Positions 1 through 64,000 of a stretch of 64,000 bases of DNA are shown piece by piece. The stretch is from Candidatus Falkowbacteria bacterium (GTDB lineage: Bacteria > Patescibacteriota > Patescibacteriia > UBA11705). The notes beneath the pieces are model-generated. The model was not told where the DNA came from and searched no databases. It saw only the letters and a list, made by a program, of their open reading frames with translations. How positions within the stretch are numbered: position 1 is the first letter of the stretch; each line of letters opens with the position of its first letter. The DNA lies in NCBI GenBank assembly GCA_003518055.1, contig DOZJ01000002.1, forward strand, positions 299,785 to 363,784, read 5' to 3'. The position numbers and the translations under genes were made by a program.

Positions 1-153
1 GGATTTGATATAAATAAAGAGGCGGACAATGCGGCTGTAATCTTAACAAATGAAAAGTGTTTTTATCTAGCGATAATGGGCAAGGGTAATAATTATTGCT
101 TCAATAAAGAGAAAAACCAGGCACTGTATGAAAACATTGAAGGTGATTGGTAA
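1..153 (+). other. cas12a: Upstream coding segment of cas12a (gene continues beyond the left window edge); same frame as ORF 157..2313 and terminated by an in-frame TAA at 151-153
   Basis: Frame 1 is open from nt 1 to 150 and the other two frames have early stops. Translation ...EKCFYLAIMGKGNNYCFNKEKNQALYENIEGDW* aligns with the region immediately N-terminal to the conserved Cas12a PNKMIPKV motif. Confidence 0.7.
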
Positions 154-156
154 AAA

Positions 157-2313
157 ATGGAGTATAAATATTTGCCCAACACATCAAGGATGATACCGAA
201 GGTCACGACACAGAGAAAAGATGTTATTTCGCATTTTAAACATAGCGATGATGACTATTTATTGTCTAATCAAAAGTCATTTAACAAACCATTGAAAATA
301 AGTAAGGAGATTTTTGAGCTGAATAATAGGATATATTCACGATCAGATTTATCAGAATCGGTTATCAGAGATAAGGGTAATGGAAATGACGAAAAGAAAT
401 ATGTGAAATTGTTCCAAAAAGATTATTACGCAAAGTGTGGTGGTGGACATGATGTATATCAGCAGGCATTATGGAAATGGATCGATTTTTGTAAGGAGTT
501 TTTGTCATGTTATATGAGCTGTGAGTATTTTGATTTTTCTTCTCTCATACAAACAGCTGATTATGACTCAGTTGAGATTTTTTACGCTGATGTTGACAAA
601 GCCTGTTATGTGAAAAAGTTTGTCCAAATTAACGCACAGCAGTTAAACAGGTTGGTGTCTGAAGGGAAGGCGTATTTATTTAAGATATATAATAAAGACT
701 TTTCAGAAAGGAAAATCAAGATTACTGACGGAAAGGATAATCTGGAAACGATCATGTTAAAAAGCCTATTTTCAAAGGATAATATTGAAAGCAAGGTGAT
801 ACAACTTAATGGGGGTGCTGAATTATTTTTCCGTAAAGCCAGTGTTGATCGGGTGAATGATGAAAAAAGAAGTAAGAATATAGATATTGTAACCCATAAA
901 AGATATACGGAGGATAAATATTTCTTTCATTTTCCAATCACGATAAATTTTGGTGAGAAAGTAAGTGGTCAGCAATTTAGGGATAATGTTTTTAAAAAAA
1001 TCAAACAGGATGACCTTAATATCATCGGTATTGATCGTGGCGAAAAGCACCTGCTTTATTATTCGGTTGTGAGTCCACGAGGTGAATTATTAGAGCGAGG
1101 GAGTCTCAATCAGATTGAATCTGGCGGAGAAGTTCAAGAAAAAGAAATTTCCGAACAATTTGATGATCATGGTGCACTTAAAAGTGTTGAGTTGGTCGAA
1201 ACAGGGAATGAAGTTAAATATGTAGATTATCATGTATTGCTCGATTATTATGAGAAGAAACGCAATTTGGCTCGTCGCGATTGGCAGACAATTGGCAAGA
1301 TAAAGGATTTAAAATCCGGCTATTTATCACAAGTAATACATAAAATCTGTCAGTTAATATTGAAGTATGATGCCATTGTTGTCATGGAGGATCTGAATGT
1401 TGAGTTTAAAGCCAAGCGAGCAGCCAAAGTTGAGAAGTCAGTTTATAAAAATTTTGAGTTGGCATTGGCAAGAAAGTTAAATCACCTGATTTTGAAAGAC
1501 AAATCTATCAATGATATCGGAGGAACATTGAAGGCATATCAGCTGACACCTGTAATTCCTGCAAACGATGTTGGTAAATTTGATAAAGCTAGTCAATGGG
1601 GGATTATGTTTTATGTGCGCGCCAACTATACCTCAATCACCGACCCATTGACCGGTTGGCGGCAACATAAATATATTTCAAATTCAGATAACATCGGAAA
1701 AATTCAGGAATTTTTTAATCCGGATTCTGGAGTGCAAATAAACTATGATACTGAGAAACAATGTTATAGATTCAGTTATGGTCAGCAGTTTGATGACAAT
1801 ACAATAAAACAGTGGGATCTGTTCGCTTATGAAGGTTTAGAGCGGTTTTATTGGGATAATAAAAACAGATCAGTGAAGAAGTATAGTTTGTATACAGAAT
1901 TTGAACATATTTTTAGTGATTTGGATAAGTCAAAAAACATTAATCATCAGATTGAAGGTATGACCGGATTTGGGTGGAAAAGTTTAGTGTTTTTCTGGAA
2001 TTTATTGAATCAGATAAGAAATACCGATAGATTAAAGCAGGGGGATGAAAATGATTTTCTACAATCACCTGCTTGGTCGGATCGTCAAGAGTGTTTTTAT
2101 GATAGCCGCAAAGCGTTGGCTGGATTGCCTACAAATGGTGACGCCAATGGAGCTTTTAATATTTCGCGAAAAGGCTTGATTTTATTGGATAGAATAAAGA
2201 GATGCCCGGATCTTTCAAGGTTTGGTAATAATAACAATGGTCGTAATCCTGAAAATGGATATTTTATTTCTGATGTAGAGTGGGATAAATTTGTCCAATC
2301 TGCGAATGAATAA
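157..2313 (+). CDS. cas12a: Type V-A CRISPR effector Cas12a (Cpf1), C-terminal 718 codons (WED/PI/RuvC/Nuc region)
   Basis: The RMIPKV motif matches the Cas12a consensus. The RuvC-I motif IGIDRGEKHLLYYSVV, the block YLFKIYNKDFS...NLETIMLKSLFS...LNGGAELFFRKAS, and a C-terminal DANGAFNISRKG (RuvC-III) are also present. Gene order is cas12a-cas4-cas1-cas2-array. Confidence 0.9.
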   Translation: MEYKYLPNTSRMIPKVTTQRKDVISHFKHSDDDYLLSNQKSFNKPLKISKEIFELNNRIYSRSDLSESVIRDKGNGNDEKKYVKLFQKDYYAKCGGGHDVYQQALWKWIDFCKEFLSCYMSCEYFDFSSLIQTADYDSVEIFYADVDKACYVKKFVQINAQQLNRLVSEGKAYLFKIYNKDFSERKIKITDGKDNLETIMLKSLFSKDNIESKVIQLNGGAELFFRKASVDRVNDEKRSKNIDIVTHKRYTEDKYFFHFPITINFGEKVSGQQFRDNVFKKIKQDDLNIIGIDRGEKHLLYYSVVSPRGELLERGSLNQIESGGEVQEKEISEQFDDHGALKSVELVETGNEVKYVDYHVLLDYYEKKRNLARRDWQTIGKIKDLKSGYLSQVIHKICQLILKYDAIVVMEDLNVEFKAKRAAKVEKSVYKNFELALARKLNHLILKDKSINDIGGTLKAYQLTPVIPANDVGKFDKASQWGIMFYVRANYTSITDPLTGWRQHKYISNSDNIGKIQEFFNPDSGVQINYDTEKQCYRFSYGQQFDDNTIKQWDLFAYEGLERFYWDNKNRSVKKYSLYTEFEHIFSDLDKSKNINHQIEGMTGFGWKSLVFFWNLLNQIRNTDRLKQGDENDFLQSPAWSDRQECFYDSRKALAGLPTNGDANGAFNISRKGLILLDRIKRCPDLSRFGNNNNGRNPENGYFISDVEWDKFVQSANE

Positions 2314-2318
2314 TCGTC

Positions 2319-2876
2319 ATGGAATCCTACATCCCCATCTCAAAAATAAACGATTTTATTTTTTGTCCATATTCGTTAATTTATCACTCGATTTACGAAG
2401 GCTTTACCGAGAAGACATATCATGATGTGCCTCAGACAGCCGGCAAGATCAGCCATGCCAAAATTGATAAAGGCGAATACTCGAGCGCCAAAAAATTCCT
2501 GCAAGGGATTGATGTTTATAGTGAAAAATATGGACTTTGTGGCAAAATTGATATTTTTGATCAGGAAAATGGCATATTGATCGAGCGCAAGAACAAAATT
2601 GAGCGGATATATGATGGATACAAATATCAATTATACGCTCAGTATTTTTCCCTGAACGAAATGGGGTATAACGTGAAAAAGATCGTCTTGCACGCCTTGA
2701 CGACGAATAAACGTTTCAACCTTCCATTGCCCCGAGGCGAAGAATTGAAAAAGTTTGAATCCACCATCGCCGCTATTAATGATTTTAATCCGTTGCGTGA
2801 TAAAGTTGATATTAATCCACAAAAATGCGCTCATTGCATTTATTATGTCCTTTGCGCTTATGCTGTCAGCCAATGA
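2319..2876 (+). CDS. cas4: Cas4 (RecB-like nuclease with a 4-Cys cluster)
   Basis: N-terminal Cys (FIFCPYSL) and C-terminal C-x2-C-x5-C (CAHCIYYVLC); position between cas12a and cas1. Confidence 0.8.
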   Translation: MESYIPISKINDFIFCPYSLIYHSIYEGFTEKTYHDVPQTAGKISHAKIDKGEYSSAKKFLQGIDVYSEKYGLCGKIDIFDQENGILIERKNKIERIYDGYKYQLYAQYFSLNEMGYNVKKIVLHALTTNKRFNLPLPRGEELKKFESTIAAINDFNPLRDKVDINPQKCAHCIYYVLCAYAVSQ

Positions 2877-3798
2877 TTTCGCGGAAAAACAAATATTGAT
2901 TGTGAAGAATTCTCAACAAACCGAATCCAAATTGCGGTTTCAGAATGATAATCTTGTGTTTGCGAACGAAGAAACTGAGAATCGCGTATCCTGTCATAAG
3001 GTCTTAGCGGTATTTGTTGTCGGAGACACATCTATCTCTACGGTCTTGTTGCGTAAGGCCCGCCAGCACGGTATATCTTTTTTCTTGCTCAATCGCAATT
3101 TAGAGTCATACGCGGAAATATTATCGTCAGCCGAAGGCAATTATCTCCTGCGGCAAAAACAATATACGTTTTTGTCTGAATTGTCTGCCGCTAAAAAATT
3201 GGTTGCAAATAAAGCTTTGAATCAGCTTATGCTTTTAAGAGGAGCTGGAAAGATAGCTGATTACGATCTGGGTATCTTCGCCAAAATCGAAAACGCTAAT
3301 ACTGATAAAGAACTTTTAGGGCTTGAGGGGAGCGTGACCAAGAAATTTTTCCAAAGTTATTTCAAGGAGATCGATTGGTATCGCCGTCTGCCGCGAGCCA
3401 AAGTTGATGTTAACAACCTCCTGCTGGATATTGGCTACACAATGATGCTCAACTATATTGATTCACTCTTGCACTTGTTCGGCTTTGATGTTTACAAAGG
3501 GTTTTATCATAAACTATTTTTTAAAAGAAAATCATTATCCTGTGATATCGTGGAACCGTTTCGATGTATTATTGATAAGCAATTATTGAAATCATTTAAT
3601 CTAAAACAAATTGACTTAAAAGATTTTACTCATCGGCAAGGAAAATATGCCGTTTCGTATGATAAATCCACAAAATACATGAGGATTTTCTTTGAAGTCA
3701 TAATGGATCATAAGGATGATATTTACCAGTATATTTATCACTTCTATCGTTATATGAACGGATCTGAGCCTGAATTTCCGGAATTTAAATTGAAATAA
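2845..3798 (+). CDS. cas1: Cas1 integrase (start at ATG 2845 or 2860, overlapping the cas4 stop)
   Basis: A 310-320 aa protein between cas4 and cas2. The ORF track's upstream extension overlaps cas4 in another frame, so the start was trimmed to the first in-frame ATGs near the cas4 stop. Confidence 0.75.
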   Translation: MSFALMLSANDFAEKQILIVKNSQQTESKLRFQNDNLVFANEETENRVSCHKVLAVFVVGDTSISTVLLRKARQHGISFFLLNRNLESYAEILSSAEGNYLLRQKQYTFLSELSAAKKLVANKALNQLMLLRGAGKIADYDLGIFAKIENANTDKELLGLEGSVTKKFFQSYFKEIDWYRRLPRAKVDVNNLLLDIGYTMMLNYIDSLLHLFGFDVYKGFYHKLFFKRKSLSCDIVEPFRCIIDKQLLKSFNLKQIDLKDFTHRQGKYAVSYDKSTKYMRIFFEVIMDHKDDIYQYIYHFYRYMNGSEPEFPEFKLK

Positions 3799-3799
3799 T

Positions 3800-4081
3800 A
3801 TGTTTATAATCAGCTATGATTTCAAAGACGACAAGGTTAGGGCACGTTTTTCCAAATACATCAAAAAGTATGGCCGCAAAATCCAATATTCCGTTTATGA
3901 GATCAAGAATAGTGATCGGGTCTTGAAAAATATCGCCAAAGAGATAGAATTGAAGTACGCAAAGCAATTCACAGGAGCTGACAGCATTCTTATCTTTCCT
4001 GTTTGTGAAACCTGCAAGAAAAAAGTAATGCGGTATGGTTACGCGGCTAACGAGGAAAAAGAGGTTATTGTTTTTGAATAG
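3800..4081 (+). CDS. cas2: Cas2
   Basis: 93 aa with N-terminus MFIISYDFKDDKVRARFSKYIKKYGRKIQYSVYE, typical of Cas2; immediately precedes the array. Confidence 0.85.
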   Translation: MFIISYDFKDDKVRARFSKYIKKYGRKIQYSVYEIKNSDRVLKNIAKEIELKYAKQFTGADSILIFPVCETCKKKVMRYGYAANEEKEVIVFE

Positions 4082-4258
4082 TGTCTTTTGACAATAAAAA
4101 ATACGAAAGAGTATTGAAAGTATAAATTTCTGTATTGATATTTATTAGACAAAAACCCCAGTCCTTATATTTCCAAAAAAGCTAATTTAAGCTAAAAAGT
4201 CGTGTTGGCCTTAGTTGCCTCATTTGCATCTTTTTGGCTTAAATTAGCAAACTGGACT
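4082..4258 (+). promoter_or_regulatory. AT-rich CRISPR leader with a long imperfect inverted repeat (arms about 4176-4199 and 4230-4252)
   Basis: AAAAAGCTAATTTAAGCTAAAAAG ... CTTTTTGGCTTAAATTAGCAAAC immediately upstream of repeat 1. Confidence 0.6.
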
Positions 4259-5470
4259 GTCTAATATCAATATTCAATTTCTACTTTCGTAGATCAACAT
4301 TGTTTTGCGTAAACTGCAACTGTCTAATATCAATATTCAATTTCTACTTTCGTAGATATTTCTCTTCCTGAACCTTGCTCTGTGTCTAATATCAATATTC
4401 AATTTCTACTTTCGTAGATGATTGTTCCACTTCGCCGTCCGGCCAGTCTAATATCAATATTCAATTTCTACTTTCGTAGATATAACTATATAAGTTAAAT
4501 AAATCAGTCTAATATCAATATTCAATTTCTACTTTCGTAGATGCAACGGCGTTCAGACATATATAGAGGTCTAATATCAATATTCAATTTCTACTTTCGT
4601 AGATGCCGACGTAATGGGTGTTAGGTCTATGTCTAATATCAATATTCAATTTCTACTTTCGTAGATGTTGGGTATTCGGATAATACAGCGAGTCTAATAT
4701 CAATATTCAATTTCTACTTTCGTAGATGAAATCCTGAATATGATTCGGCTAAAGTCTAATATCAATATTCAATTTCTACTTTCGTAGATATTCAGCCGTT
4801 GCTTCTCTAACATAGTGTCTAATATCAATATTCAATTTCTACTTTCGTAGATCTTAAGCAGGCTTTTTCAATTGACGCGTCTAATATCAATATTCAATTT
4901 CTACTTTCGTAGATCTCCGGCCCGATAAAATAGCGTCAGGTATAATATCAATATTCAATTTCTACTTTCGTAGATACTTCGTGAAAATCAAATCACCGTG
5001 TGTCTAATATCAATATTCAATTTCTACTTTCGTAGATTCTTGCAAATGCCGAAACGCCAATAATGTCTAATATCAATATTCAATTTCTACTTTCGTAGAT
5101 ATGGGGGAACTTGCGGGCGTGGCTGGTCTAATATCAATATTCAATTTCTACTTTCGTAGATGCTACCAATGGCACAAACCTGTATAGTCTAATATCAATA
5201 TTCAATTTCTACTTTCGTAGATGCAGTCCCAGACCTCCTTTTGATTAAGTCTAATATCAATATTCAATTTCTACTTTCGTAGATCCATCCTCATAACTGG
5301 CGTCATCAGCAGTCTAATATCAATATTCAATTTCTACTTTCGTAGATCAAAATGCCTGTGAATCCACCATAAAGTCTAATATCAATATTCAATTTCTACT
5401 TTCGTAGATATAGAAAACGCCACATCACCTGCGCGTCTAATATCAATATTCAATTTCTACTTTCGTAGAT
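4259..5470 (+). CRISPR. CRISPR array: 20 x 36-bp repeat GTCTAATATCAATATTCAATTTCTACTTTCGTAGAT with 19 spacers of 25-27 nt; repeat 12 (4940-4975) has a C>A variant at its third base
   Basis: Repeat starts counted at 4259, 4322, 4384, 4446, 4507, 4569, 4631, 4692, 4754, 4817, 4879, 4940, 5002, 5065, 5126, 5187, 5249, 5312, 5374 and 5435. The 3' end of the repeat, AATTTCTACTTTCGTAGAT, is the canonical Cas12a crRNA handle (UCUACU-N-GUAGAU stem), oriented for plus-strand transcription. Confidence 0.97.
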
Positions 5471-5535
5471 ATTTCACCTACACTCAAAAATTAACGGCCA
5501 TAAACTCGCCACCGACCACAAAAGGAGTGAACACC

Positions 5536-5814
5536 ATGAGCTTTTACGCGCTTTTCTACTGGGGCTGGATTACCTTGACCGCCGCCATAGCTCTGCTCTA
5601 TGCCGTTAGTCCGTGTATCATGTTGTACAGCGGTCTTGACACCGGTGCTTATCAGATGCGTGAATTTTGGTACATTTTCCTCCCCGGCTGCTTTGGTTCT
5701 GTTATCGCCGTCAGATTTTTTGGTCAATTCTTCGTTCAGATGATGCGGCAGCGCCGCTTCAAACGCAAGCTTGACCGTGATCTCCGGTGTCCCAAGCCGA
5801 TCCGGCCGAGTTGA
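5536..5814 (+). CDS. Small hydrophobic membrane protein (hypothetical)
   Basis: AAGGAG Shine-Dalgarno 8 nt upstream of ATG 5536; two predicted TM helices; basic C-terminus. Confidence 0.5.
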   Translation: MSFYALFYWGWITLTAAIALLYAVSPCIMLYSGLDTGAYQMREFWYIFLPGCFGSVIAVRFFGQFFVQMMRQRRFKRKLDRDLRCPKPIRPS

Positions 5815-5837
5815 GTTTATGAATTATGAAATTTTGC

Positions 5838-5863
5838 TGAAGCACCGCGTGCTTCATTTTTTT
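5838..5863 (+). terminator. Rho-independent terminator (TGAAGCACCGCGTGCTTCA + T7)
   Basis: Perfect 8-bp stem followed by a T-run downstream of ORF 5536..5814. Confidence 0.7.
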
Positions 5864-5894
5864 ATCAAAAAAGATGATTGGTTAATCATCTGTT

Positions 5895-6215
5895 TCAGTT
5901 GAACTTGTCTAACTTCAGCACTTCGATCAACACGATTTTGAGCGCGTGATAAAATCTGGTAGTGATGGCGTCTTCATAATGATATTTGAGTTCAGCGGTT
6001 AGCCGTCTTTCATCTACGGTCATTGTCCACGGCTGATCAGGTCCGATACCCCAACGCAGACCATCATTGAAAATTTTTCTAATCAGCGATCGGCCGAATA
6101 AAACAAGTGAAATTCTAGTGGCGATCTCCTGATAATATTCTGTAATTTTTTCCTGCCCACCAATATCTTTTCGTCGTTTGATTTCAGTCGGGTCAAGGCG
6201 GAACAAGACGCTCAT
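5895..6215 (-). CDS. Hypothetical protein (106 aa)
   Basis: ATG start; preceded on the minus strand by a hairpin and terminator region; no recognisable motif. Confidence 0.45.
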   Translation of the reverse strand: MSVLFRLDPTEIKRRKDIGGQEKITEYYQEIATRISLVLFGRSLIRKIFNDGLRWGIGPDQPWTMTVDERRLTAELKYHYEDAITTRFYHALKIVLIEVLKLDKFN

Positions 6216-6289
6216 GACAGCCTCCCTGATGGTTTTGAGGTTCGATTGGCTTATTTTAGATGATTATATTGCTCATGTCAAGGTACCGG

Positions 6290-6318
6290 TTGACTTTTTA
6301 TCGCGGATCAGCTATAAT
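6290..6318 (+). promoter_or_regulatory. Sigma-70-type promoter TTGACT-N17-TATAAT
   Basis: ttgactttttatcgcggatcagctataat; drives the downstream non-coding stretch. Confidence 0.6.
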
Positions 6319-6324
6319 GTAACA

Positions 6325-6531
6325 TACACTAAACAAGGTGTTCCGCCACCGGCGGCTGTTTGTATGCAAAAACCCAAGAGGCACCGGCACCGAATATTTA
6401 TTCACTAGCCGGGCCCCCTCTCAAAGGATTGTCGAGGCGAACCTCGCTGTCCCCGGGATTATGCCTACGTCGACAGAACTCAAGGTGGCTTGGGGTGTCC
6501 CGTCTTTCTCAACGGGCCCCCTCTTTTTTTT
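6325..6531 (+). ncRNA. Candidate small structured RNA of about 200 nt (unknown class)
   Basis: Sits between a consensus promoter and a GC-rich hairpin followed by T8 (6497-6531). GC-rich with a GNRA-capped hairpin (GTCGAGG-CGAA-CCTCGCTGTC) and a 12-nt direct repeat CGGGCCCCCTCT at about 6409 and 6515. The ORFs called here are in a compositionally odd frame. Confidence 0.4.
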
Positions 6532-6591
6532 AAAAAAATTTTTGTGGTATAATATAATCAAGAATAATTTATTAATCATTAAAATAAAAAT

Positions 6592-6750
6592 ATGGACGAA
6601 CCAAAAGCCATGTATGTGTGCAACGCTTGCGGTCATATGTCCGAGGATCCGGGGACGCACTGCGATCACGAAATGAAAAAACAATGTGATTGCGGCTCAG
6701 GTAAGATGGCTGAAGACTGCTGTCTGCCGCCGGCGCCGAGACCGTAATTT
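6592..6750 (+). CDS. Cys/His-rich 52-aa micro-protein (putative metal-binding), below the ORF-track length cutoff
   Basis: Own extended -10 (TGGTATAAT at 6544-6552). Translation MDEPKAMYVCNACGHMSEDPGTHCDHEMKKQCDCGSGKMAEDCCLPPAPRP. Confidence 0.45.
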
Positions 6751-6896
6751 ATTTTTAGATCGTTGAGGTGAGTGATATTTCATATCATTCTATTTTACTA
6801 ATAGTCCGATTTACCTCCGACATTTACCAAAAAAACGCCATTGGCTCAGACTTCAGACCGCGAATAATTTATTCAATATACTAAATAAACCCTGCC

Positions 6897-7100
6897 ATGG
6901 ATTTATCCACTATCGGCTTCACACTGCAGACCTTGGGTGAAGTTATTATTGCCTTGACTGTTCTTAGTGTTCACCGGCGCTTGAGGCACGAGCGAAAGAT
7001 CGACAAAAAAGTTTCTGAGAGTGTGGAAACGGAACAAATTTTTGGCGTGATGTCTATAATTTTAATTATCGTCGGTTTTATTTTACAGGTTTACGCTTAA
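6897..7100 (+). CDS. Small membrane protein (2 TM), hypothetical
   Basis: 67 aa, hydrophobic N- and C-terminal segments. Confidence 0.4.
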   Translation: MDLSTIGFTLQTLGEVIIALTVLSVHRRLRHERKIDKKVSESVETEQIFGVMSIILIIVGFILQVYA

Positions 7101-7103
7101 CTT

Positions 7104-7979
7104 ATGGCTCTTTTGGTAAAAACAAAAAACCAAGATAAACATCATGATCTCGAGGCGTTGAGTGTTCTGGCCAATGAGATTCGCCGCGACATAATCAAAA
7201 TGTTATATGAAGCCGGATCCGGTCATTCCGGTGGGTCTTTGGGTATGACTGATATTTTTACGGCTTTGTATTTCGCCGTTTTGAACCATGATCCCAAAAA
7301 ACCGGCTTGGAGCGGCCGCGATCGGGTTTTTTTGTCAAATGGTCACATCTGCCCGGTCTGGTACGCGACTTTGGCTCACGCCGGCTATTTTCCGTTATCT
7401 GAACTCAAGACTCTGCGTAAACTCGGTTCACGGTTACAAGGTCATCCTCACAATTTGTCCTTGCCCGGAGTGGAGAATACCGGTGGTCCTCTTGGTCAGG
7501 GAATTTCTCAGGCAATCGGCGCCGCCCTTGCCTTGCGTTTGGATCAAAAGAAAAATTATGTTTTCTGTCTCATGAGCGACGGCGAGTTGAACGAAGGCCA
7601 GACATGGGAGGCCTTTATGTTCGCGGCCAAATATAAATTAAACAATCTCACTGCCGTTATTGATCGCAACAATATTCAAATTGACGGCTATACCGAAGAT
7701 ATCATGCCGCTCGAACCATTGGCTGATAAGTTCAAAGCATTCGGCTGGCATGTGCTTGAAATAAACGGTCACAACATGCCTGAAATAATCTCCGCTCTTG
7801 AAACATCAAAAGTTATTTATGAAAAACCCGTGGTGGTTATCGCCCACACGATTCCGGGCAAGGGGGTGAGTTTTATGGAAAATCGGTTTGAGTGGCACGG
7901 AAAACCGCCAGCCAAAAACGAACGCGATCAAGCGTTAAAAGAATTAATGAAAGAACGCAAAGATTATGTTGGTTCGTGA
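7104..7979 (+). CDS. Transketolase, N-terminal (TPP-binding) subunit
   Basis: GSGHSGGSLGMTDIF and HPHNLSLPGVENTGGPLGQG motifs; split-gene arrangement with the next ORF. Confidence 0.9.
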   Translation: MALLVKTKNQDKHHDLEALSVLANEIRRDIIKMLYEAGSGHSGGSLGMTDIFTALYFAVLNHDPKKPAWSGRDRVFLSNGHICPVWYATLAHAGYFPLSELKTLRKLGSRLQGHPHNLSLPGVENTGGPLGQGISQAIGAALALRLDQKKNYVFCLMSDGELNEGQTWEAFMFAAKYKLNNLTAVIDRNNIQIDGYTEDIMPLEPLADKFKAFGWHVLEINGHNMPEIISALETSKVIYEKPVVVIAHTIPGKGVSFMENRFEWHGKPPAKNERDQALKELMKERKDYVGS

Positions 7980-8940
7980 TGTGTACAATGAAAAAACAAT
8001 AGGCCGAGAACCCACACGCAACGGCTATGGGGCGGCTTTGGTTGAACTTGGCCGAAAAAATAAAAATATCGTGGTCTTGACCGGCGACTTGGCCGAATCC
8101 ACGCGCGCTCAGATGTTTCAGGCCAAATACCCAGAGCGGTTTTTTGATGTCGGAGTGGCTGAACAAAATATGATGGGCGTCGCGGCCGGACTCGCGCTCA
8201 CCGGCAAAATTCCTTTTGTCTCAAGTTACGCGGTCTTCAGCCCGGGCCGCAATTGGGATCAGCTCCGAGTAAGCGTTTGTTACAGCCGGGCCAATGTCAA
8301 AATAATCGGCGCACACACCGGTTTGTCGGTCGGGCCGGATGGCGCCACGCACCAAGCGCTTGAAGACATTGCGATCACTCGTTGTCTGCCGAATTTAACC
8401 GTCATCGCGCCCTGTGACGTTCATGAAACCAAAAAAGCCATTTTCGCCGCGGCCAAAATTGCCGGTCCGGTTTATATTCGTCTCGCCCGTGAGGCCACAC
8501 CGGCTTTCACCACTCCCAACACTGATTTTCAGGTTGGTCGGGCGGATATCTTGCGGCGAGGGCATCATGTTTCCATTATTGGCTGTGGGCCGATTTTGTA
8601 CGAAGCCTTGCAGGCTGCCCACAGTTTGAGTCAAGAGGGGATTGAGGCTGAGGTGATCAATTGCCACACCATAAAACCCATCGATCACAAAACTATTATC
8701 GCCTCCGCCAAAAAGACCGAGGCGGTCGTTACGGTCGAAGAGCACCAAATCATCGGCGGTCTCGGCAGCGCCGTAGCCGAAGTTTTATCCGCACATTATC
8801 CGGTTCCGCTCAAGATGATCGGGGTTAGAGACACTTTTGGCGAATCCGGCACCCCGAATGAACTCATGATCAAGTATGGCTTGGATCGGAATCAAATTAT
8901 CGACACGGTTCGTCGTATGATGAAGTCCTTATTGAAATAA
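7966..8940 (+). CDS. Transketolase, C-terminal (pyrimidine-binding) subunit
   Basis: 324 aa; overlaps the N-terminal subunit stop; typical transketolase C-terminal domain sequence. Confidence 0.9.
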   Translation: MLVRDVYNEKTIGREPTRNGYGAALVELGRKNKNIVVLTGDLAESTRAQMFQAKYPERFFDVGVAEQNMMGVAAGLALTGKIPFVSSYAVFSPGRNWDQLRVSVCYSRANVKIIGAHTGLSVGPDGATHQALEDIAITRCLPNLTVIAPCDVHETKKAIFAAAKIAGPVYIRLAREATPAFTTPNTDFQVGRADILRRGHHVSIIGCGPILYEALQAAHSLSQEGIEAEVINCHTIKPIDHKTIIASAKKTEAVVTVEEHQIIGGLGSAVAEVLSAHYPVPLKMIGVRDTFGESGTPNELMIKYGLDRNQIIDTVRRMMKSLLK

Positions 8941-8960
8941 ATTCAGGAAAAGTGGTTAAT

Positions 8961-9041
8961 GTCTCTGAACCTGCCTGCCGACTTGTATGCCGTATCTTTA
9001 GCGGCGGTATAAGCCTCAGCGTAGGTAGGCTTGTTTCAGGG
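8961..9041 (+). repeat. Diverged copy of the dispersed intergenic structured element (see 16640 and 32194)
   Basis: CCTGCCTGCCGACTTGTATGCCG ... CGTAGGTAGG shares both flanks with the copy at 32210-32270 but has a different central 27 nt. Confidence 0.45.
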
Positions 9042-9096
9042 ACCCAGTCCCAAAGCTCTCAACTTCAATCATTAGTGGTCAAAAAAATATAATCAT

Positions 9097-10092
9097 ATGG
9101 CTGGAAAAAAAGTGTTTGTTACTCGTCAAATTCCGGACGCCGGGCTTAAATTGTTAAAACACGCCGGATACAGCGTTAAAATCAGTCAAACTGGCCGCGC
9201 GATCAAGCACTCTGATTTAATTGGTGAATTAAAAACCGGTTATGATGCCTTGCTTTGTTTATTAACCGATAAAATCGACGGCGCGGTAATGGATGCCGGT
9301 TTGCCTCGGCTCAAAGTGATCGCCAATTACGCGGTCGGATTTGATAATGTCGATCTTAACGCCGCCAAAGACCGCCGACTCATCATCACCAACACTCCGT
9401 CTGATGTCGTCAATGAATCCGTGGCTGAGCATGTCTTGTCTTTGATTTTTTCTCTTGCGCATCGGGTCGTCGAGGCAGACAATTTTACCCGCGCCGGCAA
9501 ATACAAAGGTTGGCAGCCCGATTTATTCATCGGCCAAAATTTGATGGGAAAGACACTCGGCATTATCGGTCTTGGCCGGATCGGCAAAGCCACGGTTAGG
9601 CGCGCCGTCGGGATGGATATGAAAGTGGTTTATCATGATGTCGTCAGAGACAAACAGTTCGAACAACAATATCGAGCCAAGTTTTTGTCTCAACGAGAGC
9701 TTTTGAAAACCGCGGATTTTGTCTCGCTGAATGTGCCGCTTGTGCCGGCAACCCGTCATTTGCTGTCAACCGCCCAATTCAAACTGATGAAAAAAACCGC
9801 CTTTGTCATCAATACTTCGCGCGGACCGGTTGTTGATGAGATGGCTTTGCTCAAAGCGCTAACCAAGCATGAAATCGCCGGCGCCGGTCTTGATGTGTTT
9901 GAGTGTGAACCGTTGATCGATTGTAATCCGCGCGATCATTATGAATTGCGAATGATGAATAATGTGATCATGACGCCGCACACCGCTTCGGCCACGGTTG
10001 AAGCGCGCGCTGATATGGCGGTGGTCGCGGCCAAAAACATTATTGCCGCTTTATCCGGCAAGCGTCCGCCTAATCAGGTGGTATTTAAATAA
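9097..10092 (+). CDS. D-isomer-specific 2-hydroxyacid dehydrogenase (glyoxylate/hydroxypyruvate reductase-like)
   Basis: NAD-binding GIIGLGRIGKA, catalytic-domain layout, 331 aa. Confidence 0.8.
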   Translation: MAGKKVFVTRQIPDAGLKLLKHAGYSVKISQTGRAIKHSDLIGELKTGYDALLCLLTDKIDGAVMDAGLPRLKVIANYAVGFDNVDLNAAKDRRLIITNTPSDVVNESVAEHVLSLIFSLAHRVVEADNFTRAGKYKGWQPDLFIGQNLMGKTLGIIGLGRIGKATVRRAVGMDMKVVYHDVVRDKQFEQQYRAKFLSQRELLKTADFVSLNVPLVPATRHLLSTAQFKLMKKTAFVINTSRGPVVDEMALLKALTKHEIAGAGLDVFECEPLIDCNPRDHYELRMMNNVIMTPHTASATVEARADMAVVAAKNIIAALSGKRPPNQVVFK

Positions 10093-10110
10093 TCTTTTCT
10101 GTTCTGATAA

Positions 10111-10152
10111 ATGTGTCACGCCGAAATTATTGAAGGCATGACACATTTTTTT
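10111..10152 (+). terminator. Rho-independent terminator (ATGTGTCA...TGACACAT + T6)
   Basis: 8-bp stem and T-run directly after the dehydrogenase gene. Confidence 0.7.
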
Positions 10153-10222
10153 AAAAAAATGTTCACAATTGGTTGGGCGAAAGAATCTGTTTGTGGTATA
10201 ATTTATTTGAAATTAATTATCT

Positions 10223-10594
10223 ATGGCCGAACAAACTCTTTCAACCAAGGCGATCAAATTCGTGGCCAAGGATTTGGTGCTGGATTTTTTGTCTTGGCCG
10301 TTTTGGTGGTATTCGCGCGGCGCAGTGCTCGCCGGACGTCGTTTTGTTGATACCATCGCCGAGGGCAGCCGCTCTTTGGCTTTGACCGTATGGATCAAAA
10401 ATGTTTTTGTTCCTATGTACGGCGATTATACCTGGCAGGGGAGATTGATTAGTATTTTAATGCGTCTGGTTCAAATAGTGATCCGCAGTATAATTTTTTG
10501 CGGCTGGATTATTTTTGCACTAGTGGTTTTTATCTTGTGGTTTGTTTTGCCGGTATTTGTGGTCTTTCAGCTTATATTTAATCTGGTTTATTGA
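10223..10594 (+). CDS. Membrane protein, hypothetical (123 aa)
   Basis: Extended -10 TGGTATAAT upstream; multiple TM segments; stop overlaps the next gene. Confidence 0.5.
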   Translation: MAEQTLSTKAIKFVAKDLVLDFLSWPFWWYSRGAVLAGRRFVDTIAEGSRSLALTVWIKNVFVPMYGDYTWQGRLISILMRLVQIVIRSIIFCGWIIFALVVFILWFVLPVFVVFQLIFNLVY

Positions 10595-10599
10595 CGATT

Positions 10600-13371
10600 A
10601 TGGCTGATCCAAAGTCAAATTCCCACGATTATCACTTTATGGTTTGCGCTTCGTGCCAGGGCACGGGCGGACTCGATGGCAAGGTTTGTTCCGATTGCCG
10701 GGGCTTAGCCGTTGTAATGCCGTTTTACGGCCGGTTTTTGTATTGGGGCAAAACAGTAAATTCACTGCACATTTTTGTCGATCGAGTAATTGAAATTCTA
10801 AATAAAATCATTAATCTGATTCTGATTCTCATCGGAACGTTCGGTTTTTTTCTTCTGTTTTATTTTGACTGGGCGACCGGTTTTGACCGGCTGTTTACTT
10901 TGGCCTATTGGCTGACACCGTCGTTTGAAAAAACCATCTTTTGGTTCACGATTCTGGCGGATTTGTATCTATATTATCGATTGATTCAGGGCAGCGAGCC
11001 CAAGAATCAAGTGCTGCAAAAAATTTTTGTGACCGAACAACGGCCGCCGGATTTTATTGATTGGGCTTATATTCATCGCCAGCCGGAAAGATTAAAGATC
11101 GATGTCTCTCGCTCATTTTCAGTCTCAGCGATCAGTTTGGTTGAGCAGTCATGGCAGGTGGCCAAAAATTTTGAACACGCAAGCGTTGGGAGGCTCCATC
11201 TTTTTGCTTCAGTCCCGGCGTTTAACGATGGCGCCGTTATTTGGGGCCGGCTCGGCATTAACGCAGAAAAATTCAAAGAAAAGTTAGCGCGGGCTTTGGA
11301 TTGGCAGGTTGAAGGCCGGGCGCGCCAAACATATTTATCAGCCTTGCTGCACAAGGTTTTATTGGTCAGCTATCTCGAAGCCTACACCGAAAGGCGGCGC
11401 AAAGTGGATATTCCCGAAGTGATTGCCGCCTTGATCAACCTCGATACTTTGACCAAAAACGAACAGCTTGAAGATTTAATCGGGAAGATTCTAATTGACC
11501 TTGATTTGAATTATCAAAAAATGGCCAATGTCGTCACCTGGGTTCGTTTGCAGCGACAGCTCCGTGAGCGGCTCAGTCGGTTTCGTCATAGCGCCCAATA
11601 CAAACCTCGGTCAGGTTTGGATCGAGCCATGACCGGTGTGGCCACGCCTTTTCTTGATCAATTCAGCACTGATTTGACCAAACAGTCGATGCTTGGGCAG
11701 CTTTTTCCCTGTATCGGCCGCGACAAAGAATTTGATCAACTGTATCGTGTGTTGGAGGGCAGCCGCGACGGTGTGCTGCTGGTTGGTAATGTCGGTGTCG
11801 GCCGATCCACTATTTTGTATGGCTTGGCTGAGCGCATGGTGGAAGAAACCGTACCGGCCGCGCTCCAAGATAAACGGCTAGTGAGTATCAATGTGTCTCG
11901 CTTGATTGGCGGCGTGAGCGCTGAGGAGGCTGAAGGCCGGCTACTGACGTTGGCTGATGAAGTGATCAAATCGCGCAATATTGTTCTCGTCATCGAAGAC
12001 CTTCATAACATTGTTGGTGTTTCCGGGTCCGGATCGGGGCTGGATTTATCCGAGGTTTTGGCTGAGCTGATGCGCAAGCGGTTGTTTATGATTATCGGTA
12101 CGACCACTCCGAGTGATTATTCTGGCACGATTGAAAAAAGTTCATTGTTTGAAGTGTTTAAGTCGGTAAAAATCAATGAACTGGAAATCAATGACGCCAT
12201 TCAGGTCTGCGAGGCCAAAAGCGGGCCGATTGAATACAAAAATAATGTTTATTTTTCTTACGATAGTATTGAAAAATCGGTTATTCTAACCGACAAATAT
12301 TCCCACGACAAATATCTGCCGGAAAAAGCCTTGGAAGTGCTGGAAGAGGTCGCCGTCAATGTCCGCAAGAATAAAGGAGAAAAAAATGTGGTGACGGCCG
12401 AGGATGTGGCGGTCGTGGTGGCGGAAAAAACCGGCGTCAAGGTTACCGGGGTGACTCAGGATGAAAGTAAAAAATTGCTCAACCTCGAACAGGATATCCA
12501 TCGACGCGTCATCGGTCAGGACGAAGCGGTCAAGGTGATTGCAGCCAGTTTGCGGCGTGCTCGAGCTGAACTGCGTGATGAAAAACGGCCGATTTCCAGT
12601 TTTCTTTTTCTTGGCCCGACCGGCGTCGGTAAGACTGAATTAGCCAAGGCGGTGTCCGAGGTTTACTTTGGCTCAGAGGAGCAAATGCTTCGTTTTGATA
12701 TGAGTGAATTTCAAGAGCAAAGCAGTATCGCGCGTTTGATTGGCAACGGCACTGAGCCGGGTGTCTTGACCGAAGCGGTCCGTAAAACTCCTTATGCCTT
12801 GCTTCTCTGCGATGAGATTGAAAAAGCCCATCCGGATATATTGAATTTATTTTTACAAGTGATGGATGACGGCCGGCTGACCGACGGCAGCGGCGAAACA
12901 ATTGATTTCACCAATTTGATTATCATTATGACGAGTAATGCCGGCGCTCAGCTGATCCAAGACAAAATTCACGACGGATTGGTGATTGAAGATATCAAAG
13001 AATTATTGATCAACGAAGAACTCAAAAAATATTACCGGCCTGAATTTATCAACCGGTTTGACGGCGTAATCGTCTTCCGGCCGCTGACCATGGAAAACGT
13101 GATCCAAATCGCACGGCTGATGGCGGCCAAGATTATCAAACGGCTGGCGGAAAAAGAAATCATCCTCGAAATCTCCGACGCGGCCGTGGCTGAATTGGCT
13201 GAGCAGGGATTTGATCCCCGCTTTGGCGCCCGACCTTTGCGGCGGGTGATGCAGGAAAAAGTTGACGATACGCTGGCCAACTATCTACTTGAAGGCAAGG
13301 TCTCGCGCCGTGACAAAATCATTCTCGAACCCGGCGGACAGATCAAAGTTGAAAAAGCCGACCAAATTTAA
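10600..13371 (+). CDS. Clp/Hsp100-family AAA+ ATPase (ClpC/ClpB-like) with an N-terminal DnaJ-type CxxCxGxG zinc finger and 2 TM helices; D1 Walker motifs degenerate
   Basis: CASCQGTGG...CSDCRG zinc finger, then two hydrophobic helices and Clp_N-like repeats. D1 P-loop is GNVGVGRST (Lys replaced by Arg) and the Walker B position reads LVIEDLH. D2 is canonical (GPTGVGKTELAK, LLCDEIEKAHPD, sensor MTSNAG). Confidence 0.8.
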   Translation: MADPKSNSHDYHFMVCASCQGTGGLDGKVCSDCRGLAVVMPFYGRFLYWGKTVNSLHIFVDRVIEILNKIINLILILIGTFGFFLLFYFDWATGFDRLFTLAYWLTPSFEKTIFWFTILADLYLYYRLIQGSEPKNQVLQKIFVTEQRPPDFIDWAYIHRQPERLKIDVSRSFSVSAISLVEQSWQVAKNFEHASVGRLHLFASVPAFNDGAVIWGRLGINAEKFKEKLARALDWQVEGRARQTYLSALLHKVLLVSYLEAYTERRRKVDIPEVIAALINLDTLTKNEQLEDLIGKILIDLDLNYQKMANVVTWVRLQRQLRERLSRFRHSAQYKPRSGLDRAMTGVATPFLDQFSTDLTKQSMLGQLFPCIGRDKEFDQLYRVLEGSRDGVLLVGNVGVGRSTILYGLAERMVEETVPAALQDKRLVSINVSRLIGGVSAEEAEGRLLTLADEVIKSRNIVLVIEDLHNIVGVSGSGSGLDLSEVLAELMRKRLFMIIGTTTPSDYSGTIEKSSLFEVFKSVKINELEINDAIQVCEAKSGPIEYKNNVYFSYDSIEKSVILTDKYSHDKYLPEKALEVLEEVAVNVRKNKGEKNVVTAEDVAVVVAEKTGVKVTGVTQDESKKLLNLEQDIHRRVIGQDEAVKVIAASLRRARAELRDEKRPISSFLFLGPTGVGKTELAKAVSEVYFGSEEQMLRFDMSEFQEQSSIARLIGNGTEPGVLTEAVRKTPYALLLCDEIEKAHPDILNLFLQVMDDGRLTDGSGETIDFTNLIIIMTSNAGAQLIQDKIHDGLVIEDIKELLINEELKKYYRPEFINRFDGVIVFRPLTMENVIQIARLMAAKIIKRLAEKEIILEISDAAVAELAEQGFDPRFGARPLRRVMQEKVDDTLANYLLEGKVSRRDKIILEPGGQIKVEKADQI

Positions 13372-13417
13372 GTGTAGAAAACAGATTCGGCACGTCGACG
13401 TATTATCCTAAACATCT

Positions 13418-13455
13418 CCGAAAGCGCGATTTCGAAATCGCGCTTTCGGTTTTTG
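13418..13455. terminator. Bidirectional palindromic terminator CCGAAAGCGCGATTTCGAAATCGCGCTTTCGG + T5
   Basis: Perfect palindrome between convergent genes; the same stem family recurs at 19899-19927. Confidence 0.65.
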
Positions 13456-13493
13456 ATCAAAAAACACTTTGTCATTTCAAAGTGTTAAATATC

Positions 13494-14066
13494 TTATCTC
13501 TTGCGGCCGAAGATTCCGGCCAGCAGAACATTGCGGCTGTCCTTGATCTGCCGCTCGGTCATGTTAACAAACCAGGCAAAAAGCTTGTCAACCAATCTAG
13601 CGCTTACATCTCCCACAAATCCCAGATCAAGAGCCAGCGTGATCGGCTGATTTGATGGGCCATTAAAATGTTGATATGGAGCGTTGTTTAGCCAAACTTC
13701 ATTCCCAGTGAGGAAAGATGTCATCAGCTTCAAGTTGACGGTAGTTCCCAAAAGGCTTTGGATCATCATTCGGCGAAGCTCATCGAAAAACTCCTCTGTA
13801 TTTTTGAATCCGAACAAGTGAACTCCCGGGCCTCGATGAGACACTGGAATGAACAAAAGCTGGTCATCGGCTTCGTGCAGTTCCAGAGGTGCTAGGATAT
13901 CGGTATATTCAGGGGTGACAACCACCGCAGAGACCACCGCAGATGGGTGACTTCGTAGGAAAAAAGCATAGTTATGAATTTCGGCCGTATGCTTCAGCCG
14001 CAGCTTGATTTCTCCCGAGGCCAAAAACTCATTAATATCAACGCTGACCACGAACAGATTGGCCAT
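13494..14066 (-). CDS. Hypothetical protein (190 aa)
   Basis: ATG start, no recognised motif. Confidence 0.45.
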   Translation of the reverse strand: MANLFVVSVDINEFLASGEIKLRLKHTAEIHNYAFFLRSHPSAVVSAVVVTPEYTDILAPLELHEADDQLLFIPVSHRGPGVHLFGFKNTEEFFDELRRMMIQSLLGTTVNLKLMTSFLTGNEVWLNNAPYQHFNGPSNQPITLALDLGFVGDVSARLVDKLFAWFVNMTERQIKDSRNVLLAGIFGRKR

Positions 14067-14247
14067 CGCCGCCTCCCGGCCCCATTCGACCTAGCTCGCG
14101 CTATCGAATCAAGAGCCTGTGGGGTTGTCGGTAACAATCTCACTTGAGATTGTCTTCATGCGATATCATACTATAAAGCATTCGCGGGAAAAAGTCAAGA
14201 GCAGCCTTGAAAATTATGTTATTATTACCTACAATAAGGGCAAATAT

Positions 14248-15360
14248 ATGATGACCGTAGATTATTTATTTGCTTTTATCTGCGCCTTTATTATCGGCGT
14301 GATCATCACTCCGGGTTTTATTTATCTTTCCCGCCGTTTGGGACTGGTTGATCGGCCGACAAAAGAGCGCAAGATTCATAAAAAAAATATCCCCTTGGTT
14401 GGCGGGGCCAGTTTGCTCGCGACCGGAATTATCGTTGGTCTGATTTACTATTTTTTTTCCGATGCTTTGACCGCCGTTACGGTTAAACCGAAACATCTTC
14501 TCGGCTTGGGGATTGGTTCCATGATTATTGTGGTTGGGGGGCTGATTGATGATAAAAAAGATTTGCCGGCCAAGGCGCAAATTCTCTTTCCGCTGGCTGC
14601 CATTGTTTCCGTAATCGTGAGCGGAATCGGTATCGATTGGATCAAAAATCCGCTGACCGGAGACTTGTGGCGTCTCGATGCCTATCGCTCCACCTTGCTT
14701 TGGTATGATGGCTTGCCGTATCGATTTACCCTGCTCGCCGATTTATTTACCGTGGTTTGGCTTATGGCGATGATGTACACGACCAAACTGCTCGATGGTC
14801 TTGACGGCTTGGTCTCAGGCATCGGCGTTATTGCCAGTGTTTTCACTTTTATTGTCGCCCTGATAGTCGAGCCGCATCAAACCGATATCGCGCTTTTGAG
14901 TTTAATTTTTGGCAGCGCGCTGCTGGCTTTTCTGGTTTACAATTTTAATCCGGCCAAAGCTTTTCTGGGTGAAGGCGGCAGTCTGCTGGTCGGGTTTATC
15001 CTCGGTGTCTTATCTATCATGAGCGGCAGCAAGGTGGCGGTGACGCTGATTATTGTCGCCGTTCCCATGCTCGACGTTCTCTGGACCATTATCCGCCGGT
15101 TGTTGGAGGGCAAAAATCCTTTTACGGCGGCCGACCGCAAGCACCTTCATCATCGCTTGCTGGATGCCGGATTCTCGGTCCGGTCAGCAGTGATGATTTT
15201 GTACTTGTTATCAATCATTTTTGGTCTCTTGGTTTTGTGGCTGCAGCAATTTGGCTATGGTTTACTAATTTTGGGTTTTGTGGTGTTGTTAACTTTTATC
15301 CTTCTCACCGGTTATATTTACAAGGTAATCGCGGAAAAAAGCCGGTCAAACCTTGACTAG
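14248..15360 (+). CDS. MraY/WecA-family polyprenyl-phosphate N-acetylhexosamine-1-phosphate transferase (GT4)
   Basis: LLDGLDGLVSGIG motif and FLGEGGSLLVGFILG (FMGDTGS-like); about 10 TM helices. Start trimmed to ATG 14248 (MMTVDYLF). Confidence 0.75.
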   Translation: MMTVDYLFAFICAFIIGVIITPGFIYLSRRLGLVDRPTKERKIHKKNIPLVGGASLLATGIIVGLIYYFFSDALTAVTVKPKHLLGLGIGSMIIVVGGLIDDKKDLPAKAQILFPLAAIVSVIVSGIGIDWIKNPLTGDLWRLDAYRSTLLWYDGLPYRFTLLADLFTVVWLMAMMYTTKLLDGLDGLVSGIGVIASVFTFIVALIVEPHQTDIALLSLIFGSALLAFLVYNFNPAKAFLGEGGSLLVGFILGVLSIMSGSKVAVTLIIVAVPMLDVLWTIIRRLLEGKNPFTAADRKHLHHRLLDAGFSVRSAVMILYLLSIIFGLLVLWLQQFGYGLLILGFVVLLTFILLTGYIYKVIAEKSRSNLD

Positions 15361-15461
15361 TTCAAATTAATGATGTATTCTAATTGAGAATACTGAAGAA
15401 TTGTCCTATTTATTATAATTATATCCTAATTTCTAAGTCCTGAATCCTAAACAATGATATT

Positions 15462-15505
15462 TAGGGTTTAGCGTGAAGCGTTTAGCGTTTAGTTGAACTA
15501 GACAC
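15462..15505 (+). repeat. Heptamer tandem repeat TTTAGGG/TTTAGCG; inverted copy at 31890-31935
   Basis: atttagggtttagcgtgaagcgtttagcgtttagtt; its reverse complement occurs upstream of another plus-strand gene. Confidence 0.55.
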
Positions 15506-15560
15506 CCTTTACGTTGCAGCTTATTTAGAATTTTTAATTTTTAATTTAAAATTTAACGCT

Positions 15561-15983
15561 ATGTCATTTGCAGTCATTCGAACCGGTGGAAAACAATATA
15601 AAGTGTCTGAAGGCACGCAGCTCAAAATCGAAAAAATCGCCGGTGAAGCCGGGGAAAAAGTAATTTTTGATCAAGTCCTGTTGATTTCCGATGACAAGGG
15701 TGAGAGTATGGAGCTTGGCCAACCGGTCTTGACCGGCAAAACCGTGGAGGCGGATATTCTTCTCCAAGCCCGAGACCGCAAGATCAACGTGGTCAAGTAC
15801 AAATCCAAAACCCGTTATCACAAAGTCTATGGCCACCGCCAGCACTTTACCAAAGTCAAGATCACCAAAATCGGCGGAGCAGTCAAAAAAGAAACCGTCA
15901 AAGCTGACGACCAGAAAGCTGAAATCAAGAAAGCTCCGGTCAAAAAAGCCCCGGCCGTCAAAAAAGCTTCAGTAAAAAAATAA
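15561..15983 (+). CDS. rplU: Ribosomal protein bL21 with a Lys/Ala-rich C-terminal extension
   Basis: MSFAVIRTGGKQYKVSEG... is a typical L21 N-terminus; the KKAPVKKAPAVKK tail is an extension. Confidence 0.9.
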   Translation: MSFAVIRTGGKQYKVSEGTQLKIEKIAGEAGEKVIFDQVLLISDDKGESMELGQPVLTGKTVEADILLQARDRKINVVKYKSKTRYHKVYGHRQHFTKVKITKIGGAVKKETVKADDQKAEIKKAPVKKAPAVKKASVKK

Positions 15984-16026
15984 GATAATAAAAAAATCAG
16001 CCACTCGGCTGGTTTTTTTATTCGTT

Positions 16027-16632
16027 CTAATTAACTTCTCGTCTATTGCTCAGCGCGTTTGCCAGCGTCACTTCATCAGCGTATTCGATGTCTGAGCCCA
16101 TGGGCAAACCGCGAGCCAGCCGGGTGATTTTTATTCCCGGTATTGGCTGCAAAAATTTATTGAGATACATGATGGTCGCTTCACCCTGCATATCGGGATT
16201 CAAAGCCAGGATAACTTCAGTCACTTTATTTTTTTTGATCCGGTCAATCAGATTTTGCAGATTTAATTTGTCAGGGGTAATGCCTTCAAGCGGGTTGAGT
16301 ACCCCGCCAAGAATATGATACAAACCGCGGAAAGTATCGGTTTCTTCAATTACATTCAGATCGTGATGTTCTTCTACCAAACATAAAATTGTCTTATCCC
16401 GTTTTGGATCATCGCAGATTGAGCACAGAGTTTGAGCGAAACTGAAATTATGACATTCTTGACACTTGTTTACCGCGCTCAACTGTTCAAAATGACCGGA
16501 GAATTTGTGAATATAGGCGGCATTTTGTTTTAATACAAAAAAAACCAGACGTTCGGCGGTTTTTCGGCCAATGCCGGGCAGAGTATTGAAATCATCAATG
16601 AGATTTTGGATTTGTTCGGGAAACCGGGCCAT
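16027..16632 (-). CDS. recR: Recombination protein RecR
   Basis: C4 zinc finger CQECHNFS...CSIC, Toprim region, 201 aa. Confidence 0.9.
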   Translation of the reverse strand: MARFPEQIQNLIDDFNTLPGIGRKTAERLVFFVLKQNAAYIHKFSGHFEQLSAVNKCQECHNFSFAQTLCSICDDPKRDKTILCLVEEHHDLNVIEETDTFRGLYHILGGVLNPLEGITPDKLNLQNLIDRIKKNKVTEVILALNPDMQGEATIMYLNKFLQPIPGIKITRLARGLPMGSDIEYADEVTLANALSNRREVN

Positions 16633-16639
16633 ATTTATT

Positions 16640-16726
16640 GTGTTATGCTGGGTCTCTCGCTTGCCCGACGACTTGTCTGTCGGAGTTTTAACGAAGGCAG
16701 AAGTTCAAACGAAGTTAGGTCGGCTG
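16640..16726 (+). repeat. Dispersed about 75-nt intergenic structured element, copy A
   Basis: GTGTTATGCTGGGTCTCTCGCTTGCCCGACGACTTGTCTGTCGGAGTTTTAACGAAGGCAGAAGTTCAAACGAAGTTAGGTCGG is about 80% identical to 32195-32280, with compensatory changes in predicted stems. Confidence 0.6.
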
Positions 16727-16775
16727 CAATTGATTTCGATGTTTTTGTAATATCCGTAACATTAGTATATTAGTA

Positions 16776-17069
16776 TTACCCCAACCCCGGCAAATTAAAG
16801 TTACCCGATTTCTGCATGGCCATAGCCGCTTCGCGCTGGACTTTTTTCATCGCGCTGTTGGTCGCGTCCTTGATTGCGTCCTGCAGTTTTTCTCGGTCGG
16901 TCATAATTTCAGGGTCAATCTCGATTGAAATCATTTCTTGATTGCCATTGACTTTGACCTTGACCTTGCCCCAGGCGGCGTCGGCATCAGCAATAATTTC
17001 GCTCAGCATACTTTGAAGCTGCTTGGCTTGGTGGCGCAGGTCTTTGATGTTTTTGAGTTTGTTGAACAT
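16776..17069 (-). CDS. ybaB: Nucleoid-associated protein YbaB/EbfC
   Basis: 97 aa, characteristic YbaB sequence, usual recR neighbourhood. Confidence 0.85.
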   Translation of the reverse strand: MFNKLKNIKDLRHQAKQLQSMLSEIIADADAAWGKVKVKVNGNQEMISIEIDPEIMTDREKLQDAIKDATNSAMKKVQREAAMAMQKSGNFNLPGLG

Positions 17070-17178
17070 AAGGTTTATTTAGCTTAAAAAATAAATTAAA
17101 AGTTGTGGGGTAAATGCAAATGATAAGTGATTCTCGAATAAATCAAACGGTTCTGGTGGTTAACTTCGGCGAGAGCTG

Positions 17179-18555
17179 TCATCCGTTATACCCATGCTGC
17201 TGCCGGTCCATATCTTTGAACGAAGCCTGAGCCCCGTCAAAATAAAGTTTGATCAACCCGGTCGGACCATTACGATGTTTGGCGATGTGAATCTCAGCCG
17301 TGCTTTTGTCTTCCGGCGTTAGCTCCTCGGGCGAGTAGTTGCGGTCAGCGGATTTACGATAGATAAACATCACAATATCCGCGTCCTGCTCGATAGATCC
17401 GGATTCACGGAGGTGGGAGAGTTTGGGGATTGCCGGCTTGTTCATTTCCACCGCGCGGGATAGCTGAGACAGCGCCAAGACCGGAATATCCAATTCACGC
17501 GCGATTTGTTTCAACGCCCGAGAGATTTCTGATACCGCCTGCAGTCGATTTTCTGCTCCGACCCGTGATTCCATCAGCTGTAGATAATCAATCACAATCA
17601 GACCGAGATTATGCTCCATTTTTAGCCGTCTCGCTTTGGTTCTGACATCGATGATGCTGATGCCGGCGGAGTCGTCAATATAAATGGGCGCTTCAGACAA
17701 AACTCCCATCGCGTGACCCAGCCGCGGGAAGTCACTGTCATCTTCGCCCGAAGATAGTTTGCCGGTGCGGATTTTCCACAGGTCGACGCCAGATTCGGCG
17801 CACAGCATGCGGTCAACCAATTGTTCTTTGCTCATTTCCAAACTGAAATACCCGACAGGGACCTTGCTTTTGACCGCCACCTGTCTCGCGATGTCGAGCG
17901 CCAGTGACGTTTTACCGACCGATGGGCGCGCCGCCAAGATTATCAAGTCGGATTTTTGTAATCCGGCTAGGTGATTATCGAGATCAGAAAAGCAGGTGGG
18001 CACGCCGCGCAGCTTGCCGGAATTTTTATGCAGCTCGTCAATTCGTTCAAACGCCGAAGCCAAGACAGATTTGATCGGCATGAATCCTTGTTTTTGATTC
18101 TTTTGCGACACATCAAAGAGCTGGTGTTCGGCTTGATCGATAATGACATCAATATCTTCGTCTTCTTTATAGCCCAAATTGGTGATTTCGTGAGCGGCGG
18201 AAATCAATTTTCTCAACGTGGCTTTTTTAACCACGATTTGCGAGTAGTGGACCACATTGCTGGCGGTGGCCACGCCGTTGGTCAAGTTGACAAGGTAGGT
18301 CCGGCCGCCGATTTGGTCCAGTAATTTTTTTTCTTCCAGTTTGTTGGTTAGAGTCAAGAGATCAATCGGCTCATGTTCGGTATACAATTCCAGCATGTTG
18401 TCATAGATGGTTCTATGACTGGACTTATAAAAGTCTTCCGCTTTCAAGATGTCTGCCATTTTGTAAAAACTTTCATTGTCAATCAAAATCGAGCCGAGCA
18501 CGTACTGCTCAGCTTCAATGTTCTGCGGCGGCAATTTGGTAATGTTGTCAGCCAT
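17179..18555 (-). CDS. dnaB: Replicative DNA helicase DnaB
   Basis: Walker A GARPSVGKTS; H2-H4 motifs; 458 aa. Confidence 0.95.
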   Translation of the reverse strand: MADNITKLPPQNIEAEQYVLGSILIDNESFYKMADILKAEDFYKSSHRTIYDNMLELYTEHEPIDLLTLTNKLEEKKLLDQIGGRTYLVNLTNGVATASNVVHYSQIVVKKATLRKLISAAHEITNLGYKEDEDIDVIIDQAEHQLFDVSQKNQKQGFMPIKSVLASAFERIDELHKNSGKLRGVPTCFSDLDNHLAGLQKSDLIILAARPSVGKTSLALDIARQVAVKSKVPVGYFSLEMSKEQLVDRMLCAESGVDLWKIRTGKLSSGEDDSDFPRLGHAMGVLSEAPIYIDDSAGISIIDVRTKARRLKMEHNLGLIVIDYLQLMESRVGAENRLQAVSEISRALKQIARELDIPVLALSQLSRAVEMNKPAIPKLSHLRESGSIEQDADIVMFIYRKSADRNYSPEELTPEDKSTAEIHIAKHRNGPTGLIKLYFDGAQASFKDMDRQQHGYNG

Positions 18556-18860
18556 AATAATGTTTTCCTCGTGTCAATTTGAGACTCTCGAAGGACTGAC
18601 TCGGGGATGGGCTCAATAGATCAAGTTAATTTTATCTGATATGACCCCCGGCCGCAAGTTGATAACATGGGGAAAAGCGACGGAAAGAGAATTAAGAGAT
18701 TAGGTTAATTCAGAGATAAAGTTGAATGAGAAAATCAGCCGTCTGTGGGATCTTTATTCTGATTTATTATAAACTAATCCTAATCCCTTAATCTCTTAAT
18801 TCTCTCATTCTCTTTTTACCATATTCTAGCCAAACTTCTGTAGTTATAGTTCCGCCCCTA

Positions 18861-18889
18861 TTGACAAATTATTTAATGTGTGTTATAAT
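18861..18889 (+). promoter_or_regulatory. Consensus promoter TTGACA-N17-TATAAT
   Basis: ttgacaaattatttaatgtgtgttataat immediately upstream of the GC-rich non-coding region. Confidence 0.65.
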
Positions 18890-18895
18890 GGTTAA

Positions 18896-19930
18896 TCGAA
18901 CATTGAAAAACACGACACGGGGCTGCGGCCCCAATCACCGGCGGTCCTGAGGGACGCCCGGTCTACTGGAGGACAACTTGAGAGTTTGTTTTGCTCGTGG
19001 TCCCCCGTAGTTATGTCGCGGCACTGGACGGCCCCACAGACCCTTAATGGGCAGTGCGGCGCGTCCGAACTGCGCTGCTCCGTTTCGGCTTAGGGAGCGT
19101 AAAGCAGCCGACCCACGACAGGCCTACCCGGACGTCTAGCACCACCGGCTCTCCACAGCGAGACGGTGCTAAGACGATCGCGGGTTGAACCCAAACCATA
19201 TAACGTCGAAAGTCGGAGGGCAGAAAGCGCATGAATCGTTCTTGACCCCCCCCACTCTCGGCGGCTGCCGTAAGAGAGGGACACTCGGCCGCGGACGCGA
19301 CTCACATGGAGCGGCGGCCGGCCTCCACAGCAGAGGAAAGGCGCTGTAGAAATGATTCATAGCCGAGCTTCGCCGCGGTAGCGCTCCGTTCACGGACCTA
19401 CCGCATCTGTCGTCAGAGTTCTCACGCGTACAATCCTCGTCGCGGAGCATATAGCCCCAGAGCAGGAACGACGCGATTAATCCCCACTCGTGTGGGGAGA
19501 GTGCGCCTGGACCACTACATCCTGTAAACCGAATTTTAAAAAATTCGGTCAAGGCGGGTGAACGGATCCACGCGCGCAAATATACGGTGGGCCCCACCGT
19601 CCTGACGGACAATGTGGGCCTTGGCTGGACTGGTCACCCTGGTGTTCAGCCAAGTATACAGGGGTTTTCTACCTTAAACGGGAAAGTTGAGGGCAGAAAG
19701 CGCATGACGGTGTAATACAAATGATGACCGAGGCCGGACCACTATGGACGGCTCTCGGAGTCTAACATTCACCTGACAGGAAGTCTTAGACCCGGACGCA
19801 AAGCGTTTCGGGTCTTCGTATTTTAAATAACCCCGAAAGTAAAGTTCGTGAACTTCGGTTTCGGATTCTTCGATCTGTGTTTTTCTGGTTTTTTGAACCG
19901 AAAGCGCGACATCAATGTCGCGCTTTCTAA
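18896..19930 (+). ncRNA. Candidate large structured ncRNA (about 1 kb, GC about 58%, unknown class)
   Basis: No plausible ORF in any frame, and GC far above the local background. Contains many stable hairpins, e.g. ACCGAATTTTAAAAAATTCGGT, GGGTTGAACCC and GCTGC...GCAGC. The 18-mer AGGGCAGAAAGCGCATGA occurs twice (19217 and 19690) within similar GAAAGTYGRAGGG contexts. It ends at the palindromic hairpin 19899-19927. Confidence 0.5.
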
Positions 19931-19936
19931 ACTTTG

Positions 19937-20791
19937 TTAGCTATGTTTCTCCGCCAGCTGCAGCGTATTTTTCAATAGATAGGCGATAGTCAGCGGTCCG
20001 ACCCCTCCGGGTACCGGAGAGATAAAGCTGGCCTTGAGCATGGCATTATCAAAATCAACATCGCCGACGGTTTCATCTCCGAGGTCATTGATTCCGACAT
20101 CAATAACAATCGCTTGGTCTTTGATTGACTCATTGGTGATGAATTTCGGTTTTCCGATGGCGACAATTAGGATGTCAGCCTCGTGGCACAGATTATCATA
20201 GTTTGGGGACGTTAGTTTTACCGCCGTAACCACATTGTTTTTTCCGTACAAAAATTGAAATGGCTCAGCAAAGACTTCACTATTACACAAAATGGTGATT
20301 TTTTTATTCTCGATCGTTGTTTTAGTTTCCCGAATCAACGCGTCAATGCCGAGGGCGAGCGGGGAGAGGATTACCGGCTGGCCGGCGCGCAGTTTAACCA
20401 AGTTATCGGGGTGAAAACCATCCACGTCTTTGGCCGGATCAATCGCTTTGATGATGGCCGATTCGTCAAACCCGGCCGGAAGAGGTAATTGAACCAATAT
20501 GGCGTCAACTTCCGGATCCTGATTTAAAAATTTTATTACCTCAATAACTTCCGCTGATGTTTGGTTTTCGCTGAAGCGATATAAATGAAAATCAATCTCC
20601 GCTCGGTCGCAGGCCTTTTGTTTCAAACTGACATAAATCTCTGATGCCTTGTCATGGCCGATCAAAATCGCGGCCAGTCCAGCGCTGGTTTTATTGATTT
20701 TGACAGTCCGGCAGGTCTCTTGATTGATTCTTTCCGCCAAGAGTTTACCGTCGATTATTTGTCCGGTTAATTTTGGGCCTTTAATTTCCAT
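19937..20791 (-). CDS. folD: Bifunctional methylene-THF dehydrogenase/cyclohydrolase FolD
   Basis: 284 aa, FolD fold motifs (PVPGGVGP). Confidence 0.9.
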   Translation of the reverse strand: MEIKGPKLTGQIIDGKLLAERINQETCRTVKINKTSAGLAAILIGHDKASEIYVSLKQKACDRAEIDFHLYRFSENQTSAEVIEVIKFLNQDPEVDAILVQLPLPAGFDESAIIKAIDPAKDVDGFHPDNLVKLRAGQPVILSPLALGIDALIRETKTTIENKKITILCNSEVFAEPFQFLYGKNNVVTAVKLTSPNYDNLCHEADILIVAIGKPKFITNESIKDQAIVIDVGINDLGDETVGDVDFDNAMLKASFISPVPGGVGPLTIAYLLKNTLQLAEKHS

Positions 20792-20912
20792 AAGCTATGA
20801 TTTTTTTCATATTATTTTGAACCCTGAATGAAATTCACTAGTTGAGGCCGAGCCGGCAAGCCGGCTCGGCCTGGTACCTTACGAATCTGAATCCTTTAAA
20901 ATGTTAAGATAT

Positions 20913-22157
20913 TTATCGTGCTAATTCCGGGTACAGGGGGAATTTTGCGGTCAATTCTATGACTGAGCCGCGGATCTGATCCAGTATTTCAGGTTTATCT
21001 TTGTTCGTCAAGGCTCGGTCGATCATCTCAACAATGAGTTTCATTTCCGGCTCCTTCATCCCGCGGGTTGTTACCGCCGGAGTCCCCAATCTTATCCCTG
21101 ATGGGTCCATTGGCCCGCGCGGATCATCAGGCACCGCATTTTTGTTCAGCGTGATGCCGGCGATGTCGAGCGTATCTTGAGCTTCTTTGCCGGTTATTTG
21201 TTTATTCGTCAAATCAATCAAGAGAAGGTGATTGTCGGTGCCGCCAAAACAAATGTTATAATCACGCGCTTTGAATTCCAATTCCATCGCCTTTGCGTTA
21301 AGCAAAATTTGTTTGGTATAAGTTTGAAATTCCGGCTCCAAAGCTTCTTTGAACGCCACGGCTTTGGCCGCGGTGTTGTTGTCGTGCGGTCCGCCTTGCA
21401 GACCGGGGAACACGCCTTTATCGATTTGTTTGGCCAGTTTTTCTTTGCACATGATCATGGCGCCGCGCGGGCCGCGCAGGGTTTTGTGCGTGGTGGTTGT
21501 CACCACATCAAAAATCGGTACCGGATTTTCCAGCTGTTTGCCGGCGATTAGCCCGGCGATATGAGCGATATCCGCCATCGTGTAAGCCCCGACTTCATCA
21601 GCGATAGCTTTGAATTTTTGATAGTTCAAATTGCGGGAATAGGCTGAAAACCCGGCTAGAATCAGTTTGGGTTTGTGCTCCAAAGCCATCTGGCGCAGAT
21701 TATCAAAATCAATCTCGCCCTGCGCGTTGGTTTTGTAACGGACAAAATTAAACACTTTGGCCATGTGAGTGACCGGGTGGCCGTGAGTCAAATGTCCGCC
21801 GTGGCCGAGATCCATGCCGAGAATCGTATCTCCGGGTTCGAGCAACGCAAAATAAACCGCGATATTGGCCGGCGCGCCAGATAGGGGCTGGACATTGACG
21901 TGCTCGGCGCCAAAAAGCTGTTTGGCGCGGTCGATTGCCAAAAGTTCAACCTGATCGATATATTCATTGCCGCCATAATATCTCTTGCCCGGGTAGCCTT
22001 CGGAATATTTGTTGGTCAGAACGCTGCCGAGAGCCTCCATGACCGCCAAGGAAACAAAATTTTCCGAGGGGATAAGCTCCAAATGTTTTTCCTGCCGGTC
22101 TCGTTCTTTATTGATTAAATCATGAATTTGCGGATCAGTTGTGGCTAAATTTTTCAT
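20913..22157 (-). CDS. glyA: Serine hydroxymethyltransferase
   Basis: PLP Lys motif TTTTHKTLRGPRG; 414 aa. Confidence 0.95.
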   Translation of the reverse strand: MKNLATTDPQIHDLINKERDRQEKHLELIPSENFVSLAVMEALGSVLTNKYSEGYPGKRYYGGNEYIDQVELLAIDRAKQLFGAEHVNVQPLSGAPANIAVYFALLEPGDTILGMDLGHGGHLTHGHPVTHMAKVFNFVRYKTNAQGEIDFDNLRQMALEHKPKLILAGFSAYSRNLNYQKFKAIADEVGAYTMADIAHIAGLIAGKQLENPVPIFDVVTTTTHKTLRGPRGAMIMCKEKLAKQIDKGVFPGLQGGPHDNNTAAKAVAFKEALEPEFQTYTKQILLNAKAMELEFKARDYNICFGGTDNHLLLIDLTNKQITGKEAQDTLDIAGITLNKNAVPDDPRGPMDPSGIRLGTPAVTTRGMKEPEMKLIVEMIDRALTNKDKPEILDQIRGSVIELTAKFPLYPELAR

Positions 22158-22363
22158 ATAAAAAAATGCTTTATTGAATAAAATAATGGATTGTGATGGT
22201 GTTACAACATATTTTGGATTGTTATCATTATACCAGATTAGAAGTCTGGTGCAAATAATTTGGTAGTTCTAGATAAATACACGTATTGACTTTTTTTTTA
22301 GATAATGTTAATTTATAGCGTTATCCCAGAACATTAACAACCACCCGGAAACGGAGGCTATGT

Positions 22364-24205
22364 ATGAGCCGACTGCCGTTGTATAAGGTCATTAAATTTC
22401 TGCATGAGTACAATCAGCAAAATGCGGTGGAGTTGGAATCGTTGCAGCGTGAACTTTCAGCCTACGGGCCGTATTCTCCTGAACAGAGGCAAGCGGGGCT
22501 AACCGAAAGAGACGCAGCCATTCAGTCTTTTGATCAGGCTCGGGCCAAGTACCTTGATGGGCAATGCACTCATGATGATTATTCAGTAGCACAGAAGTCT
22601 CAGGATGAGATCATTCAGCGAATGTTAAATTTTGAGCAGGAAAAGAAGCAGAAACTCGGACGGCGAGATCATCTGCGTTATCGCGACGGGCAGTTGAATT
22701 CGATTTTGAGGCTGCTGATCGATGACCAGGCGCGCGGCGATGTCGAAATTGATATCGATTCTACGTCCGAACCGGTTGCACCGATCCCAACACCAGCGCC
22801 CGAGCCTGCGGCTCCAATTTCACCCCCCGCGCCGGAGTTATCCGCTGCCGATCATCAGCTGCAAAATGAAATGTTGTGCGCTCTCTACGTCCGTCGATTT
22901 GATAAGCGAGTCTGCTTGATGAATGTGATTGAAACTTTGCGGCACTGGCAGCGAACTCGTGAAATCGAGTATGGTAACGCGTTCAACCAGTTGATGCTGC
23001 TCACCAAGGAATCCGATCCTCGGGTTACGGCGGTTCTCGACTCCGATGGAGAGACTGCAGTTTCCTGCGCCTTGACCGATACCGGCGTCAAGTTCGTGAT
23101 CAACACGCTTTTGACCTCAGTCCTGGCTGATTTGACCGGCATGAGCAGTTTGCGGCTGATCCCCGCTTGGACCAAGCGCCGAATCACCTTCATTGAGCTC
23201 ATCATTGCTATTGTGATTGATTTGCGGGCCTTCCAGCATCGATTCCTTTTGAATCAGGTCACAGATTGGTTGAAGGTTTACGTTGATAAGCATGATATGG
23301 CCACATCGGTTTACAGCGCCGTTGGCCGCAGCTCGAATAAATATGGCGCTGAGGCCAAATTTTACCACTTTCTCCCGGGAACAACTTACGCGCTCAGCGA
23401 TGTTGGCTTGTCGATTTATGAAACCCGCCTCAAGCCGCTGCTGTCCGCTCCCGCAGTCGATGATGTCTCAACTCACGGCGCGGGTTCAGCCAAATCAAAG
23501 GGGTTGAAGCGTTCATTCAATTCCAACCCTTCCAAGCAAAAGCGACTGGCTCGAGCTCTTTCCGCGAAAAAGCACGTTTTGATCAAGCTGATTCGGTTGG
23601 CCGCGCACCATTTGACACTGAAAGGTCAGATCGAATTTAACACTCGTCAGCTGAGAGACGTTTTGCTCGACTGGTCGCTGGTTGGTGCCGGATCGATTGA
23701 CTCAGGCCGGTTGTGCGCGTCGATTGTCAATCACATCACAAGAGTTCATGATGCTTGGTTTAGACGGGCTGACAACAAAGCCGCCAAGGCCAAGAATCGA
23801 CTGTTTGCTCTGACGGCAAATGGTATTGACCTTTCTGTCGATGATGAAGACCATTACAAGCAGCTGCTCGGAAAGTCTGATGAAAAGTTCAAGGATCTGA
23901 TTCGTCGGTATCAGAAAAAGCAAAGCTCTCCTGTCGACGTTTTGGTGTCGGTTTTTGGCTTGATTGGGGAGCTGGAAAACATTAGCTTCGCTACTCTGGT
24001 TTCAAAGTTTGAGGCCGGCGGCCTGACTCGCAAACAGGCGAGATGTTTTGTCGCCAAGTATTTGCACGTTCAACTGACAACTGAAGGTGCCCAGCAATTC
24101 ATTTTCCCTGTCGGCCAACACATCTCGAAGAGCATTCAGAATCGGTACGCTCTGACCGAAGCCGGCAGAGAAATGTTTTCAACTTTGGTTAATACGCCAA
24201 ATTAA
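22364..24205 (+). CDS. Orphan hypothetical protein (613 aa) with a Pro/Ala-rich linker
   Basis: GGAGG Shine-Dalgarno; no recognisable domain; PAPEPAAPISPPAPE linker; GC higher than neighbouring genes. Confidence 0.5.
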   Translation: MSRLPLYKVIKFLHEYNQQNAVELESLQRELSAYGPYSPEQRQAGLTERDAAIQSFDQARAKYLDGQCTHDDYSVAQKSQDEIIQRMLNFEQEKKQKLGRRDHLRYRDGQLNSILRLLIDDQARGDVEIDIDSTSEPVAPIPTPAPEPAAPISPPAPELSAADHQLQNEMLCALYVRRFDKRVCLMNVIETLRHWQRTREIEYGNAFNQLMLLTKESDPRVTAVLDSDGETAVSCALTDTGVKFVINTLLTSVLADLTGMSSLRLIPAWTKRRITFIELIIAIVIDLRAFQHRFLLNQVTDWLKVYVDKHDMATSVYSAVGRSSNKYGAEAKFYHFLPGTTYALSDVGLSIYETRLKPLLSAPAVDDVSTHGAGSAKSKGLKRSFNSNPSKQKRLARALSAKKHVLIKLIRLAAHHLTLKGQIEFNTRQLRDVLLDWSLVGAGSIDSGRLCASIVNHITRVHDAWFRRADNKAAKAKNRLFALTANGIDLSVDDEDHYKQLLGKSDEKFKDLIRRYQKKQSSPVDVLVSVFGLIGELENISFATLVSKFEAGGLTRKQARCFVAKYLHVQLTTEGAQQFIFPVGQHISKSIQNRYALTEAGREMFSTLVNTPN

Positions 24206-24275
24206 AAAAGACTGATAATCATCAGTCCTTTTTTTATTTTATCGCGAAAGCTATTTTAACAGTATGAAGATCTGG

Positions 24276-26165
24276 TTAGGGGATTATCAGCATAATTTCA
24301 TTGCTGTATATCTGGCAATTTCCCGTTTGACTTTTGACGCAGACTCGGAAGTAATAGTTGTCGCCGGAGTTTAGACCGGTCCAAGTATAACCGGTTCCGG
24401 TTGAATCATAGGCAATATCTTTCGGGTATTCGACGTTGGGGCTGAATGACATCATGACTCTGTAGCCGTAGCCGGCGGTGAGATCAACCGGTTTCCAGCT
24501 GAGCATTGCTTTGCCGGTTTGAACCTCTCCGGACAGGAACACGCTGCCGGAGTTATTGACGACCGGCTCCACAGGGGCGTCAATCGTAAAAGACAGAGTA
24601 TTGCTGTAAATTTGGCATTGGTTGTCGTTAAAGACACAGATTCTGGCGTAATAGGAGCCGGGCGCGAGGTTGGGCCAGCTGTCGGAGTTCGTGACTTTAC
24701 TGACCGTATGATATCGTTCCGTTGGCCACGTTGGATCGGGTTGACCGGCCAAAATCACGCGGAAATCATTAAAGATGAGATTATCAGCTTGGTTCAGACT
24801 CCAGTTTAGACTGATTGTTTTATCTGATTTGGTGCCGGTCAAATTGATCGTTGCCGCCTCCGGGTTTGATAATTCTATTTTGGCAACATTGCTCCATTCG
24901 GTGCATTGATTATTCTCCACCAGACAGGCTTTGAAATAATAGATTCCAGCTTTTAGGTCCGAGGTCGTATAATTATCAGCATTGTTTAATGTTTTGATTT
25001 CACTGTTAGCCAAATCAGGATTATCGTTCTCTGATCGGAGCAGTTTGATGGTGGAATATTCAAGCCCAGTCTTGACAATAAACTTTATCTTCGCGGATTT
25101 ATCCGTTTCCTCAGTCACCTCAATCGCGATCGGCTCTTGGCCTTTTTTGTATGTTACAGTGAGCGTTTTTTTATTGATTTTTTTATCTTTTTTAACTGTA
25201 ATTTCAATCACATTCTTATCTTCCTTCAGCGTGTATTGATGTTCGAAATCGCCGTCTTTGTTGTCCACCTCCGCACCGTCAATAAAAATTTCAGCCGCGC
25301 TATCGGTTTTGCCTTTGATGGTCAGTTTTTCTTCCTCGGTTTCAAATTCCGCTTCAGCCGGCTCGATAATGACCAGTTTTACATTAGCGGCAAAAATGCC
25401 GAGATAAAAGTTCAGGGATTCATCCTGCTCTTTATTCCATACGATCCAGGCATCATCAAGGAAATATGCCAAGTCTTTCAGTTCCGTGGTGATGGATTTA
25501 TCAGTTTCAGCCGCGATATCAAAAACAGCAACCTGCCCTTCTTCGACCGTCCGCATATTGCTGATATTTTCGCGTTCATTGCTGTCGTAAATTTTGGTTT
25601 TGACTTTGCCCTCGATAACACTCAGTGTTATGGTGGTTCCAATCACAGTGTCAAACGCAGTTCCGAGAGCGGTCAGTTCGATTCTTTGATTGTATACTTG
25701 ATAAATTGCCGGGCTGGTTTCACTGACTCGGTGAAAGGCGCGGCCGCTCAGCATTTCAATTTTGATATCCGATTGGTTGAATTGGGTGAATTTGACCGCG
25801 GTTTCAGCTTCGAGTCGAATCAAACTGCCGTCGGGAAAGGTGATTACCGCTCGGGAATCCGGACCGGTCTTGACTTCCGCGCCGGGTTCAAAAAAATCAT
25901 TTATTTCCGCGGCCTCAAAAGCATCGGTTTTTTTTACCTGAATTGCGCCATCAAGTTTGGTTATCTGGGCGAATGTTTGTTCGGCCGCATTATCATTGGC
26001 CAAGTCAGCCGCCTCCTGCGGCACCGGAGTTTTGAGCGACCAAATTATGAACAGGACCAATCCCAATCCGATTAAAAACATGACCAAAAAACCTTTGGTT
26101 TTGTAAAATGGCTGACGGTAATAGTTCTTTTGTTTTTGCGGGTCAAATGAAGAATAGACTTGCAT
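24276..26165 (-). CDS. Membrane-anchored surface protein with a FecR-like domain and three Fn3-like repeats, each with a conserved Cys pair
   Basis: N-terminal TM helix; the repeats each end ...NxCxIYSN. Confidence 0.55.
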   Translation of the reverse strand: MQVYSSFDPQKQKNYYRQPFYKTKGFLVMFLIGLGLVLFIIWSLKTPVPQEAADLANDNAAEQTFAQITKLDGAIQVKKTDAFEAAEINDFFEPGAEVKTGPDSRAVITFPDGSLIRLEAETAVKFTQFNQSDIKIEMLSGRAFHRVSETSPAIYQVYNQRIELTALGTAFDTVIGTTITLSVIEGKVKTKIYDSNERENISNMRTVEEGQVAVFDIAAETDKSITTELKDLAYFLDDAWIVWNKEQDESLNFYLGIFAANVKLVIIEPAEAEFETEEEKLTIKGKTDSAAEIFIDGAEVDNKDGDFEHQYTLKEDKNVIEITVKKDKKINKKTLTVTYKKGQEPIAIEVTEETDKSAKIKFIVKTGLEYSTIKLLRSENDNPDLANSEIKTLNNADNYTTSDLKAGIYYFKACLVENNQCTEWSNVAKIELSNPEAATINLTGTKSDKTISLNWSLNQADNLIFNDFRVILAGQPDPTWPTERYHTVSKVTNSDSWPNLAPGSYYARICVFNDNQCQIYSNTLSFTIDAPVEPVVNNSGSVFLSGEVQTGKAMLSWKPVDLTAGYGYRVMMSFSPNVEYPKDIAYDSTGTGYTWTGLNSGDNYYFRVCVKSQTGNCQIYSNEIMLIIP

Positions 26166-26260
26166 AGAGAGAGGTAGTGATTAAAATAGGATAAGTCTTA
26201 GAGGGGATATTGGTAATAGGTTGGAAGAAATAGATTAGTTAATTTATTTTGGGGATAAAT

Positions 26261-27838
26261 TTAAATTACCCCAATTTTTTTTACCATATACGTCCCTTGT
26301 TTGCGATAGCCGAGTTTACGATAATATCCACGGACGCCGACACCGGAAATGACCGCCATTTTACCATAGCCGTGACTGAGCGCGATTTTTTCCGCTTCAG
26401 CCATCAGCCGTTTACCAAATCCCAAGTGCTGCACCGCGCCCTGATTTTTATCAGTGATGGAAACCATCTGGCCGTAAGTGTGCACTTCTCGAATCAGAGC
26501 CGCCTGTTTCAACTCAGGGATAAAATGATCTTGGCCATGATTCAAGCGCAAACGTAAAAACGCGTACAAGATGCGCTTGTTTGGCGAGGCGTATTGCAAA
26601 AAGAACTCTTGGCCGTTCGACGCCGGGTATTCTTCAATAAACAATTTGGCCCGGTCGATTTTTTTGGTGTTCTCCCGCGCTTCACGACATCGGATACAAC
26701 GACAGTATTTACCTTCAGCCTCAAGCTGGGTTTTTAATATCTGTCTGAGGTTTGACACTTTGTTGCCCGCCTCGATGCTCTCGCATGGGATATCTCGGAT
26801 CAAACGGATAATTCGGACATAGTCCGGCACTACCAGCTTAATTTTTTTTAATAAATTTATCAATTGACCGTCTGTGTATGGTTTATATTTTTTCTGCTGC
26901 CAAAATTTGAATAAATCCGCGTCGCGGGTGACCACAGTTGGGTAAATTTTCAACATATCAGGCTGAAATTCCGGCCGTGAAAACAGATCTTTGAACATTT
27001 TGAGATCCTTGGCCGGAGTGGATCCAAGCAGATTGGGCATCATGTGGTAGGCTATTTTGAAGCCGGCGGTTTTCATCAATTCTGTCGCCTGAACAATATC
27101 TTTGACCGTACTCCCGCGGCGATTGAGCGTCAAAATTTTATCATCAGTGGCTTGGACGCCGATTTCAACCTTGGTACAGCCGAGACGACGGAAATTTTGC
27201 AGTTCTTTTTCAGTGATATAATCAGGCCGGGTTTCGAGCGTCAAACCGACAATGCGATGCTTGGCGTGTTCGTTGCGCGTTTCCGCCTCGGGCAGATTCT
27301 TGGCCGTAAAACCATTGCAGGCATCGAAACAGCGTTTGATAAACCATGTTTGATAATGTTTCGGGAAGTGGGAAAATGTGCCGCCCATCACGATCAATTC
27401 CACTTTGTCATTATCATGACCTTGATCTTTCAAGGCTTTTAATCTAACCGCCACCTGAGTGTGCGGGTCAAAGTTGGTTCTAATCGCGCGCATGACCGCC
27501 GGCTCATTGGACAAATAACTCTTGGGCATGGATTTCTCGTTCGGACAAAAAAGACAATTACCCGGACAGGCGTCCGGTTTGGTCAAAACCGCGATTGGCG
27601 CGACACCTGACATGGTTCTGATCGCGCGTTTTTTCAACGCCCGATTCAGAATCAATGATTCTTTGAGGGTTTTGTTTTTAATTAATTTATGGTAGGCCGT
27701 GAGCAGCTCCGCGTTGCTGACAACGGTCATTTTATAATCTTTGGCGAAACGATTTTTAATCCGAACCAAACGGTTGGAGTTAACCGTTTTTAATTTAGCT
27801 AATTTTAGCACAATTTGTTCTGACACTTTTTCTCTCAT
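26261..27838 (-). CDS. elp3: Elp3-like radical-SAM/GNAT tRNA-modification enzyme (bacterial Elp3 homologue)
   Basis: CPGNCLFCPN radical-SAM cluster motif plus a C-terminal GNAT (QHLGFGKRLMAEAE); 525 aa. Confidence 0.7.
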   Translation of the reverse strand: MREKVSEQIVLKLAKLKTVNSNRLVRIKNRFAKDYKMTVVSNAELLTAYHKLIKNKTLKESLILNRALKKRAIRTMSGVAPIAVLTKPDACPGNCLFCPNEKSMPKSYLSNEPAVMRAIRTNFDPHTQVAVRLKALKDQGHDNDKVELIVMGGTFSHFPKHYQTWFIKRCFDACNGFTAKNLPEAETRNEHAKHRIVGLTLETRPDYITEKELQNFRRLGCTKVEIGVQATDDKILTLNRRGSTVKDIVQATELMKTAGFKIAYHMMPNLLGSTPAKDLKMFKDLFSRPEFQPDMLKIYPTVVTRDADLFKFWQQKKYKPYTDGQLINLLKKIKLVVPDYVRIIRLIRDIPCESIEAGNKVSNLRQILKTQLEAEGKYCRCIRCREARENTKKIDRAKLFIEEYPASNGQEFFLQYASPNKRILYAFLRLRLNHGQDHFIPELKQAALIREVHTYGQMVSITDKNQGAVQHLGFGKRLMAEAEKIALSHGYGKMAVISGVGVRGYYRKLGYRKQGTYMVKKIGVI

Positions 27839-28010
27839 GAGGCTATTTTATGGTTTTGATTGTCATTAGTCAATAAAAGACCGCCAGAGGCAGCCTCGGT
27901 AAATTAACCAACTTTTCTGTATTCACTCGCCGCGTTTGGCTCAACCCAATTTATGATTCGTGTCTATCGACCGAACTGATCCTTCGGCTTACACCAGATT
28001 CGTGGCGCTG

Positions 28011-28640
28011 TTATAAACTGCCCGCCTCAATATTCGCCAGATCTTTGTCCGTGATCCCGAGTCCCAGTCCGCGCATAATTTCAAACGCATGAACCGGCCG
28101 GCCGAGAAAATATCTTTGGCCGTTGACCGGGCTGACATACCACGCTTGGCCTTGGTCTTCCACTTGGAGCAAAATATTGCCTTTGAGCCGGTTGATTAGA
28201 TCTTGATCAACAGGCATCAGGGGAAATTTACCGGCGCCGTTTGGGTTGTAGCCGTTCAAAACTTCTTCCTTATCATTATATCCGTCGCCGTCGCTGTCGA
28301 TTTTCAGTTTATTGGATTTAATCGCTTCTTCCAGCAAGTCAACCAAGCCGTCTTTGTCAGTATCATCGCCTGATTGCGCAATCAGACCGATCGGGATTTT
28401 GTTTAGATTTTCATTGGTGATTCCTAGACCAAACCCACGCATCAGCTGAAAGGCATCGTATGGTCGACCCATGAAATATCGGAGACCATTGTCTGGATTG
28501 ACATACCAGGCTTCACCGTTTTTCTCTACTTGGATCAGGATTCGGCCGAGCAACTCTTCCCGCGTATCAGCCAGTACAAACAGCGGCAGCGCCATGACAG
28601 CGAGCAGGGTGATTAAAATGTATTTGTAGTAGTGTTTCAT
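28011..28640 (-). CDS. Secreted repeat protein with a Ca-binding-like DxDxDG segment
   Basis: Signal peptide; two about 55-aa internal repeats (AWYVNPDNGLRYF / AWYVSPVNGQRYF); DKDGLVD...DSDGDGYND. Confidence 0.5.
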   Translation of the reverse strand: MKHYYKYILITLLAVMALPLFVLADTREELLGRILIQVEKNGEAWYVNPDNGLRYFMGRPYDAFQLMRGFGLGITNENLNKIPIGLIAQSGDDTDKDGLVDLLEEAIKSNKLKIDSDGDGYNDKEEVLNGYNPNGAGKFPLMPVDQDLINRLKGNILLQVEDQGQAWYVSPVNGQRYFLGRPVHAFEIMRGLGLGITDKDLANIEAGSL

Positions 28641-28739
28641 ATTCTTTTAATAAGCAACATTATATATTTGAGGACTTTGTCCTTTGACGATTTTTATTAC
28701 TGAAATTATACCATAAATTGCCCCAAACCGAAAAAGATG

Positions 28740-28768
28740 TTGACAAGTCGTCCGATTTGATTTATAAT
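28740..28768 (+). promoter_or_regulatory. Consensus promoter TTGACA-N17-TATAAT
   Basis: ttgacaagtcgtccgatttgatttataat. Confidence 0.6.
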
Positions 28769-28819
28769 TAATAATTCGATTTTGAGCCAACCCGATTGAA
28801 GACAGGAAAGGATCGCCAC

Positions 28820-29233
28820 ATGATCGGCTTTCACCTCACCGTGCCCGGTCGCAGTTTGTCTTGGTTGCAGCGCTTTACCGAGCGCAACATGATGCCGCTT
28901 GATGAACTTCAATGGCGGATTCTAGCGCGGCTGATGAGCGGCCGCCATTATTCCTACAACCATGGTAAGGTCGTCGTGTATCCATGGAAAGTTCTCAAAG
29001 AGTATAAGTGTGACCTCGAATCCACGGTCGCTCAGTATGGTTGTATTCCAACGATCGATGTTGCGATGCGGGTGCTTCCCCAGCCGTTTACCGGCCAGCC
29101 GCAAGTGATGCAGCTGGCTTCGGGCGGAGGGGTTCATCGTGATATCAAAGAAGCGGCTAGACAGATTGTTCATAATCATTTGATCGCCAGACTGAGAGAA
29201 AGACATATCCGGTTTGAAGCTTATATCATTTAA
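28820..29233 (+). CDS. Hypothetical protein (137 aa; start trimmed from the ORF-track TTG to ATG 28820)
   Basis: AGGAAAGGA Shine-Dalgarno; monocistronic between a consensus promoter and a terminator; GC about 52%. Confidence 0.5.
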   Translation: MIGFHLTVPGRSLSWLQRFTERNMMPLDELQWRILARLMSGRHYSYNHGKVVVYPWKVLKEYKCDLESTVAQYGCIPTIDVAMRVLPQPFTGQPQVMQLASGGGVHRDIKEAARQIVHNHLIARLRERHIRFEAYII

Positions 29234-29255
29234 CTGCTAATCAGCAGTTTTTTTT
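29232..29255 (+). terminator. Rho-independent terminator AACTGCTAATCAGCAGTT + T8
   Basis: Overlaps the stop codon of the preceding ORF. Confidence 0.7.
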
Positions 29256-29312
29256 CGCTGAATTTTTATGGTGATTGAAAAATCAGCCGGATGTTGATAA
29301 TATGGTATTGAT

Positions 29313-30053
29313 ATGACCACCAAAAATCTCCAAACCATCACTCAAAAAAGCTACGATCGCATTGCGCGGCAATTCTCTAAATCCCGCAAGTACGTCTGGT
29401 CTGACCTGGCGATATTTTTGGCTTATATAAAAGATGGCGACAAGGTGCTTGACCTCGGCTGCGGCAGCGGCCGGCTGATTAGTTTGCTTAAACCCAAAAA
29501 AATTGATTATCTGGGGGTAGATTTTAGCCGCGAGTTGATAAAACAAGCGAAAGCGAATTATCCCGATAGAAAGTTCAAAGTTGGCAATGCGTTGACCATG
29601 AAATTTAATCATCAATTCGATGTGATAATCAGCGCCGCAGTCTTCAACCATATGCCGGATGACGCCTCCCGCCGCCTGTTCCTGCGCCATGTGTCTCTGG
29701 CCTTGAAACCCGGCGGTTATTTTCTCATGAGCAATTGGAACTTGTGGAATGACAAGAATAAAAAAGGCGTGAACTTTTTTACAAAAATTAAACAGCAGTT
29801 GTCCGGTGAAGAATTTTTACAAAAATTTGGCGTCAAAAAAACTGATTTAGCTCGCGGCGATGTCCTGACTGAGTGGGGGCAAGACGACATACTATATTAT
29901 TACGCGTTTACGCCGCCCGAATTGAAAAGGTTATTGGAACAGACAAAATTTAAACCGCTGAAAAATTATTATTCCTTCGACGGTCAACGATCAACCAAAT
30001 TCAAGGGGCGCAACATTATCACTATCGCGCAAAAGAAAAAAAGTGGTATTTAG
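29313..30053 (+). CDS. Class I SAM-dependent methyltransferase
   Basis: Motif I VLDLGCGSGRL. Confidence 0.8.
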   Translation: MTTKNLQTITQKSYDRIARQFSKSRKYVWSDLAIFLAYIKDGDKVLDLGCGSGRLISLLKPKKIDYLGVDFSRELIKQAKANYPDRKFKVGNALTMKFNHQFDVIISAAVFNHMPDDASRRLFLRHVSLALKPGGYFLMSNWNLWNDKNKKGVNFFTKIKQQLSGEEFLQKFGVKKTDLARGDVLTEWGQDDILYYYAFTPPELKRLLEQTKFKPLKNYYSFDGQRSTKFKGRNIITIAQKKKSGI

Positions 30054-30367
30054 TCCACTTTTTGTTTTTCAGGCGGGCGATGTTTATAGTAAAAAATACT
30101 GACCGTCCCAATCCAGCCGGCCGTAACTGCGAGTCCAATGGTTTGCCACATCAAAGCCGATGCCATGATGACTAATATCAGCCCGCAGGCAGTAATCATG
30201 ATTGACGCCACAGCTAGATTAACCGTATTTTCAAAGATTAAAACCAGAAAACCAACAAACAATTCCAGCATCAATAAAATGCTACTCACCGTTAAGGTAA
30301 AGACCGTAATCATCAAATTAACAAACAACGCCACCAGCTGAATCAAGAATCCGATGAAACTGAGCAT
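30050..30367 (-). CDS. Small integral membrane protein (3-4 TM)
   Basis: GGAGGA Shine-Dalgarno; highly hydrophobic 105 aa. Confidence 0.5.
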   Translation of the reverse strand: MLSFIGFLIQLVALFVNLMITVFTLTVSSILLMLELFVGFLVLIFENTVNLAVASIMITACGLILVIMASALMWQTIGLAVTAGWIGTVSIFYYKHRPPEKQKVD

Positions 30368-30480
30368 GTTTTCCTCCTGAATGAGGGATGAAATTTAAAT
30401 TAACAGTAAAATGTCCATTTGTCAATCAAAAATCCGGTTGTCAATTTTTTGTGGTATTGTTATAATGGTATTAGATTAAG

Positions 30481-31863
30481 ATGATAATTATGCACTTAAA
30501 TTACAAAAAAGTTTATTTTTCCGGCATCGGCGGTATCGGAGTGTCGGCTTTGGCCAAAATGTTTTATGGCGAAGGGGTCAAGGTTTTGGGGTCAGACTTG
30601 GCGCGCTCGGATATTACCGATGATTTGGAACGCTTGGGGGCCACCATTCACTATAAACAAATCAAAAAAAATATTGATAAGGATATTAATTTATTGATTT
30701 ATTCTCCGGCCGTGCCTGAAACCAATCCTGAGCGTGTCGCCGCGACAGAGCTGGGCATTGAACAAAAAAGCTATCCTGAATTTTTGGGTGAGCTCTCATT
30801 GATGATTGATACTATCGCTGTTTCAGGGACAAATGGTAAATCTACCACCACCGCTATGCTGGCTTCCATTTTGATTGAAGCCAAAGTCGATCCGATGGTA
30901 ATTATCGGTTCAAAGATGGGTAAGATCAAAGGCAATTTTCATGCCGGCAAGGGCAACAAGTTTGTGCTTGAAGCCTGCGAGTATCGCGGTCATATGCTTC
31001 ATCTCAACCCCGGCGCTATTATTTTGACCAATATCGAAGAAGATCACCTTGATTATTTCAAAGATTTGGCGCATATTATTGCGACCTTTCAGCAGTATAT
31101 CAGCCGCCTCAATGGCATCAACCAAATTTTGGTCATTAATAATGATGACTTGAACACCACCCAACTCAATTTGCCGAAATGCCAAATTGTCACCTACGCC
31201 ATCAATGAAACTGCCGATGTGCGCGCTGTCAACATCCAAGTTGAACCCGGCCGTCAAAGATTTTCTCTCGAATATCAAGGTGTGAACTTGGGAAAAATCG
31301 ACCTTCAAGTTCCGGGCAAGTTTAATATTTATAACGCGCTGGCGGCTGTTGCTTATTGTTTGAAAACTGGGATAGAGTTTGAGTGCATCAGGAAAAGTTT
31401 AAAAGCCTATACTGGTTTGTGGCGTCGGTTTGAAAAGATTTACGATGAGGAAGTAACGATTATTTCCGACTACGCTCATCATCCGACCGCGGTCAAAGCG
31501 ACCATTCAGGCGGTCAAGGATTTTTATCCCGGCCGGCGTGTGGTGGCGGTTTTTCAGCCGCATCAGCATGACCGAACCAAAAAACTGTTCAACGATTTTA
31601 TCGCATCGCTGCGTGAGGCCGATCGAGTGATTGTGTCGGAAATTTTCGATGTGGCCGGCCGGGAAGAAGCTTGTCTTTCCGTCAGTTCGGCCGACTTGGT
31701 AAAAAAATTGAATGAAGCCAAAACCGAATCGTCAGTTTACGCCAAGGATTTGGCCGATACTTTGACGCTGGTCAATGAAGCGATTATCGCCGGTGACGTA
31801 GTGTTAGTGATGGGCGCGGGTGATATTTACACGATTAGTAATAAAATTAAGTTGAAACATTGA
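30481..31863 (+). CDS. murC: UDP-N-acetylmuramate--L-alanine ligase
   Basis: GIGGIGVSALA and GTNGKSTTT motifs; 460 aa. Confidence 0.9.
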   Translation: MIIMHLNYKKVYFSGIGGIGVSALAKMFYGEGVKVLGSDLARSDITDDLERLGATIHYKQIKKNIDKDINLLIYSPAVPETNPERVAATELGIEQKSYPEFLGELSLMIDTIAVSGTNGKSTTTAMLASILIEAKVDPMVIIGSKMGKIKGNFHAGKGNKFVLEACEYRGHMLHLNPGAIILTNIEEDHLDYFKDLAHIIATFQQYISRLNGINQILVINNDDLNTTQLNLPKCQIVTYAINETADVRAVNIQVEPGRQRFSLEYQGVNLGKIDLQVPGKFNIYNALAAVAYCLKTGIEFECIRKSLKAYTGLWRRFEKIYDEEVTIISDYAHHPTAVKATIQAVKDFYPGRRVVAVFQPHQHDRTKKLFNDFIASLREADRVIVSEIFDVAGREEACLSVSSADLVKKLNEAKTESSVYAKDLADTLTLVNEAIIAGDVVLVMGAGDIYTISNKIKLKH

Positions 31864-31889
31864 ATTGCATATTGCGTTTAACTGTTAGG

Positions 31890-31935
31890 GTATAATTGAA
31901 ACTAAACGCTAAACCCTAAACTCTAAACGCTTGAA
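31890..31935 (-). repeat. Heptamer repeat block (reverse complement of 15462-15505)
   Basis: aactaaacgctaaaccctaaactctaaacgc. Confidence 0.5.
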
Positions 31936-31977
31936 TTTTTCGAGTTTTATCATTTATGATTTGTTATTTGTGATTTA

Positions 31978-32152
31978 TATGCAGGAGGAGAGACTATTAA
32001 AAAAACTGACGCAAAAAGCCCGCGTGCGGCGGCAGCAAAAACGGCGGGTTAGTCCTGCGTCTGGAACAACCAGCCGCGAAATTAAACGTCAAGAGCTGGC
32101 TATGAAGCGGAGAAAAATCAACGTCAAGGTTTCTGTCCGGATAAAAAAGTAG
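31978..32152 (+). CDS. Highly basic 57-aa protein (hypothetical)
   Basis: The ORF-track TTG start was trimmed to ATG 31978 (MQEERLLKK...); very Lys/Arg-rich. Confidence 0.35.
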
Positions 32153-32193
32153 CTGTTATTAACAGGGGGACGGTAGGGTGACAAATACTCCTC

Positions 32194-32385
32194 GTGTCAT
32201 GCTGAGGCTCTCGCCTGCCCACCGGCTTGTCTGCCGGAGTTTTAACGAAGGCAGAAGTTTTAACGTAGGTGGGAAGCATAGACGCGAGCCTTCAACTCAC
32301 CCTTCGATCCCGCCGCTCGCGAGCAGCGGGATCGAGTGCCCTGCCTACCGCCTGCCGGCAGGCAGGGCAGGCAGGCTCGGGGTAA
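32194..32385 (+). repeat. Dispersed structured element copy B plus an adjacent GC-rich palindromic segment
   Basis: CTCGCCTGCCCACCGGCTTGTCTGCCGGAGTTTTAACGAAGGCAGAAGTTTTAACGTAGGTGGG... is followed by GATCCCGCCGCTCGCGAGCAGCGGGATC and CTGCCGGCAGGCAGG palindromes. ORF 32178..32435 across it is rejected. Confidence 0.6.
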
Positions 32386-32452
32386 CAAATTATTTCACGC
32401 AGTACGTGACTGCGCTCAGAGTGACAAAAATTTAAACATCAATATTTTCAAT

Positions 32453-33403
32453 ATGCTGGATGACTTGAAACAAAAATATAATTTGGAGTTCAAAGCCGAC
32501 GAACCGCTGGCGGCTTATACGACTTTCAAAATCGGCGGCCCGGCCAAATATTTTATCGAGGTCAAGGATAAAGATGAATTAAAACGCGCCTTACTCGCGG
32601 CCAAAGAAAATAGCTTGGCGTATTTTATGCTGGGCGGCGGCAGTAATATTTTAATCTCCGATGACGGGTTTGACGGTCTGGTGATTAGATTGATCAGCGG
32701 CACTTGCCGGTTTGAAACCGACGGCTCAGCCGTTTGTTTTGCCGGCAATAATTGGGCCAAATTCGTCCGTGACGCCATCGGCCAAGGTTTTGGCGGGTTG
32801 GACTTTAGCGGCAATATTCCGGGGACGGTCGGCGGCGCGGTTCGCGGCAATGCCGGCGCCTATGGTCAAGGCGTGGGAGATTTTGTGGCTGAGGTGCTGG
32901 CGGTTGATCTCGCGGCGTCGGATGATTTTGTCCACTTGTCTCACGCGGATTGCCATTTTGATTATCGCGAAAGCGTCTTCAAACGCCAAACCGGGTTGAT
33001 TGTGGCGGAGGTAGCCTTCAAATTAACTCCAAGTGAAAAATCAAAAGAGGAATTGCTTCAGGCCATTGAAGCTGAGGGTCAATCCCGATGCGCCAAACAG
33101 CCGCTCAAGTATCCGAGCGCCGGCTGCTCATTCAAAAACGTTGTTTATACCGATGAATTATCAGCGTATAAAGATTGGGAGACTCACGGCAAAATTCCCG
33201 CGGCCCGATTTATCGAAGCCGCCGGTCTCAAAGGCAAGCAAATCGGCGGGGCCAAAGTGTCTGATGAACACGCTAACTTCATTATCAATGTCGATCATGC
33301 TACCGCTAGCGATGTGATTCAGCTGATCAGCCTCATAAAAATGAAAGTACGCGATCAATATGGCGTCCAGCTCGAAGAAGAAATCCAGTATGTCGGATTT
33401 TAA
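32453..33403 (+). CDS. murB: UDP-N-acetylenolpyruvoylglucosamine reductase
   Basis: FAD-binding YTTFKIGGPA...GGGSNIL; start trimmed to ATG 32453. Confidence 0.85.
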   Translation: MLDDLKQKYNLEFKADEPLAAYTTFKIGGPAKYFIEVKDKDELKRALLAAKENSLAYFMLGGGSNILISDDGFDGLVIRLISGTCRFETDGSAVCFAGNNWAKFVRDAIGQGFGGLDFSGNIPGTVGGAVRGNAGAYGQGVGDFVAEVLAVDLAASDDFVHLSHADCHFDYRESVFKRQTGLIVAEVAFKLTPSEKSKEELLQAIEAEGQSRCAKQPLKYPSAGCSFKNVVYTDELSAYKDWETHGKIPAARFIEAAGLKGKQIGGAKVSDEHANFIINVDHATASDVIQLISLIKMKVRDQYGVQLEEEIQYVGF

Positions 33404-33478
33404 CCTGAAATCACCACCCAACTATCAATCAATTTCAATGTATTTCTATTAATTTCAATTATTATTAACCCATTAATT

Positions 33479-33784
33479 ATGAAAACAAACATCAAAGGTA
33501 CGAATTTGGAATTGACTCCGGCCATCAGGAATTATGCCGAGGAGAAGCTGGGTAAAATTGACAAATATTTTGACAACATTCAGCAGATTGATGTTGATCT
33601 CGGTAAAACAACCAAAGGTCAGGCAAAGGGGGATATATTTTTTGCTGAGGTGAATGTCAGTGTTCCCGGCACCTTGCTCCGCTACCGCGAAGAAACCGAT
33701 GACTTGTACAAAGCGATCAATCAAACAAAAAAAGGCATTCAGTTGGAGCTCAACAAGTACAAAGAGAAACTGCGCCATCAATAA
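33479..33784 (+). CDS. hpf: Ribosome hibernation promoting factor / RaiA family
   Basis: MKTNIKGTNLELTPAIRNYAEEKLGKIDKYF is characteristic. Confidence 0.85.
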   Translation: MKTNIKGTNLELTPAIRNYAEEKLGKIDKYFDNIQQIDVDLGKTTKGQAKGDIFFAEVNVSVPGTLLRYREETDDLYKAINQTKKGIQLELNKYKEKLRHQ

Positions 33785-33793
33785 CATCAAAAT

Positions 33794-34414
33794 ATGAATT
33801 ATCGATCTGTGGTTAACACGGTTCGCCACTTCAAGGTTAATTTGGTCATTAAAATTTTAATCTTGTCTGATTTTATCATTTTAACTTCGAGCAATTTGTT
33901 GTCGCCGATTTTCGCCATCTTTATTGCCGAGCAGGTCCCCGGCGGCGATATCGAATCAGCCGGTGTGGCCGTCGCTATTTACGCTGTGGCCAAGGCGGTC
34001 AGCGAGGTGCCGGTTGGCGTCTTTATTGATAAACACAAAGGCGAACTTGATGATTTGTACGTCACTTTTATCGGGACAATCATGCAGGGCATCGTTTATA
34101 TCACCTTTATTTTTATTTCCAACATTTGGCAGCTGTTTCTCTTGCAAGCGTTGCTAGGTGTGGCCAGCGCGGTCGCGTACCCGGGTTGGTATGCGATTTT
34201 CACTCGTCATGTTGATTCAAACAAACAAGGGTTTGAGTGGAGTTTGTATGATGTCCTGATGGGTTTCGGTTATGCCGGAGCGGCGGCCTTGAGCGGTTTT
34301 ATCGCCGTCCGCTGGGGATTTAGTGCCATTTTTTCCGTCGTGGGTATAATGACCATCTGCGGTTCGAGTTTACTGGTTTTGATTCGAAATAAAATGAGAC
34401 TAGTCAAACCATGA
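33794..34414 (+). CDS. 6-TM membrane protein (MFS-like half transporter), hypothetical
   Basis: Hydrophobicity pattern only. Confidence 0.4.
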   Translation: MNYRSVVNTVRHFKVNLVIKILILSDFIILTSSNLLSPIFAIFIAEQVPGGDIESAGVAVAIYAVAKAVSEVPVGVFIDKHKGELDDLYVTFIGTIMQGIVYITFIFISNIWQLFLLQALLGVASAVAYPGWYAIFTRHVDSNKQGFEWSLYDVLMGFGYAGAAALSGFIAVRWGFSAIFSVVGIMTICGSSLLVLIRNKMRLVKP

Positions 34415-34498
34415 GTTATTCATAAGGGTATAATTTTTGTATAATTAAAAAGCCGCCCAGATTTATCGGGTGGTTTTTTGTAACCGCTAGTTTCGCGG

Positions 34499-35307
34499 TT
34501 AGAGCAGCAGTCTCGCCAGCAGGTATTCGATTGGATTGGGCGCGGCGAGCATTTGAATGATAATCGTTTTATCAATATTATTTTCTTCAATGCATTGACG
34601 GGCCTGATCAAATTCTTTGTGCTTGAATTTGAAGTAGCAGACCAGTGTCAAAACCAAATCTCGTTCGGCTTGTGACAGGTTATGTCCGTCAGTCAGGCTC
34701 AGAAGCATCGGCAAATTATTTTCAGTGCTGATGAAGTCCATGGCCACGAGATTCGTGAAGCAATACTTAACCAGATTGCCATGATCAGGATGCATGATTC
34801 CCAGTTCAAACGTCTGATAATATTGATAGACCACGCATGGTTTCTGAATATCCTTCAAGCGGCGATTTACGACCCTTTGGAGTTCAATCGCTGGCAGCAG
34901 ATCCGGCGCCAAATGGTAGAGATCAGCCGCCTGTTCGGATTTTTCTTCGCTAATCAGCTGGCTGAACATAGCCCGAAACATAGTGTCAAAAACAATGTTG
35001 TGTCTCGCGGCCAGAAGTTTGGCTTGGTCAATTTTACCGGCCAGAAGGTGGAGGGTGATTTCTTTTTCAGCGGTTTGGCGATAAAAACCATTATCACTAT
35101 CGCAGGGGTCAGCCAGCATACAGGCCAGCCGATAACACTCTCCAAGCTGGGGAGTAGACTGAGCTCGTTCCAGACAAGACTGCCAGTCGGTTACATCGAT
35201 CTCATCGGCCATATTCTTTTTACAGCCATTGGCGTAAAGCATCAAAGTATTTACACTGATAACGACGCCGAGCATCAATAAATAATAATGCAGATTGGTT
35301 CGTCGCA
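34499..35307 (-). CDS. Secreted hypothetical protein (start trimmed to ATG 35307 with a GGAGGA Shine-Dalgarno)
   Basis: N-terminal signal peptide MRRTNLHYYLLMLGVVISVNTLMLYANGC. Confidence 0.5.
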
Positions 35308-35394
35308 TGATTTTCCTCCGGTGGTTTTTGACCAAATATATTATCACAACCGCATTATCTTGTCAATAAAAAAATCAGCTGTTAGCTGATTACG

Positions 35395-36249
35395 TCATTT
35401 CCCAAGGCGCCATCGAAGAGCCAAGAATTCGTCATGGGTAATCCCATGGTTTCCGAGAGTGGCTTTGGGCTTATGGCGGCCGTGATAGTCTGATCCGCCG
35501 GTCCGAATCAAGTTGTTGCGATTGGCTAGTTCCACTAGGACATATTCCACTCCGCGGTTTTCCGCATGCTCTGTTTCCAGTCCATCGAGACCGGTCTCCA
35601 ACAATTCGGTGAAAATCAGTTCGTGTTTAATCGAATCCTTCAGCAGCAGTCGGCCAGAATGCGCCCACACAGCCACGCCACCAATTTCGTGAATCAGTTT
35701 GATCCCGTCATCCGGTGATAAAAACCGCTTTTTGTCATAGCTAGCGTGAGCCACGCCGCCTTTTTCTTGTTCTTGTTTGGCGGTTTCAGGCGACACGCCG
35801 CCGAATCGCTGCCGGTAATCACGGAGCCACAGTTTGAACTGGATTGGTCCTTTGGCCCCGACCGTTTTTTGCATTTCTTCGGGTGTCACATCCACGAGGC
35901 CGGCTGCGCGATATTTATTCATGGCTTCAATGATCCGAGAATTAAGAGCTCTCCAATTTGTCTGTAATACGTCGTTCAAAGTTTTTGCCGCCGGTCCGGT
36001 ATGATTGATGCCATAGCCCAGTAGATGTAAAACCTCGCCATGGCTGTAAACGCTGACTTCAATTCCGGCCAGACCATCCAGGTCAAATTCTTTGAGCGCC
36101 GCCGCGAATTCATCCAGTCCGAGATGGGAGTCATGATCAGTCAAACACACGGCTTTCAGACCAGCTTCTTTGGCTTTTCTGACTACATCACACGGCGAGT
36201 CAGCGCCATCAGAATAATGAGAATGCGTATGCATATCAACATCGCGCAT
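35395..36249 (-). CDS. PHP-domain metal-dependent phosphoesterase
   Basis: MHTHSHYSDG...CLTDHD motifs. Confidence 0.8.
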   Translation of the reverse strand: MRDVDMHTHSHYSDGADSPCDVVRKAKEAGLKAVCLTDHDSHLGLDEFAAALKEFDLDGLAGIEVSVYSHGEVLHLLGYGINHTGPAAKTLNDVLQTNWRALNSRIIEAMNKYRAAGLVDVTPEEMQKTVGAKGPIQFKLWLRDYRQRFGGVSPETAKQEQEKGGVAHASYDKKRFLSPDDGIKLIHEIGGVAVWAHSGRLLLKDSIKHELIFTELLETGLDGLETEHAENRGVEYVLVELANRNNLIRTGGSDYHGRHKPKATLGNHGITHDEFLALRWRLGK

Positions 36250-36349
36250 GGTTCCTCCATTGGTAGTGTCGTTTGCTGATTTTAACCATAGACAACGGAA
36301 ATGTCAAAGATAAAATTTTCGATCAAAAAACACCCGCAGATGCGTGTGT

Positions 36350-37807
36350 TTAGATTTTAATAAAGAATTTATTATCATGTGTCGGGCCGACTGATAGCAG
36401 CCGAATCGGCAATCCAAGTTTAGTTTGCAGCCAGCTGACGAATTTTTGTGCTGCCGGCGGTAAATCAGCCCATGATTTGGCGTCTCGGATATTTTGCGGC
36501 CAGCTATCAAATTCAACCATGTCATCAGGTTGGCAGTGCTTGAGAATCTGGGCCAGATCCGGTCCGCGTTCACAGTCCGGATTCTTGAAGGCCAAGATTT
36601 TGGCTGTCCCATCCGGCTGCGGCTCCCAGACAAAATATTTGTTCAGCGCGTCAGTCGGACCGGTGTATTTGTATGATACGCAGACTTTGATGGTCGGCCA
36701 GCCGGTCAGCTGATCGAGGCAAGTCAAGGCCAGCCAGTCAACGCCGTCGTTGGCCGCGATTGCGTATCTTGTTGCTAAGAGATCAAAATGGCCGACGCGA
36801 AATTCTCCGACCCAGTCGATGAGACCGTTCTGAGCTTCAGTCACGAATTCCTTCATCCCGGCATCTTCGCTCACAAAGGGTCCGGCCCCATGTCTGGTGT
36901 CATAACAGCGTTTGATTCCGACTTTTTCGATTTTATATCCGGGCCACGCGTTTTTATCGGCGGCCAACCCTAACAGCTCAAACGCCGGATGATATGTTAC
37001 TTTTGTTTTAGTGATGTGGGGTGTAAAACCGAATTTGCGGTCGAGCAGGATTCCTTGAGCTTGGGACATGATCAATGATTGTTGATTTTGCCGCAGCCGG
37101 TCAAGAATTTTTCTGGTCGATTCAATTCTGACTCGTGGATTGTTGATAAAAGAGCTGTAAAGGGATAGGAGTTTCCGGACCGTCTTATTAATCTTATATC
37201 GATCAAGCAAGTACTGGGCGTGTTTTCGATTCTCAGGATCTTTGATTTGCTCAACTTCAATCGCAGTCATTTTGGTCAACCGCTCCCGCATTGATGTCAG
37301 TCTTGATTCAAGGTCTGATCGGGGTCGGAACAAGTCTTGAATCGTGACGCTGAAACCGCCTTCATAGTCAAAGACTGCTTGCCCCACGCCGAGTCCGGTT
37401 GAACCGTTGCGCTTGTCTGCTCGGCTGAGTTCCAATACTCGATTATGCAGCTCATGCCATGGCAGGATGACGATTGCTTCCGGATCGATTATCAGGCGGT
37501 CGAGCGCGTCGGCGATGTTATTATGACGCAGATGGGCTTCTTCACCGAGCAGAGCATTTGGTTCGCAGAGAGATCGGTTTGAGATTAGATGCTCCACAGC
37601 GGGCAGAAAAGTGCCGGAGCCAAATTGTGACGCGCAATGCACCCGGCCATCCGGCTGGACCAAGTGGTGTCCGGCTTGATGAGCGCCGCAAAAACGGATC
37701 GACATTTTAATGCCGAAAAACCGCAGTAAAAATTCTTCAATCGTCCCTTTGCCGCAATCGCCGTAGCCGAGATCGCTGGAAACAAAAATAGTTGGTTCGG
37801 TGGTCAT
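36350..37807 (-). CDS. Adenylosuccinate synthetase (PurA) family enzyme, divergent and longer than canonical
   Basis: GDCGKGT P-loop; GAHQAGHHLV (compare GGHNAGHTLV); STGLGVGQAVFD (compare TTGRGIGPAYEDK); DTRHGAGPF (compare STRVGAGPF). Confidence 0.65.
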   Translation of the reverse strand: MTTEPTIFVSSDLGYGDCGKGTIEEFLLRFFGIKMSIRFCGAHQAGHHLVQPDGRVHCASQFGSGTFLPAVEHLISNRSLCEPNALLGEEAHLRHNNIADALDRLIIDPEAIVILPWHELHNRVLELSRADKRNGSTGLGVGQAVFDYEGGFSVTIQDLFRPRSDLESRLTSMRERLTKMTAIEVEQIKDPENRKHAQYLLDRYKINKTVRKLLSLYSSFINNPRVRIESTRKILDRLRQNQQSLIMSQAQGILLDRKFGFTPHITKTKVTYHPAFELLGLAADKNAWPGYKIEKVGIKRCYDTRHGAGPFVSEDAGMKEFVTEAQNGLIDWVGEFRVGHFDLLATRYAIAANDGVDWLALTCLDQLTGWPTIKVCVSYKYTGPTDALNKYFVWEPQPDGTAKILAFKNPDCERGPDLAQILKHCQPDDMVEFDSWPQNIRDAKSWADLPPAAQKFVSWLQTKLGLPIRLLSVGPTHDNKFFIKI

Positions 37808-37905
37808 GGGGCCTCCATGTTTAATTTTAAATGAACGGATTTAATCTTCAGAATAAAAATTGTTTGAACTTGGTTCAAACAACCTGTGTTTCTGGCAATT
37901 AAATT

Positions 37906-38919
37906 TTACAGCCAGTTGATTGAAGGTTCCGGCTTGGTCTTCGGCGACTTCAAAACTTTCAAGATATCCATAACCGTGTCGATTCGTTCGTCGGTCTGTT
38001 CTCGGGCTTTCATGTCCTCAGCATATTGCTCTGGTGTGCGTCCGCCGCTCATGATGATGTTGATTCCGAGCCAGACATCTGTCACCGGCCGGCAGTTTCG
38101 GCCCATCCTAGCGGTTTGCTTCAGGTGAGTGGGAATCTCGCTTGCGCCCATCACCTCACGATAATAATCTTTCATACACAAAACTCGGTGTTCACCCAGA
38201 AATTCTCTCCATTCAGCAATGATTTGTTTTTCATTCGGGCCGCTATTTCCGGGATTGATGTAGGGAATGTGAATGTGATAAACTTGGCCGTTGAAAAGCT
38301 TGTCAAGGCGGGCGATGACATCTTGAATGGATGTAGCCTCTACCTCTCCTCCGAGGTGCCGCTTCAGGTCTCGATCGTAGAGCTGCGCCCGTGCCCCTTC
38401 GTCACTGATGATAACGCAGGAACCGAATTTCAGATTGGGCAGGCTGGTGCGGTGAGCCAAGAGCCACAGAAGCAATTCTGGTGATTCTCGGCCATTGCCG
38501 CCGCCTGTCTGCGACCGGATCCAGACCCTCTCGAGACTGTCCTCAAGGTTGAATGGATCGACAAACTCACACATCTGAATCGGGGTGTTGTCGCTGTACT
38601 GGTCGGTCACATCGGTGAATACACCATAGCCAAGGCGGGGATCGCCGAAATGCTTTTTGAGCTGTCCGGAAATCAGAGCGCCCTTATCATGATGCATTTC
38701 CACGCCGACAGTCATCGAACCGGTTCCATCCTGAAGCAGAGCCATGGCAAATTCAGCTTCGCACACGATTCGGCGATTGGCGCATAGTAGAGCCGGATCA
38801 GCTTTTGATCGGTTGATTGATTGTTCCGCTTCCGCGGATGAGCCTCGTGGGAGATCTGATAAATATCTTGGGGTGACATCTCGGGTATAGACTCTATCTC
38901 CACTTTCATCTCTGGCCAT
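37906..38919 (-). CDS. vWA (MIDAS-containing) domain protein; start trimmed to ATG 38919 with a GGAAGGAGG Shine-Dalgarno
   Basis: DGTGSM MIDAS-like motif; shares an operon with the PurA-like gene. Confidence 0.5.
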   Translation of the reverse strand: MARDESGDRVYTRDVTPRYLSDLPRGSSAEAEQSINRSKADPALLCANRRIVCEAEFAMALLQDGTGSMTVGVEMHHDKGALISGQLKKHFGDPRLGYGVFTDVTDQYSDNTPIQMCEFVDPFNLEDSLERVWIRSQTGGGNGRESPELLLWLLAHRTSLPNLKFGSCVIISDEGARAQLYDRDLKRHLGGEVEATSIQDVIARLDKLFNGQVYHIHIPYINPGNSGPNEKQIIAEWREFLGEHRVLCMKDYYREVMGASEIPTHLKQTARMGRNCRPVTDVWLGINIIMSGGRTPEQYAEDMKAREQTDERIDTVMDILKVLKSPKTKPEPSINWL

Positions 38920-39163
38920 GTCCGCCTCCTTCCGTGGGAGCAATCCGGGCTGTGGTGGTGATTGTTTTTTGTGTCTTATATAAAGAACGTATTCATTATA
39001 ATTAAGCAGAAAAAAATATATTTGTCAATAATTTTGTTTTTAAAAGGGTATTTTTAGGGTTTTATTTGTGAATTTCTTTACCTGCAACTTCATTGGCTTG
39101 TTTTTCTTATCAGCGAGTGATATAATTTTTTCAGTCTAATTTATCAAGTATTTATTCTAAAAT

Positions 39164-41917
39164 ATGAGCATTTTTACCAAAATTTTCGGTGATCCAAATG
39201 ACAAAGAAATCCGGTCGCTGCAACCCATTGTGGCGGCGATAAATAGCTTAGAGGCGGAAATTAATCAGCTATCTGACGATGAATTACGAGCCAAAACATC
39301 ATATTTCAAACAGCTGCTTCAATCAGGGAAAACTCTGGATGACATCCTACCCGAGGCTTTTGCCGTTGTTCGGGAAGTGTCAAAACGAACCACCGGCCTG
39401 CGGCATTATGATGTCCAGCTGATTGGCGGCATTATCCTGCATCGCGGTCAAATTACGGAAATGCGCACCGGTGAAGGCAAGACCTTGGTCGCGACGCTCG
39501 CTGTTTACCTCAACGCGCTCGAAGGCAAGGGCGTTCATGTGATTACGGTTAATGATTATTTGGCCAAGCGTGACGCCGTCTGGATGGGACAGGTGTACAA
39601 TTTTCTCGGTTTATCTATCGGCGTGATTCAAGGTGAAATGAAATCATTTTTGTATGATGAATCATTGATAAACTCAGCCAGCGATGACACTCATGACGAA
39701 GTGGCATCATTCAAAGTGGAATCAGCCTATCTTCGCGCTTGCTCTCGCCGTGACGCCTACCACGCCGACATTACTTACGGCACCAACAATGAATTCGGTT
39801 TTGATTATCTTCGCGATAACATGGCTTACAGCCTCAAAGACAAAGTCCAGCGCGATCTGCATTACACGATTATTGATGAAGTGGACTCGATTTTGATTGA
39901 TGAAGCGCGCACACCGCTGATCATCTCTGCTCCGGCCGAGGAGTCAGCCTCTTTATACCAACAATTCGCCGCCATGGTGCCCAAGCTGGCTGAAAATGAA
40001 GATTACAATGTGGATGAAAAAATGCGGGCCGCCACGTTGACTGAAAATGGTTTGAACCGCATGGAAAAAATGCTCGGTCTCGGTAATATATATAATGAAG
40101 GCGGGGTCATGATGGTGCATCATCTGGAACAAGCGTTAAAAGCCCACGCATTATTTAAAAAAGATCGCGATTATGTCATCAAAGATGGTGAAGTGATTAT
40201 CATTGATGAATTTACCGGCCGGTTGATGGTTGGCCGGCGTTATTCAGAAGGGCTGCATCAGGCGATTGAGGCCAAAGAAGGCGTGGAAGTCAAAAAAGAA
40301 AGTCTGACGCTCGCCACCATTACGTTTCAAAATTTATTCCGCATGTATAAAAAGTTATCTGGTATGACCGGTACGGCCGCGACCGAAGCGGAGGAATTCG
40401 CCAAAATTTATAATTTGGAAGTTACTATCATCCCAACCAACAAGCCGGTGGTCCGAGATGATTTGCCGGATCGAGTGTATGCGACGGTCGAAGGCAAGTA
40501 CAAGGCCGTGATCAATGAAATAAAAAAGATTCATGCCACCGGCCAGCCGCTTCTCATCGGGACGGTTTCAATTGAGCAAAATGAGATGTTTGGCCGATTG
40601 CTGCATCAGGCGGGAATTACCCATAATTTGCTGAACGCCAAACAGCACGAGCGCGAAGCGGAGATCATCGCTCAGGCTGGCCGTGCCGGCGCCGTCACGG
40701 TCGCCACCAATATGGCCGGCCGCGGCGTAGATATTATTCTCGGCGGCGCGCCGTTTAACCAAACCGAATATGAAAAGGTCAAAAGCGTTGGCGGCTTGTT
40801 TGTGCTTGGGACTGAGCGGCATGAAGCCCGCCGCATTGATAATCAGCTTCGCGGCCGCTCCGGCCGTCAGGGCGACCCGGGCCGAACCCAGTTTTATTTA
40901 TCCATGGAAGATGATGTGATGCGTATTTTTGGTTCAGACCGCATCAAGAACATGATGCAGTCATTGGGCATTCCCGAGGATGTGCCGATTGAACAAAAAA
41001 TTATTACCAGCTCAATCGAAAAAGCCCAAAAGCGAGTTGAGGGCCACAACTTTGATATCCGCAAACATTTGGTGGAGTATGATGATGTGATGAATAAACA
41101 ACGGGAGTCAATTTATACCCGCCGCGATGAAGTTTTGCGTCTGGCCGAGGAAAAGCCGGCCGAGTTAAAACCGCTGGCATGGAGTATGATTGAAAATGAA
41201 ATTGAACAAGTCGTGTCATTTCATACCGCCCAAGTCCAAAATGGTGATTTTGATCTCAAAGAAATTGTCGAGGTTTCTCGGACCATTTTTCCTGTCCCTG
41301 CCGGATTTGAAACAGACTTGAAAAATTTTGTTGCTCAATCAAAAGGCCGTGAAGAGAACTTTGAACTCAAAAGTGAAATTACAAATTATATATTAAACGC
41401 AGCCAGAAACGCTTACCAAGACTTGGAAACGCGTCTGGCTGAGACCACTAGCGAACCTGAAGTGATGCGCAAGGTGGAAAAGGAAATCATGCTGCGCAGC
41501 ATCGATAATCTTTGGGTTGAACATCTCGAGGCGATTCAGGCGCTGCGTTCGAGTATCGGTCTCCGCGGCTATGCTCAACGCGATCCACTGGTTGAATACA
41601 AACGCGAATCCCGCCATTTGTTTATCCAGCTGGAAAATCTTATCCAGCATCAGATGGTTTACTCGATTTTTAAAGTTGGTTTGGCGCCGGAGATGAAATC
41701 ATCTATTATGCAGGGTGTGAAAAATTATTCCGCCCCGGCCAAGACTGCCGGCGGGATGAAAAATCCCTACGAAACCGAGCAGCGACGTGAATCAACTGCA
41801 AATAAAAAAGCATACGACGCCACCGGCAAAAAAGTCGGACGCAATGATCCTTGTCCCTGCGGCGCGAAAGATGATTCCGGTAATCCGATAAAATTTAAGA
41901 AGTGCCATGGGGCGTAA
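39164..41917 (+). CDS. secA: Preprotein translocase ATPase SecA
   Basis: 917 aa with DEAD-like motifs and a C-terminal zinc-binding CPCGAKD...KKCHG. Confidence 0.95.
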   Translation: MSIFTKIFGDPNDKEIRSLQPIVAAINSLEAEINQLSDDELRAKTSYFKQLLQSGKTLDDILPEAFAVVREVSKRTTGLRHYDVQLIGGIILHRGQITEMRTGEGKTLVATLAVYLNALEGKGVHVITVNDYLAKRDAVWMGQVYNFLGLSIGVIQGEMKSFLYDESLINSASDDTHDEVASFKVESAYLRACSRRDAYHADITYGTNNEFGFDYLRDNMAYSLKDKVQRDLHYTIIDEVDSILIDEARTPLIISAPAEESASLYQQFAAMVPKLAENEDYNVDEKMRAATLTENGLNRMEKMLGLGNIYNEGGVMMVHHLEQALKAHALFKKDRDYVIKDGEVIIIDEFTGRLMVGRRYSEGLHQAIEAKEGVEVKKESLTLATITFQNLFRMYKKLSGMTGTAATEAEEFAKIYNLEVTIIPTNKPVVRDDLPDRVYATVEGKYKAVINEIKKIHATGQPLLIGTVSIEQNEMFGRLLHQAGITHNLLNAKQHEREAEIIAQAGRAGAVTVATNMAGRGVDIILGGAPFNQTEYEKVKSVGGLFVLGTERHEARRIDNQLRGRSGRQGDPGRTQFYLSMEDDVMRIFGSDRIKNMMQSLGIPEDVPIEQKIITSSIEKAQKRVEGHNFDIRKHLVEYDDVMNKQRESIYTRRDEVLRLAEEKPAELKPLAWSMIENEIEQVVSFHTAQVQNGDFDLKEIVEVSRTIFPVPAGFETDLKNFVAQSKGREENFELKSEITNYILNAARNAYQDLETRLAETTSEPEVMRKVEKEIMLRSIDNLWVEHLEAIQALRSSIGLRGYAQRDPLVEYKRESRHLFIQLENLIQHQMVYSIFKVGLAPEMKSSIMQGVKNYSAPAKTAGGMKNPYETEQRRESTANKKAYDATGKKVGRNDPCPCGAKDDSGNPIKFKKCHGA

Positions 41918-41934
41918 TTAACAGCCCGAAGCCC

Positions 41935-41972
41935 GAAGGCGAAGATCGCGATCTTCGCCTTCGATTTATTTT
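41935..41972 (+). terminator. Perfect-palindrome terminator GAAGGCGAAGATCGCGATCTTCGCCTTC
   Basis: Immediately after the secA stop. Confidence 0.65.
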
Positions 41973-42087
41973 ATGAATACCATTGCAATCACGACATTCA
42001 CGATTGTTTTTATTTTGTGCTAAAATATTAACAAATAATATTCATCCTACTACTATAAAAAAATCCGCTGATTTTTCAGCGGTTTTA

Positions 42088-42306
42088 TTATCCCCAGATC
42101 AGTCCGGCGGCCACAGCCTCAACAATAACGCAGCCTAACCACAACACCACATCACGGAAAAATACCGGATGATCAAAATCACATTTGGTGGCGTGTTCAA
42201 TCGGTTCCGCGATGGAACTGTAATAATCATGGAAAAAAATTTTGGCTCCGAGCAGGACGAGTACCAAGGCAAAAACTACGAAGATAATCCAGCCGGTTAC
42301 GTTCAT
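42088..42306 (-). CDS. Small membrane protein (72 aa)
   Basis: Two TM helices. Confidence 0.4.
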   Translation of the reverse strand: MNVTGWIIFVVFALVLVLLGAKIFFHDYYSSIAEPIEHATKCDFDHPVFFRDVVLWLGCVIVEAVAAGLIWG

Positions 42307-42498
42307 TTGGCCACCTCCTATGGGGTTGAGATTCAGTCATGTGATATAACAGCAAAAATTATCACATTGTGTTTCATCTGTCAAATAGGTTATCTTGTTC
42401 ACAAGTTTAGATGTTGTGGGGTTGCAAATAATACGTTTTTTTATTAAAATGAAGGCACATTTTGTTTTTAGTTTAACTAATGACCGCAATTTATCTTT

Positions 42499-44541
42499 AT
42501 GGCAAAGCTGACGGAAAAATTCAAAGTTCGCTTGTGGCTGATTGTAATTCTGGGCGTGGCCGTTTTGGCCGGCGTCTATGATTATCCGCCCATTCTCAAT
42601 CAGGGAATCAACAAGTTTAATCAGGTGTTCAAGACATCAATATCGACTGTAACCAGCCGGCCGTTTATTTTGGGGCTGGATTTACAGGGCGGAACTCATT
42701 TGGTTTACGAAGCTGATACATCGGCCATCGGATCAGGGGAGGAAGGCGCCGCGGTTGACGGTGTCCGCGATGTAATCGAGCGCCGTGTCAATTCTCTCGG
42801 CGTGTCAGAACCCGTGGTTCAAACCAATCAAACCGGCGACAAATGGCGGGTGATTGTTGAGTTGGCCGGGATCCGCGATGTCAATGAAGCCATCAAGGCG
42901 ATCGGTGAGACGCCGCTGCTTGAATTCAAAGAACAAAATGATGCACCGGCTCGTACCCTGACCAAAGAAGAAAAACAAGAGCTTGAAGTCTTCAACAAAA
43001 ACGCCGAAGCCAAAGCCAATATTGTTTTGGACAACGCGCTGGCCGGCGGTGACTTTTCCGCCTTGGCCGCTGCCAACTCAGACGATGTTTTGACCAAAGA
43101 TCAAGGCGGTAATCTTGGTGTTCTGACCGGCGACCAGATTGAATATCAGGCTATATATGAATTAATAACCTCGATGAATCCGACCGAAGCGCAAGTATTG
43201 AATAAACTGGTTGATAATAATGATGGATTTAACATCGTAAAAATAAATGACATCAAAGACGGTGAGCTTCAAGTCAAAGCCAGTCACCTGCTAATTTGTT
43301 TTGACGGTAAAACCGGCTGCAATACCGGCGCGACGCGAGAACAGGCCGAAGGTAAAATCAATGAATTGAAAGCCGGAGCAAACGCTGAAAACTTTGCCGC
43401 TTTGGTTAAATCCAATTCCACCGAACCGGGCGCGAGCGTAAATGCCGGCGATTTGGGTTGGTTTTCCCGCGGCGTGATGGTTCCGGAATTTGACACTGCG
43501 GTTTTTGATATGCCAACCGGCGAAATTTCGAGCGTAATCGAAACCGACTTTGGTTTTCATTTGATTTTCAAAGAAGGGGAGCGCCAAGGCAAAAATTATG
43601 ACGTTTCCCGCATTTTTATTAATACCAAAACCGAAAGAGATATTCTGCCGCCAACCGATCAGTGGAAAAATACCGAGCTGAGCGGCAAACATCTGGAGCG
43701 CGCTTGGGTTGCTTTTGATCCGAGCACCAACGCCCCGCAAGTCAGTCTGCAATTCAACGATGAGGGCGATCAGCTGTTTGCAGATATTACTGGTAGAAAT
43801 GTCGGCAAGCCGGTGGCCATTTTTCTTGACGGCTCAGCGATCAGTATTCCAGTGGTTAATGAAAAAATTACCGGCGGTGAAGCCGTCATATCCGGTTCAT
43901 TTGATTTGGCTGAGGCCCGACTTTTGTCTCAGCGGCTGAACGCCGGCGCCTTGCCCGTGCCGATCGAACTGGTATCTCAGCAAACCGTCGGCGCCACTTT
44001 GGGCCAATCTTCTCTAACCATGAGTCTCAAAGCCGCGTTGATTGGATTTTTATTGGTAGCTCTGTTTATGATTGGGTATTACCGAGTACCCGGTGTTATG
44101 GCGGTGGTTGCCCTGTTATTTTATACGTCTATTCTTCTGTTATTATTTAAATTAATTCCGGTGACATTGACTTTGTCGGGTATTGCCGGGTTTATCTTAT
44201 CAGTCGGTATGGCTGTGGACGCGAATGTTCTTATCTTTGAGCGATTCAAGGAAGAGTTAAAAAGTGGCAAACCGTATGGATCCTCTCTTGAGGAAGGGGC
44301 TAAGCGAGCTTGGCCTTCGATCCGTGATGGCAACGCGACCACGTTGATTACTTGTTTCATCTTGGCTTGGTTTGGTACTAGCAGTATTCAAGGTTTTGCC
44401 ATTACTCTTGGAGTTGGTGTGATGATCAGTATGTTTTCCGCTATCGTGGTTACTCGATCGTTACTCAAAATATTCATCGGAATAAAAGAGAACAATAATA
44501 ATTTATTCTGGTTCGGAGTAAGACGAAATATCGAGAAATAA
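42499..44541 (+). CDS. secD: Protein-export membrane protein SecD with a parvulin-type PPIase domain embedded in the periplasmic P1 head
   Basis: SecD TM1, P1 domain and C-terminal 5-TM core are present. Residues about 250-365 (...ASHLLICFD...GDLGWFSRGVMVPEFDTAVFDM...GFHLIFKEGE) match the PpiC/parvulin fold. Confidence 0.8.
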   Translation: MAKLTEKFKVRLWLIVILGVAVLAGVYDYPPILNQGINKFNQVFKTSISTVTSRPFILGLDLQGGTHLVYEADTSAIGSGEEGAAVDGVRDVIERRVNSLGVSEPVVQTNQTGDKWRVIVELAGIRDVNEAIKAIGETPLLEFKEQNDAPARTLTKEEKQELEVFNKNAEAKANIVLDNALAGGDFSALAAANSDDVLTKDQGGNLGVLTGDQIEYQAIYELITSMNPTEAQVLNKLVDNNDGFNIVKINDIKDGELQVKASHLLICFDGKTGCNTGATREQAEGKINELKAGANAENFAALVKSNSTEPGASVNAGDLGWFSRGVMVPEFDTAVFDMPTGEISSVIETDFGFHLIFKEGERQGKNYDVSRIFINTKTERDILPPTDQWKNTELSGKHLERAWVAFDPSTNAPQVSLQFNDEGDQLFADITGRNVGKPVAIFLDGSAISIPVVNEKITGGEAVISGSFDLAEARLLSQRLNAGALPVPIELVSQQTVGATLGQSSLTMSLKAALIGFLLVALFMIGYYRVPGVMAVVALLFYTSILLLLFKLIPVTLTLSGIAGFILSVGMAVDANVLIFERFKEELKSGKPYGSSLEEGAKRAWPSIRDGNATTLITCFILAWFGTSSIQGFAITLGVGVMISMFSAIVVTRSLLKIFIGIKENNNNLFWFGVRRNIEK

Positions 44542-44590
44542 CGAGACGGTTTATTATCACCCACTTCACTTTTATCACATTTAAAACTCT

Positions 44591-45517
44591 ATGAAAAAAA
44601 CATTTGACATTATCAGCAAGAAAACAATCTGGCTGTCAATCTCTGGTTTCCTAGTTGTTACCAGCCTGGTTTTTTTGGCGGTCTGGGGTTTGAAGCCGGG
44701 ACTCGATTTTACCGGTGGCAGTTTGCTTGAGGTCCGGTTCACGCAAAATGCCCTACCCGACACCTCGACCTTGAGGCAACATATGAATAGCATGAATTTG
44801 GGCGGCGAAGTTGTTGTCCAACCAACCGACAATGATGGTTATATTATCCGTTATCAAGACATCAGTGAAGATACGCATCAAAAAATCGTAACCTCTCTAA
44901 GAGAGGAATTTCCGGCTGAAGACGAGGGTCAAACCAATTTGGAAGAAGTCAGATTTGAATCAATCGGTCCATCCATTGGAAAAGAACTTCGAACGCAAAC
45001 CGCATATGCCATATCCATTACCCTGATCGCCATTATTGCTTATATTGCTTGGGCTTTCCGCAAAGTTTCTTGGCCAATCAAATCATGGAAATACGGCGTA
45101 ATCGCGGTGGTGGCGTTGTTCCACGATATTATTATAACCATGGGTCTGTTTTCATTTCTTGGTCATTTTTATAATGTCGATGTCGGGTTACCGTTCGTGG
45201 CGGCTCTGTTGACTATTCTTGGCTACTCGGTAAATGACACAATTGTGATGTTTGATCGAATCAGAGAAAACATCGGCCGGCTTAGCCACTCTGATTTTCT
45301 TGGTTTGGTCAATCGATCAATCAATGAAACCTTGTCTCGTTCTATTAATACGACATTCACGACGCTCCTAGCTCTGATCGCCATCTTCTTTTGGGGGGGC
45401 GTCACGATCAAATATTTTGCCCTCGCGATGATTTGCGGTATTTTCTTTGGTTCTTACTCCTCGATTTTTGTCGCCAGTCCGCTTCTGGTAATCTGGGGAA
45501 AATTTCGGCAGAAGTAA
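44591..45517 (+). CDS. secF: Protein-export membrane protein SecF
   Basis: 308 aa, SecF topology, adjacent to secD. Confidence 0.9.
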   Translation: MKKTFDIISKKTIWLSISGFLVVTSLVFLAVWGLKPGLDFTGGSLLEVRFTQNALPDTSTLRQHMNSMNLGGEVVVQPTDNDGYIIRYQDISEDTHQKIVTSLREEFPAEDEGQTNLEEVRFESIGPSIGKELRTQTAYAISITLIAIIAYIAWAFRKVSWPIKSWKYGVIAVVALFHDIIITMGLFSFLGHFYNVDVGLPFVAALLTILGYSVNDTIVMFDRIRENIGRLSHSDFLGLVNRSINETLSRSINTTFTTLLALIAIFFWGGVTIKYFALAMICGIFFGSYSSIFVASPLLVIWGKFRQK

Positions 45518-45532
45518 GTTAAAGACAAATCC

Positions 45533-45562
45533 AAAAAACGAGACGTCGACGTCTCGTTTTTT
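45533..45562. terminator. Bidirectional perfect-palindrome terminator AAAAAACGAGACGTCGACGTCTCGTTTTTT
   Basis: Flanked by A6 and T6; marks the left boundary of the GC-rich island. Confidence 0.7.
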
Positions 45563-45652
45563 GTTTATCTCTTTGACTAGAGTTACGGGGGATCTTCCTG
45601 CCAACAGCCGTGCTGTTGGCAGGATGGAGGCGGGAGGAGGATAACCGCAATC

Positions 45653-45681
45653 AAAAAACACTGTCTGCTTGCAGATCAGTG
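45653..45681 (-). terminator. Module-1 terminator (minus strand): CACTGATCTGCAAGCAGACAGTG + T6
   Basis: Read on the minus strand, immediately 3' of the membrane-protein A stop codon. Confidence 0.6.
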
Positions 45682-45748
45682 TCTTCTTCACGAAAGTTTT
45701 CGATGAAGTTTGTGCCTTAGGTTTGAGGCGGGGGAACGGGGGCTGTGG

Positions 45749-46432
45749 GCGTCAGGTTCGGATGGCTCGACTCGGCGCCTTGACGAGCAGCGAGATGCCG
45801 GTCGCCTTCCAGAAGAGCCAGTTGATCCCGTAGAGGCTGGTGTAGACCACCGCGATCGCGAAGGCCAGCCCACAGCCGATCACGACCGTGTTCAGTAGGT
45901 GCTTCGGATCGAGGACGGTGCCGGTGATCAGGCCGTTTGCCAGCGAGTTGGCCAAGCCGGCGAGCATGATCAGGTTGAAACGTTCGCGCAGGGTCAGGTC
46001 GCGATCCCGCTCGCAGAAAACGAGCATCAGGACCAACAGCTGAGCGAATGCGAAGAGGAGCAGATAGAACTCGAGACTCGCCGCCGCATGCAGATTTGCG
46101 TACTGAATTGGGGCGAGCATCGCGGCCTCGAACATGACCCACATCCTGGCGAACGCTGGGTCGCAGCCGTACGCGCGGAAGTTGTTGGCGACGTAGACCG
46201 CGCCCTGGAGCAGCATGTAGATCGTGAAGAACACCATGATGGTCTGGAACAGCGGTGACTCGATTTGGAGCGTGGGGAGGTAGGTCGCTGCCCACTCGCT
46301 CATGGACGCGTGGTCCATGAACGGGGGCATCTCGACGATGAACAACCGAAACGCCAGGCTGGCGAGAAACGCCAGCGCGATGTTCACGTACGCCCACCGA
46401 TCCACCTGGAAGAACTTGCGACTTTCGTCCAT
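45749..46432 (-). CDS. GC-rich 6-TM membrane protein A (226 aa from the second ATG), paralogue of 47253..47948
   Basis: GGAGGG Shine-Dalgarno 5 nt upstream of ATG 46432; six hydrophobic helices; shares motifs with protein B (EMPPF.../ELPVYF..., LLQGAVYVANNF/LMFGAVYYANHF). Confidence 0.65.
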
Positions 46433-46500
46433 GATTCCCTCCATGTCAGCGCCTTAGCGCGTGTTCAGTGTACAGTTGACGTTGGACGTTTAGTCCGCGG

Positions 46501-46632
46501 TTACCGACTGCGCCACGGCTGCCCCTGCTCGATGGCCTTGGTTTCGGCTTCGCTCAGGGCGTCGCGGTGCATGTCCATCAGGATGGAGGCGACCACGAAC
46601 AGGTTTCGAACGGCGGCGGCGATGCGCTTCAT
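46501..46632 (-). CDS. 43-aa peptide MKRIAAAVRNLFVVASILMDMHRDALSEAETKAIEQGQPWRSR (not in the ORF track)
   Basis: GGAGA Shine-Dalgarno 8 nt upstream; lies between the module-1 promoter and membrane protein A; GC-rich codons. Confidence 0.45.
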   Translation of the reverse strand: MKRIAAAVRNLFVVASILMDMHRDALSEAETKAIEQGQPWRSR

Positions 46633-46674
46633 TTAGAGTATCTCCTGTCTGGTTGTCGAAGATCTTAATCAACC

Positions 46675-46703
46675 ATTATATCACATTTTTCATAAAAAGT
46701 CAA
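46675..46703 (-). promoter_or_regulatory. Module-1 promoter, perfect TTGACT-N17-TATAAT (minus strand)
   Basis: The reverse complement reads TTGACTTTTTATGAAAAATGTGATATAAT. Confidence 0.7.
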
Positions 46704-46735
46704 TAGTAAGTGGTTTTTTTACTCTTATTTATAAC

Positions 46736-46769
46736 AAAAAAGCCACCTGCTTTGATGCGAGGTTGGCTT
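46736..46769 (-). terminator. Module-2 terminator (minus strand): AAGCCAACCTCGCATCAAAGCAGGTGGCTTTTTT
   Basis: Hairpin + T6 immediately 3' of the lipoprotein gene and just upstream of the module-1 promoter. Confidence 0.6.
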
Positions 46770-46802
46770 GGTCACTAGCGATGTAGTGTTGAGTACCTAT
46801 GT

Positions 46803-47240
46803 TCAGTTCGCGTAGTCGTCGTACTTCGTCAGCCGATCCCACCGACTATAGACAGGGGAGATCAGGTCGCTCGAGAGTGACAGGTTGTGCTCCCGCTCGG
46901 CTCGGTCGAACAGCTGGTGCAGTCGGACTGACACCAGCTGCAGCTCGCCGCTCTGGCGATATTCCGAGCTGTACTTGGGGTTCGGGGAGAGCACATCGTC
47001 GTAGGCGATTCGGAGATCTCGCCACTCCTGCCAGTCTCGGACTTCCGTGTGGATGTCCTCGGTCTCGACCTGACGAATCAGGTCGTTAAGGTTGGTGACG
47101 CAGTCGTCGTAGGCCAGCAGGTACTGCTGAGCCTTGGTCAGACTCCCGCAGCCCGACCCGCCGGTGATGGCGGCCAAGAGCAGGAGCGCGAAGGCGATGA
47201 TGATGGCGATGGATCCGAGCGATGACTTGGGCTTGTTCAC
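46803..47240 (-). CDS. GC-rich putative lipoprotein (145 aa, GTG start)
   Basis: AAGGAGA Shine-Dalgarno 6 nt upstream of GTG; signal peptide ending LAAITGGSGC; begins 12 nt after the protein B stop. Confidence 0.55.
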   Translation of the reverse strand: MNKPKSSLGSIAIIIAFALLLLAAITGGSGCGSLTKAQQYLLAYDDCVTNLNDLIRQVETEDIHTEVRDWQEWRDLRIAYDDVLSPNPKYSSEYRQSGELQLVSVRLHQLFDRAEREHNLSLSSDLISPVYSRWDRLTKYDDYAN

Positions 47241-47252
47241 GCGTTGTCTCCT

Positions 47253-47948
47253 TCAGGCCGCAGCCGTCTTGACCGGGCGCTTGATGAACCAGCATACGAC
47301 GCGCTTGGTGTAGATGATCAGAAGCGACGCAGCCGAGCTGGCCGCGAAGCACACAACCACCGTGGCTGCGCCCCAGGCCAGGAAATTCCAGGCCGCGTTC
47401 GGGCCGGAGATCAGGAAGGCCGCGAAAGCGCCGAGCGCCACGTAGCCGGTGATCAGACTGGCCATGAAGCCGAGCGTCTGCCGCCAGCTGGCGCGAAGCG
47501 TCTTGAAGTGATTGGCGTAGTACACTGCGCCAAACATGAGTGTGTGGAGAGCGGTGAAGAAGATGAAGAGGCTCGTCACCGGCGTCATCGCACTCACAAC
47601 GCAGCAGCCGACCGCAGTGGCAAAGCCGAACACCCCGAGAATCAACGAAAGCCACCACACGCTGTTTTCCCGGTTTTCCCGGACGTCGCGCAGGTGCTGG
47701 ATGCTCATGATGATGAAGGCCGCGACCGAGAGCCAGAGCACGCCTTGGAGCAGGTGGGCTCCGCCGAGGTCGGTCACCATGACCGACATCTGTCCCGACT
47801 GCACCGTCCACCAGTTCTCGATGGTGGGATAGATGTGCTCGGTCGCCGGGTGGTTCACGAAGTACACCGGCAGCTCCAGCCACCCTGATATGATGGCGCC
47901 GAAACCGAAGATGACGTAGAGCAGGATCACGGAGTCGGGTTTCTTCAT
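47253..47948 (-). CDS. GC-rich 6-TM membrane protein B (231 aa), paralogue of protein A
   Basis: GGGAGA Shine-Dalgarno; six TM helices; internal duplication of the GAVY.AN.F motif. Confidence 0.65.
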   Translation of the reverse strand: MKKPDSVILLYVIFGFGAIISGWLELPVYFVNHPATEHIYPTIENWWTVQSGQMSVMVTDLGGAHLLQGVLWLSVAAFIIMSIQHLRDVRENRENSVWWLSLILGVFGFATAVGCCVVSAMTPVTSLFIFFTALHTLMFGAVYYANHFKTLRASWRQTLGFMASLITGYVALGAFAAFLISGPNAAWNFLAWGAATVVVCFAASSAASLLIIYTKRVVCWFIKRPVKTAAA

Positions 47949-48026
47949 TGACTTTCTCCCATGCGCTATTCTCGCGTCATGTTGCTATGTTTCCGTGGTG
48001 AACGTTGTTAAAGATCTTAATCGACA

Positions 48027-48055
48027 ATTATATCATATTTTAATAAAAAAGTCAA
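48027..48055 (-). promoter_or_regulatory. Module-2 promoter, perfect TTGACT-N17-TATAAT (minus strand)
   Basis: The reverse complement reads TTGACTTTTTTATTAAAATATGATATAAT; the surrounding 50 bp are about 85% identical to the module-1 promoter region. Confidence 0.7.
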
Positions 48056-48319
48056 CAATTGTCTTATTATTTAACTTAAATTAGATTAAAAATCAATGTG
48101 AACAATTGACGGTTCCAGATATTTTTGGCCTAATTCTTGACTGAAGCTTCTTGTTAGTCTAAAATCACTTGACATATATCTTGAATAGTATAAAATATTA
48201 TATAAGCTTATCGTCTTGACAAAGTTTTATAAAGATGTTATACTTTAATATAATTAAATTTATTTATCTAAGCTGATATATAACTAATATAAGTTTGCTT
48301 GTCGGCTTTTCATGATTTT

Positions 48320-49435
48320 ATGACTCACATGAGCAACAACGTAGATTTTGAAAAGTTCTTCCTCTCATTATTGGAAGAGCTGGCTGCGCGTGAACAAGAA
48401 GTACTCAAAAAACGCTATCAGCTGACAGGTGATGTGGCGCAAAAAAACACCTTGAAGCAGATTGGCGATGAGTATGGAATTACACGCGAACGCGTCCGCC
48501 AAATTGAAAAAGAGGCCATCAATAAATTGGTCAAGTTGGCCAAGGCCGATAATTACCTCACCGAGCTTCAGGCGATCAAAGATTCTTTGGTCCGCTATCT
48601 CGAGCGCCGGGGTGGTTTGGCGCGCGAAGACGAATTGGTGTCAGATCATTTGTATAATGATTACAAATTGACCACTCTGCATCAAAACGCCTATCTGTTT
48701 GTGCTGGAGCATATGATTGATGAAGTGGACCAACACGAAGCCGGTGATGATTATCACTCATTTTGGATTTTGACCGCAGTTGACCGCCAGAGCATTTTTG
48801 CCTTGGTCAATGAAGTGATCAATCACTTGGTCAAAAAAAGCGCGGTTCAGGATGAATCATCTTTGCTTTCAGCCATCAAGAATGAAATTCTCCCCAAAGT
48901 TGAATTGGCTCATTTTGATCCTTTGACCGGCAAACACACTGACGTTACGGTTGAAGATTTTATCCGCACCTATTTGTCCATCACCAAGAAGGTGGAAAAA
49001 AATATTCTCGACAACTGGGGTTTGGCTGAGTGGGCTGATGTGAAACCAAAGAAATTGTCAGACAAAATCCATTTGGTATTCAAAAAACATGAAAAACCTC
49101 TGCACTTCCGTGACGTGGCTGAGTTGATCAACACCGCGAATTTCGACAAAAAGAATATTTGCGCTGCCACGGTTCACAATGAACTCATCGCTAACGAAGG
49201 CTATGTCCTTATCGGCCGCGGCATCTACGCCAAGAAAGATTGGGGATATACTCCGGGCACTGTGACTGATATCATCAGCCAGATTTTGAAAGACAACTCA
49301 CAGCCGATGACCAAAGAAGACATTTACGACGCGGTTTTAAAACAACGTCAAGTCAATCCTTCAACCATTTATCTGTCACTCATCAACAAAAACAAGTTCA
49401 ATAAATTATCCAACGGTTTGTTTGAACTCAAATAA
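48320..49435 (+). CDS. DNA-binding protein with a sigma-70 region-4-like HTH (hypothetical regulator)
   Basis: LKQIGDEYGITRERVRQIEKEAINKL resembles sigma region 4.2. Upstream is an extremely AT-rich segment with three CTTGAC(A/T) boxes at about 30-45 bp spacing. Confidence 0.55.
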   Translation: MTHMSNNVDFEKFFLSLLEELAAREQEVLKKRYQLTGDVAQKNTLKQIGDEYGITRERVRQIEKEAINKLVKLAKADNYLTELQAIKDSLVRYLERRGGLAREDELVSDHLYNDYKLTTLHQNAYLFVLEHMIDEVDQHEAGDDYHSFWILTAVDRQSIFALVNEVINHLVKKSAVQDESSLLSAIKNEILPKVELAHFDPLTGKHTDVTVEDFIRTYLSITKKVEKNILDNWGLAEWADVKPKKLSDKIHLVFKKHEKPLHFRDVAELINTANFDKKNICAATVHNELIANEGYVLIGRGIYAKKDWGYTPGTVTDIISQILKDNSQPMTKEDIYDAVLKQRQVNPSTIYLSLINKNKFNKLSNGLFELK

Positions 49436-49565
49436 ACAATCCGTATATCATATTAACAAAGACCGAGGCTCAACCTCGGTTTTTGTTTTCTCCTTAGTTT
49501 GAGCGGCTGTTATCCCGATTTTCTTGTTGGCGCTGTGAAAACGTGGTATAATTTTATTGAAATTT

Positions 49566-51227
49566 ATGGATATCTCAATCCTCGGTTACCAGCTGACATT
49601 TGATTTTGATTGGATTTACGTGCTGGGAACAAAACCATTTTATGAATTACTTTGGTTCTTCATGGTCAATGGAGGCTGGCTTTTGATTCTGTTGGTGTGT
49701 ATATGGGGTGGATTTGAAATTTTTATTTTCAACAACCAGAATAAATTTGCCGCCAAGCAGAAATATGTTTATCTCGCGCTCGATATCCCGCGCCAGAACC
49801 TGCAGTCGCCTCAAGCGGTGGAAAATGTTTTCTCCACTTTAGCCGGGGCACACATGCCGCTTGAATGGGAGGAAAAAATGTTTGACGGCGCTTTCCAGCT
49901 CGGTTTTAGTTTTGAGATCGTCAGCTTTGACGGTTTTATTCAATACGTGGTCCGGACGCCCGTCCAATGGCGCGATTTGGTGGAATCGGCGGTTTACTCT
50001 CAATATCCGGACGCGGAGATTACACAGATAGAGGATTACACCAAAGAATTAAGTATCACGTTTCCTAGTGACGAGTACGATTTGTGGGGATCGGATTTGG
50101 TTTTGTATAACAAACCGTATTTTCCCATTCGTTCCTACAAAACATTTGAAAGTAGTCTTAATCGCGATATCAAGGATCCATTGACCGCCTTGCTCGAGGT
50201 GATGAATAAGCTTGGGCCCGGCGAGCAGTTTTGGTTCCAGATTTTATTGTATCCGACTGACAATAAGTGGACCAAGGACGGTATCAACGCCATCAAGAAA
50301 ATGGTCGGCCAAAAAGTTGAAGAGAAAAAAAATTGGATGGATGTGGTTATGGATGAACCGCTTAAATGGTTTAATGAGCTTGGCACTCAAGCGCTTGGAG
50401 CGATGGGCTTTGGTGACGACGCCGCAGAAAAAAAACAGGAAGACAGAATGATTTTCTTGCCGCCGATCGAGAAAATTCAAGCCGAGGGGATAGCCGAAAA
50501 GGTGTCTAAAATCGGTTTTGAGTGCAAATTACGAATTGTTTACGTTGCGCGACATGAAGTTTTCAACAAAGGCAAAGGCGTCTCCGGTACTTTTGGCGCC
50601 ATCAAACAATTTTCTGATCTGCACTTGAATGGCTTTAAGCCGGACAAGAATAAAACTCATGCGCGCTGGCCGTGGTTCAAGGAATACCGCAAACAGGAGA
50701 AACAAAACAAAGTTTTTCGAGCGTATAAAAAACGCGATTCCCAGACCGCCAGCCCCAAATATATTTTAAACATTGAAGAGTTGGCCACGCTTTGGCATTT
50801 CCCGTATTTTGAAATCAAAGGCCCGATCGTCAAGCGGATCGAGAGCAAACGCGTTATGTCTCCGGTTGGTCTGCCGATTGAACCCGGACTGCCGATCAAG
50901 GGTGGCGAGAAAAAAACATCAAGCGCGAGGAGCGCGGCTCAATCCAAAGAGCCAGTGGTGGATTATGACGACAATTATTTCGAGAATCGTTTTGCCGTTG
51001 ATAAAACCGGCGAGGCTGATCGTCAACGCAAACAAGAACTGTTGACCAAAGCAACATCCAATAAAGCTAATCAACCGGCCACCCAGAGTAAAGACGTCGA
51101 AGATTCTTCTTTCTTCTTTGACGGCCACGAGACTTCAGTCTCAGCATCCGATGATGAAGATGATGATAATGAACAGCAGCCGCCGCGAACTGGCGGAGGC
51201 AATGTGCCGACAAATTTACCAGTTTAG
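49566..51227 (+). CDS. Membrane protein (2 N-terminal TM helices, 553 aa), hypothetical
   Basis: Extended -10 TGGTATAAT upstream, near-leaderless; co-oriented with the ATPase gene. Confidence 0.5.
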   Translation: MDISILGYQLTFDFDWIYVLGTKPFYELLWFFMVNGGWLLILLVCIWGGFEIFIFNNQNKFAAKQKYVYLALDIPRQNLQSPQAVENVFSTLAGAHMPLEWEEKMFDGAFQLGFSFEIVSFDGFIQYVVRTPVQWRDLVESAVYSQYPDAEITQIEDYTKELSITFPSDEYDLWGSDLVLYNKPYFPIRSYKTFESSLNRDIKDPLTALLEVMNKLGPGEQFWFQILLYPTDNKWTKDGINAIKKMVGQKVEEKKNWMDVVMDEPLKWFNELGTQALGAMGFGDDAAEKKQEDRMIFLPPIEKIQAEGIAEKVSKIGFECKLRIVYVARHEVFNKGKGVSGTFGAIKQFSDLHLNGFKPDKNKTHARWPWFKEYRKQEKQNKVFRAYKKRDSQTASPKYILNIEELATLWHFPYFEIKGPIVKRIESKRVMSPVGLPIEPGLPIKGGEKKTSSARSAAQSKEPVVDYDDNYFENRFAVDKTGEADRQRKQELLTKATSNKANQPATQSKDVEDSSFFFDGHETSVSASDDEDDDNEQQPPRTGGGNVPTNLPV

Positions 51228-51355
51228 TTCTTTTGACCTGAATCAAGCCGTCTGTTTTGTCTTGACCCGGCTATATTAGTTTCACCAAGTGGTCACGTCC
51301 TCCAATAATTACATTTATTTGCTATTCAAACGTTACTTTACCTTCTTAATTTGCT

Positions 51356-53581
51356 ATGCCTACCAACAATCCTAACGATGACATCACTTACTTTGCCAAG
51401 ACCGATTTTCGCGGTCAAGGCGTTAAGTTTGGGATTCGGCGCGATGACCGCCGCCGCCACATGTACATCATCGGTAAAACCGGTATGGGCAAGTCGGTTT
51501 TGATTGAAAATTTGGTTTATAGCGACATTATTAACGGCAATGGCGTGGCTCTGATCGATCCCCACGGCGATTCAGTTGAACAAATTATCAAATCCATACC
51601 GGCCGAACGTATCAATGATGTGGTTTATATCAATCCGGCTGATCTTGATTTCCCGGTCGCTTTTAATGTTTTGGAAAAGGTTGAAGCCAAATATCGCCAC
51701 CTCATCGCCTCGGGCATTGTCGGGGTGTTCAAAAAACTCTGGGCTGACAGCTGGGGCCCACGTTTGGAGTATTTACTGCGCAACGCGATTTTGGCCCTGC
51801 TTGATTATCCCGACAGCACGCTGCTCGGTGTTAACCGGCTTTTTATTGACAAAGATTACCGCAAAAAGGTGGTAGCAAAAGTCAAAGATCCGGTCGTCAA
51901 AGCTTTCTGGGAGGATGAATTTTCCAAATACAATCAGTCGTTTATGGTTGAGGCGATCGCGCCTATTCAAAACAAGGTCGGACAGTTTTTGTCGACATCG
52001 TTGGTCCGCAATCTGGTCGGTCAGGTGAAATCAACCATTGATATGCGCAAGATTATGGATGATGGCAAGATTCTACTGGTTAATTTGTCCAAAGGTAGAA
52101 TCGGTGAAGACTCTTCCGCCATGATCGGCAATATGATCGTTACCAAACTGCAGCTGGCCGCTATGAGCCGAGTGGATATGCCGGAAAGTGAGCGCCGCGA
52201 TTTTTATTTATATGTTGATGAGTTCCAAAACTTCGCTACCGAATCATTCGCCAACATTTTATCCGAAGCTCGAAAATACAAATTAAATTTGATTGTCGGT
52301 CATCAATACATCGAACAGCTTGACGAGACGGTTTCCGCCGCGATTTTTGGTAACGTCGGCACATTCGTCGTTTTCAGAGTCGGCGCCGCCGATGCCGAGG
52401 TGCTGGTCAAGGAGTTTGAACCGTTTTTCCTCGAAGAAGACCTGGTCAACTTACCCAAATATCATGTTTATTTGAAATTAATGATCAATGGTGTAGCCTC
52501 TGATCCGTTTAGCGCCGCCACCTTGCCGCCGCATTCGGTTGAAACCGGCACAGAGGAAACCGTGATTGCCGTTTCTCGTGAACGCTATGGCCGCCCGCGC
52601 GAGATGGTTGAAGACAAGATTGCCCGCTGGAGCGGGATTGAAACCGAAGAAATGCTGGAAAAACTGGAAAGAGATCAATTAGATAAAAAAATAAAAAAAG
52701 TTCAAGCCAAAGGCATTGATTTTCTAGCCAGTCTGGATGGTTATTTGCATCAAGAAGACGAGGTTGAAACCAATGATGACGGGACTCCGAGCGTCGAAGA
52801 GGAATACGTGGTGAATTGTAATTCTTGCGGCGAAAAAACCAAAATTACTTTCAAGCCGGATGGTGTTAGACCTGTATATTGTAAAGATTGTTTGAGCGAA
52901 TATCGGCGCCAGCAATCAACGGCGGAAAATCTCAGCCAAGGCATTAGCCCGGTGGCAAAAGAACGTGATGATGAAGATGACCGGCCTTCGAAGTGGCCTA
53001 AAAAGAAAAAATTTATTGATTATGATCGCGCGCGCAAGGTTCAAGATTCGTTAAAACGGCCGGTTACGCCGCCTCCAACTCCGGCGCCGAGACCAAGTTT
53101 TCAAACCGCACCAAAACCAACCGTTAGTAGCACTACAACGGTCAATTCAAAACCAACAACAACAATAACCACAACAACAACGACAACAACACAGCGTCCA
53201 TCAAGCAGTGCAGTTCAGCCGTCCTCTCAATCTCGACCGGCCCAGCCATCAAAACCGGCAGCGGTTGTTAATCAAGCTGCAGGCACTCCACGCCCCGCGA
53301 AGCCGCCAACATCCCCGGCCGCTATGACCAAACCAATCACACCGCCACGGCCCAAAGTTGAACCCAAACCGCTCAGTCAAGGTGAAATCGTCGCCAAAGA
53401 CACGCCGGAAGAAATTTCCTTAGCCGCGGCCTTATCCCAAGGCGTGCAGACATTCTCCGGTAAAAAACGGAAAGATTTAAAATTGGATGATGATATATTT
53501 GCCAATTATCAAAAAATGATCAGCGGCGGCGAGGCTGACGACGACGAGGCTTCGGCTGAAGGTTTGAAAGTAGCCGAGTAA
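51356..53581 (+). CDS. TrwB/VirD4/TraD-like P-loop ATPase with a C-terminal CxxC...CxxC zinc ribbon and a Thr/Pro-rich disordered tail
   Basis: YIIGKTGMGKSVLIENL...ALIDPHGD (Walker A and coupling-protein-like block); Walker B LYVDEFQNF; zinc ribbon CNSCGEKTKITFKPDGVRPVYCKDC; the tail is encoded partly by an (ACA)n tract. Confidence 0.6.
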   Translation: MPTNNPNDDITYFAKTDFRGQGVKFGIRRDDRRRHMYIIGKTGMGKSVLIENLVYSDIINGNGVALIDPHGDSVEQIIKSIPAERINDVVYINPADLDFPVAFNVLEKVEAKYRHLIASGIVGVFKKLWADSWGPRLEYLLRNAILALLDYPDSTLLGVNRLFIDKDYRKKVVAKVKDPVVKAFWEDEFSKYNQSFMVEAIAPIQNKVGQFLSTSLVRNLVGQVKSTIDMRKIMDDGKILLVNLSKGRIGEDSSAMIGNMIVTKLQLAAMSRVDMPESERRDFYLYVDEFQNFATESFANILSEARKYKLNLIVGHQYIEQLDETVSAAIFGNVGTFVVFRVGAADAEVLVKEFEPFFLEEDLVNLPKYHVYLKLMINGVASDPFSAATLPPHSVETGTEETVIAVSRERYGRPREMVEDKIARWSGIETEEMLEKLERDQLDKKIKKVQAKGIDFLASLDGYLHQEDEVETNDDGTPSVEEEYVVNCNSCGEKTKITFKPDGVRPVYCKDCLSEYRRQQSTAENLSQGISPVAKERDDEDDRPSKWPKKKKFIDYDRARKVQDSLKRPVTPPPTPAPRPSFQTAPKPTVSSTTTVNSKPTTTITTTTTTTTQRPSSSAVQPSSQSRPAQPSKPAAVVNQAAGTPRPAKPPTSPAAMTKPITPPRPKVEPKPLSQGEIVAKDTPEEISLAAALSQGVQTFSGKKRKDLKLDDDIFANYQKMISGGEADDDEASAEGLKVAE

Positions 53582-53590
53582 TTCAATGAT

Positions 53591-54277
53591 ATGACCGAAT
53601 GGAGACTCAACAAATATTTGGCCGAGTCCGGAGTGGCGTCTCGGCGGGCAGCCGAGCGCTTTATTTTGGCCGGACAGGTCAAAGTTAATGCCAAGGTTGT
53701 CACCGAATTGGCGACCAAAATCAAACCATCTGACCGAGTTGAGGTGAACAATAAATTAGTTCAACCCGTAGAGACCAAAGTCTGCTTCATGTTGAACAAA
53801 CCGGTTGGCTACGTTTCCACCGCCAAAGTGAGCCGAGAAACCGGCGAATCGGTTTTGAGCTTGATCGATTATTCCGGTCGCCTGTACCCGGTCGGCCGAC
53901 TGGATCGTGACTCCAGCGGTTTGCTGCTTATCACCAATGACGGTGACTTGGCTTTGCGCTTGACGCATCCGCGTTATGAAAAAGACAAGGAATATGAAGT
54001 TACGGTGGATAAAAAAATCACTCCCGACTTGATTGCCGGCTTCAACCGCGGTGTGCGGTTAGCCGATGGCCAAACTCTGCCGGCCAAATTTATCGCCGCC
54101 GGTCCCAAACGGTTTACCGTCATTTTAAAAGAAGGCAAGAACCGCCAGATTCGGCGAGTGTGCCAGAGGTTCAATTTTGCAGTCGTGAAACTGCATCGTA
54201 CGCGCATCGGAAAATTAAAACTTGGTAACCTGAAGATTGGCAGATATAACCGAATTAACGTGGAGGACATAAAATAA
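53591..54277 (+). CDS. RsuA/RluB-family pseudouridine synthase with an S4 domain
   Basis: GRLDRDSSGLLLITNDG catalytic motif. Confidence 0.85.
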   Translation: MTEWRLNKYLAESGVASRRAAERFILAGQVKVNAKVVTELATKIKPSDRVEVNNKLVQPVETKVCFMLNKPVGYVSTAKVSRETGESVLSLIDYSGRLYPVGRLDRDSSGLLLITNDGDLALRLTHPRYEKDKEYEVTVDKKITPDLIAGFNRGVRLADGQTLPAKFIAAGPKRFTVILKEGKNRQIRRVCQRFNFAVVKLHRTRIGKLKLGNLKIGRYNRINVEDIK

Positions 54278-54320
54278 TTTAAAAGAAAAAAACTGCAGTT
54301 ATTTTTGCAGTTCGAATCAA

Positions 54321-54701
54321 TTACTTTTTTTCCTCATCGGCACTCGTTTTGTGCGGCTTGAGCTTGACAATCAGATAGTACTCATACTCGTGGGGGCACT
54401 GACCGCAGCTGCATGATCTGGTGTCTTCGACCAGAAACGAAATGTTCAGGTTGTTGATGGTGAGGCTTTCGTCCTTCCAGTGTTCTCTGGCACGATCCAC
54501 GATCATGTCGAAATCGATAGGAGTCTTGCTATACTCGAAAATTTCGATCGCGAAGTGTTCATCGTTGTTGGTCAACTCGGGGCTGGGCTTGTACCGCATC
54601 TCTACGCTCCTTTTATTCGAGTGGTCTGCGTCGTGTGTGCTATCTTGCTTTCGCTTGTTATTCCTCCACGATTGTTCAGATTTTACTTTATATTTTAGCA
54701 T
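54321..54701 (-). CDS. Hypothetical small protein (126 aa), tandem paralogue 1
   Basis: Shares ...ERW.D..LT...NL.I......CxxxC..YYLIVK with the next ORF; each has the same CTGCA...TGCAG + T6 terminator. Confidence 0.5.
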   Translation of the reverse strand: MLKYKVKSEQSWRNNKRKQDSTHDADHSNKRSVEMRYKPSPELTNNDEHFAIEIFEYSKTPIDFDMIVDRAREHWKDESLTINNLNISFLVEDTRSCSCGQCPHEYEYYLIVKLKPHKTSADEEKK

Positions 54702-54780
54702 AAAAATAATAAATAGTCAATAGAGCCCATTTTTTTAGCTAAAATGAGTATAAAAAAACTGCAGTTTTGTGCAGTTAATA

Positions 54781-55131
54781 TCAATTTTGCCTTTGCTCCC
54801 GGCGTTTAACAATAATATAGTAATCACAATCAGGTTCGTCAGGACTTAATGAACTTCCCTTCATCATATCGGGATAGAGATCAATATCAAGATTGTCGAA
54901 AGTGATTGTTGGGTCATCCCAACGTTCTTTGGCTTGTTCGACTAGCTGGAAAAAGATCCGCTCTTGCTGTTCACGAGTGATAGACTGGCTGCGAGCTTTT
55001 CTGCCACACTCGCGTCGTAACGAAACCGGTAGGCTGTGATTAGTGTAAAAGGCCAGCCTTGAGAGCTGCTCCCAACAAACCACAAATTGATTTTCGTTAT
55101 CTTGGAGTTCGGGGGTGGCTTCTGGAGGCAT
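54781..55131 (-). CDS. Hypothetical small protein (116 aa), tandem paralogue 2
   Basis: See paralogue 1. Confidence 0.5.
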   Translation of the reverse strand: MPPEATPELQDNENQFVVCWEQLSRLAFYTNHSLPVSLRRECGRKARSQSITREQQERIFFQLVEQAKERWDDPTITFDNLDIDLYPDMMKGSSLSPDEPDCDYYIIVKRREQRQN

Positions 55132-55200
55132 TCATTAGCTCCTCGACCTTGGGTTGATAAAAGATGCGATTGGTTGATAGTTTAGCATCAAACATAAAAA

Positions 55201-56214
55201 ATGTCAATGAAACGGTATAAATCCATCAATCATGATGCGGTAAGTGAGATTGAGATAAAAAAACTTTGGTCTGATTTTGATTTACCTGAAATTGTCTCGA
55301 TCGAATCGCAAGCAGAATATTCATCCACCGGTTTTATTATAATAACAACCAAGAACAAATATTATCTCTGCCTTCACCCGGCCAAGCCATCGATTTTTTC
55401 CCGCAGTCAGAATGATCTTCTCGGAGAAATAGATATTTTACAGCGATTACGGGAGAAGCGGTTACCTGTCGCGCGGCCGATTGCGACCAAAGATGACAAA
55501 CTTATCATTTCGGTTAAAGGCCGCAAGGGCTTTCTTCGGGGATATCTTGAATGTGAAGCCCTCAAAAAACCATCGACGGTTAATTTAACCCAAGCCGGGG
55601 TGCTTTTGGCCAAGATTCATCTGTCTTTACGCCGCTGGACGCCGCCGCATCGCCGGACGCAATTCTGGGGGCCGGAAAAAATACGCCGGTATTGGACCAA
55701 AAATAAAAAAATAATTTTAGCCAGTAAATTACCGGATAAAAAAGCCCTAGTTGATCGGTTGGAGCAAAAACAGCACGAGTTCAAGTTTTCCAAAACGCTG
55801 CCAACGGGTATTTTGCATGAAGATTTTGGCCAAAGGCATGTATTGTGGCACAAAAATAAAATTACCGGTGTGATTGATTTTGACCGATCATACCGCGGAC
55901 TGTTAATCCTAGATGTTGGTCAAGCGATTCGTGGCTGGTGTTTTGATCCGGCATGGAAGAAGCTTAATCTCGAGAAATTAAATTATTTTTTGTCAGGTTA
56001 CCAAAGCCAAAGACAGTTATCTGTGGCTGAAAAAAAACATTTGGTTCAAGCGATAAAATTTGGCTTAGTTGAACGCGGTTTGTCGTTTTTATTAAGAGGT
56101 TTGAATTATAATAATCGGGAATGGCTGGATTTTGCCCGCCGCAGTTTGTTTAATTTGGTTGATGAGGTTGAAAAAATGGCGCCCGAGATCGAAAAAATAA
56201 AAAACACTAAATAG
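55201..56214 (+). CDS. Aminoglycoside-phosphotransferase/choline-kinase-fold kinase (APH family)
   Basis: HEDFGQRHVLW...VIDFDRS catalytic loop and DFD motif. Confidence 0.7.
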   Translation: MSMKRYKSINHDAVSEIEIKKLWSDFDLPEIVSIESQAEYSSTGFIIITTKNKYYLCLHPAKPSIFSRSQNDLLGEIDILQRLREKRLPVARPIATKDDKLIISVKGRKGFLRGYLECEALKKPSTVNLTQAGVLLAKIHLSLRRWTPPHRRTQFWGPEKIRRYWTKNKKIILASKLPDKKALVDRLEQKQHEFKFSKTLPTGILHEDFGQRHVLWHKNKITGVIDFDRSYRGLLILDVGQAIRGWCFDPAWKKLNLEKLNYFLSGYQSQRQLSVAEKKHLVQAIKFGLVERGLSFLLRGLNYNNREWLDFARRSLFNLVDEVEKMAPEIEKIKNTK

Positions 56215-56764
56215 TTTTATTTAGTGTCGGTAGAAGAGAAAACTCCGGCCCATCCGGTGTCCAATGAGCCAAGACTTTGATTGTCCTAGCCTTAGATAAC
56301 GCCGAATGATCTTGGTCAATCCAGACTTGGCGCCGGATCAAAATCCTCAAGCAATTTTTCACAATCGGTATGAGATTCCGCCAATCAGATCGTTGAGCTG
56401 TCCCTTTCCAGCCGGTTTGCTGGTCGAAATCATAATTGCCGTTTTTATACCATTGCCAGCCGCGAGAAATTAGGAAGAGTGAGTGCGTTATAAGCGAAGC
56501 CTGAACATAAATAATCAAGTCGTATTTTTCAAGCGGTTCCCGCGCGCCGCCGCCGGTGCCATGGACGTCTTCGATAAAATAAAATGTCCCTTCGGCAAAA
56601 GTTTTCGGCTCGGCGCAATCTCGATCGATCGGGTGACGGGTGGTGATAAAATTATCCGCGTCAAAGTGGGCGACCGGCCACTGAAGCGATCGAAATAACT
56701 GAACTAATTGTCGGCGCAAAGTGCTTTTACCAACAATCCCAATGCCGGTAATCAGAATTTTCAT
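56207..56764 (-). CDS. P-loop NTPase/kinase-like protein
   Basis: ILITGIGIVGKST Walker A; GAGGAG Shine-Dalgarno. Confidence 0.55.
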   Translation of the reverse strand: MKILITGIGIVGKSTLRRQLVQLFRSLQWPVAHFDADNFITTRHPIDRDCAEPKTFAEGTFYFIEDVHGTGGGAREPLEKYDLIIYVQASLITHSLFLISRGWQWYKNGNYDFDQQTGWKGTAQRSDWRNLIPIVKNCLRILIRRQVWIDQDHSALSKARTIKVLAHWTPDGPEFSLLPTLNKTI

Positions 56765-56854
56765 GGTGGTCTCCTCATTTTGGGTATTGAACAGATTATT
56801 TTAACATCCAGTTTGGGAATTGTCAATCGTTAGGTCGTTTGAACCAAAATAAAA

Positions 56855-58612
56855 ATGAAAAACAAAACCAAAGATCTGCTGCTCGTTTTTAGTCATGTTT
56901 ATAAACTTATAATCGGTTATAAGCGGCTTTTGTTTTTTTCGGTTTTTATCGTGATGTTAACGCAAGTGATTGATTTGGCCGGCCGATATTTATTCAAAGA
57001 TATTATCGATGGATTAATTAGTGATCCGATCATTGCCGTCAATAAACTCGTGCTGCTGGTTGGCGGCATGGTCGCCGTTTATTTTTCGATCAGTGTCTTG
57101 GAATATTTCAGCACCTTATACATTGTAAAGACTGAGGTCCAGATCGGCCACGAATTGATGCTGCGGGTGTATCAAAAACTGATGGATTTATCCCTCGGTT
57201 ATCACGAAAAAGAAAATACCGGCTCTAAATTGACCAAGATTCAATACGGGATCGAAAGTATCAAAAATATTTATTCCCGATTTTTTTGGGATTTTTTTCC
57301 GACGCTGATTAAGATTTTATTCACCTTCGGATTTTTTATCGTGCTTGACTGGCGCATCAGTCTGGTCTATTTGATTATTGTGCCTTTATTCATTATCAAG
57401 TCCCTGAGACTCAACTTTCGGTTGTATCCTTTCCGCAAAAAAATCCGCCGCGGTTTTGAGCATGTCTACGGCGATATGGGGCAGACGGTGTACAATATCA
57501 AAACCGTTCAGGCGTATGTGCAGGAACACACGGAAATGGGCCGCAGCAAGCGCGGCGTGGCCGGAATCCTGAGAACCCAACTGGATTTCTTCCGGATTAT
57601 GTTCTCCGGCAATTTTATCCGCTACAATCTTATTACCATCGGCATGGCCGCGGTCATCGGTTTCGGTTCTTATCTTGCCTACATCGGCGCCGTCACTCCC
57701 GGCGAATTGGTTATGTTTTTAACTCTGGCCATGGAGTCATACTTTTCTTTGTTTCAATTATCCCGCGTTTATGATCATATTATGGAAGCCAAAGTCGGCG
57801 TCGAACGCATCACCAAGATATTGGAATCCGAACCGGATATCGATAAACATCTTGGTCAGGAAAAAATTGATCTGCGCGGGCAAATCGAATTTCATCGGGT
57901 CTATTTCAATTACGGCGAAGGCAACGTGATCAAAGATTTTACTTTAAAAATCAAACCCGGCGAAGTAGTCGCGTTTGTCGGTCCGTCCGGCGGCGGCAAG
58001 TCCACCATTGTCAAATTGCTCTATCGGTATTTTGACGCAGTCAAAGGCTCAATCCTTATCGATGGGATCAATCTCAAGGATTTGGATCTCGAATATTACC
58101 GCCGCCAGCTCGGCATTGTGACGCAGGATATTGATATTTTTAATGACACCATAGAATCTAATATCAAATACGGTGACCAGACCGCGTCGGCGCGGCGCAT
58201 CGTCGAGGCGGCCAAAATCGCCAACGCCGATGAATTTATTCGCAAGCTGACAAAGAAATATCAGTCCATTGTCGGCGAACGGGGGATCAAGCTTTCCGGC
58301 GGTCAAAAACAACGGATCGGCATCGCTCGAGCCGTGTTGGTCGATCCTAAAATTTTAATCCTTGACGAAGCGACCAGCTCTCTCGACGCCGAGTCAGAGG
58401 AAATGATCAAGCAAGCCATTAACACAGTGATAAAAAATCGCACCACCATTATTGTGGCCCACCGGTTGTCAACCATTCAGCACGCTGATCGGATTGTGGT
58501 GATTGACAAGGGCCGCATTGTCGAACAGGGGACTCACAAAGCATTGTTGCGCCAAAACGGCACTTACGCCCGATTGATCAAATTACAAATAGGGGGATAT
58601 TTAAGCTCATAA
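56855..58612 (+). CDS. ABC exporter, fused permease-ATPase (MsbA-like)
   Basis: 6-TM domain, Walker A GPSGGGKST, signature LSGGQKQR, Walker B ILILDEATS. Confidence 0.9.
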   Translation: MKNKTKDLLLVFSHVYKLIIGYKRLLFFSVFIVMLTQVIDLAGRYLFKDIIDGLISDPIIAVNKLVLLVGGMVAVYFSISVLEYFSTLYIVKTEVQIGHELMLRVYQKLMDLSLGYHEKENTGSKLTKIQYGIESIKNIYSRFFWDFFPTLIKILFTFGFFIVLDWRISLVYLIIVPLFIIKSLRLNFRLYPFRKKIRRGFEHVYGDMGQTVYNIKTVQAYVQEHTEMGRSKRGVAGILRTQLDFFRIMFSGNFIRYNLITIGMAAVIGFGSYLAYIGAVTPGELVMFLTLAMESYFSLFQLSRVYDHIMEAKVGVERITKILESEPDIDKHLGQEKIDLRGQIEFHRVYFNYGEGNVIKDFTLKIKPGEVVAFVGPSGGGKSTIVKLLYRYFDAVKGSILIDGINLKDLDLEYYRRQLGIVTQDIDIFNDTIESNIKYGDQTASARRIVEAAKIANADEFIRKLTKKYQSIVGERGIKLSGGQKQRIGIARAVLVDPKILILDEATSSLDAESEEMIKQAINTVIKNRTTIIVAHRLSTIQHADRIVVIDKGRIVEQGTHKALLRQNGTYARLIKLQIGGYLSS

Positions 58613-58613
58613 T

Positions 58614-60434
58614 ATGAAAAAAATTTTAGTGTTCATCATTTTTCTCTGCCTGCCGGTGTTCTCGGTGATCGCCACCGACTCTTCTGACTCCTACCCACCG
58701 GTGGACTATGATAAAATTGTTCTGCCGGAAGAAATCGAAACGGGATTTTCTTTGGCTGAACCGTCGAGGGATAGTTCATCCTCGAATGTTGGGTTTATCC
58801 CCGATGATCTTTTGTATGACTGGGTAATTGAGGCTTTCGACGCGGTATATCAAGTCAAAGATGACGGCACGATCGAGGTGACGGAAACAATTTTGGCTGA
58901 TTTTCATGAGGAAAAACATGGAATCTTTCGTTCCATCCCGATTGAGTACAAAGATACTCAGGGGTTTAATTATAAATTACGGATTTCTAATGTGTCAGTC
59001 ACGAATGAGGTCGGTGATAACTATCCTATCGCCGATAGGGGTAGCAACCCATTTTATCTGAAGATTGGTGACCCAGATGTTACCCTCACCGGCAAGCATA
59101 TTTATGTCATTCAATACACCATCGATCGTGGTATTAGATTTTTTACTGATCATGATGAGTTCTATTTCAACATAACCGGCAGTGAATGGGATACTTATAT
59201 CGCAGCGGCTTCTGCTACTATCAAATTTGATCCGGTGGCGGTGTCAGAGACCCATTGGGCCTGCTACTTTGGTTCTCCCGGGAATGATTCCGAAGGCTGT
59301 GTTTTGACCGGTCAGACAGATTCGGAGCTCCATTTCGCCATCAATCGTCCGCTGATGAATGCAGAGAATGAAGATTTTACAGTAGTTGTGTGGTTACCTA
59401 AAGGTGCCGTGCCGCCATTAACCCTGAGTCAACAGGTGAAATACTGGATTCTGGACAATTGGGGTTTATTTATCGCTCCGATTGTCTTTTTATTAATGTT
59501 CTACCTGTGGTGGCGCAAGGGGCACGATCCGAAATTCACCAAAACTGTCATCGCTCAATATGATGAAGATCCGGCGCTCTCTCCTCTGCTGGCCAATGTG
59601 ATTCTCAAAGACGCCACATTTTCCAGCCGCGCCTTGTCAGCGGAGATTGTTTATTTGGCGGCGCATGGCTATATGACGATCACTGAAATTCTAAAACCGA
59701 ACAACAACAAGGTTGATGATTATGAATTGGTCAGGATCAAAGAACCGGATGACAAATTAAAATCATATCAACGCATCTTATTAACCAAACTATTCAGTTT
59801 GGGCGTAAACGGAAAGGTGTTGATGAAGAAAGATTTGAAGTATAAATTTCATCTCGAAATCCCCAAGATAAGAAATGAGGTAAATAAAGCTGTTGAGCCG
59901 TATTATGCTACTTCGCCTGAATGGCGGATCGGACTTATGATTGTCGGTGGTTTGGTCGGCGGCGGCGGGTGGATCGCGGGCGTCACACTCGGCCGGCTGG
60001 ATTTAACCATCGGCGGCGTTTTGGCCGGAATCGCTATTGTCGGCTTTGGTTGGTTTATGCCAAAAAAAACGTTGGCCGGTCAGGAGTTAGCTTGGCATAC
60101 CCGTGGACTTAAGGAATTTATCAAAGTTACGGACAAAGACCGCGCTAAATTTTATGAGGACAAAAATATGTTTGTCAAAGGATTACCATACGCCATGGTC
60201 TTTGGTCTGGCAGACAAGTGGGGCAAGGCCTTTGAGGGGATATATACCGAATCACCAGATTGGTATCATACGACCCGCATGGGAGCTTTTAATTCCTTGA
60301 TGTTTACAAATTCAATCTCATCATTCAGCTCCACTTCGAACTCTAATAGTTTTGCCGCGCCATCTTCCAGCTCCGGTTTTAGCGGTGGCGGAGCCGGTGG
60401 CGGTTTTGGCGGCGGTGGCGGCGGCAGCTGGTAA
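58614..60434 (+). CDS. DUF2207-like membrane protein with a Gly-rich C-terminal tail
   Basis: Signal peptide, large extracytoplasmic domain, TM segments, C-terminal GGGAGGGFGGGGGGSW. Confidence 0.5.
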   Translation: MKKILVFIIFLCLPVFSVIATDSSDSYPPVDYDKIVLPEEIETGFSLAEPSRDSSSSNVGFIPDDLLYDWVIEAFDAVYQVKDDGTIEVTETILADFHEEKHGIFRSIPIEYKDTQGFNYKLRISNVSVTNEVGDNYPIADRGSNPFYLKIGDPDVTLTGKHIYVIQYTIDRGIRFFTDHDEFYFNITGSEWDTYIAAASATIKFDPVAVSETHWACYFGSPGNDSEGCVLTGQTDSELHFAINRPLMNAENEDFTVVVWLPKGAVPPLTLSQQVKYWILDNWGLFIAPIVFLLMFYLWWRKGHDPKFTKTVIAQYDEDPALSPLLANVILKDATFSSRALSAEIVYLAAHGYMTITEILKPNNNKVDDYELVRIKEPDDKLKSYQRILLTKLFSLGVNGKVLMKKDLKYKFHLEIPKIRNEVNKAVEPYYATSPEWRIGLMIVGGLVGGGGWIAGVTLGRLDLTIGGVLAGIAIVGFGWFMPKKTLAGQELAWHTRGLKEFIKVTDKDRAKFYEDKNMFVKGLPYAMVFGLADKWGKAFEGIYTESPDWYHTTRMGAFNSLMFTNSISSFSSTSNSNSFAAPSSSSGFSGGGAGGGFGGGGGGSW

Positions 60435-60562
60435 TTTCAACTTAAACAATCAAAGTTAATAATCATAAAAGAGGCGCTTTTGGCCTCTTTTGCAGTTATT
60501 GACAATTTGATATCAATGTGATAATCTTTTTTGTTCCTCAACCACGAAGGCAGGAGGGGATT

Positions 60563-60994
60563 ATGGTAGATAAAGTCAGAGTATGCTTGGTCCTGTCGGT
60601 TCTTGACACCAAATTGGGCCGGAATCGTTGTTTTATTTTAGATCGTGATTTATCGTTCAATGCTATTCCTGGCAATACCGCGGGCTTGAATTTTATGGTG
60701 CGGTCGAGAAATAATTATTTTCGACTGGATGGCTTGGTTGTGGCTCCAGATGTTTATCATGATGTGGCGACGGATGTGCGAGTGATTTTTGTTAGTATCT
60801 ATGAACGTGACGAATTGAAAGCCGCGATTGAACAGGAAATTCTCTCATATGAGCCTCATTGTGGTTTGGGCGGTCTTTTGCCGGCCGAAGCCGAGGCTGG
60901 CAATACATCACGGCCACTGTTTATTGAAAGTGTCCGTTTCGCTAAAATGCTGGATGAAATTATTATTGAAGTAAGAAATAGGGGTGCTGAATAA
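60563..60994 (+). CDS. Hypothetical protein (143 aa; start trimmed from GTG to ATG 60563 with a GGAGGGG Shine-Dalgarno)
   Basis: No recognised motif. Confidence 0.45.
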   Translation: MVDKVRVCLVLSVLDTKLGRNRCFILDRDLSFNAIPGNTAGLNFMVRSRNNYFRLDGLVVAPDVYHDVATDVRVIFVSIYERDELKAAIEQEILSYEPHCGLGGLLPAEAEAGNTSRPLFIESVRFAKMLDEIIIEVRNRGAE

Positions 60995-61077
60995 TTGATT
61001 TATCTGAACCGCTATAATTGGCGGTTTTTTTGTTTGACTGAATTTGGTATAATTAGTTAGTGAAGATGAAAGAGTAA

Positions 61078-61160
61078 TCAGTGATTAGCGATTAGCAATT
61101 AGCGATTAGTAACTAGCGATTAGTAATTAGTAACTAGCAAATAGCGATTAGCACTATTAC
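61078..61160 (+). repeat. Array of about 11 heptamers (GATTAGC/AATTAGC/AACTAGC...), left arm of an inverted-repeat pair
   Basis: gtgattagcgattagcaattagcgattagtaactagcgattagtaattagtaactagcaaatagcgattagcac. Confidence 0.8.
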
Positions 61161-61176
61161 ATAGGAAATAGTTATT

Positions 61177-61542
61177 ATGAGTAATATAGACAATTTTAGA
61201 GATTTGAAAGCCTGGCAGCACAATCATCAAATTGTTATCAAAATATATCAATTAACCAAAAAATTTCCCGATGAAGAAAGGTTTGGTCTTTGCAGCCAGG
61301 TCAGGCGCTCTGCTTCGTCAATAACCGCTAATATTTCTGAAGGTTTTGGTCGTTATTATTACAAAGATAAGATACGATTTTATTATTTCGCCAGAGCATC
61401 AAGCGTGGAAACCCAAAACCATTTACTTTTAGCTGCTGATCTTGGATATCTATCAAAAGAAATTGTAGAAAATTTATTTGTGCAATTAGGTGAGGGCCAA
61501 AAAATGATAAACGGTTTAATTAACTCATTAAATTCCAGATAG
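61177..61542 (+). CDS. Four-helix-bundle protein of the 23S-rRNA-IVS / Avd family
   Basis: DLKAWQHNHQIVIKIYQLTKKFPDEERFGLCSQVRRSASSITANISEGFGR...ETQNHLLLAADLGYLSKE matches the family consensus closely. Confidence 0.8.
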   Translation: MSNIDNFRDLKAWQHNHQIVIKIYQLTKKFPDEERFGLCSQVRRSASSITANISEGFGRYYYKDKIRFYYFARASSVETQNHLLLAADLGYLSKEIVENLFVQLGEGQKMINGLINSLNSR

Positions 61543-61555
61543 TAAATCGTTCTTA

Positions 61556-61625
61556 TCCCTAATCGCTAGCCGCTAGTTGCTAATTCCCCGGATTTTCCCG
61601 AATTGCTAATTACTATTTGCTAGTT
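61556..61625 (-). repeat. Heptamer array in inverted orientation (GCTAATC/GCTAGTT...), right arm; last about 27 nt are the reverse complement of 61130-61160
   Basis: ctaatcgctagccgctagttgctaatt...gctaattactatttgctagttgct. Confidence 0.75.
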
Positions 61626-61635
61626 GCTAAAATAT

Positions 61636-63027
61636 ATGAAACTAAAATTCTGCGGCGCCGCCCAAAACGTCACCGGCTCGCGTCATTTATTGCTTTACGA
61701 CAACAAAAAAATTCTCCTGGACTGCGGCTTGGTTCAGGGTGGTTTCGGCCGGCTTGAAAACCATCAGATGAACAACAATTTTTTGTTTGACCCCAAAACC
61801 ATTGACGCGGTTGTGCTGTCTCATGCCCATATTGATCACGCCGGCAACCTGCCAACGCTGATTCGTCAGGGATTCAAGGGCAAAATTTACTGCACCGAGC
61901 CGACCGTTGAACTGTTGGCTGTGATGCTCGAGGACGCCGCCAAAATTCAAGCTCAGGACGCGGAATATCTGCGCAAACGGTTTCAGGAAGAAATTTCTCC
62001 CTTGTATGACAAAGCAGACGTCGCGAAAACCTTGAAACGTCTGGTCGGTTACAAGTACGGAGAGCCCTTTGAAGTGGAGCCGGGCTGTCAAGCGGTTTTT
62101 TACGACGCCGGCCACGTTCTCGGTTCCGCGCAAGTCTTTTTGACGGTCAATGAAGGTAATGTTACAAGACGGATTGCCTACACCGGCGATCTCGGCCGAA
62201 AAAATATGCCGATTTTAAATGACCCATACCAAATCCCATCGGCCGACGTTTTAATCACCGAGAGTACTTACGCCGAACACCTTCATGATTCATTTGAATA
62301 TGTGTTTGAAGAAATGGAATGGGTCGTCCGAGATGTCGTGGCGCGGGGAGGGAAGATTATCGTTCCGGGTTTTTCGCTCGAACGGACCCAGGAGCTGATT
62401 TATGTCTTGCATAAACTTTATTTGGATAAAAAAATTCCGGCCGTGCCGATTTTCGTCGATAGCCCCATGTCAACCAAAATTTCCGAAGTGTTTATGCGGC
62501 ACGTCGATTATTACGATGATCAGTCGTTCAAAGATTTCCTCGGCCGGGCCAAGAGTCCATTTGCTTTCAAAAATCTGAAATATATCACCTCGGTCAATGA
62601 CTCAAAAAAACTGAATGAATACAAAGGCTCATGTATTATTATTTCCGCCTCAGGCATGTGTACCGCCGGCCGCATCGTTCATCATTTAAAACATAACATC
62701 GAGGATCCCCGCAATTTGATTTTAATTGTCGGCTATATGGCCAAGGGCACTCTCGGCCGACGGATCGTGGAGCAAAAGCGCAAAGTAAAAATTATGGGCA
62801 GCTTTTATAATCTGAAAGCCGATGTTCTGGCCATGAATGAATTTTCCGCGCACGCTGATAAGCTGGAATTGATGGACAATATTAAAAAAATAAAAAAACT
62901 GAAGCAGATATTTATTGTCCACGGTGAAGAGTTGGCCACCGCGTACATGCGCGATAACATAATAAACACCTTAAAATTCAAAGGGGAAGTTTACGCCCCG
63001 AAACTGGGGGAGAGTTTTGATCTTTAA
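61636..63027 (+). CDS. Metallo-beta-lactamase / beta-CASP ribonuclease (RNase J / CPSF-like)
   Basis: HAHIDHAGNLP motif, beta-CASP region; start trimmed from TTG to ATG 61636. Confidence 0.75.
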   Translation: MKLKFCGAAQNVTGSRHLLLYDNKKILLDCGLVQGGFGRLENHQMNNNFLFDPKTIDAVVLSHAHIDHAGNLPTLIRQGFKGKIYCTEPTVELLAVMLEDAAKIQAQDAEYLRKRFQEEISPLYDKADVAKTLKRLVGYKYGEPFEVEPGCQAVFYDAGHVLGSAQVFLTVNEGNVTRRIAYTGDLGRKNMPILNDPYQIPSADVLITESTYAEHLHDSFEYVFEEMEWVVRDVVARGGKIIVPGFSLERTQELIYVLHKLYLDKKIPAVPIFVDSPMSTKISEVFMRHVDYYDDQSFKDFLGRAKSPFAFKNLKYITSVNDSKKLNEYKGSCIIISASGMCTAGRIVHHLKHNIEDPRNLILIVGYMAKGTLGRRIVEQKRKVKIMGSFYNLKADVLAMNEFSAHADKLELMDNIKKIKKLKQIFIVHGEELATAYMRDNIINTLKFKGEVYAPKLGESFDL

Positions 63028-63049
63028 TTTTTTTTCAATTTATTTCATT

Positions 63050-63463
63050 ATGTTTTCCGCGGTCTTACTTGATCTCTACGGCGTGATTTATCCCGACGCT
63101 CAAAATCAGTCGGCTGCTTTTGTGGCCAAGATTAAAGAGCTCGGGCTGCAAATAATTGTTGTTACTAATTTGAATGCGGATTTGGCGCGTCAAATTTGCG
63201 ATCAACTTTCGATTCAGCATGTTTACCTCTGCCAGCAACTTGGCTTGGCCAAAACCGACCCTGAGTTGTATGAGCAAATTATTCATGACCACGAATTAAC
63301 CGCCTCGGAAGTGGTGATGCTTGATGACACTTGCGCCAATTTGCAGGCGGCAGGGGAATCCGGCGTCAAAACAGTGTATTTTGGGGCTGACGATTGCCCA
63401 TTTGCCGGCCGAGTTATTAACAGTCTGGATGATTTTTTACTTATTTTAAGCGAAAAGCCATAA
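63050..63463 (+). CDS. HAD-superfamily hydrolase (small, variant motif I)
   Basis: LLDLYGVIY (DxYG variant), MLDDT; start trimmed to ATG 63050. Confidence 0.55.
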   Translation: MFSAVLLDLYGVIYPDAQNQSAAFVAKIKELGLQIIVVTNLNADLARQICDQLSIQHVYLCQQLGLAKTDPELYEQIIHDHELTASEVVMLDDTCANLQAAGESGVKTVYFGADDCPFAGRVINSLDDFLLILSEKP

Positions 63464-63537
63464 ATCAAATTGAAATTGTGAAATTCCCTTATTTTTGCTA
63501 AGATTAACTTTAAGATTATTAAAATAAATAATGTACT

Positions 63538-64000
63538 ATGGAAACAAAACCCAACAGCTCAAATAAAATGAATTTTTTTATGGGCTTTTTTGCTGGTCTA
63601 GCCAGCGTTAGTGTGATTGGCTTTTTTGTCCTTTTGGTCATGATTTTTACCGGTAATAATGATGGCGAGGTATTGGCCGGTGCTCGAGCCGGTACGGCTG
63701 ATAACAACGACGCGGCCGCGGCTGAAATTGTCGACGAAGGCGAAACCGCCGCACAGCCGGTTCGGTCAATCTCCGAGGATGATCATTACACCGGTAATCT
63801 CAATGCTCCGGTGCAGTTGATTATTTATGATGATTTTGAATGCCCATTTTGTTTGAGACATGAAGAAACGGTTAAACAGATCCGCAGCGCTTATGGTGAT
63901 GATCAGGTTGCGATCGCTTATCGCCACTTCCCATTATCATTCCACGCCAGCGCGCAAAAAGCAGCTGAAGCCTCAGAGTGCGCGGCTGAACAAGGGAAAT
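63538..64000 (+). CDS. Membrane-anchored DsbA-like thiol:disulfide oxidoreductase (3' truncated by the window end)
   Basis: TM helix, then thioredoxin-fold motif CPFC (YDDFECPFCLRH); not in the ORF track because there is no stop within the window. Confidence 0.7.
   Translation, partial: METKPNSSNKMNFFMGFFAGLASVSVIGFFVLLVMIFTGNNDGEVLAGARAGTADNNDAAAAEIVDEGETAAQPVRSISEDDHYTGNLNAPVQLIIYDDFECPFCLRHEETVKQIRSAYGDDQVAIAYRHFPLSFHASAQKAAEASECAAEQGK

What the first reader, a model, noticed from the sequence alone, without database searches (positions are those of the whole stretch)
1..2313. cas12a reading frame interrupted by an in-frame TAA at 151-153, within the conserved segment just upstream of the PNKMIPKV motif
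Frame 1 is open from nt 1. It encodes ...NEKCFYLAIMGKGNNYCFNKEKNQALYENIEGDW-stop-KMEYKYLPNTSRMIPKV, which aligns colinearly with Cas12a orthologues (...DYKKMIYNLLPGPNKMIPKVF).

The stop replaces a residue that is Lys in LbCas12a as I recall it, so AAA>TAA is a single substitution. A Met codon follows 2 codons later. The options are:
1. cas12a is a pseudogene here.
2. It is expressed as two pieces: an N-terminal REC lobe (outside the window) plus a 718-aa Nuc-lobe fragment.
3. The base is a sequencing error.

The adjacent array is long and homogeneous, which argues for a recently active locus. A locus that is recently disrupted, split, or read through is worth checking.
Basis: partly seen in the sequence, partly recalled or inferred. 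Interest (0 to 1): 0.6.

Follow-up and report, generated by a model that had tools for sequence, protein, structure and literature searches.

The report
Nonsense-split cas12a in a Falkowbacteria genome
A single real C-to-T mutation has put a stop codon in the middle of an otherwise perfect Cas12a gene of an uncultured groundwater bacterium, so the enzyme is now encoded as two adjacent halves; this is most likely a young loss-of-function lesion, but the halves could still be made and might reassemble.

Summary
Frame 1 is open over nt 1-150, TAA sits at 151-153, ATG at 157, and a 718-aa ORF runs to 2313. The left flank, recovered from public contigs, holds a complete 723-aa Cas12a N-terminus. 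The gene is therefore 1,443 codons with exactly one internal stop.

It is not a sequencing error. Five contigs from five assemblies (at least three sequencing runs) and a GenBank Falkowbacteria MAG carry it; four contigs are base-identical across the overlap and the fifth differs at one intergenic base. GenBank annotates two CDS. It is not recoding: TAA ends 31 of 46 long ORFs in the window.

The closest relative (61% identity) has CAA (Gln) at this codon, so the change is most simply C>T. The break maps to AsCas12a D591, after a variable loop, 8 residues before the WED-II/PI border. The downstream Met belongs to this subclade and lies 3 nt after the stop, in an A-rich context typical of this genome's start sites.

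No relative shares the break. Of 160 other cas12a loci, one carries a frameshift. Other broken cas12a genes I found are ordinary lesions: frameshifts, an IS insertion, decay.

Verdict: a young nonsense lesion, probably loss of function (about 0.5). A working two-piece Cas12a remains open (about 0.3). Modest interest.

The parts
1..150 (+). Last 50 codons (674-723) of the N-terminal cas12a ORF. The ORF begins outside the window at L001:7826 and is 723 aa long: WED-I, REC1, REC2 and most of WED-II.
   Evidence: Annotated in GenBank as HCC23017.1, hypothetical protein.
151..153 (+). In-frame TAA at codon 724 of cas12a. It corresponds to CAA (Gln) in the closest relative and to D591 of AsCas12a.
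139..147 (+). GAAGGTGAT, which matches the Shine-Dalgarno consensus at 8 of 9 positions, 9 nt before ATG157. Its relevance is doubtful, because most genes in this window have no SD and instead start after A/T-rich stretches like the 'taaaaa' found here.
157..2313 (+). C-terminal cas12a ORF of 718 aa: last WED-II strand (MEYKYLP), PI domain, WED-III, RuvC-I/II/III, bridge helix and Nuc. The catalytic motifs IGIDRGE, MEDLN and NGDANGA are intact, as is the Arg in NQIRNTD.
   Evidence: GenBank HCC23018.1, 'type V CRISPR-associated protein Cpf1'.
2319..2876 (+). cas4
   Evidence: Pfam Cas_Cas4; gene call.
2860..3798 (+). cas1 (312 aa as called on the public contigs)
   Evidence: Pfam Cas_Cas1, E = 1.8e-43; gene call.
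3800..4081 (+). cas2
   Evidence: Pfam CRISPR_Cas2.
4082..4258 (+). A/T-rich leader between cas2 and the first repeat
   Evidence: sequence shown.
4259..5470 (+). CRISPR array of 20 repeats of 36 nt (GTCTAATATCAATATTCAATTTCTACTTTCGTAGAT). Nineteen repeats are identical. There are 19 unique spacers of 25-27 nt. The repeat ends in the Cas12a-type handle AATTTCTACT-TTC-GTAGAT.

Best explanation
A genuine point mutation, most simply CAA (Gln724) to TAA, has cut an otherwise intact 1,443-codon cas12a of a Candidatus Falkowbacteria population into two adjacent cistrons of 723 and 718 aa on one transcript. It is the only allele seen in any public assembly.

Shown:
- The stop is real.
- The genome uses TAA as an ordinary terminator.
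- It is the only lesion in the gene.
- No relative shares it.

Inferred:
- Full-length Cas12a is no longer made. UAA is read by both release factors, and frameshifting cannot bridge two halves that share a frame.
- The N half is released at codon 723.
- Ribosomes probably restart at the ATG 3 nt further on, by termination-reinitiation coupling, so the C half is probably also made.

My choice for the consequence is a young loss-of-function lesion. Interference and crRNA-guided cleavage are lost or badly crippled, because PAM reading, the WED crRNA-handle pocket and the REC-NUC hinge now span two chains. Cas4-Cas1-Cas2 and the array remain intact. The locus is at the first step of the effector decay seen in other cas12a genes.
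For: The stop is real.
- Four contigs from four assemblies are 100% identical through the stop.
- A fifth contig, from run SRR2177953, differs by one intergenic base in 10.8 kb.
- The GenBank MAG annotates two CDS.

The code is standard.
- The 46 long ORFs in the window end in TAA 31, TAG 8 and TGA 7 times, with 80% coding density.
- No tRNA lies in the window or in L001.

The lesion is single and derived.
- There is one internal stop in 1,443 codons, and the catalytic motifs are intact.
- The closest relative reads TGG CAA AAG ATG where this genome reads TGG TAA AAA ATG.
- All 120 homologues listed are 1,061-1,603 aa, i.e. unsplit.

The split is not conserved.
- Of 160 other cas12a loci, 143 are single ORFs.
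- 16 are interrupted only by TGA, in lineages that recode TGA.
- One has a frameshift, and none is split at this site.

Other broken cas12a genes are ordinary decay.
- L167: 1-nt frameshift.
- L172: frameshift in REC2.
- L171: degraded N half.
- L168/L169: IS66-type insertion.

Both halves sit behind one consensus promoter at L001 7613-7640.
Against: - The position of the stop looks less random than a typical disabling hit. Only 12 of the 791 possible single-base nonsense mutations in this gene (1.5%) have an ATG within two codons downstream.
- The break lies just after an indel-rich loop, 8 residues before a domain border.
- The context 'taaaaaATG' resembles native start sites in this genome.
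- Nothing else in 4.3 kb has decayed.
- The allele is the only one seen in any sample, and restored Q, E or K alleles are absent from 15 billion public proteins.
- Engineered split Cas9 auto-assembles on its guide RNA (PMC9795063, PMC6709367). Split Cas12a designs also exist (Kempton 2020, cited in PMC8754635).

None of this shows activity, but all of it is what a tolerated split would look like.
Confidence: 0.5

Rival explanations
1. This is a working two-piece Cas12a. The N half (WED-I, REC1, REC2, most of WED-II) and the C half (last WED-II strand, PI, WED-III, RuvC, Nuc) are made in similar amounts from one mRNA by termination-reinitiation. They then assemble non-covalently, by beta-strand complementation in the WED domain and by joint binding of the crRNA 5' handle. 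Interference is retained, perhaps weakened, so the mutation was nearly neutral and could spread.
For: - An ATG that belongs to this subclade lies 3 nt after the stop. That arrangement has a 1.5% chance for a random nonsense hit.
- The upstream context is A-rich, like native starts in this genome.
- The break follows a variable loop at AsCas12a D591, near the WED-II/PI border.
- Both ORFs and all catalytic motifs are intact.
- It is the only allele seen in five assemblies, and no intact allele is on record.
- The array is homogeneous, with 19 unique spacers.
- Guide-driven auto-assembly of split Cas9 is published.
Against: - The split is not conserved in any relative, so there is no evidence of selection acting after it arose.
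- The population is nearly clonal, so sole presence of the allele carries little weight.
- The two PAM-contacting lysines (AsCas12a K548 and K607 equivalents) end up on different chains.
- Array homogeneity reflects Cas1-Cas2-Cas4 and a young array, not effector activity.
- No activity data exist for a split at this position.
- The three spacers tested have no match in IMG/VR.
Confidence: 0.3
2. The stop is bypassed by read-through, a suppressor tRNA, or reassignment of TAA, so that a full-length 1,443-aa Cas12a is still made.
For: Both halves are in the same frame, so read-through would give a normal protein. Some related candidate phyla do recode a stop codon: 16 of the surveyed cas12a loci carry many in-frame TGA codons.
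Against: - The recoding seen in relatives affects TGA, never TAA.
- In this genome TAA ends 31 of 46 long ORFs, and genes are long and uninterrupted.
- No tRNA gene lies in the 74 kb available, and there is no Rfam hit in the window.
- Frameshifting cannot help. The +1 frame after TGG-T runs into TGA within about 12 codons (read).
Confidence: 0.04
3. The TAA is a sequencing or assembly artefact, or a minor allele, and the real gene is intact.
For: No read-level data could be inspected. All samples come from closely related groundwater datasets.
Against: - The base is identical in contigs assembled from SRR2177951, SRR2177953 and SRR2177986, in two further ENA assemblies, and in the GenBank MAG.
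- No assembly in JGI metagenomes or GTDB representatives holds the 27-mer with any other base at that position.
- The restored proteins are not on record.
Confidence: 0.03

Closest known systems
Cas12a (Cpf1), type V-A CRISPR effector: AsCas12a (PDB 5B43), FnCas12a (5NFV), LbCas12a (5XUS). The nearest sequences are Falkowbacteria/Parcubacteria Cas12a P0001 and P0003 (61% identity).
   Same: - Domain order, N-terminal SKTLKFEL motif and RuvC D/E/D motifs.
- Nuc Arg and the PAM lysine equivalents.
- cas4-cas1-cas2 operon and a 36-nt repeat with the TCTACT-N3-GTAGAT handle.
   Different: The reading frame is cut by TAA at the residue equivalent to AsCas12a D591. Every close homologue is a single chain.
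Engineered split Cas9 and split Cas12a: Wright 2015 and Zetsche 2015 split Cas9; Kempton 2020 split Cas12a; Bryson 2021 split-intein dFnCas12a (PMC8754635).
   Same: A bilobed RNA-guided nuclease expressed as two polypeptides cut in a surface loop near the middle. Guide-RNA-driven auto-assembly is documented for Cas9.
   Different: Those are laboratory designs, often with dimerisation domains or inteins. I could not check their cut sites against this one, because the Kempton paper is not held. This split is natural, has no added domains, and no activity has been shown.
Ordinary disrupted cas effector genes: cas12a with a frameshift (L102, L167, L172), an IS66-type insertion (L168/L169) or multi-lesion decay (L171).
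   Same: A type V-A effector gene broken while the adaptation genes remain alongside it. Found at a rate of roughly 1% of surveyed loci.
   Different: This one has a single clean nonsense codon with an immediate in-frame ATG and no other damage. The others are frameshifts, insertions or multiple lesions.

Membership tests
Cas12a / type V-A effector | A single RuvC-like nuclease domain with the D-E-D triad, split into three segments, plus a Nuc insertion and no HNH domain | tested here: met
   Pfam RuvC_1 E = 3.6e-68 and no HNH hit. IGIDRGE, MEDLN and NGDANGA align with the catalytic motifs of solved Cas12a structures.
Cas12a / type V-A effector | N-terminal WED-I/REC1/REC2 lobe homologous to Cas12a | tested here: met
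   The 723-aa upstream ORF carries a Pfam REC1 hit and the SKTLKFEL motif, and aligns end to end with 1,160-1,460-aa Cas12a proteins.
Cas12a / type V-A effector | PI domain with the PAM-reading lysines (AsCas12a K548 and K607) | tested here: met
   Pfam Cpf1_PI-like E = 1.6e-10. FDINKE and RMIPKV align with K548 and K607, but the two lysines now lie on different ORFs.
Cas12a / type V-A effector | CRISPR repeat whose 3' end forms the Cas12a 5' handle (AAUUUCUACU-N3-5-GUAGAU), with no tracrRNA needed | tested here: met
   The repeat ends in AATTTCTACTTTCGTAGAT. The absence of a tracrRNA was not tested.
Cas12a / type V-A effector | Effector encoded as one uninterrupted polypeptide | tested here: not met
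   TAA at codon 724. The locus is therefore a Cas12a gene by descent, but not a standard single-chain Cas12a.
Naturally split (two-cistron) functional gene | The same break point is conserved in diverged relatives | tested here: not met
   None of the 160 surveyed loci, nor the examined short hits among 150 representatives, is split at this site by a stop codon. The closest relative has CAA.
Naturally split (two-cistron) functional gene | Both parts are intact, and the downstream part has its own start codon in a usable context | tested here: met
   There is one stop only. ATG lies 3 nt after TAA, and the A-rich context resembles native starts.
Naturally split (two-cistron) functional gene | Purifying selection on both parts after the split; the parts associate and are active | not testable with these tools
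   All copies are essentially identical: two SNPs in total, one intergenic and one giving I261V. No expression or biochemical data exist.
Pseudogene | A disabling lesion that is absent from functional relatives | tested here: met
Pseudogene | Further decay: additional stops, frameshifts or loss of catalytic residues | tested here: not met
   No second lesion in 4,332 nt, and the catalytic motifs are intact. If this is a pseudogene, it is very young.
Stop-codon reassignment or programmed recoding | The same codon occurs in frame in other conserved genes, a cognate suppressor tRNA is present, and the codon is rare as a terminator | tested here: not met
   TAA terminates 31 of 46 ORFs. There is no tRNA in 74 kb. 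The rest of the genome could not be searched.

The most novel reading that the evidence does not exclude
This is a naturally occurring two-subunit Cas12a. A nonsense mutation just before the WED-II/PI border, followed 3 nt later by a pre-existing Met codon, yields two translationally coupled halves that reassemble on the crRNA and still give immunity. It would be the first natural split class 2 effector, and a ready-made, nature-tested split site for Cas12a engineering.
Probability: 0.3. Interest if true: 0.6.

Novelty: new member of a known kind. Interest (0 to 1): 0.3.

Why it matters
As it stands, this is a well-documented example of the first step of CRISPR effector loss in a candidate-phyla-radiation bacterium. 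There is one base change, and the adaptation genes and array are untouched. It is also a caution that GenBank carries the two halves as separate proteins, one of them labelled hypothetical.

If the halves do assemble, it would show that Cas12a tolerates a backbone break at the AsCas12a D591/M593 position without any helper domains. That matters for size-limited delivery and for logic-gated editors. It would also show that a class 2 effector can exist as a two-subunit enzyme in nature. The question can be settled with two expression constructs and a plasmid-interference assay.

Tried and rejected
- **Other alleles at the stop.** I scanned JGI metagenomes and GTDB representative genomes for the 27-mer around the stop, with N at its first base. 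There were 0 hits in each. The organism is present in JGI only as contigs that miss the junction (L006, L160).
- **Restored alleles.** An exact look-up of Q724, E724 and K724 full-length proteins among 15 billion sequences found none.
- **Suppressor tRNA or RNA signal.** ARAGORN found nothing in the window or in L001, and Rfam found nothing in the window.
- **Frameshift rescue.** Rejected, because both halves are in frame 1.
- **Selection test.** dN/dS is not possible. All copies are identical apart from two SNPs, and the nearest relative is only 61% identical.
- **Self-targeting spacers as a motive for inactivation.** None found in the 74 kb available.
- **Spacer targets.** The three leader-proximal spacers have no exact match in IMG/VR.
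- **Shine-Dalgarno argument.** GAAGGTGAT looks like an SD, but this genome mostly lacks SD sequences, so I gave it little weight.
- **Literature.** I found no report of a natural split Cas12a. The Kempton 2020 split-Cas12a paper is not held, so its cut sites could not be compared.
- **Self hits in the first homology search.** The search did not list the two halves themselves. I therefore did not use it as evidence that an intact allele is absent.
- **Structure prediction.** Not run. The read-through protein exceeds the 1,200-aa limit, and a single-chain model would not address whether the halves assemble.
Full report
**1. The observation**

The window begins inside a reading frame. Frame 1 is open for 50 codons (nt 1-150). 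It then reads TAA (151-153), AAA and ATG (157), and continues for 718 codons to TAA at 2311-2313.

Both sides are Cas12a, in one frame:
- The 718-aa ORF hits Pfam Cpf1_PI-like and RuvC_1.
- The full frame-1 translation aligns across the stop with solved Cas12a structures.
- A 128-aa junction fragment matches AsCas12a residues 528-647 at E = 8e-22.

**2. The left flank**

An exact look-up of the 718-aa product found it on seven public contigs. Four were returned with DNA (L001-L004), one of them 435 kb long.
- Upstream lies a 723-aa ORF whose stop codon ends 3 nt before ATG157. It carries a Pfam REC1 hit and the canonical Cas12a N-terminus FDQFTNLYELSKTLKFEL.
- The gene is therefore 1,443 codons with one internal stop, at codon 724.
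- A perfect TTGACA-16-TATAAT promoter match lies 185 nt upstream of the first ATG. Nothing comparable precedes the second half, so the two halves are most likely co-transcribed.

**3. Is the stop real?**

- The four contigs, from four assemblies, are identical to the window at every overlapping base.
- A fifth contig (L005, run SRR2177953) differs by one intergenic base in 10.8 kb and has the same TAA.
- GenBank holds the same two proteins from a Candidatus Falkowbacteria MAG: HCC23017.1 (hypothetical protein, 723 aa) and HCC23018.1 (Cpf1, 718 aa).
- No other allele was found. The 27-mer with N at the first base of the stop is absent from JGI metagenomes and GTDB representatives. Full-length proteins restored with Q, E or K are not among 15 billion public sequences.
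- Read pile-ups could not be inspected.

**4. Recoding**

- The 46 long ORFs in the window end in TAA 31, TAG 8 and TGA 7 times and cover 80% of the sequence. TAA is therefore the normal terminator.
- No tRNA gene lies in the window or in the 10 kb upstream, and no Rfam family matches.
- Frameshifting is irrelevant, because both halves share one frame.
- Relatives from TGA-recoding lineages carry many in-frame TGA codons but never TAA.

**5. What was there before**

- The closest relative with the same WED-II/PI module is P0003 (locus L167, 61% identity). It reads AAA TGG CAA AAG ATG GAT TAT AAA where this genome reads GAT TGG TAA AAA ATG GAG TAT AAA.
- Among 28 relatives the aligned residue is Q 12, E 7, K 7, T 2.
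- A C>T transition of CAA is the simplest history.
- The Met two codons later occurs in the four relatives that share this module, and is Leu or Phe in the other 24. It therefore looks like an older feature of this subclade, not a new start codon.

**6. Where the break falls**

- By alignment with AsCas12a in native numbering, the stop corresponds to D591 and the new start to M593.
- The numbering was checked against the PAM lysines. K548 falls in FDINKE on the N half, and K607 in RMIPKV on the C half.
- From the published AsCas12a domain map (my own knowledge: WED-II 526-598, PI 599-718), the break is 8 residues before the WED-II/PI border.
- It lies at the end of a stretch where relatives differ in length, so it is most likely a surface loop before the last WED-II strand.
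- N half: WED-I, REC1, REC2 and most of WED-II.
- C half: that last strand, PI, WED-III, RuvC, bridge helix and Nuc, with all catalytic motifs intact.

**7. How unusual is this?**

- I fetched 80 cas12a loci from species-representative genomes and 80 from JGI metagenomes. I then tested each for a single open frame.
  - 143 are uninterrupted.
  - 16 are interrupted only by TGA, which those lineages recode.
  - One (L102) has a frameshift in the PI region.
  - None has a stop at this site.
- A full HMMER scan of 1.84 billion representatives with the C half returned about 25 short hits among the best 150. I examined six:
  - one is this gene itself;
  - two are cut by contig ends;
  - one is cut by an IS66-type element at the equivalent of residue 727;
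  - one has a frameshift in REC2;
  - one has a degraded N half.
- The closest relative, L167, has its own 1-nt frameshift in RuvC-II.
- Broken cas12a genes therefore exist at roughly the 1% level and look like ordinary decay. A split at this site is not a conserved feature of any lineage I could find.

**8. Could the halves still be made and work?**

- Of the 791 single-base changes that would create a stop in this gene, only 12 (1.5%) have an ATG within two codons downstream. Counting ATG, GTG and TTG, the figure is 11%.
- This genome rarely uses Shine-Dalgarno sequences. Its starts follow A/T-rich stretches such as 'acataaaaaATG', and 'ggtaaaaaATG' at the break looks the same.
- Termination-reinitiation over 3 nt is a standard bacterial coupling mechanism (established knowledge). 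Synthesis of the C half is therefore likely.
- Non-covalent, guide-driven reassembly is documented for split Cas9, and split Cas12a designs exist. I could not verify whether any uses this position.
- These points keep the two-piece reading open, but none of them shows activity.

**9. The array**

- The array has 20 repeats of 36 nt, 19 of them identical, and 19 unique spacers of 25-27 nt. The repeat ends in a Cas12a-type handle.
- No spacer matches the 74 kb of genome available.
- The three leader-proximal spacers have no exact match in IMG/VR.
- A homogeneous array points to a young or recently adapting locus. Adaptation depends on Cas1, Cas2 and Cas4, not on an intact effector.

**10. Verdict**

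- The finding is real and correctly located.
- It is a single nonsense mutation in a horizontally acquired type V-A locus of a Falkowbacteria population. The locus is 34-37% GC, against about 46% in the flanking sequence.
- Sequencing error and recoding are excluded as far as the data allow.
- I favour a young loss-of-function lesion (about 0.5) over a working two-piece enzyme (about 0.3). My reasons are that no relative shares the break, broken cas12a genes elsewhere are plain decay, and the population is too clonal for the allele's sole presence to carry weight.
- The placement of the stop is, however, unusually favourable for a tolerated split, and a simple experiment would decide between the two.

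Noticed in passing
window 1-5470, compared with the rest of the window: The cas operon and array are 34-37% GC, while the rest of the window is about 42-50% GC. This suggests the type V-A locus was acquired horizontally.
   Followed up: no
Alignment A1, columns for residues 660-760 (P0001-P0031): Close Cas12a relatives (50-60% identical in their flanks) carry at least three unrelated WED-II/PI segments:
- the KMxYKYLP...MIPK type found here;
- a WQRLILTNLKFQTLAGKGFL type;
- an AKRLLYxTQKIDNKNPPRWFI type.
This looks like PI-domain swapping, and presumably different PAMs.
   Followed up: partly
L167 around nt 4990-5010 (Logan SRR34068985): The closest relative's cas12a has its own 1-nt frameshift in RuvC-II. 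It reads ...ECGGV then TGA, with an ATG overlapping the stop, so the gene is called as 1,162 + 262 aa. This is either decay or an assembly error.
   Followed up: partly
L169 1-300 and L168 1-90: A cas12a with 33% identity is cut by the end of an IS66-type transposase gene at the equivalent of residue 727, within a few codons of the break studied here.
   Followed up: partly
L006 (JGI 3300009285, 1,468 nt): This contig contains only 574 nt of this cas12a (window 692-1265, with one I261V change) between unrelated flanks. It is either a chimeric assembly or a rearranged remnant.
   Followed up: partly
L001 7613-7640: A perfect sigma-70 consensus (TTGACA, 16 nt, TATAAT) lies 185 nt upstream of the cas12a start codon.
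   Followed up: no
L054 9968-13390: An intact cas12a is followed in tandem by a second ORF of about 1,140 aa. That ORF has a Cas12a-like N-terminal motif (FQNLYEVTKTLRFNL) and a C-terminal Cys-rich segment, so it may be a second type V effector.
   Followed up: no
window gene starts, e.g. 9097, 15561, 33794, 39164, 55201, 56855: Most genes lack a Shine-Dalgarno sequence and start after A/T-rich stretches. This suggests SD-independent initiation in this Falkowbacteria genome.
   Followed up: partly
window 61084-61153 and 61177-61542; 51356-53581; 46001-48000: - A heptad repeat ATTAGCA x10 lies just upstream of a gene of the 23S rRNA-intervening-sequence protein family.
- A TrwB/TraG-like coupling protein carries a treble-clef zinc finger.
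- A 58.6% GC island holds two ORFs without Pfam hits.
   Followed up: no

Follow-up and report, generated by a model that had tools for sequence, protein, structure and literature searches.

In the genome of an uncultured Candidatus Falkowbacteria bacterium (Patescibacteria, candidate phyla radiation), known from a groundwater metagenome assembly, a promoter and an intrinsic terminator enclose about 205 nt of DNA immediately upstream of a gene for a Cys-rich mini-protein. The question raised by this locus is what the enclosed segment encodes: a stand-alone RNA, a leader that controls the genes behind it, a diverged member of a familiar RNA class, or nothing of functional consequence. An earlier note on the same DNA had offered an sRNA, a 6S-like RNA and a metal-responsive leader as possible readings of the transcript, and had proposed that they be checked by an Rfam search, by folding, and by a search for homologues of the peptide. 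Having analysed the whole 64-kb stretch (hereafter the window) together with related loci from other genomes, we lean, with somewhat more than balanced confidence, towards the first of these readings: the segment would be the gene of an independently transcribed, clade-restricted and trans-acting small RNA that belongs to a new family.

Gene neighbourhood and borders of the transcription unit

The gene order around the candidate RNA is Cas12a, Cas4, Cas1, Cas2, a CRISPR array of 20 repeats, a 95-aa membrane protein, a 106-aa protein encoded on the minus strand, the RNA, a 51-aa peptide, a 67-aa membrane protein, and two transketolase subunits (Table 1). The gene for the transketolase N-subunit starts at position 7104, 4 nt from the end of the gene for the 67-aa protein. 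Identical copies of this region of the window are present on a 435-kb ENA contig and in several further assemblies. Searches of Pfam, NCBIfam and PADLOC with the 106-aa and 95-aa flanking proteins yielded nothing informative, and the 67-aa protein is listed at NCBI as a Falkowbacteria hypothetical protein. ARAGORN detected neither a tRNA nor a tmRNA in the 64-kb window, and ARAGORN and Rfam together revealed no RNA gene besides the candidate.

Table 1. Coordinates of the RNA gene, its structural elements and the adjoining genes in the window
Feature	Position	Strand	Basis or remark
106-aa gene	5895-6215	-	
Divergent sigma-70-like promoter of the 106-aa gene, TTGACA-17-TAAAAT	6253..6281	-	11/12; both hexamers kept in the Falkowbacteria CG10 homologue
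RNA gene promoter, near-consensus sigma-70, TTGACT-17-TATAAT	6290..6318	+	11/12 consensus; homologue TTGACA-17-TATAAT, 12/12 at the aligned position
Candidate small RNA, ~205 nt	6324..6531	+	Fold z-score; nhmmer and covariance-model homologue; no Rfam match
5' hairpin (ACACU/GGUGU)	6326..6341	+	MFE fold; kept, two pairs longer in the homologue
Closing stem, 5' strands (P1 6345-6350, P2 6356-6375)	6345..6375	+	MFE folds; P1 G-C to A-U in the homologue
Arm P3 of the three-way junction	6377..6421	+	3/5 P3a pairs changed on both sides
Distal part of P3, CCGGCACCGAAUAUUUAUUCACUAGCCGG, the most conserved stretch	6384-6412	+	93% identical
12-nt direct repeat CGGGCCCCCTCT, copy 1 (3' strand of P3)	6410..6421	+	Exact; absent from the homologue
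Arm P4, variable hairpin capped by CGAA	6426..6452	+	Homologue hairpin of other length and sequence, 18% identity
Closing stem, 3' strands (P2 6455-6476, P1 6484-6489)	6455..6489	+	MFE folds; pair changes
Intrinsic terminator: bulged hairpin 6492-6521, then U8 6524-6531	6492..6531	+	-16.1 kcal/mol
12-nt direct repeat CGGGCCCCCTCT, copy 2 (3' arm of the terminator)	6513..6524	+	Exact
Extended -10 element TGGTATAAT of the peptide gene	6545..6553	+	Between the RNA terminator and the ORF
51-aa Cys-rich mini-protein gene	6592..6747 (stop included)	+	Zinc-ribbon/HMBD-like module, then SEC-C-like CxCGSGx6CC motif
67-aa two-helix membrane protein gene	6897..7100	+	Orthologue 61% identical, same position

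The promoter that the earlier note had assigned to the RNA holds up against the consensus and in the second species discussed below; it stands back to back with the promoter of the 106-aa gene on the opposite strand. From the spacing to the -10 element we placed the start of the transcript, and its 3' end was placed by the U tract. That the transcript is structured and ends in a hairpin followed by eight T residues, as had been claimed, is borne out. The terminator hairpin is not listed by a simple terminator scan because its 5' arm carries two bulges, and it is predicted by ViennaRNA. The description of the transcript as GC-rich holds in comparison with the other non-coding stretches of the window (~55% versus 30-35%) but not in comparison with the nearby genes, whose GC content is 50-57%.

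The orientation of the promoter and the terminator, and the G-U pairs of the fold, place the RNA on the plus strand. Because a 1-nt indel falls within its most conserved block, and because the two species share no reading frame across it, the segment is unlikely to be coding. It thus combines, as a stand-alone sRNA would, a promoter and a Rho-independent terminator of its own with a non-coding sequence. We also considered a connection to the Cas12a locus, which lies ~800 nt upstream; such a link is unlikely because the RNA contains no repeat-like sequence and no array is found near the homologue, the 12.8 kb examined there being free of Cas12a-type repeats.

Distribution, fold and covariation of the RNA

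A single homologue of the RNA was found, in Falkowbacteria CG10_big_fil_rev_8_21_14_0_10_39_11 (CG10_39_11), with an nhmmer E-value of 1e-12 and a covariance-model score of 87 bits. The order of RNA, peptide gene, 67-aa gene and transketolase genes is the same there as in the window. When relatives of the adjacent transketolase were collected at one genome per species and their 80 loci were scanned, the RNA was present only at the closest of them (83% protein identity), and nhmmer searches over a set of loci that included these 80 returned the window's own copies and the locus of the homologue, and nothing else. The covariance model gave the same result over 89 sources comprising ~0.95 Mb, mostly loci of Patescibacteria and DPANN and including the 80 transketolase loci; one further match of 98 nt (E = 0.34) was judged spurious. 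An exact scan of metagenome contigs for the 19-base pattern GGCACCGAAN{4,9}TTCACTAGCC of the conserved element, a pattern that would miss diverged copies, retrieved five matches, four of them chance occurrences in coding DNA and the fifth the known homologue, and the same pattern matched viral contigs once, by chance, inside a 243-aa ORF. About 20 more assemblies of both species carry the RNA in identical form or with one base different over the aligned region, and hence add no covariation. As far as the data reached can tell, the RNA family consists of two distinct members and is restricted to one clade.

The RNA segment of the window folds with a minimum free energy (MFE) of -74.8 kcal/mol, which corresponds to a z-score of -3.0 against dinucleotide shuffles, so that the fold suspected in the earlier note is substantiated by calculation; the homologue attains a z-score of -3.3. 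MFE folds computed separately for the two sequences arrive at the same helices, namely a 5' hairpin, a stem P1, a long and bulged stem P2, a three-way junction from which the arms P3 and P4 emanate, and the terminator. P1 and P2 together make up a rod-like closing stem of ~23 bp with bulges, and the junction contains 1-4 unpaired nucleotides per side, a single nucleotide separating P2 from P3 on the 5' side in both folds. The P3 arm carries an almost invariant stem, an internal loop (ACC/ACUA) and an AU-rich apical hairpin. Identity between the two RNAs, ~61% overall, is distributed very unevenly: it amounts to 93% in the distal part of P3, CCGGCACCGAA(U)AUUUAUUCACUAGCCGG, versus 18% in P4.

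Pair changes between the two RNAs follow this fold. RNAalifold, applied to a MAFFT alignment, reports eight pairs that have changed on both sides. In the model-fitted alignment 98% of the pair cells are occupied by standard pairs and 13 pairs have changed on both sides, a number to be read as coming from an alignment fitted to the structure and with the understanding that related sequences devoid of structure can exceed shuffle controls; when the partners were slid against each other by 1-3 columns as a control, 0-1 such pairs were counted. The clearest covariation is found in the 5-bp helix P3a, the flanks of which are invariant and within which A-U is replaced by U-A, A-U by G-C and G-C by A-U. 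At the places of P4 and the terminator the homologue has other hairpins; its terminator consists of a different hairpin (-15.0 kcal/mol) followed by U7, with three pairs changed on both sides. With two distinct sequences available, all of this covariation stems from a single pairwise comparison, and the evidence for a conserved RNA structure is good for two sequences and thin in absolute terms.

Several motifs that the RNA seemed to contain did not withstand closer inspection. The GNRA-capped helix of the earlier note corresponds to P4, and its cap at 6438-6441 is CGAA closed by a G-C pair, in a hairpin that is not conserved in sequence. An RNase P-like P4 pseudoknot picked out by eye (CCAAG...CUUGG) lacks the corresponding complementarity in the homologue, and the reading of the ACC/ACUA internal loop as a K-turn fails at the 2n position and at the non-canonical stem. 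The 12-nt direct repeat reported earlier is exact, and a repeat of at least 12 nt arises in just 0.08% of 5000 mononucleotide shuffles; it is missing from the homologue.

The Cys-rich mini-protein encoded downstream

Between the RNA terminator and the start codon of the peptide gene lies an AT-rich spacer that diverges between the two species except for an invariant 11-nt block, TGGTATAATAT, which contains the extended -10 element; the promoter that the earlier note had attributed to the peptide gene itself is thereby corroborated. The ORF begins at the ATG at 6592 as had been described, and its product possesses the seven Cys and three His residues reported, although it is 51 rather than 52 aa long and the ORF ends at 6747 rather than at 6750. 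A 49-aa orthologue encoded at the same position in CG10_39_11 retains all seven Cys residues. The comparison of the two yields a pN of 0.26, a saturated pS of 0.81 and a pN/pS ratio of ~0.3, similar to that of the 67-aa gene; by these sequence measures, the peptide gene is a real and separate gene under purifying selection.

When 1.8 billion representatives were searched exhaustively with HMMER, five other small proteins came to light, plus three matches to short stretches of very long proteins, and a subsequent profile search enlarged the peptide family to 17 clusters. The homologue search advocated in the earlier note has consequently led to a family of about 18 members. In the alignment of 18 sequences, C10, C13, C32, C34, G35, S36, C43 and C44 are invariant, and Y8, C24 and G37 nearly so. 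The conserved residues fall into two predicted metal sites with four ligands each (Cys4, or Cys3His). The N-terminal site is a pair of zinc-ribbon knuckles (CxxC ... H/C-C, with CPxC in some members), a module that is duplicated in some members, and the C-terminal site is a CxCGSGx6CC motif with the spacing of the SEC-C metal-binding tail of SecA and YchJ. The metal bound is probably zinc.

Pfam models match the family weakly (Zn_ribbon_6 in 8/18 sequences; HMBD in 4/18, best E-value 1e-5; SEC-C in 2/18, best E-value 0.0037), and for the window peptide on its own the best match is Zn_ribbon_LapB (E = 0.03), with no match to PF02810. AlphaFold models the peptide with a mean pLDDT of 74, and the nearest folds are desulforedoxin/rubredoxin-like, none of them significant. 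No model of a bacterial metallothionein of the SmtA/BmtA type in Pfam or NCBIfam matched the peptide. The suggestion that the peptide is a probable metal-binding mini-protein is supported, given the conservation of the ORF, the six Cys residues invariant across the family, the motifs of that family, the weak and consistent Pfam matches, and the model folds.

With the SEC-C domain found at the C-terminus of SecA, and also in YchJ (PF02810), the peptide segment CDCGSGKMAEDCC has in common the CxCx8C(C/H) spacing and the GSGK core. The motif is present in full as C32-D-C34-GSGKMAED-C43-C44, although the Pfam gathering threshold is not reached, and matches with E-values of 0.07-0.3 link the profile of the peptide family to the C-terminal ends of YchJ and SecA. 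Unlike in established SEC-C proteins, all matches stay below curated thresholds, and the proteins that carry the motif here stand alone, are 50-94 aa long and have a zinc-ribbon/HMBD-like knuckle fused to its N-terminal side. The N-terminal pattern Y-x-C-x2-C-G...P-G-x-(H/C)-C is likewise reminiscent of HMBD (PF19335) and of zinc ribbons of the rubredoxin/desulforedoxin type, from which the window peptide differs in having H-C in place of C-P-x-C as its second knuckle and in not being attached to a transporter.

Where members of the family contain two modules, their genes show translational coupling to that of a BrkB/YihY membrane protein. The gene context hints at a membrane-associated role of the peptide family.

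The RNA does not accompany this family. All seven neighbourhoods of other family members that were examined have just 33-170 nt upstream of the peptide gene, which leaves no room for it, and no such RNA is present there. The 67-aa protein has just three further and more distant homologues, which are encoded in different gene orders without the RNA and without the peptide. Hence, the RNA and the peptide gene are neighbours and not a unit.

Readings of the RNA and its proposed action

The layout of the locus resembles that of a terminating riboswitch leader, in that a promoter, a structured domain, a terminator, a short spacer and an ORF follow each other on one strand, and the RNA could accordingly be a cis-acting leader, either a riboswitch or a protein-dependent attenuator, that senses a ligand or a metal and gates read-through into an operon comprising the genes of the peptide, the 67-aa protein and transketolase. 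This operon and the RNA share a strand in both species, the structured domain of the RNA has the size of an aptamer, and its terminator ends 60-70 nt before the ORF. Moreover, because of the repeat in the window, the 3' strand of P3 has the same sequence as the terminator's 3' arm. Repeat copy 1 could therefore take the place of that arm and pair with its 5' partner in an antiterminator of -16.1 kcal/mol, a value equal to that of the terminator itself, and a choice between the two structures is conceivable. This potential is confined to the window: a conserved antiterminator was sought in both species, and the homologue offers neither the repeat nor any equivalent alternative pairing, for which reason the antiterminator model built on the repeat was discarded. 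In folds of the nascent transcript from either species, the core of the RNA stays intact and the terminator's 5' arm remains free. A leader would also be hard to reconcile with the conserved extended -10 promoter that intervenes between terminator and ORF, with the absence of the RNA from the seven neighbourhoods of the peptide family and the three of the 67-aa family, and with the lack of a match to any riboswitch family or aptamer in Rfam. The metal-responsive leader of the earlier note finds no support in the same observations. We regard a leader function as unlikely and favour a stand-alone, trans-acting RNA, a reading that we hold to be slightly the better bet overall, because the repeat is unconserved, the nascent core stays intact, the extended -10 element is conserved, and the relatives of the downstream genes are free of the RNA.

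A housekeeping RNA such as 6S or SRP RNA, so divergent in candidate-phyla-radiation bacteria that it escapes the Rfam models, would account for the length of ~200 nt, for the strong constitutive-type promoter, and for the rod-like shape of the closing stem and its conserved internal element, all of which recall protein-binding housekeeping RNAs; that no other RNA gene was found in 64 kb also fits. In particular, the candidate shares with 6S RNA (RF00013 and relatives) the size, the strong promoter and the long imperfect closing stem made from its 5' and 3' parts. 6S RNA needs a single-stranded central bubble between its closing and terminal stems, by which it mimics an open promoter, and bacterial SRP RNA needs a domain IV hairpin that is conserved, ends in a GNRA tetraloop and contains symmetric and asymmetric loop motifs. 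Neither feature is recovered here. The two independent folds have a three-way junction in place of a large single-stranded bubble, and the sole tetraloop hairpin, P4 with its CGAA cap, is the least conserved part of the molecule, without the loop motifs of a GNRA-capped domain IV.

The Rfam searches agree with this structural verdict. Rfam 15 returned no match at the gathering score in the whole 64 kb; at E-values of up to 10, the terminator, with a match to Listeria sbrA (E = 4), was the sole match within 6200-6620, and the homologue locus gave snoRNA noise only, with E-values of 6 or more. No match to 6S, SRP, RNase P or tmRNA was obtained at E<=10 over ~400 nt in either species. A housekeeping RNA should furthermore be widespread, whereas this one is confined to two species: the covariance model found no further member in ~0.95 Mb, and the exact metagenome scan, in which diverged copies would be missed, recovered the known homologue alone. 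We consider a disguised housekeeping RNA highly improbable; the 6S-like reading of the earlier note is not sustained, and its statement that the transcript carries no convincing SRP RNA or 6S signature is confirmed.

It might further be argued that the segment is not a functional RNA but a conserved intergenic stretch, for instance DNA close to a promoter or the remains of a gene in decay, and that its apparent fold reflects its GC content and the close relatedness of the two sequences. Two sequences are few, z-scores of -3 are modest, and structureless related sequences can surpass shuffle controls, as stated above. Pairing in 98% of the pair cells at ~61% overall identity would nonetheless be difficult to explain in this manner, and so would two further features of the comparison. 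Three P3a pairs, whose flanks align without ambiguity, have changed on both sides, and at the places of P4 and the terminator the homologue forms different hairpins. In both species the segment is framed by a consensus promoter and a terminator, and it contains no reading frame common to the two. Non-functional DNA is therefore, in our judgement, a very unlikely explanation.

Compared with what has been described, the RNA matches no described RNA family, and on its sequence and predicted structure it is a new small RNA gene of a familiar kind, as proposed by the sRNA reading of the earlier note, which gains from the conserved promoter and terminator and from the covarying fold in a second species. 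Its nearest analogues are trans-encoded sRNAs that use loop seeds, such as the 6C sRNA of Actinobacteria and RNAs of the RNAIII type, which are likewise stand-alone genes of 100-250 nt that run from a sigma-70 promoter to an intrinsic terminator, and in which the stems covary and the conserved sequence is found mainly in a hairpin loop. The candidate has no sequence or Rfam relation to them, its loop is AU-rich rather than C-rich, and no target or chaperone is known for it; with its long closing stem and three-way junction it is also more elaborate than most base-pairing sRNAs.

For the stand-alone RNA that we favour, the following course of events may be envisioned. Transcription would start from a strong sigma-70 promoter of constitutive type and would end at ~205 nt at an equally constitutive intrinsic terminator, and the RNA would fold into the rod-like P1-P2 stem topped by the three-way junction. 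P3 would present its nearly invariant stem, internal loop and hairpin, whereas P4 would need to be no more than a hairpin. From the distribution of conserved residues we infer that the distal element of P3 is the functional site of an expressed RNA that acts in trans, either by docking a protein, as rod-shaped ribonucleoprotein RNAs do, or by pairing or kissing with AU-rich regions of target mRNAs. We do not think that it controls the gene downstream. In the 64-kb window, no complementary 20-mer site with up to 3 mismatches was found, and a duplex scan of the translation start regions at both loci produced nothing beyond ~2.5 sd and no neighbouring target shared by the two.

A more far-reaching proposal, which we mention as a long shot, is that the RNA belongs, as a subunit or a decoy, to a clade-specific ribonucleoprotein of candidate-phyla-radiation bacteria and would be a functional analogue of 6S or Y RNA with a new architecture, or that it represents a new class of riboswitch in which a three-way junction gates the operon of the zinc mini-protein and transketolase; in both cases the invariant internal loop of P3 would be the site for the protein or the ligand.

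Neither the RNA nor the peptide changes a general principle, and the RNA, so far confined to two species, has a very narrow phylogenetic range. The peptide adds a small and previously unnamed family of mini-proteins that would combine a zinc ribbon with a SEC-C-like motif and that is often missed by gene callers. Candidate-phyla-radiation bacteria have tiny genomes, and we are not aware of any regulatory RNA that has been characterised experimentally in these organisms; a search of the literature on them found none. An RNA that extends from a promoter to a terminator and possesses a covarying fold provides a concrete candidate for a regulatory RNA in candidate-phyla-radiation bacteria.

Genes flanking the RNA and the peptide

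Divergent to the gene of the candidate small RNA (the RNA) lies a gene for a protein of 106 amino acids that is kept, as a 110-residue counterpart, in the homologous Falkowbacteria CG10 locus (L005); neither protein has a match in Pfam, NCBIfam or PADLOC. In L005, a gene for a 382-residue protein has been inserted between the 110-aa gene on one side and the RNA promoter on the other, and the divergent promoter pair is retained and now drives this inserted gene. On the downstream side, the pairing of the 67-aa gene with that of the transketolase N-subunit is likewise kept in the CG10 homologue, but three homologues of the 67-aa protein that are more distantly related lack it.

Coordinates of the genes and of the CRISPR array
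Feature	Location	Strand	Remarks
106-aa protein gene	window 5895-6215	minus	110-aa counterpart, L005 3681-4013
382-aa protein gene	L005 4014-5162	minus	Pfam Nuc_deoxyri_tr2
JGI gene call, 42-aa product	L102 1005-1473		covers homologue's RNA and peptide ORF
Two-module peptide-family members with BrkB/YihY-family membrane protein gene	L094 4001-5041; L095 4001-5100; L117 1787-2865		
Single-module CPxC peptide-family members	L100 4001-4159; L116 3501-3653		
CRISPR array	window 4259-5470		20 repeat copies, 36 nt, Cas12a-type
67-aa two-helix membrane protein gene	window 6897-7104		stop 4 nt upstream of transketolase N-subunit start
Interrupted Cas12a gene	window 1-2313 (stop at 151-153); L001 1391-5722		in-frame TAA

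No tRNA, no tmRNA and, at gathering score, no Rfam family was found across the 64 kb of the window (1-64000), which is unusually bare for so long a piece of bacterial genome.

The CRISPR array and the interrupted Cas12a gene

The array is built from the repeat GTCTAATATCAATATTCAATTTCTACTTTCGTAGAT and spacers of 25-27 nt, with one substitution in the twelfth repeat (window 4940). In a Logan assembly (L002), this locus contains a single repeat, versus 20 in the window, which reflects either a strain difference or a collapsed assembly. The stop codon in the Cas12a gene, also found in independent assemblies, splits the protein at …NIEGDW* K M EYK… into ORFs of 723 (REC lobe) and 718 (PI and RuvC) amino acids; it could reflect a naturally split protein, a pseudogene or a read-through site.

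Neighbourhoods of the peptide family

The 42-residue JGI call in the homologous locus L102 is a mis-call across non-coding RNA, and the genuine gene for the 49-aa peptide is left uncalled in that annotation. Elsewhere in the family of this Cys-rich peptide, single-module CPxC members possess another conserved gene order, with an HtrA-like protease on one side and a convergent UvrC on the other. The 3' end of the genes for two-module members always overlaps the start of the BrkB/YihY-family gene by 1-4 nt (L094, L095, L117), an arrangement that suggests translational coupling and a common function of the two proteins.

Follow-up and report, generated by a model that had tools for sequence, protein, structure and literature searches.

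A probable REP/MITE-like DNA repeat built of nested palindromes in the genome of a Candidatus Falkowbacteria bacterium

Several similar intergenic stretches in the genome of a groundwater Candidatus Falkowbacteria raise the question of whether they are copies of a spreading DNA repeat, members of a structured RNA family, or something else. The original prediction described an element of about 75 nt with compensatory base changes and left the choice between a REP/MITE-like element and a small structured RNA family. We analysed a 64,000-nt stretch of the genome (the window; positions below are counted from its first letter) together with flanks added from public contigs, L059 and L065 upstream and L062 downstream, giving 87.5 kb of genome read in total. 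CPR/Patescibacteria genomes are small and usually regarded as repeat-poor, and the literature searched contained no description of a dispersed palindromic repeat family in this group. As set out below, the element is probably a dispersed, non-coding and self-nesting palindromic DNA repeat of the REP/MITE kind.

Copies of the element and their genomic setting

The three similar stretches in the window, A, B and C, proved to be true copies: the pattern TGCCNNNCGRCTTGTNTGYCG-N27-CGWAGKTNGG matches all of them and was expected 0.00 times in shuffled sequence (Table 1). The predicted likeness of about 80% between A and B agrees with the 81% identity measured over 89 nt (the whole of A against B 32185-32273), and the 24-mer GGAGTTTTAACGAAGGCAGAAGTT was found in these two copies only. 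A covariance model (CM) built from A-C alone matched A, B, C and, weakly, a site at 32340-32383 on the minus strand (17.5 bits, E = 0.019), which corresponds to a nested mini form. The same model detected a fourth, independent copy, D, 1.4 kb past the window end and adjoining a tRNA-Ser gene. A short form, D', and two 20-nt minimal forms lie in the same 2 kb as D. This amounts to about eight loci in the 87.5 kb, none of them within the 16 kb upstream of the window, and no copy falls outside intergenic or tRNA-derived non-coding sequence.

Table 1. Coordinates of the repeat copies and associated features. Positions are in window numbering unless a contig is named.
Feature	Position	Strand	Description
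Copy C	8961-9043	+	Complete long form; pattern match at 8972-9029; CM 83.3 bits; outer flank stem GTCTCTGAA/TTTCAGGGAC; outer unit arms CCTGCCTGCC ... GTAGGTAGG; inner unit CTTGTATGCCG ... GCGGCGGTATAAG
Copy A	16631-16719	+	3'-truncated long form; CM 90.2 bits
Copy B	32185-32288	+	Most complete long form; CM 94.6 bits
Copy B, outer flank stem	32191-32203 with 32275-32288		
Copy B, outer unit stem	32218-32223 with 32268-32273		CCCACC with GGTGGG
Copy B, inner unit stem	32230-32235 with 32250-32255		TCTGCC with GGCAGA
GC-rich near-perfect palindrome	32304-32335		TCGATCCCGC(C)GCTCGCGAGC(A)GCGGGATCGA; between B and the nested mini form
Nested mini form	32340-32375	-	CCTGCCTGCC [CTGCCTGCCGGCAGGC] GGTAGGCAGG; listed in the loci search as L137 3360-3395
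Possible distant relative	45596-45624		Perfect 13-bp hairpin TCCTGCCAACAGC-CGT-GCTGTTGGCAGGA; base CCTGCC/GGCAGG
tRNA-Ser(GGA) 5' fragment	65216-65311 (L062 14040-14135)		
20-nt minimal form	L062 14083-14102		CCTGCCTGCCGGYAGGCAGG
tRNA-Ser(GGA), intact gene	L062 14182-14271		
Copy D	65445-65523 (L062 14269-14347)	-	CM 42.3 bits, E = 4.9e-9
tRNA-Ser(CGA), intact gene	L062 15350-15439		
Spacer and duplicated tRNA-Ser(CGA) 3' end	66616-66788 (L062 15440-15612)		
20-nt minimal form	L062 15582-15601		CCTGCCTGCCGGYAGGCAGG
Short form D'	L062 15609-15650	-	GGCTTGCCAGCC, 14 nt, CGTAGGCTGG

Copy C is found between the C-terminal half of a transketolase (7966-8940, +) and a 2-hydroxyacid dehydrogenase (9097-10092, +), and B between murC (30481-31863, +) and murB (~32453-33403, +). 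Copy A lies between recR (16027-16632, -), whose start codon it abuts, and ybaB (16776-17069, -); because both genes are on the minus strand, it is antisense to the ybaB/recR operon. A possesses the 5' outer flank of B and both units, and the 3' outer strand present in B is absent, which marks A as a truncated copy. Relative to local genes, B and C are in sense and A, D, D' and the nested mini form are antisense. GC skew is positive over the whole window and copies occur on both strands, so no orientation rule with respect to replication emerges.

Copy B is part of a cluster of three hairpins. The near-perfect palindrome next to it, of which no second copy was seen, is followed by the nested mini form, in which the 20-nt palindrome carries a second, slightly trimmed copy of itself at its centre. 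The segment 32296-32392 folds with z = -4.21 on the plus and -6.44 on the minus strand. A further hairpin, directly after a canonical terminator downstream of secF, gave a weak CM match (12.7 bits, E = 0.35) and is a possible distant relative of the family.

The open reading frame at 32178-32435 is spurious, as had been anticipated: a search of 5.8 billion proteins returned no homologue, and the interval from murC to murB is free of genes in public gene calls. The hairpins thus create spurious ORFs, and they also break assemblies, one public contig (L138) ending a short way upstream of copy B. A family of small proteins encoded in frame 1 of the plus strand can hardly be entertained. Although that frame runs open through the conserved part in all of A, B and C and some B/C differences would be synonymous (CGG/CGT, GGC/GGT, AGT/AGC), an antisense frame is just as open, the majority of A/B changes are non-synonymous and a 10-nt insertion in D shifts the shared frame. 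In addition, no ribosome-binding site was seen before the ORFs (by eye), and public pipelines do not call them.

The family was not detected at the corresponding loci of relatives. The nearest RecR is 65% identical, and the recR loci of relatives (RecR identity 59-65%) gave no CM match; the ybaB-recR spacers of the nearest relatives carry unrelated sequence. One such spacer (L056 9918-10000; RecR identity 59%) contains a different GC-rich hairpin, GGATCCCCGCTTTCGCGGGGATGA inside GCCGCTG...CAGCGGGGC, which suggests that hairpins of unrelated kinds land repeatedly in the ybaB-recR spacer. Public contigs of the organism itself were 100% identical to the window over the 6-27 kb compared, with the exception of L041 (5 mismatches in 6.4 kb), so insertion polymorphism was not observed. 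Pattern scans of GTDB genomes and JGI metagenome contigs returned chance matches in high-GC coding DNA only, a weak negative since the patterns were too strict: they would miss D, and the source contig was not returned either.

Several other features of the region were recorded. A type V-A CRISPR-Cas locus (157-5488 and L059 5664-9995) comprises cas12a, cas4, cas1 and cas2 and an array at 4259-5488 with 20 repeats of 36 nt ending in AATTTCTACTTTCGTAGAT. Public calls show cas12a as two neighbouring ORFs separated by 3 nt, one of 723 aa with REC1 and one of 718 aa with PI and RuvC, which could represent an interrupted or recoded gene. In a Logan assembly (L064) the array is apparently much shorter, judged by gene spacing after cas2. 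A SecD homologue (42499-44541, +) has PpiC-type peptidyl-prolyl isomerase domains between its N-terminal and P1-head domains, an arrangement that looks like an unusual fusion.

The gap between dnaB and folD (18860-19930, +) is free of genes and is a candidate large structured non-coding RNA. A strong sigma-70-like promoter with an extended -10 (TTGACA-17-TATAAT, TG before) lies at 18862-18890 and is followed by about 1 kb of non-coding sequence with ~55% GC (fold z = -5.15 over 984 nt), in which GAGGGCAGAAAGCGCATGA occurs twice, near 19216 and near 19690, and which closes with a hairpin (19898-19927). The gap has no Rfam match even at E up to 1. The folD-dnaB gap of relatives is also gene-free, and blastn similarity to it consists of the promoter region and one weak 43-nt match. 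Near-identical promoter-like blocks, TTGAC...TGTGnTATAATGGTT, occur before different transcription units at 18858-18896, 46652-46706 (-) and 48004-48055 (-), the latter two sharing 83% identity over 52 nt. The terminal hairpin of the gap, just after folD, has the stem GAAAGCGCGA/TCGCGCTTTC in common with another perfect, terminator-like hairpin (13418-13449) between a convergent clpB-like gene and a 190-aa ORF; the two may form a second small family of shared hairpins.

Unit architecture, compensatory changes and folding

The repeat is built from a hairpin unit consisting of CYTG, a 6-bp GC-rich stem, a loop, (A/G)CG(T/A)A and the return stem, with the consensus 5' CYTG-YC-NN-CC-G-R and 3' A-R-C-G-W-A-GG-N'N'-G-R. 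The minimal form is the 20-nt palindrome, and the long form (A-D) consists of two units joined by a 4-bp connector, often within a further, copy-specific outer stem. The 20-nt form, a 34-nt form and the units of the long form are all imperfect palindromes. In a hand-made alignment, comparison of inner with outer arms within each long copy gave 8-10 identical positions of 12 per side. The inner and outer halves are homologous, and the long element therefore corresponds to one hairpin unit within the loop of another. The outer arms of C are the arms of the 20-mer around a 41-nt insert, and within the 79 kb examined CCTGCCTGCC is confined to these elements. Across 12 units, the 6-bp stem is 98.6% paired and five of its six pairs have changed on both sides, which none of 500 shuffles reached, a statistic inflated by the fact that the units were hand-picked, hand-aligned and related by descent.

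Compensatory changes were evaluated on the consensus structure of the long form. RNAalifold applied to A-C yielded one nested hairpin with an outer 6-bp stem, a 4-bp connector, an inner 6-bp stem and a small apical stem. Besides the stems of B (Table 1), the outer stem reads CCTGCC/GGTAGG in C and CCCGAC/GTTAGG in A, with one C.A mismatch, and the inner stem of C reads TATGCC/GGTATA. For the three copies, 94.4% of cells were paired and two-sided changes had occurred in four pairs, where slid controls gave 0-1. Pairing was kept when D was aligned, and D adds new compensatory pairs in the outer (CCAGCC/GGCTGG) and inner stem (TCCGCC/GGCGGA). With four copies, 94.4% of cells were again paired, with five pairs changed on both sides and 12 extra pair types; this was reached by 1-5 of 500 shuffles, a value that leans toward the proposed structure because the alignment had been fitted to the model. 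Slid controls gave 0-2 two-sided changes overall.

The predicted covariation is thus real in the sense that four to five pairs of a consensus hairpin have changed on both sides, but the pairing scheme differs from the one first proposed. The local stem CCGGC-TTGTCT-GCCGG, which had been put forward for B, is broken in C and D, and its 75% pairing was equalled by 415 of 500 shuffles. The stem CCGAC...GTCGG suggested for A needs its partner shifted by 4 nt, whereas the in-register stem of A is the mismatched one given above. The centre of C had been described as completely different and likened to a swappable cassette; in register, 15 of its 27 bases equal those of B, and the same pairs are formed through changes of the G-C to A-U type. 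Copy C is a diverged homologue, not a swapped cassette. A genuine module difference exists between D and the short form D', beyond the window. Selection for, or maintenance of, a hairpin is accordingly supported by the compensatory changes, on another pairing scheme than the predicted one. Stem complementarity could also persist through hairpin-templated repair instead of selection.

As RNA, copy B folds with -45.1 kcal/mol (z = -3.45 on the plus and -1.92 on the minus strand) and C with -40.3 kcal/mol (z = -4.10 and -1.40); the corresponding DNA folds have z values of -2.92 and -1.01 for B and -2.12 and -1.34 for C. Neither strand of copy A folds stably (z = +1.36 and +0.17). For B, C and D, the better fold is that of the element strand, whether computed for RNA or for DNA, and over the four copies G.U pairs exceed A.C mismatches on this strand by 8 to 3. 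The better fold of one strand and the G.U excess leave room for a role at the RNA level.

One explanation along these lines would be a cis-acting RNA hairpin in mRNA or tRNA 3' regions: co-transcribed with the upstream gene, the long hairpin would terminate transcription without a U-tract, block 3' exonucleases or be a site of RNase processing, with the RNA fold under selection and dispersal secondary. The strand preference, the G.U excess and the stable RNA folds of B and C, both of which lie in sense just downstream of murC and of the transketolase gene, are consistent with such a hairpin, as is the position of some instances in phage contigs (see below), 13-28 nt past the end of an ORF or between convergent ORFs. 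However, A, D, D' and the nested mini form are antisense to local transcription, and none of the copies is followed by a U-tract, in a region that does contain canonical A-tract/stem/T-tract terminators. T-variant palindromes in phage contigs are in mixed orientation to the flanking ORFs, the 20-mer is conserved as a sequence beyond its structure, and a cis-acting RNA would leave the insertions in tRNA-derived sequence unaccounted for. We consider it rather unlikely as the main explanation.

A gene family for trans-acting small RNAs, in which every copy is transcribed separately, is much less probable still. Such a family would be expected to keep its structure by compensatory changes, and loop sequences are indeed conserved among A, B and D; yet the homology of inner and outer units accounts for these loops, and A is truncated and unfolded. 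No promoter-like or terminator-like signal above chance was found at A, B or C. Rfam gave no match in the whole window at gathering thresholds and only chance-level ones around B with E up to 10, and nothing similar occurs at the loci of relatives. Of the two kinds of element proposed at the outset, the small RNA family is therefore disfavoured, and the REP/MITE-like repeat fits the evidence.

Insertions in tRNA-derived sequence and the 20-mer in phage contigs

No tRNA was found anywhere in the window (ARAGORN), and the evidence for insertion comes from the tRNA-Ser genes beyond its end and from the mini form nested within another at 32340-32375. A 5' fragment of tRNA-Ser(GGA), directly upstream of the intact gene, shares 52 of 54 positions with it once the 20-nt palindrome inserted precisely in its D-loop is set aside. 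No target duplication surrounds this insertion. Downstream of tRNA-Ser(CGA), a duplicated 3' end of the gene reads AAATCCCACC[20-mer]CTCTCCGCCA, the palindrome sitting between CCCACC and CTCTCCGCCA. Copy D adjoins the CCA end of tRNA-Ser(GGA) and D' that of the duplicated tRNA-Ser(CGA) 3' end, both in antisense. The duplicate lies ~120 nt downstream of the intact gene, across a GC-rich spacer with internally complementary segments (by eye). The decayed and duplicated tRNA-Ser pieces may be the scar of an element that integrated at a tRNA 3' end.

By extension, all copies might be relics of the attachment sites or ends of an integrative element that targeted tRNA-Ser 3' ends and carried the hairpins along. 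The positions of D and D' and the nearby duplicated 5' fragment of tRNA-Ser(GGA) would suit this account, which is nevertheless improbable: A, B and C have no significant similarity to either tRNA-Ser, on which ground a tRNA origin was rejected for them, no integrase was found in the region, and the occurrence of the 20-mer in unrelated phage contexts would be left unexplained.

The 20-nt palindrome extends far beyond this genome. It occurs exactly in 47 IMG/VR loci with 33-70% GC, where a rough estimate gives a chance expectation of <1 match, and several contigs have 2-6 copies. In 34 further IMG/VR loci its 10-nt arms are separated by a central insert of 1-31 nt, in some cases itself palindromic; these variable inserts mirror C, D' and the nested mini form. 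In all, ~80 phage-like contigs (L066-L112, L139-L172) carry the 20-mer or its arms. The long form had no match in IMG/VR. When two variable positions per arm were freed, TG/CA (42 instances) and TG/TA (14) dominated and every other combination occurred at most three times, showing that the sequence itself is conserved, beyond the fold. The distribution, as known for IMG/VR, GenBank phages and PLSDB, is odd because the exact 20-mer is absent from GenBank phages (2.3 Gb) and from PLSDB plasmids (7.3 Gb). A literature search found the sequence string in no paper.

In phage contigs, too, the palindrome enters tRNA sequence. It lies within the variable loop of a predicted tRNA-Met (L096) and within a tRNA-like D-loop (L107), and a third copy is also inside a tRNA gene (L068). 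Because the element is built from a palindrome that is identical in dozens of unrelated phage contigs and sits inside tRNA genes, it is most likely a tiny spreading repeat, not an RNA gene. An assembly or adaptor artefact is unlikely, as the flanks are continuous (intact tRNA halves), there are variant as well as nested forms, and the assemblies from MEGAHIT, SPAdes and Logan were concordant wherever compared.

The 20-mer is found within tandem arrays of heptamers in several phage contigs (L067/L105, L095, L093 and L129/L131; by eye). Heptamer arrays like those flanking it also occur in the window. Repeats of (CTAAACN)n are present at 15463-15494, after a glycosyltransferase family 4 gene (PF00953), and at 31900-31931, after murC. 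Arrays of the TTAGTAA/CTAGCGA type at 61097-61153 and 61552-61630, inverted relative to each other, flank a 121-aa gene (61177-61542) of the 23S_rRNA_IVP / bAvd-like four-helix-bundle type.

How the palindrome might move was approached through its neighbours and flanks. Among the scanned or pre-annotated ORFs of the 87.5 kb, Pfam searches revealed no transposase, RAYT-like (PF01797) gene or integrase. Beside the phage 20-mers there is no match to RAYT (PF01797) and no shared protein family, the neighbours being ordinary phage structural ORFs. With neither a transposase in the 87.5 kb nor a common protein family beside the phage copies, no mobilising mechanism is supported. Targeting of hairpin apices was rejected as a general rule, since flank complementarity was 3.13 pairs per 12 positions for 53 phage instances versus 3.19 in controls. 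Inspected by eye, the 5' flanks of the 20-mer show no consensus tetranucleotide of the kind that IS200/IS605-like elements target. The flanks form direct repeats in 11 of 53 instances versus 10% in controls, only a mild enrichment, and several of these repeats lie in heptamer arrays (by eye). Template and variable repeats of a diversity-generating retroelement were also dismissed, the A/B differences not being adenine-specific (by eye).

Interpretation and comparison with known systems

Taken together, a dispersed, self-nesting repeat of the REP/MITE kind fits best with moderate confidence, because copies are intergenic and dispersed on both strands, occur in simple, nested and truncated forms, are inserted precisely in tRNA-derived sequence, have no promoter or terminator of their own and were found in none of the nearest relatives. 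Copies would arise by copy-and-insert, without target duplication, and could land within other copies as well as within tRNA-derived sequence. An enzyme encoded elsewhere would presumably act in trans to move the element. A folded single strand, either DNA during mobilisation or co-transcribed RNA, may be what is recognised or selected, and this would explain the kept complementarity. Sense copies after genes, such as B and C, may double as RNA 3' hairpins.

More tentatively, CCTGCCTGCCGGYAGGCAGG may itself be a mobile element of an undescribed kind, ultra-small and specific in sequence, or else a site that some enzyme targets or leaves behind as its footprint. It would then cross phages and bacteria of very different GC content, including CPR, without target duplication, enter tRNA loops and take insertions at its own centre, and the 75-nt element would be its two-tier derivative. 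If truly mobile, the 20-mer would be among the smallest transposable units and would point to an enzyme recognising a specific hairpin with a 10-bp stem. The family is unusual for its modular nesting units, for the direct evidence of insertion in tRNA-derived sequence and for a core that is a 20-mer of phage contigs absent from cultured phages and plasmids.

Intrinsic terminators resemble the element in being GC-rich hairpins just downstream of genes, as are B, C and some phage instances. They differ from it in that no copy has a U-tract and half of the copies, A, D and D' among them, are antisense.

Integron attC sites also have a conserved hairpin base and a top of very variable length, and are recognised as a folded single strand with strand preference. 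Their core motifs are GTTRRRY and its inverse, and they belong to a cassette array with the tyrosine integrase IntI. The present copies, by contrast, are accompanied by no integrase, cassette array or attC core motifs, and they lie between housekeeping genes (murC/murB, tkt, ybaB/recR).

Rickettsia palindromic elements, ~100-150 nt long and known from one genus, are likewise palindromic repeats that functional genes, among them RNA genes, can accommodate. The form found inserted here has a length of 20 nt and occurs across very different genomes.

ERIC/IRU, BOX and Correia/NEMIS elements are intergenic imperfect palindromes (~70-130 nt) that are co-transcribed with their neighbours and occur as size variants through internal insertions or modules. 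MITEs are defined by terminal inverted repeats and a target-site duplication and are derived from an IS. The element shares no sequence similarity with ERIC, BOX or Correia repeats and has neither terminal inverted repeats with a target duplication nor a parent IS; the 20-nt insertion in the tRNA-Ser(GGA) fragment lacks a duplication, and no IS was found.

REPs are extragenic imperfect palindromes of ~20-40 nt, present in tens to hundreds of copies per genome. A tetranucleotide of the GTAG/GTGG type lies 5' of the hairpin, and the cognate RAYT, an IS200/IS605-like Y1 transposase (PF01797), is typically flanked by REPs. REP families are normally lineage-specific, and their clusters are known as BIMEs. 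The element differs from REPs in its head, CYTG at the 5' foot, with GTAG (CGTAGG) kept but placed inside the loop, 5' of the return arm. Its units nest, no RAYT was found in the 87.5 kb, and the same 20-mer recurs in unrelated phage contigs of 33-70% GC. It resembles REPs and REPINs in consisting of short, GC-rich, imperfect palindromes that are extragenic, occupy both strands, leave no target duplication and may double as RNA 3' hairpins. Like BIMEs, it forms a cluster of alternating orientation, made up of B, the adjacent palindrome and the nested mini form, and it keeps a conserved tetranucleotide beside the stem.

Follow-up and report, generated by a model that had tools for sequence, protein, structure and literature searches.

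Among known systems, arrest peptides of the ApdA, ApdP, ApcA and SecM type come close to the locus reported here. Stalling on Arg-x-Pro/Pro has been demonstrated experimentally for RAPP and RGPP peptides of other bacteria; when it occurs, the P site is occupied by the motif's third codon and the A site by its fourth (PMC12992588). Of the arrest cores, RAPP and RGPP are the strongest, and EF-P does not rescue them; RGPP is also the variant most avoided in proteomes, RDPP, RSPP and RPPP are partly permissive, SecM has RAGP as its core, and the Arg of the arrest core is irreplaceable (PMC12992588). The same core, R-A/G-P-P with RDPP, RPPP and R-x-G-P variants, is present at or near the C-terminus of small ORFs with their own RBS between folD and dnaB in Falkowbacteria. 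Here too the Arg is invariant, and the motif in the window (the whole 64-kb stretch of DNA that was analysed) is RGPP. The known peptides are secreted or membrane proteins of 50-300 residues that regulate a gene further down the operon and resume elongation when pulled by translocation, whereas the ORFs described here have 6-30 codons, are followed by no gene before the terminator, and can contribute several cores to one RNA. The window peptide has 10 residues and those of the relatives have 6-30, too few for the signal peptide or membrane segment that marks ApdA, ApdP and SecM.

Other systems share part of this arrangement. Leaders of the trpL, tnaC and ermC type also place a short SD-led ORF in a structured leader, and in two related loci (L024 unit 0 and L112; L-numbers denote the loci of relatives) such an ORF runs up to or into an intrinsic terminator. 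They differ in that no structural gene follows here and no antiterminator/terminator alternative was identified, and in that the "leader" reaches up to 1.8 kb and holds multiple ORFs. The bar minigenes of phage lambda, with 2-4 codons and a strong SD, resemble a module that is repeated in the window and in which GGAGG and a spacer lead to an AUG, 2-3 sense codons that vary and a stop; its initiation region is conserved and its peptide is not. However, the SD-AUG spacing is 11 nt here, the modules are chromosomal and syntenic and not phage-borne, and the likeness is one of sequence, with no sign of peptidyl-tRNA drop-off or toxicity. GOLLD, ROOL, OLE, HEARO and raiA RNAs have in common with the transcript described below their kilobase size, raised G+C, own promoter and terminator and absence of a protein, but here no covariance model matched, no conserved sequence or fold was detected between relatives, and the conserved features are translational. 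CsrB and RsmZ likewise show repeated GGA motifs, variable length and poor conservation outside the motifs, but the motifs here precede start codons and peptide-conserved ORFs, and the window member has few GGA cores (2). In 5' stabilisers of the STAB-SD type (B. subtilis hbs and ermC), a strong SD with or without a tiny ORF holds a ribosome and blocks 5'-to-3' decay of the RNA downstream, as described in two reports (PMC5737220, PMC3997798). What those elements protect is protein-coding mRNA, whereas here it would be an ncRNA and the stall would be peptide-programmed.

The locus is flanked by dnaB (17179-18555, - strand) and folD (19937-20791, - strand), as an earlier note on this DNA had stated and as the Pfam domains of the called genes confirm. 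The sigma-70 promoter that the same note had recognised, TTGACA-17 nt-TATAAT at 18861-18889 on the + strand, is present with 12/12 matches and has a TG before the -10. Only two promoters in the window reach 12/12, and the extended -10 belongs to this one. Transcription should start near 18896. At the other end, the palindrome noted earlier proved to be a perfect 13-bp hairpin (arms 19900-19912 and 19915-19927, + strand) followed by UAAACUUUGUU, a weak U-tract, and it is likely to terminate the RNA. As only 9 nt separate it from the stop codon of folD, a converging folD transcript probably ends there as well; folD and glyA, the genes beyond it, are on the opposite strand from the RNA. The transcript placed between promoter and hairpin would be ~1.04 kb long (18896-19935, + strand), GC-rich and without an encoded protein. 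Its G+C is 0.56, with 0.60-0.635 for 18900-19500, compared with 0.453 for the whole window, in agreement with the composition reported before. Close to its 5' end, a hairpin GGGGC-UGCG-GCCCC (18919-18932, + strand), read from the sequence, is paired in both the MFE and the centroid structures; it was also flagged by the terminator scan as an opposite-strand stem. Contigs of the host species are 100% identical across the region. On balance, the region is best explained as a single promoter-to-terminator transcription unit, its transcription being presumed from these elements.

No protein gene was recognised at the locus, as the earlier note had concluded. The 3-base periodicity is absent (signal/noise 0.8-1.0 versus 10-22 in real genes, GC-rich ones included), the spurious ORFs of the region gave no matches in a Pfam search, and in 8 assemblies of the host organism the gene callers left the region empty throughout. 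A hidden or decayed protein gene, or one read in an alternative genetic code, was rejected since no 300-nt window showed periodicity and the Pfam search was empty; all three stop codons are found in all six frames. Between the mini-ORF described below and the terminator, no ORF with coding periodicity occurs. The description "ORF-free" is correct for long ORFs, but very short SD-led ORFs had been overlooked, and these are the informative feature of the region.

Searches for known RNA families were also negative, as had been claimed. Rfam gave no match at gathering thresholds in the whole window, only noise at E<=10 for 18550-20000 (mostly miRNA models on an AT-rich palindrome), and no match for the relatives' loci L020, L022 and L024; ARAGORN found neither a tRNA nor a tmRNA. 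The region had been called highly structured, and folding z-scores of the + strand in 150-nt windows lend this moderate support: their mean is -1.8, with two windows near -3.5, compared with 0 for dnaB. A large structured ncRNA that works through its fold, with SD-like sequences and mini-ORFs being incidental or accessory, for example as roadblocks against 5'-exonuclease or Rho, would fit the consistently negative values on the transcribed strand (-1.4 to -2.5) as well as the raised G+C of the locus in most species, whose genome is AT-leaning. It would also fit the comparison with L110, the closest and only alignable relative, in which one hairpin and the terminator have been retained with pair-preserving changes. 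The hairpin CCCCAC-UCGU-GUGGGG (19482-19497, + strand; read from the sequence) has its homologue CCCCAU-UCUU-GUGGGG in a 55-nt block that is 74% identical to the window, the C-to-U change preserving a G.U pair; at the terminator site, L110 carries a different perfect hairpin that likewise starts with GAAAGCG. Ribosomes bound at a strong SD are, moreover, known to stabilise RNAs against RNase J1, according to the reports cited above (PMC5737220, PMC3997798).

A fold-based function is nevertheless rather unlikely. Apart from the lack of an Rfam family, the bodies of syntenic relatives with 72-79% DnaB identity cannot be aligned, have no k-mers or motifs in common, and measure anything between 0.2 and 1.8 kb. 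Even L110 retains nothing beyond the repeat motif, the one hairpin and the terminator. A helix closing the RNA by pairing of its 5' end with its 3' end was considered and rejected: the window has a 9-bp GAAAAACAC/GUGUUUUUC pairing in its MFE structure, but the duplex energies of five members are no better than those of shuffled sequences (z -1.0 to +1.4). The z-scores are modest, and the only features conserved throughout the family are at the peptide level, beyond what a purely structural RNA would account for. What remains of the large ornate ncRNA of the earlier note is a discrete + strand unit without a protein; the conserved fold was not borne out by these comparisons.

The folD-dnaB gap was compared among syntenic relatives whose DnaB is 72-79% identical. 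A promoter and a non-coding gap of 0.2-1.8 kb are present in this interval in L022, L024, L105/L106, L107/L111, L108 and L112, with a consensus promoter at the equivalent position and in the same orientation in L022, L024 (two), L105, L107, L108 (two) and L112. G+C is raised by ~10-20 points over the locus in the window, L022, L024, L105 and L107 and slightly in L108 and L112, and codon periodicity is absent from the transcripts of the relatives as well. The RNA always points away from dnaB and meets the glyA-folD operon (folD-HAD in L024) at its 3' end. Among the syntenic bodies, k-mers, relaxed blastn and 6-9-mer motifs showed similarity at shuffle level only, bar the promoter and T-tracts. 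In the syntenic relative L113, the gap is AT-rich and the element is missing. More distant CPR relatives (DnaB <=69%, 80 loci) have neither a comparable GC-rich gap upstream of dnaB nor RAPP-like mini-ORFs, and a single Falkowbacteria clade appears to contain the whole family. Its members share a consensus promoter, a lack of codon periodicity and SD-led mini-ORFs with RAPP-type cores, and in most of them G+C is raised. The window RNA is probably the local member of this lineage-specific family, a unit between folD and dnaB in at least seven related Falkowbacteria genomes.

The extreme sequence turnover among the relatives and the AT-rich gap of L113 could also be expected of non-functional or decaying DNA, such as a hypervariable spacer or a foreign GC-rich remnant behind a strong promoter, and at least one other GC-rich island (45700-47950) exists in the same genome. 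That island, however, is ordinary coding DNA with strong periodicity, while the region between folD and dnaB lacks the residual codon periodicity expected of a recent pseudogene and bears no resemblance to phage or plasmid records. A promoter followed by a non-coding, usually GC-enriched stretch has been kept at this site in seven species, and RAPP-like mini-ORFs occur several-hundred-fold over shuffles and strand-specifically, which makes decay very improbable. A mobile-element origin was rejected in the same way: neither phages nor plasmids resembled the region, and viral contigs gave no match to the motif.

In the window, an SD core GGAGG (18968-18972, + strand), seen both on reading the sequence and in the SD-ORF scan, is located 5 nt before the TTG of the mini-ORF TTG AGA GTT TGT TTT GCT CGT GGT CCC CCG TAG (18978-19010, + strand), which was found by translation and scans and would encode (M)RVCFARGPP-stop. 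The arrest core RGPP occupies 18996-19007, directly followed by the TAG. No other SD-led short ORF on either strand of the window has a RAPP-like core. Most window genes have a weak SD or none, and some Parcubacteria are without an anti-SD (PMC9297842); in those window genes that have a GGAGG or AGGAG core, the distance to the start codon is mostly 4-6 nt. In the predicted local fold, the SD core pairs with the Pro codons. A local hairpin common to the arrest ORFs was considered and dropped, as this SD/Pro-codon pairing is not general in the family. A second, tentative candidate, ATG ATT CAT AGC CGA GCT TCG CCG CGG TAG (MIHSRASPR-stop; 19352-19381, + strand), contains RASP, which resembles the RDSP/RAGP class, and has a poor SD (GAGGAAAGG, ~10 nt or more upstream).

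The relatives carry comparable mini-ORFs: MIRGPP-stop in L107/L111; MIRAPPVH-stop, MRIRDSPS-stop and MIRIRDRP-stop in L108; MIRAPPS..., MPRDPP-stop, MRYIRDGP-stop and MTRSRDSPNNSF-stop in L024; ...NPRDGPNVLM-stop in L105; MTKARPPPL-stop in L022; and MPRAPPRQ... in L112. RAPP is thus found three times in the relatives, RGPP, RDPP and RPPP also occur, and RDGP is found twice. The core often starts at residue 3 (M-I-R-A-P-P), and several mini-ORFs are possible per RNA. The invariant Arg is written with CGT, CGC, CGA, AGA and AGG, from which it follows that conservation is at the peptide level; the Ser of RDSP is encoded by AGT or TCG and the Ala by GCT or GCA. Evidence of a translated ORF had been named in the earlier note as something that would speak against its ncRNA, and mini-ORFs with an arrest motif conserved at the peptide level supply part of such evidence.

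A scan for SD-led ORFs of <=30 codons on both strands of 1.76 Mb of CPR DNA returned 1445 ORFs. A RAPP-like core was present in 14 of them, all inside folD-dnaB transcripts and on the promoter strand; the remaining ~1.75 Mb of CPR-locus strand sequence contained none. Within 9 bodies (8.2 kb), 12 such sites lie on the forward and 0 on the reverse strand, whereas 1000 dinucleotide shuffles averaged 0.037 sites and reached 2 at most, and all seven genomes (7/7) have at least one site, compared with 0.04 expected. SD-led short ORFs in general number 51 forward and 5 reverse in these bodies, versus 16 in shuffles. The proteins of the same loci contain RAPP twice and RGPP never, in a sample (225,531 residues) that is too small for an avoidance test. 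The combination of a promoted, protein-less RNA with stalling mini-ORFs was not found described in full-text literature searches.

These observations suggest, with a confidence somewhat above even, that the RNA acts by loading and stalling ribosomes. Once the RNA has been transcribed, ribosomes would initiate at the mini-ORF and would stall while Arg-Gly-Pro-tRNA occupies the P site and Pro-tRNA the A site. The parked ribosome could then open the local hairpin that sequesters the SD and shield or remodel the structured RNA downstream. Candidate roles are those of a translation-status sensor, a ribosome trap, or an element through which the RNA governs its own stability or termination. Several findings weigh against a stalling function. 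Characterised arrest peptides are longer and depend in part on N-terminal context, whereas the nascent chain here would have 5-9 residues. The window RNA has one convincing RAPP-like mini-ORF, with a TTG start, in a window where most genes have a weak SD or none; L113 is without the element altogether, and the 11-nt GGAGG-AUG spacing of the repeated 19-mer (see below) adds to these points. Known arrest ORFs regulate a downstream gene, whereas no gene is present between mini-ORF and terminator. The GC-rich body, ~90% of the RNA, is not accounted for.

Ribosome stalling could alternatively act on termination. In a translation-coupled attenuator, the position of the ribosome would decide between a stop at the terminal hairpin and antisense read-through into the folD-glyA (one-carbon/formyl-THF) operon. 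The constant convergence of the RNA on the 3' end of glyA-folD (folD-HAD in L024) is in line with this, as are the closeness of the window hairpin to the folD stop, the weakness of its U-tract, and the fact that in L024 unit 0 the stop codon of the mini-ORF precedes the terminator hairpin by 4 nt, while the MPRAPP... ORF of L112 runs through the terminator hairpin. The RGPP mini-ORF of the window, on the other hand, lies ~900 nt upstream of the terminator, and the position of the arrest ORF is not conserved along the RNA, being at the 5' end in the window and L107, in the middle in L108, and at the 3' end in L022 and L112. With no alternative antiterminator pairing identified, no sign of read-through, and a length of 1-1.8 kb left unexplained, attenuation appears distinctly unlikely.

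The SD-like sequences could also serve without ribosomes, in a sponge that titrates a CsrA-like protein through GGA motifs or pairs with another RNA. GGAGG/AGGAG cores are indeed more frequent on the transcribed than on the other strand in L024 (12 vs 3), L105 (11 vs 4), L107 (5 vs 0) and L108 (12 vs 1), the internal repeats of several members are centred on SD-like sequences, and length and sequence vary as they do in CsrB-type RNAs. The window RNA, however, has 2 cores vs 1 on the other strand, and a sponge would not explain start codons at 4-6 nt, short ORFs, or an invariant Arg written with five codons before Pro-Pro. Pairing with translation-initiation regions of window genes was no higher than in the control; a trans-acting antisense RNA against window genes was rejected on the same grounds, the duplex energies against 52 such regions being equal to those of the reversed-sequence control. 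A role of this kind is very improbable.

If ribosome capture by the arrest mini-ORFs is real, RAPP/RGPP arrest would be possible when the nascent chain has grown to no more than five or six residues, and the minimal sequence for RAPP-type arrest would be defined. Known arrest peptides are sensors tied to a downstream gene, and the length of most suffices to fill the exit tunnel; here, the strongest known cores stand three residues past the start, several per transcript, in RNAs that are otherwise non-coding and in bacteria whose genomes are very small and whose ribosomes are reduced. Real stalls would further point to a use of stalling that is independent of gene regulation in cis, such as ribosome sequestration, RNA protection or the sensing of translation capacity. 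A wider and doubtful extension is that Falkowbacteria, and perhaps other ultra-small CPR, make abundant ncRNAs that capture ribosomes on arrays of minimal arrest ORFs (M-x-R-A/G-P-P), as a programmable trap or translation-status sensor without protein output. A GC-rich "ORF-free" island in a CPR genome should first be searched for SD-led mini-ORFs and only then be labelled a structured ncRNA, and a six-residue peptide can carry family membership after nucleotide homology is gone.

The repeat described in the earlier note as an 18-mer occurring twice, 473 nt apart, is present as an exact 19-mer, GAGGGCAGAAAGCGCATGA, at 19216 and 19689; as the 20-mer GGAGGNCAGAAAGCGCATGA it is matched twice in the window and never in 100 shuffles. 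In copy 1 (19215-19245, + strand), GGAGGGCAGAAAGCGC is followed by ATG AAT CGT TCT TGA (MNRS-stop), and this motif is kept in L110; in copy 2 (19688-19715, + strand), TGAGGGCAGAAAGCGC is followed by ATG ACG GTG TAA (MTV-stop). Each module consists of GGAGG, an invariant 11-nt spacer, AUG and an ORF of 3-4 codons, the stretch besides GGAGG and AUG including CAGAAAGCGC, and four copies are known from two species (two each in the window and L110). A stop after 3-4 codons is found in 4/4 copies (MNRS, MTV, MTL and MKG), for which the chance is ~3.5e-4 as estimated from base composition. The repeat looks like a ribosome-binding module and not, as had been proposed, like the start of two tandem RNAs. 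Its use as an initiation site is uncertain, given the 11-nt GGAGG-AUG spacing compared with mostly 4-6 nt in the SD-bearing genes of the window. As a means of finding homologues, the 19-mer was discarded: in representative genomes it gave 11 single matches in unrelated bacteria, none otherwise similar to the region, and these appear to be coincidental and not homologues. At least six of the 11 are located in ftsZ, where the sequence encodes the conserved EGRKRM.

The region between dnaB (17179-18555, minus strand) and folD (19937-20791, minus strand, with glyA beyond it) is not protein-coding. Its 3-base periodicity signal is 0.8-1.0, against 10-22 in real genes, the GC-rich genes of the window included; its spurious ORFs give no Pfam match, and none of eight independent assemblies for the organism has a gene called over it. 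A sigma-70 promoter on the plus strand at 18861-18889, with an extended -10 and a 12/12 match to the consensus, is one of two perfect matches in the whole 64-kb window, and a perfect 13-bp hairpin at 19900-19927 closes the region. The G+C content is 0.60-0.635 through the core versus 0.453 for the window. The consensus promoter, closing palindrome, high G+C and lack of a coding frame described in the earlier note were thus all borne out. "Highly structured", as the same note had it, received moderate support, the mean folding z-score of the plus strand in 150-nt windows being -1.8 versus 0 for dnaB. The Rfam search for which the note called matched no known family: Rfam 15 at gathering thresholds found none anywhere in the 64-kb window, and at E<=10 gave only noise on the region. 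ARAGORN detected neither a tRNA nor a tmRNA in the whole window, and phage and plasmid records held nothing similar to the region. The element is outside every Rfam family. The finding holds and is of greater interest than just another structured RNA of unknown kind; the note's reading was only partly right, and the best description of the element, as far as its sequence allows, is an RNA with a strong promoter, no protein product and rapid evolution, of which predicted ribosome-arrest mini-ORFs are the defining feature.

Judging by its DnaB and FolD proteins, the window comes from a Candidatus Falkowbacteria genome (CPR/Patescibacteria) of groundwater metagenomes. Over the region, the contigs of this organism are all 100% identical and so offer no variation within the species; relatives were found by synteny, via contigs carrying DnaB or FolD relatives. 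The gene order glyA-folD-[gap]-dnaB-ybaB-recR is kept in genomes with a DnaB that is 72-79% identical, and the folD-dnaB gap in these relatives is large and devoid of a credible gene (849 nt in contig L022, 2091 nt in L024, 2137 nt in L105/L106, 522 nt in L107/L111, 1818 nt in L108, and 999 nt in L112). Every gap carries one or two near-perfect TTGACA-17-(TG)nTATAAT promoters directed away from dnaB, each followed by DNA without codon periodicity and, at the end, a hairpin with a U-tract. The G+C content is 10-20 points over the locus mean in the window, L022, L024, L105, and L107, and rises only marginally in L108 and L112. No sequence shared among the bodies of these RNAs was detectable, as k-mers, relaxed blastn, and common 6-9-mers all stayed at shuffle level. 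The element is absent from the syntenic relative L113, in which the gap is AT-rich and holds no mini-ORF led by a Shine-Dalgarno (SD) sequence (4899-6000), and no comparable gap was seen in 80 more distant CPR loci (DnaB <=69% identical). The family was observed at a single locus, in only a few genomes, all of them derived from metagenomes. The L113 gap contains a perfect DnaA box (TTATCCACA) adjoining the -35-like element TTGACAAAT. In L020, the closest DnaB relative (87% identical; L020/L021), a gene of the bAvd/23S-rRNA-IVP family is inserted between dnaB and ybaB (L020 2676-3047), bAvd being an accessory protein of diversity-generating retroelements; upstream, an ORF judged transposase-like by eye (3-908) takes the place of folD, where the contig ends.

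A scan of the other transcripts for SD-led short ORFs revealed recurring peptides, which by their sequence are predicted RAPP-type arrest cores. Those ending at a stop codon are MIRGPP (L107/L111), MIRAPPVH, MRIRDSPS, and MIRIRDRP (L108), MPRDPP, MRYIRDGP, and MTRSRDSPNNSF (L024), ...NPRDGPNVLM (L105), and MTKARPPPL (L022); MIRAPPS... (L024) and MPRAPPRQ... (L112) continue further. The mini-ORF of the window surfaced once non-ATG starts were allowed. On the plus strand, an SD core GGAGG (18968-18972) and an ACAAC spacer precede TTG AGA GTT TGT TTT GCT CGT GGT CCC CCG TAG (18978-19010), which would encode (M)RVCFARGPP-stop. It is the only strong arrest mini-ORF in the window RNA, and has a TTG start. 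The RNA strand of L105 (minus) also carries two SD-led 11-codon mini-ORFs, MTPVQDFVAAD-stop and MMPFFEKVAAD-stop, which share the ending VAAD-stop. They lie in the two copies (5034-5091 and 5451-5508) of a 58-nt internal repeat with 84% identity, a repeated mini-ORF module distinct from the RAPP-like kind.

In the window and some 100 CPR loci (1.76 Mb, both strands), 1445 SD-led ORFs of <=30 codons were collected. A RAPP-like core occurred in 14 of them, all 14 in these transcripts and on the promoter strand, and nowhere else in the 1.76 Mb. Nine bodies (8.2 kb) held 12 distinct sites on the forward strand and none on the reverse, compared with 0.037 on average and at most 2 in 1000 dinucleotide shuffles; all seven genomes had at least one site, versus 0.04 expected. 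For SD-led short ORFs of any kind, the counts were 51 on the forward strand, 5 on the reverse, and 16 in shuffles. The invariant Arg is encoded by CGT, CGC, CGA, AGA, or AGG, the Ser of RDSP by AGT or TCG, Ala by GCT or GCA, and Ile by ATC, ATT, or ATA. Conservation of the mini-ORFs is at the level of the peptide and stands, with the architecture, the enrichment, and the strand specificity, as an established property of the family. Across 225,531 residues of real proteins from these loci, RAPP turns up twice and RGPP is absent. A GGAGG/AGGAG core is present in about 8 of the 49 predicted window genes, mostly 4-6 nt before the start codon, a spacing shared by the RAPP-like mini-ORFs; strong SDs are unusual in this genome, since most gene starts have a weak SD or none. 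The anti-SD is absent in some Parcubacteria (PMC9297842).

Fujiwara et al. 2025 (PMC12992588) report that arrest is most robust at RAPP and RGPP, where EF-P does not relieve it, that RDPP, RSPP, and RPPP are partly permissive, that the core of SecM is RAGP, and that the Arg is irreplaceable; in their account, the stalled ribosome has codon three of the motif in its P site and codon four in its A site. The window mini-ORF shares with RAPP-type arrest peptides the core, its C-terminal position, and an SD of its own, but lacks a regulated gene downstream and a targeting signal, the two contextual features that define them; moreover, characterised arrest peptides have far longer nascent chains than those predicted here. 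It thus resembles a RAPP-type peptide on paper and is not filed in the ApdA/ApdP/SecM class. Arrest-peptide leaders are rated as the nearest known kind for the element. A full-text literature search on CPR/Patescibacteria combined with noncoding or structured RNA, covariation, or arrest peptides brought up no similar case; Patescibacteria appeared in the arrest-peptide literature found only in a proteome-bias figure.

In the proposed mechanism, the RNA would be transcribed from the consensus promoter, a ribosome would initiate at 18978, and it would stall on the two Pro codons, Arg-Gly-Pro-tRNA occupying the P site at CCC (19002-19004) and Pro-tRNA the A site at CCG (19005-19007). In the predicted fold, the mini-ORF lies inside a hairpin in which the SD (GGAGGAC) is paired to the Pro codons (GUCCCCC), so that a stalled ribosome would keep this hairpin open; such pairing was not found as a general feature across family members and is therefore not built on. 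The GC-rich body, about 90% of the window RNA, may need only be stable, structured, and untranslated. As to a role downstream of the stall, the RNA was considered as a ribosome sensor or trap, which, if it were a dedicated trap, would be a new category, and as a functional RNA protected by parked ribosomes. Alternatively, arrest might control read-through into the converging folD-glyA operon. An attenuator-like geometry is seen in L112, the ORF of which passes through the terminator, and in unit 0 of L024, but is absent in the window. Unit 0 (5640-5900, minus), about 215 nt long and distinct from the 1.5-kb unit that lies downstream of it, has a consensus promoter and a strong terminator to itself; GGAGGTG and 6 nt precede the ATG of its MTRSRDSPNNSF mini-ORF, and 4 nt separate the stop codon from the terminator hairpin that follows. 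It is the smallest family member and a good experimental model.

The internal repeat reported in the earlier note was confirmed, the exact repeat being the 19-mer GAGGGCAGAAAGCGCATGA at 19216 and 19689; its 20-mer version has two matches in the window versus none in 100 shuffles. Used as a query against representative genomes, the 19-mer had 11 single matches, at least six of them in ftsZ. These ftsZ genes (L012-L015, L017, L019) belong to unrelated bacteria, and the 19-mer is one coding of the conserved (F)EGRKRM, which accounts for exact matches being overrepresented in unrelated genomes. Beyond the 19-mer, none of the 11 matches shows similarity to the region, and they were rejected as homologues. 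The closest relative of the window RNA is on L110, a 1.4-kb contig with a FolD 74% identical to that of the window and the 3' 650 nt of a homologous RNA. Only three parts are alignable: the terminator, a perfect hairpin that differs from that of the window but has the same GAAAGCG beginning; a CCCCAC..GUGGGG hairpin, in which a C-to-U change keeps a G.U pair; and the repeated motif, present in L110 as GGAGGACAGAAAGCGCATGA and GGAGGTCAGAAAGCGCATGA. The 14-mer CAGAAAGCGCAUGA, preceded by GGAGG, is thus conserved in four copies in two species, while the surroundings have turned over. Each copy has the layout of an SD core, an 11-nt spacer, and an AUG, with a stop after 3-4 codons (MNRS, MTV, MTL, and MKG). 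The modules may offer ribosomes additional loading sites, with ORFs like those of minigenes; the 11-nt spacing is atypical for the window genome, and something other than a ribosome could bind there instead. The internal repeats of several relatives are centred on SD-start modules, which suggests that the RNAs grow by module duplication.

Between the RNA promoter and the dnaB start codon lies a long AT-rich inverted repeat (18664-18824) with perfect 17-nt arms (18686-18702 and 18789-18805), which on the dnaB-sense strand folds up as a hairpin some 160 nt long (z = -3.4). A similar AGAGAATTAAGA-type sequence occurs upstream of dnaB in L020. The repeat could be a 5'-UTR structure of dnaB or an operator common to the divergent promoters. 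Some 100 nt ahead of the dnaB start codon, a CAAGTTGATAAYRTG block is kept in the window (18656-18670), L020, L022, L024, L107, and L112, and may be a dnaB promoter or regulator site. A second GC-rich island of the window (45700-47950, G+C 0.60-0.63) is ordinary coding DNA with strong codon periodicity. It holds three small minus-strand ORFs (230, 145, and 231 aa), membrane- or lipoprotein-like and without significant Pfam match. Near-consensus TTGACT-17-TATAAT promoters lie at 48055 and 46703 (minus), both followed by similar leaders (GATTAAGATCTT), and the island may be a horizontally acquired cassette.
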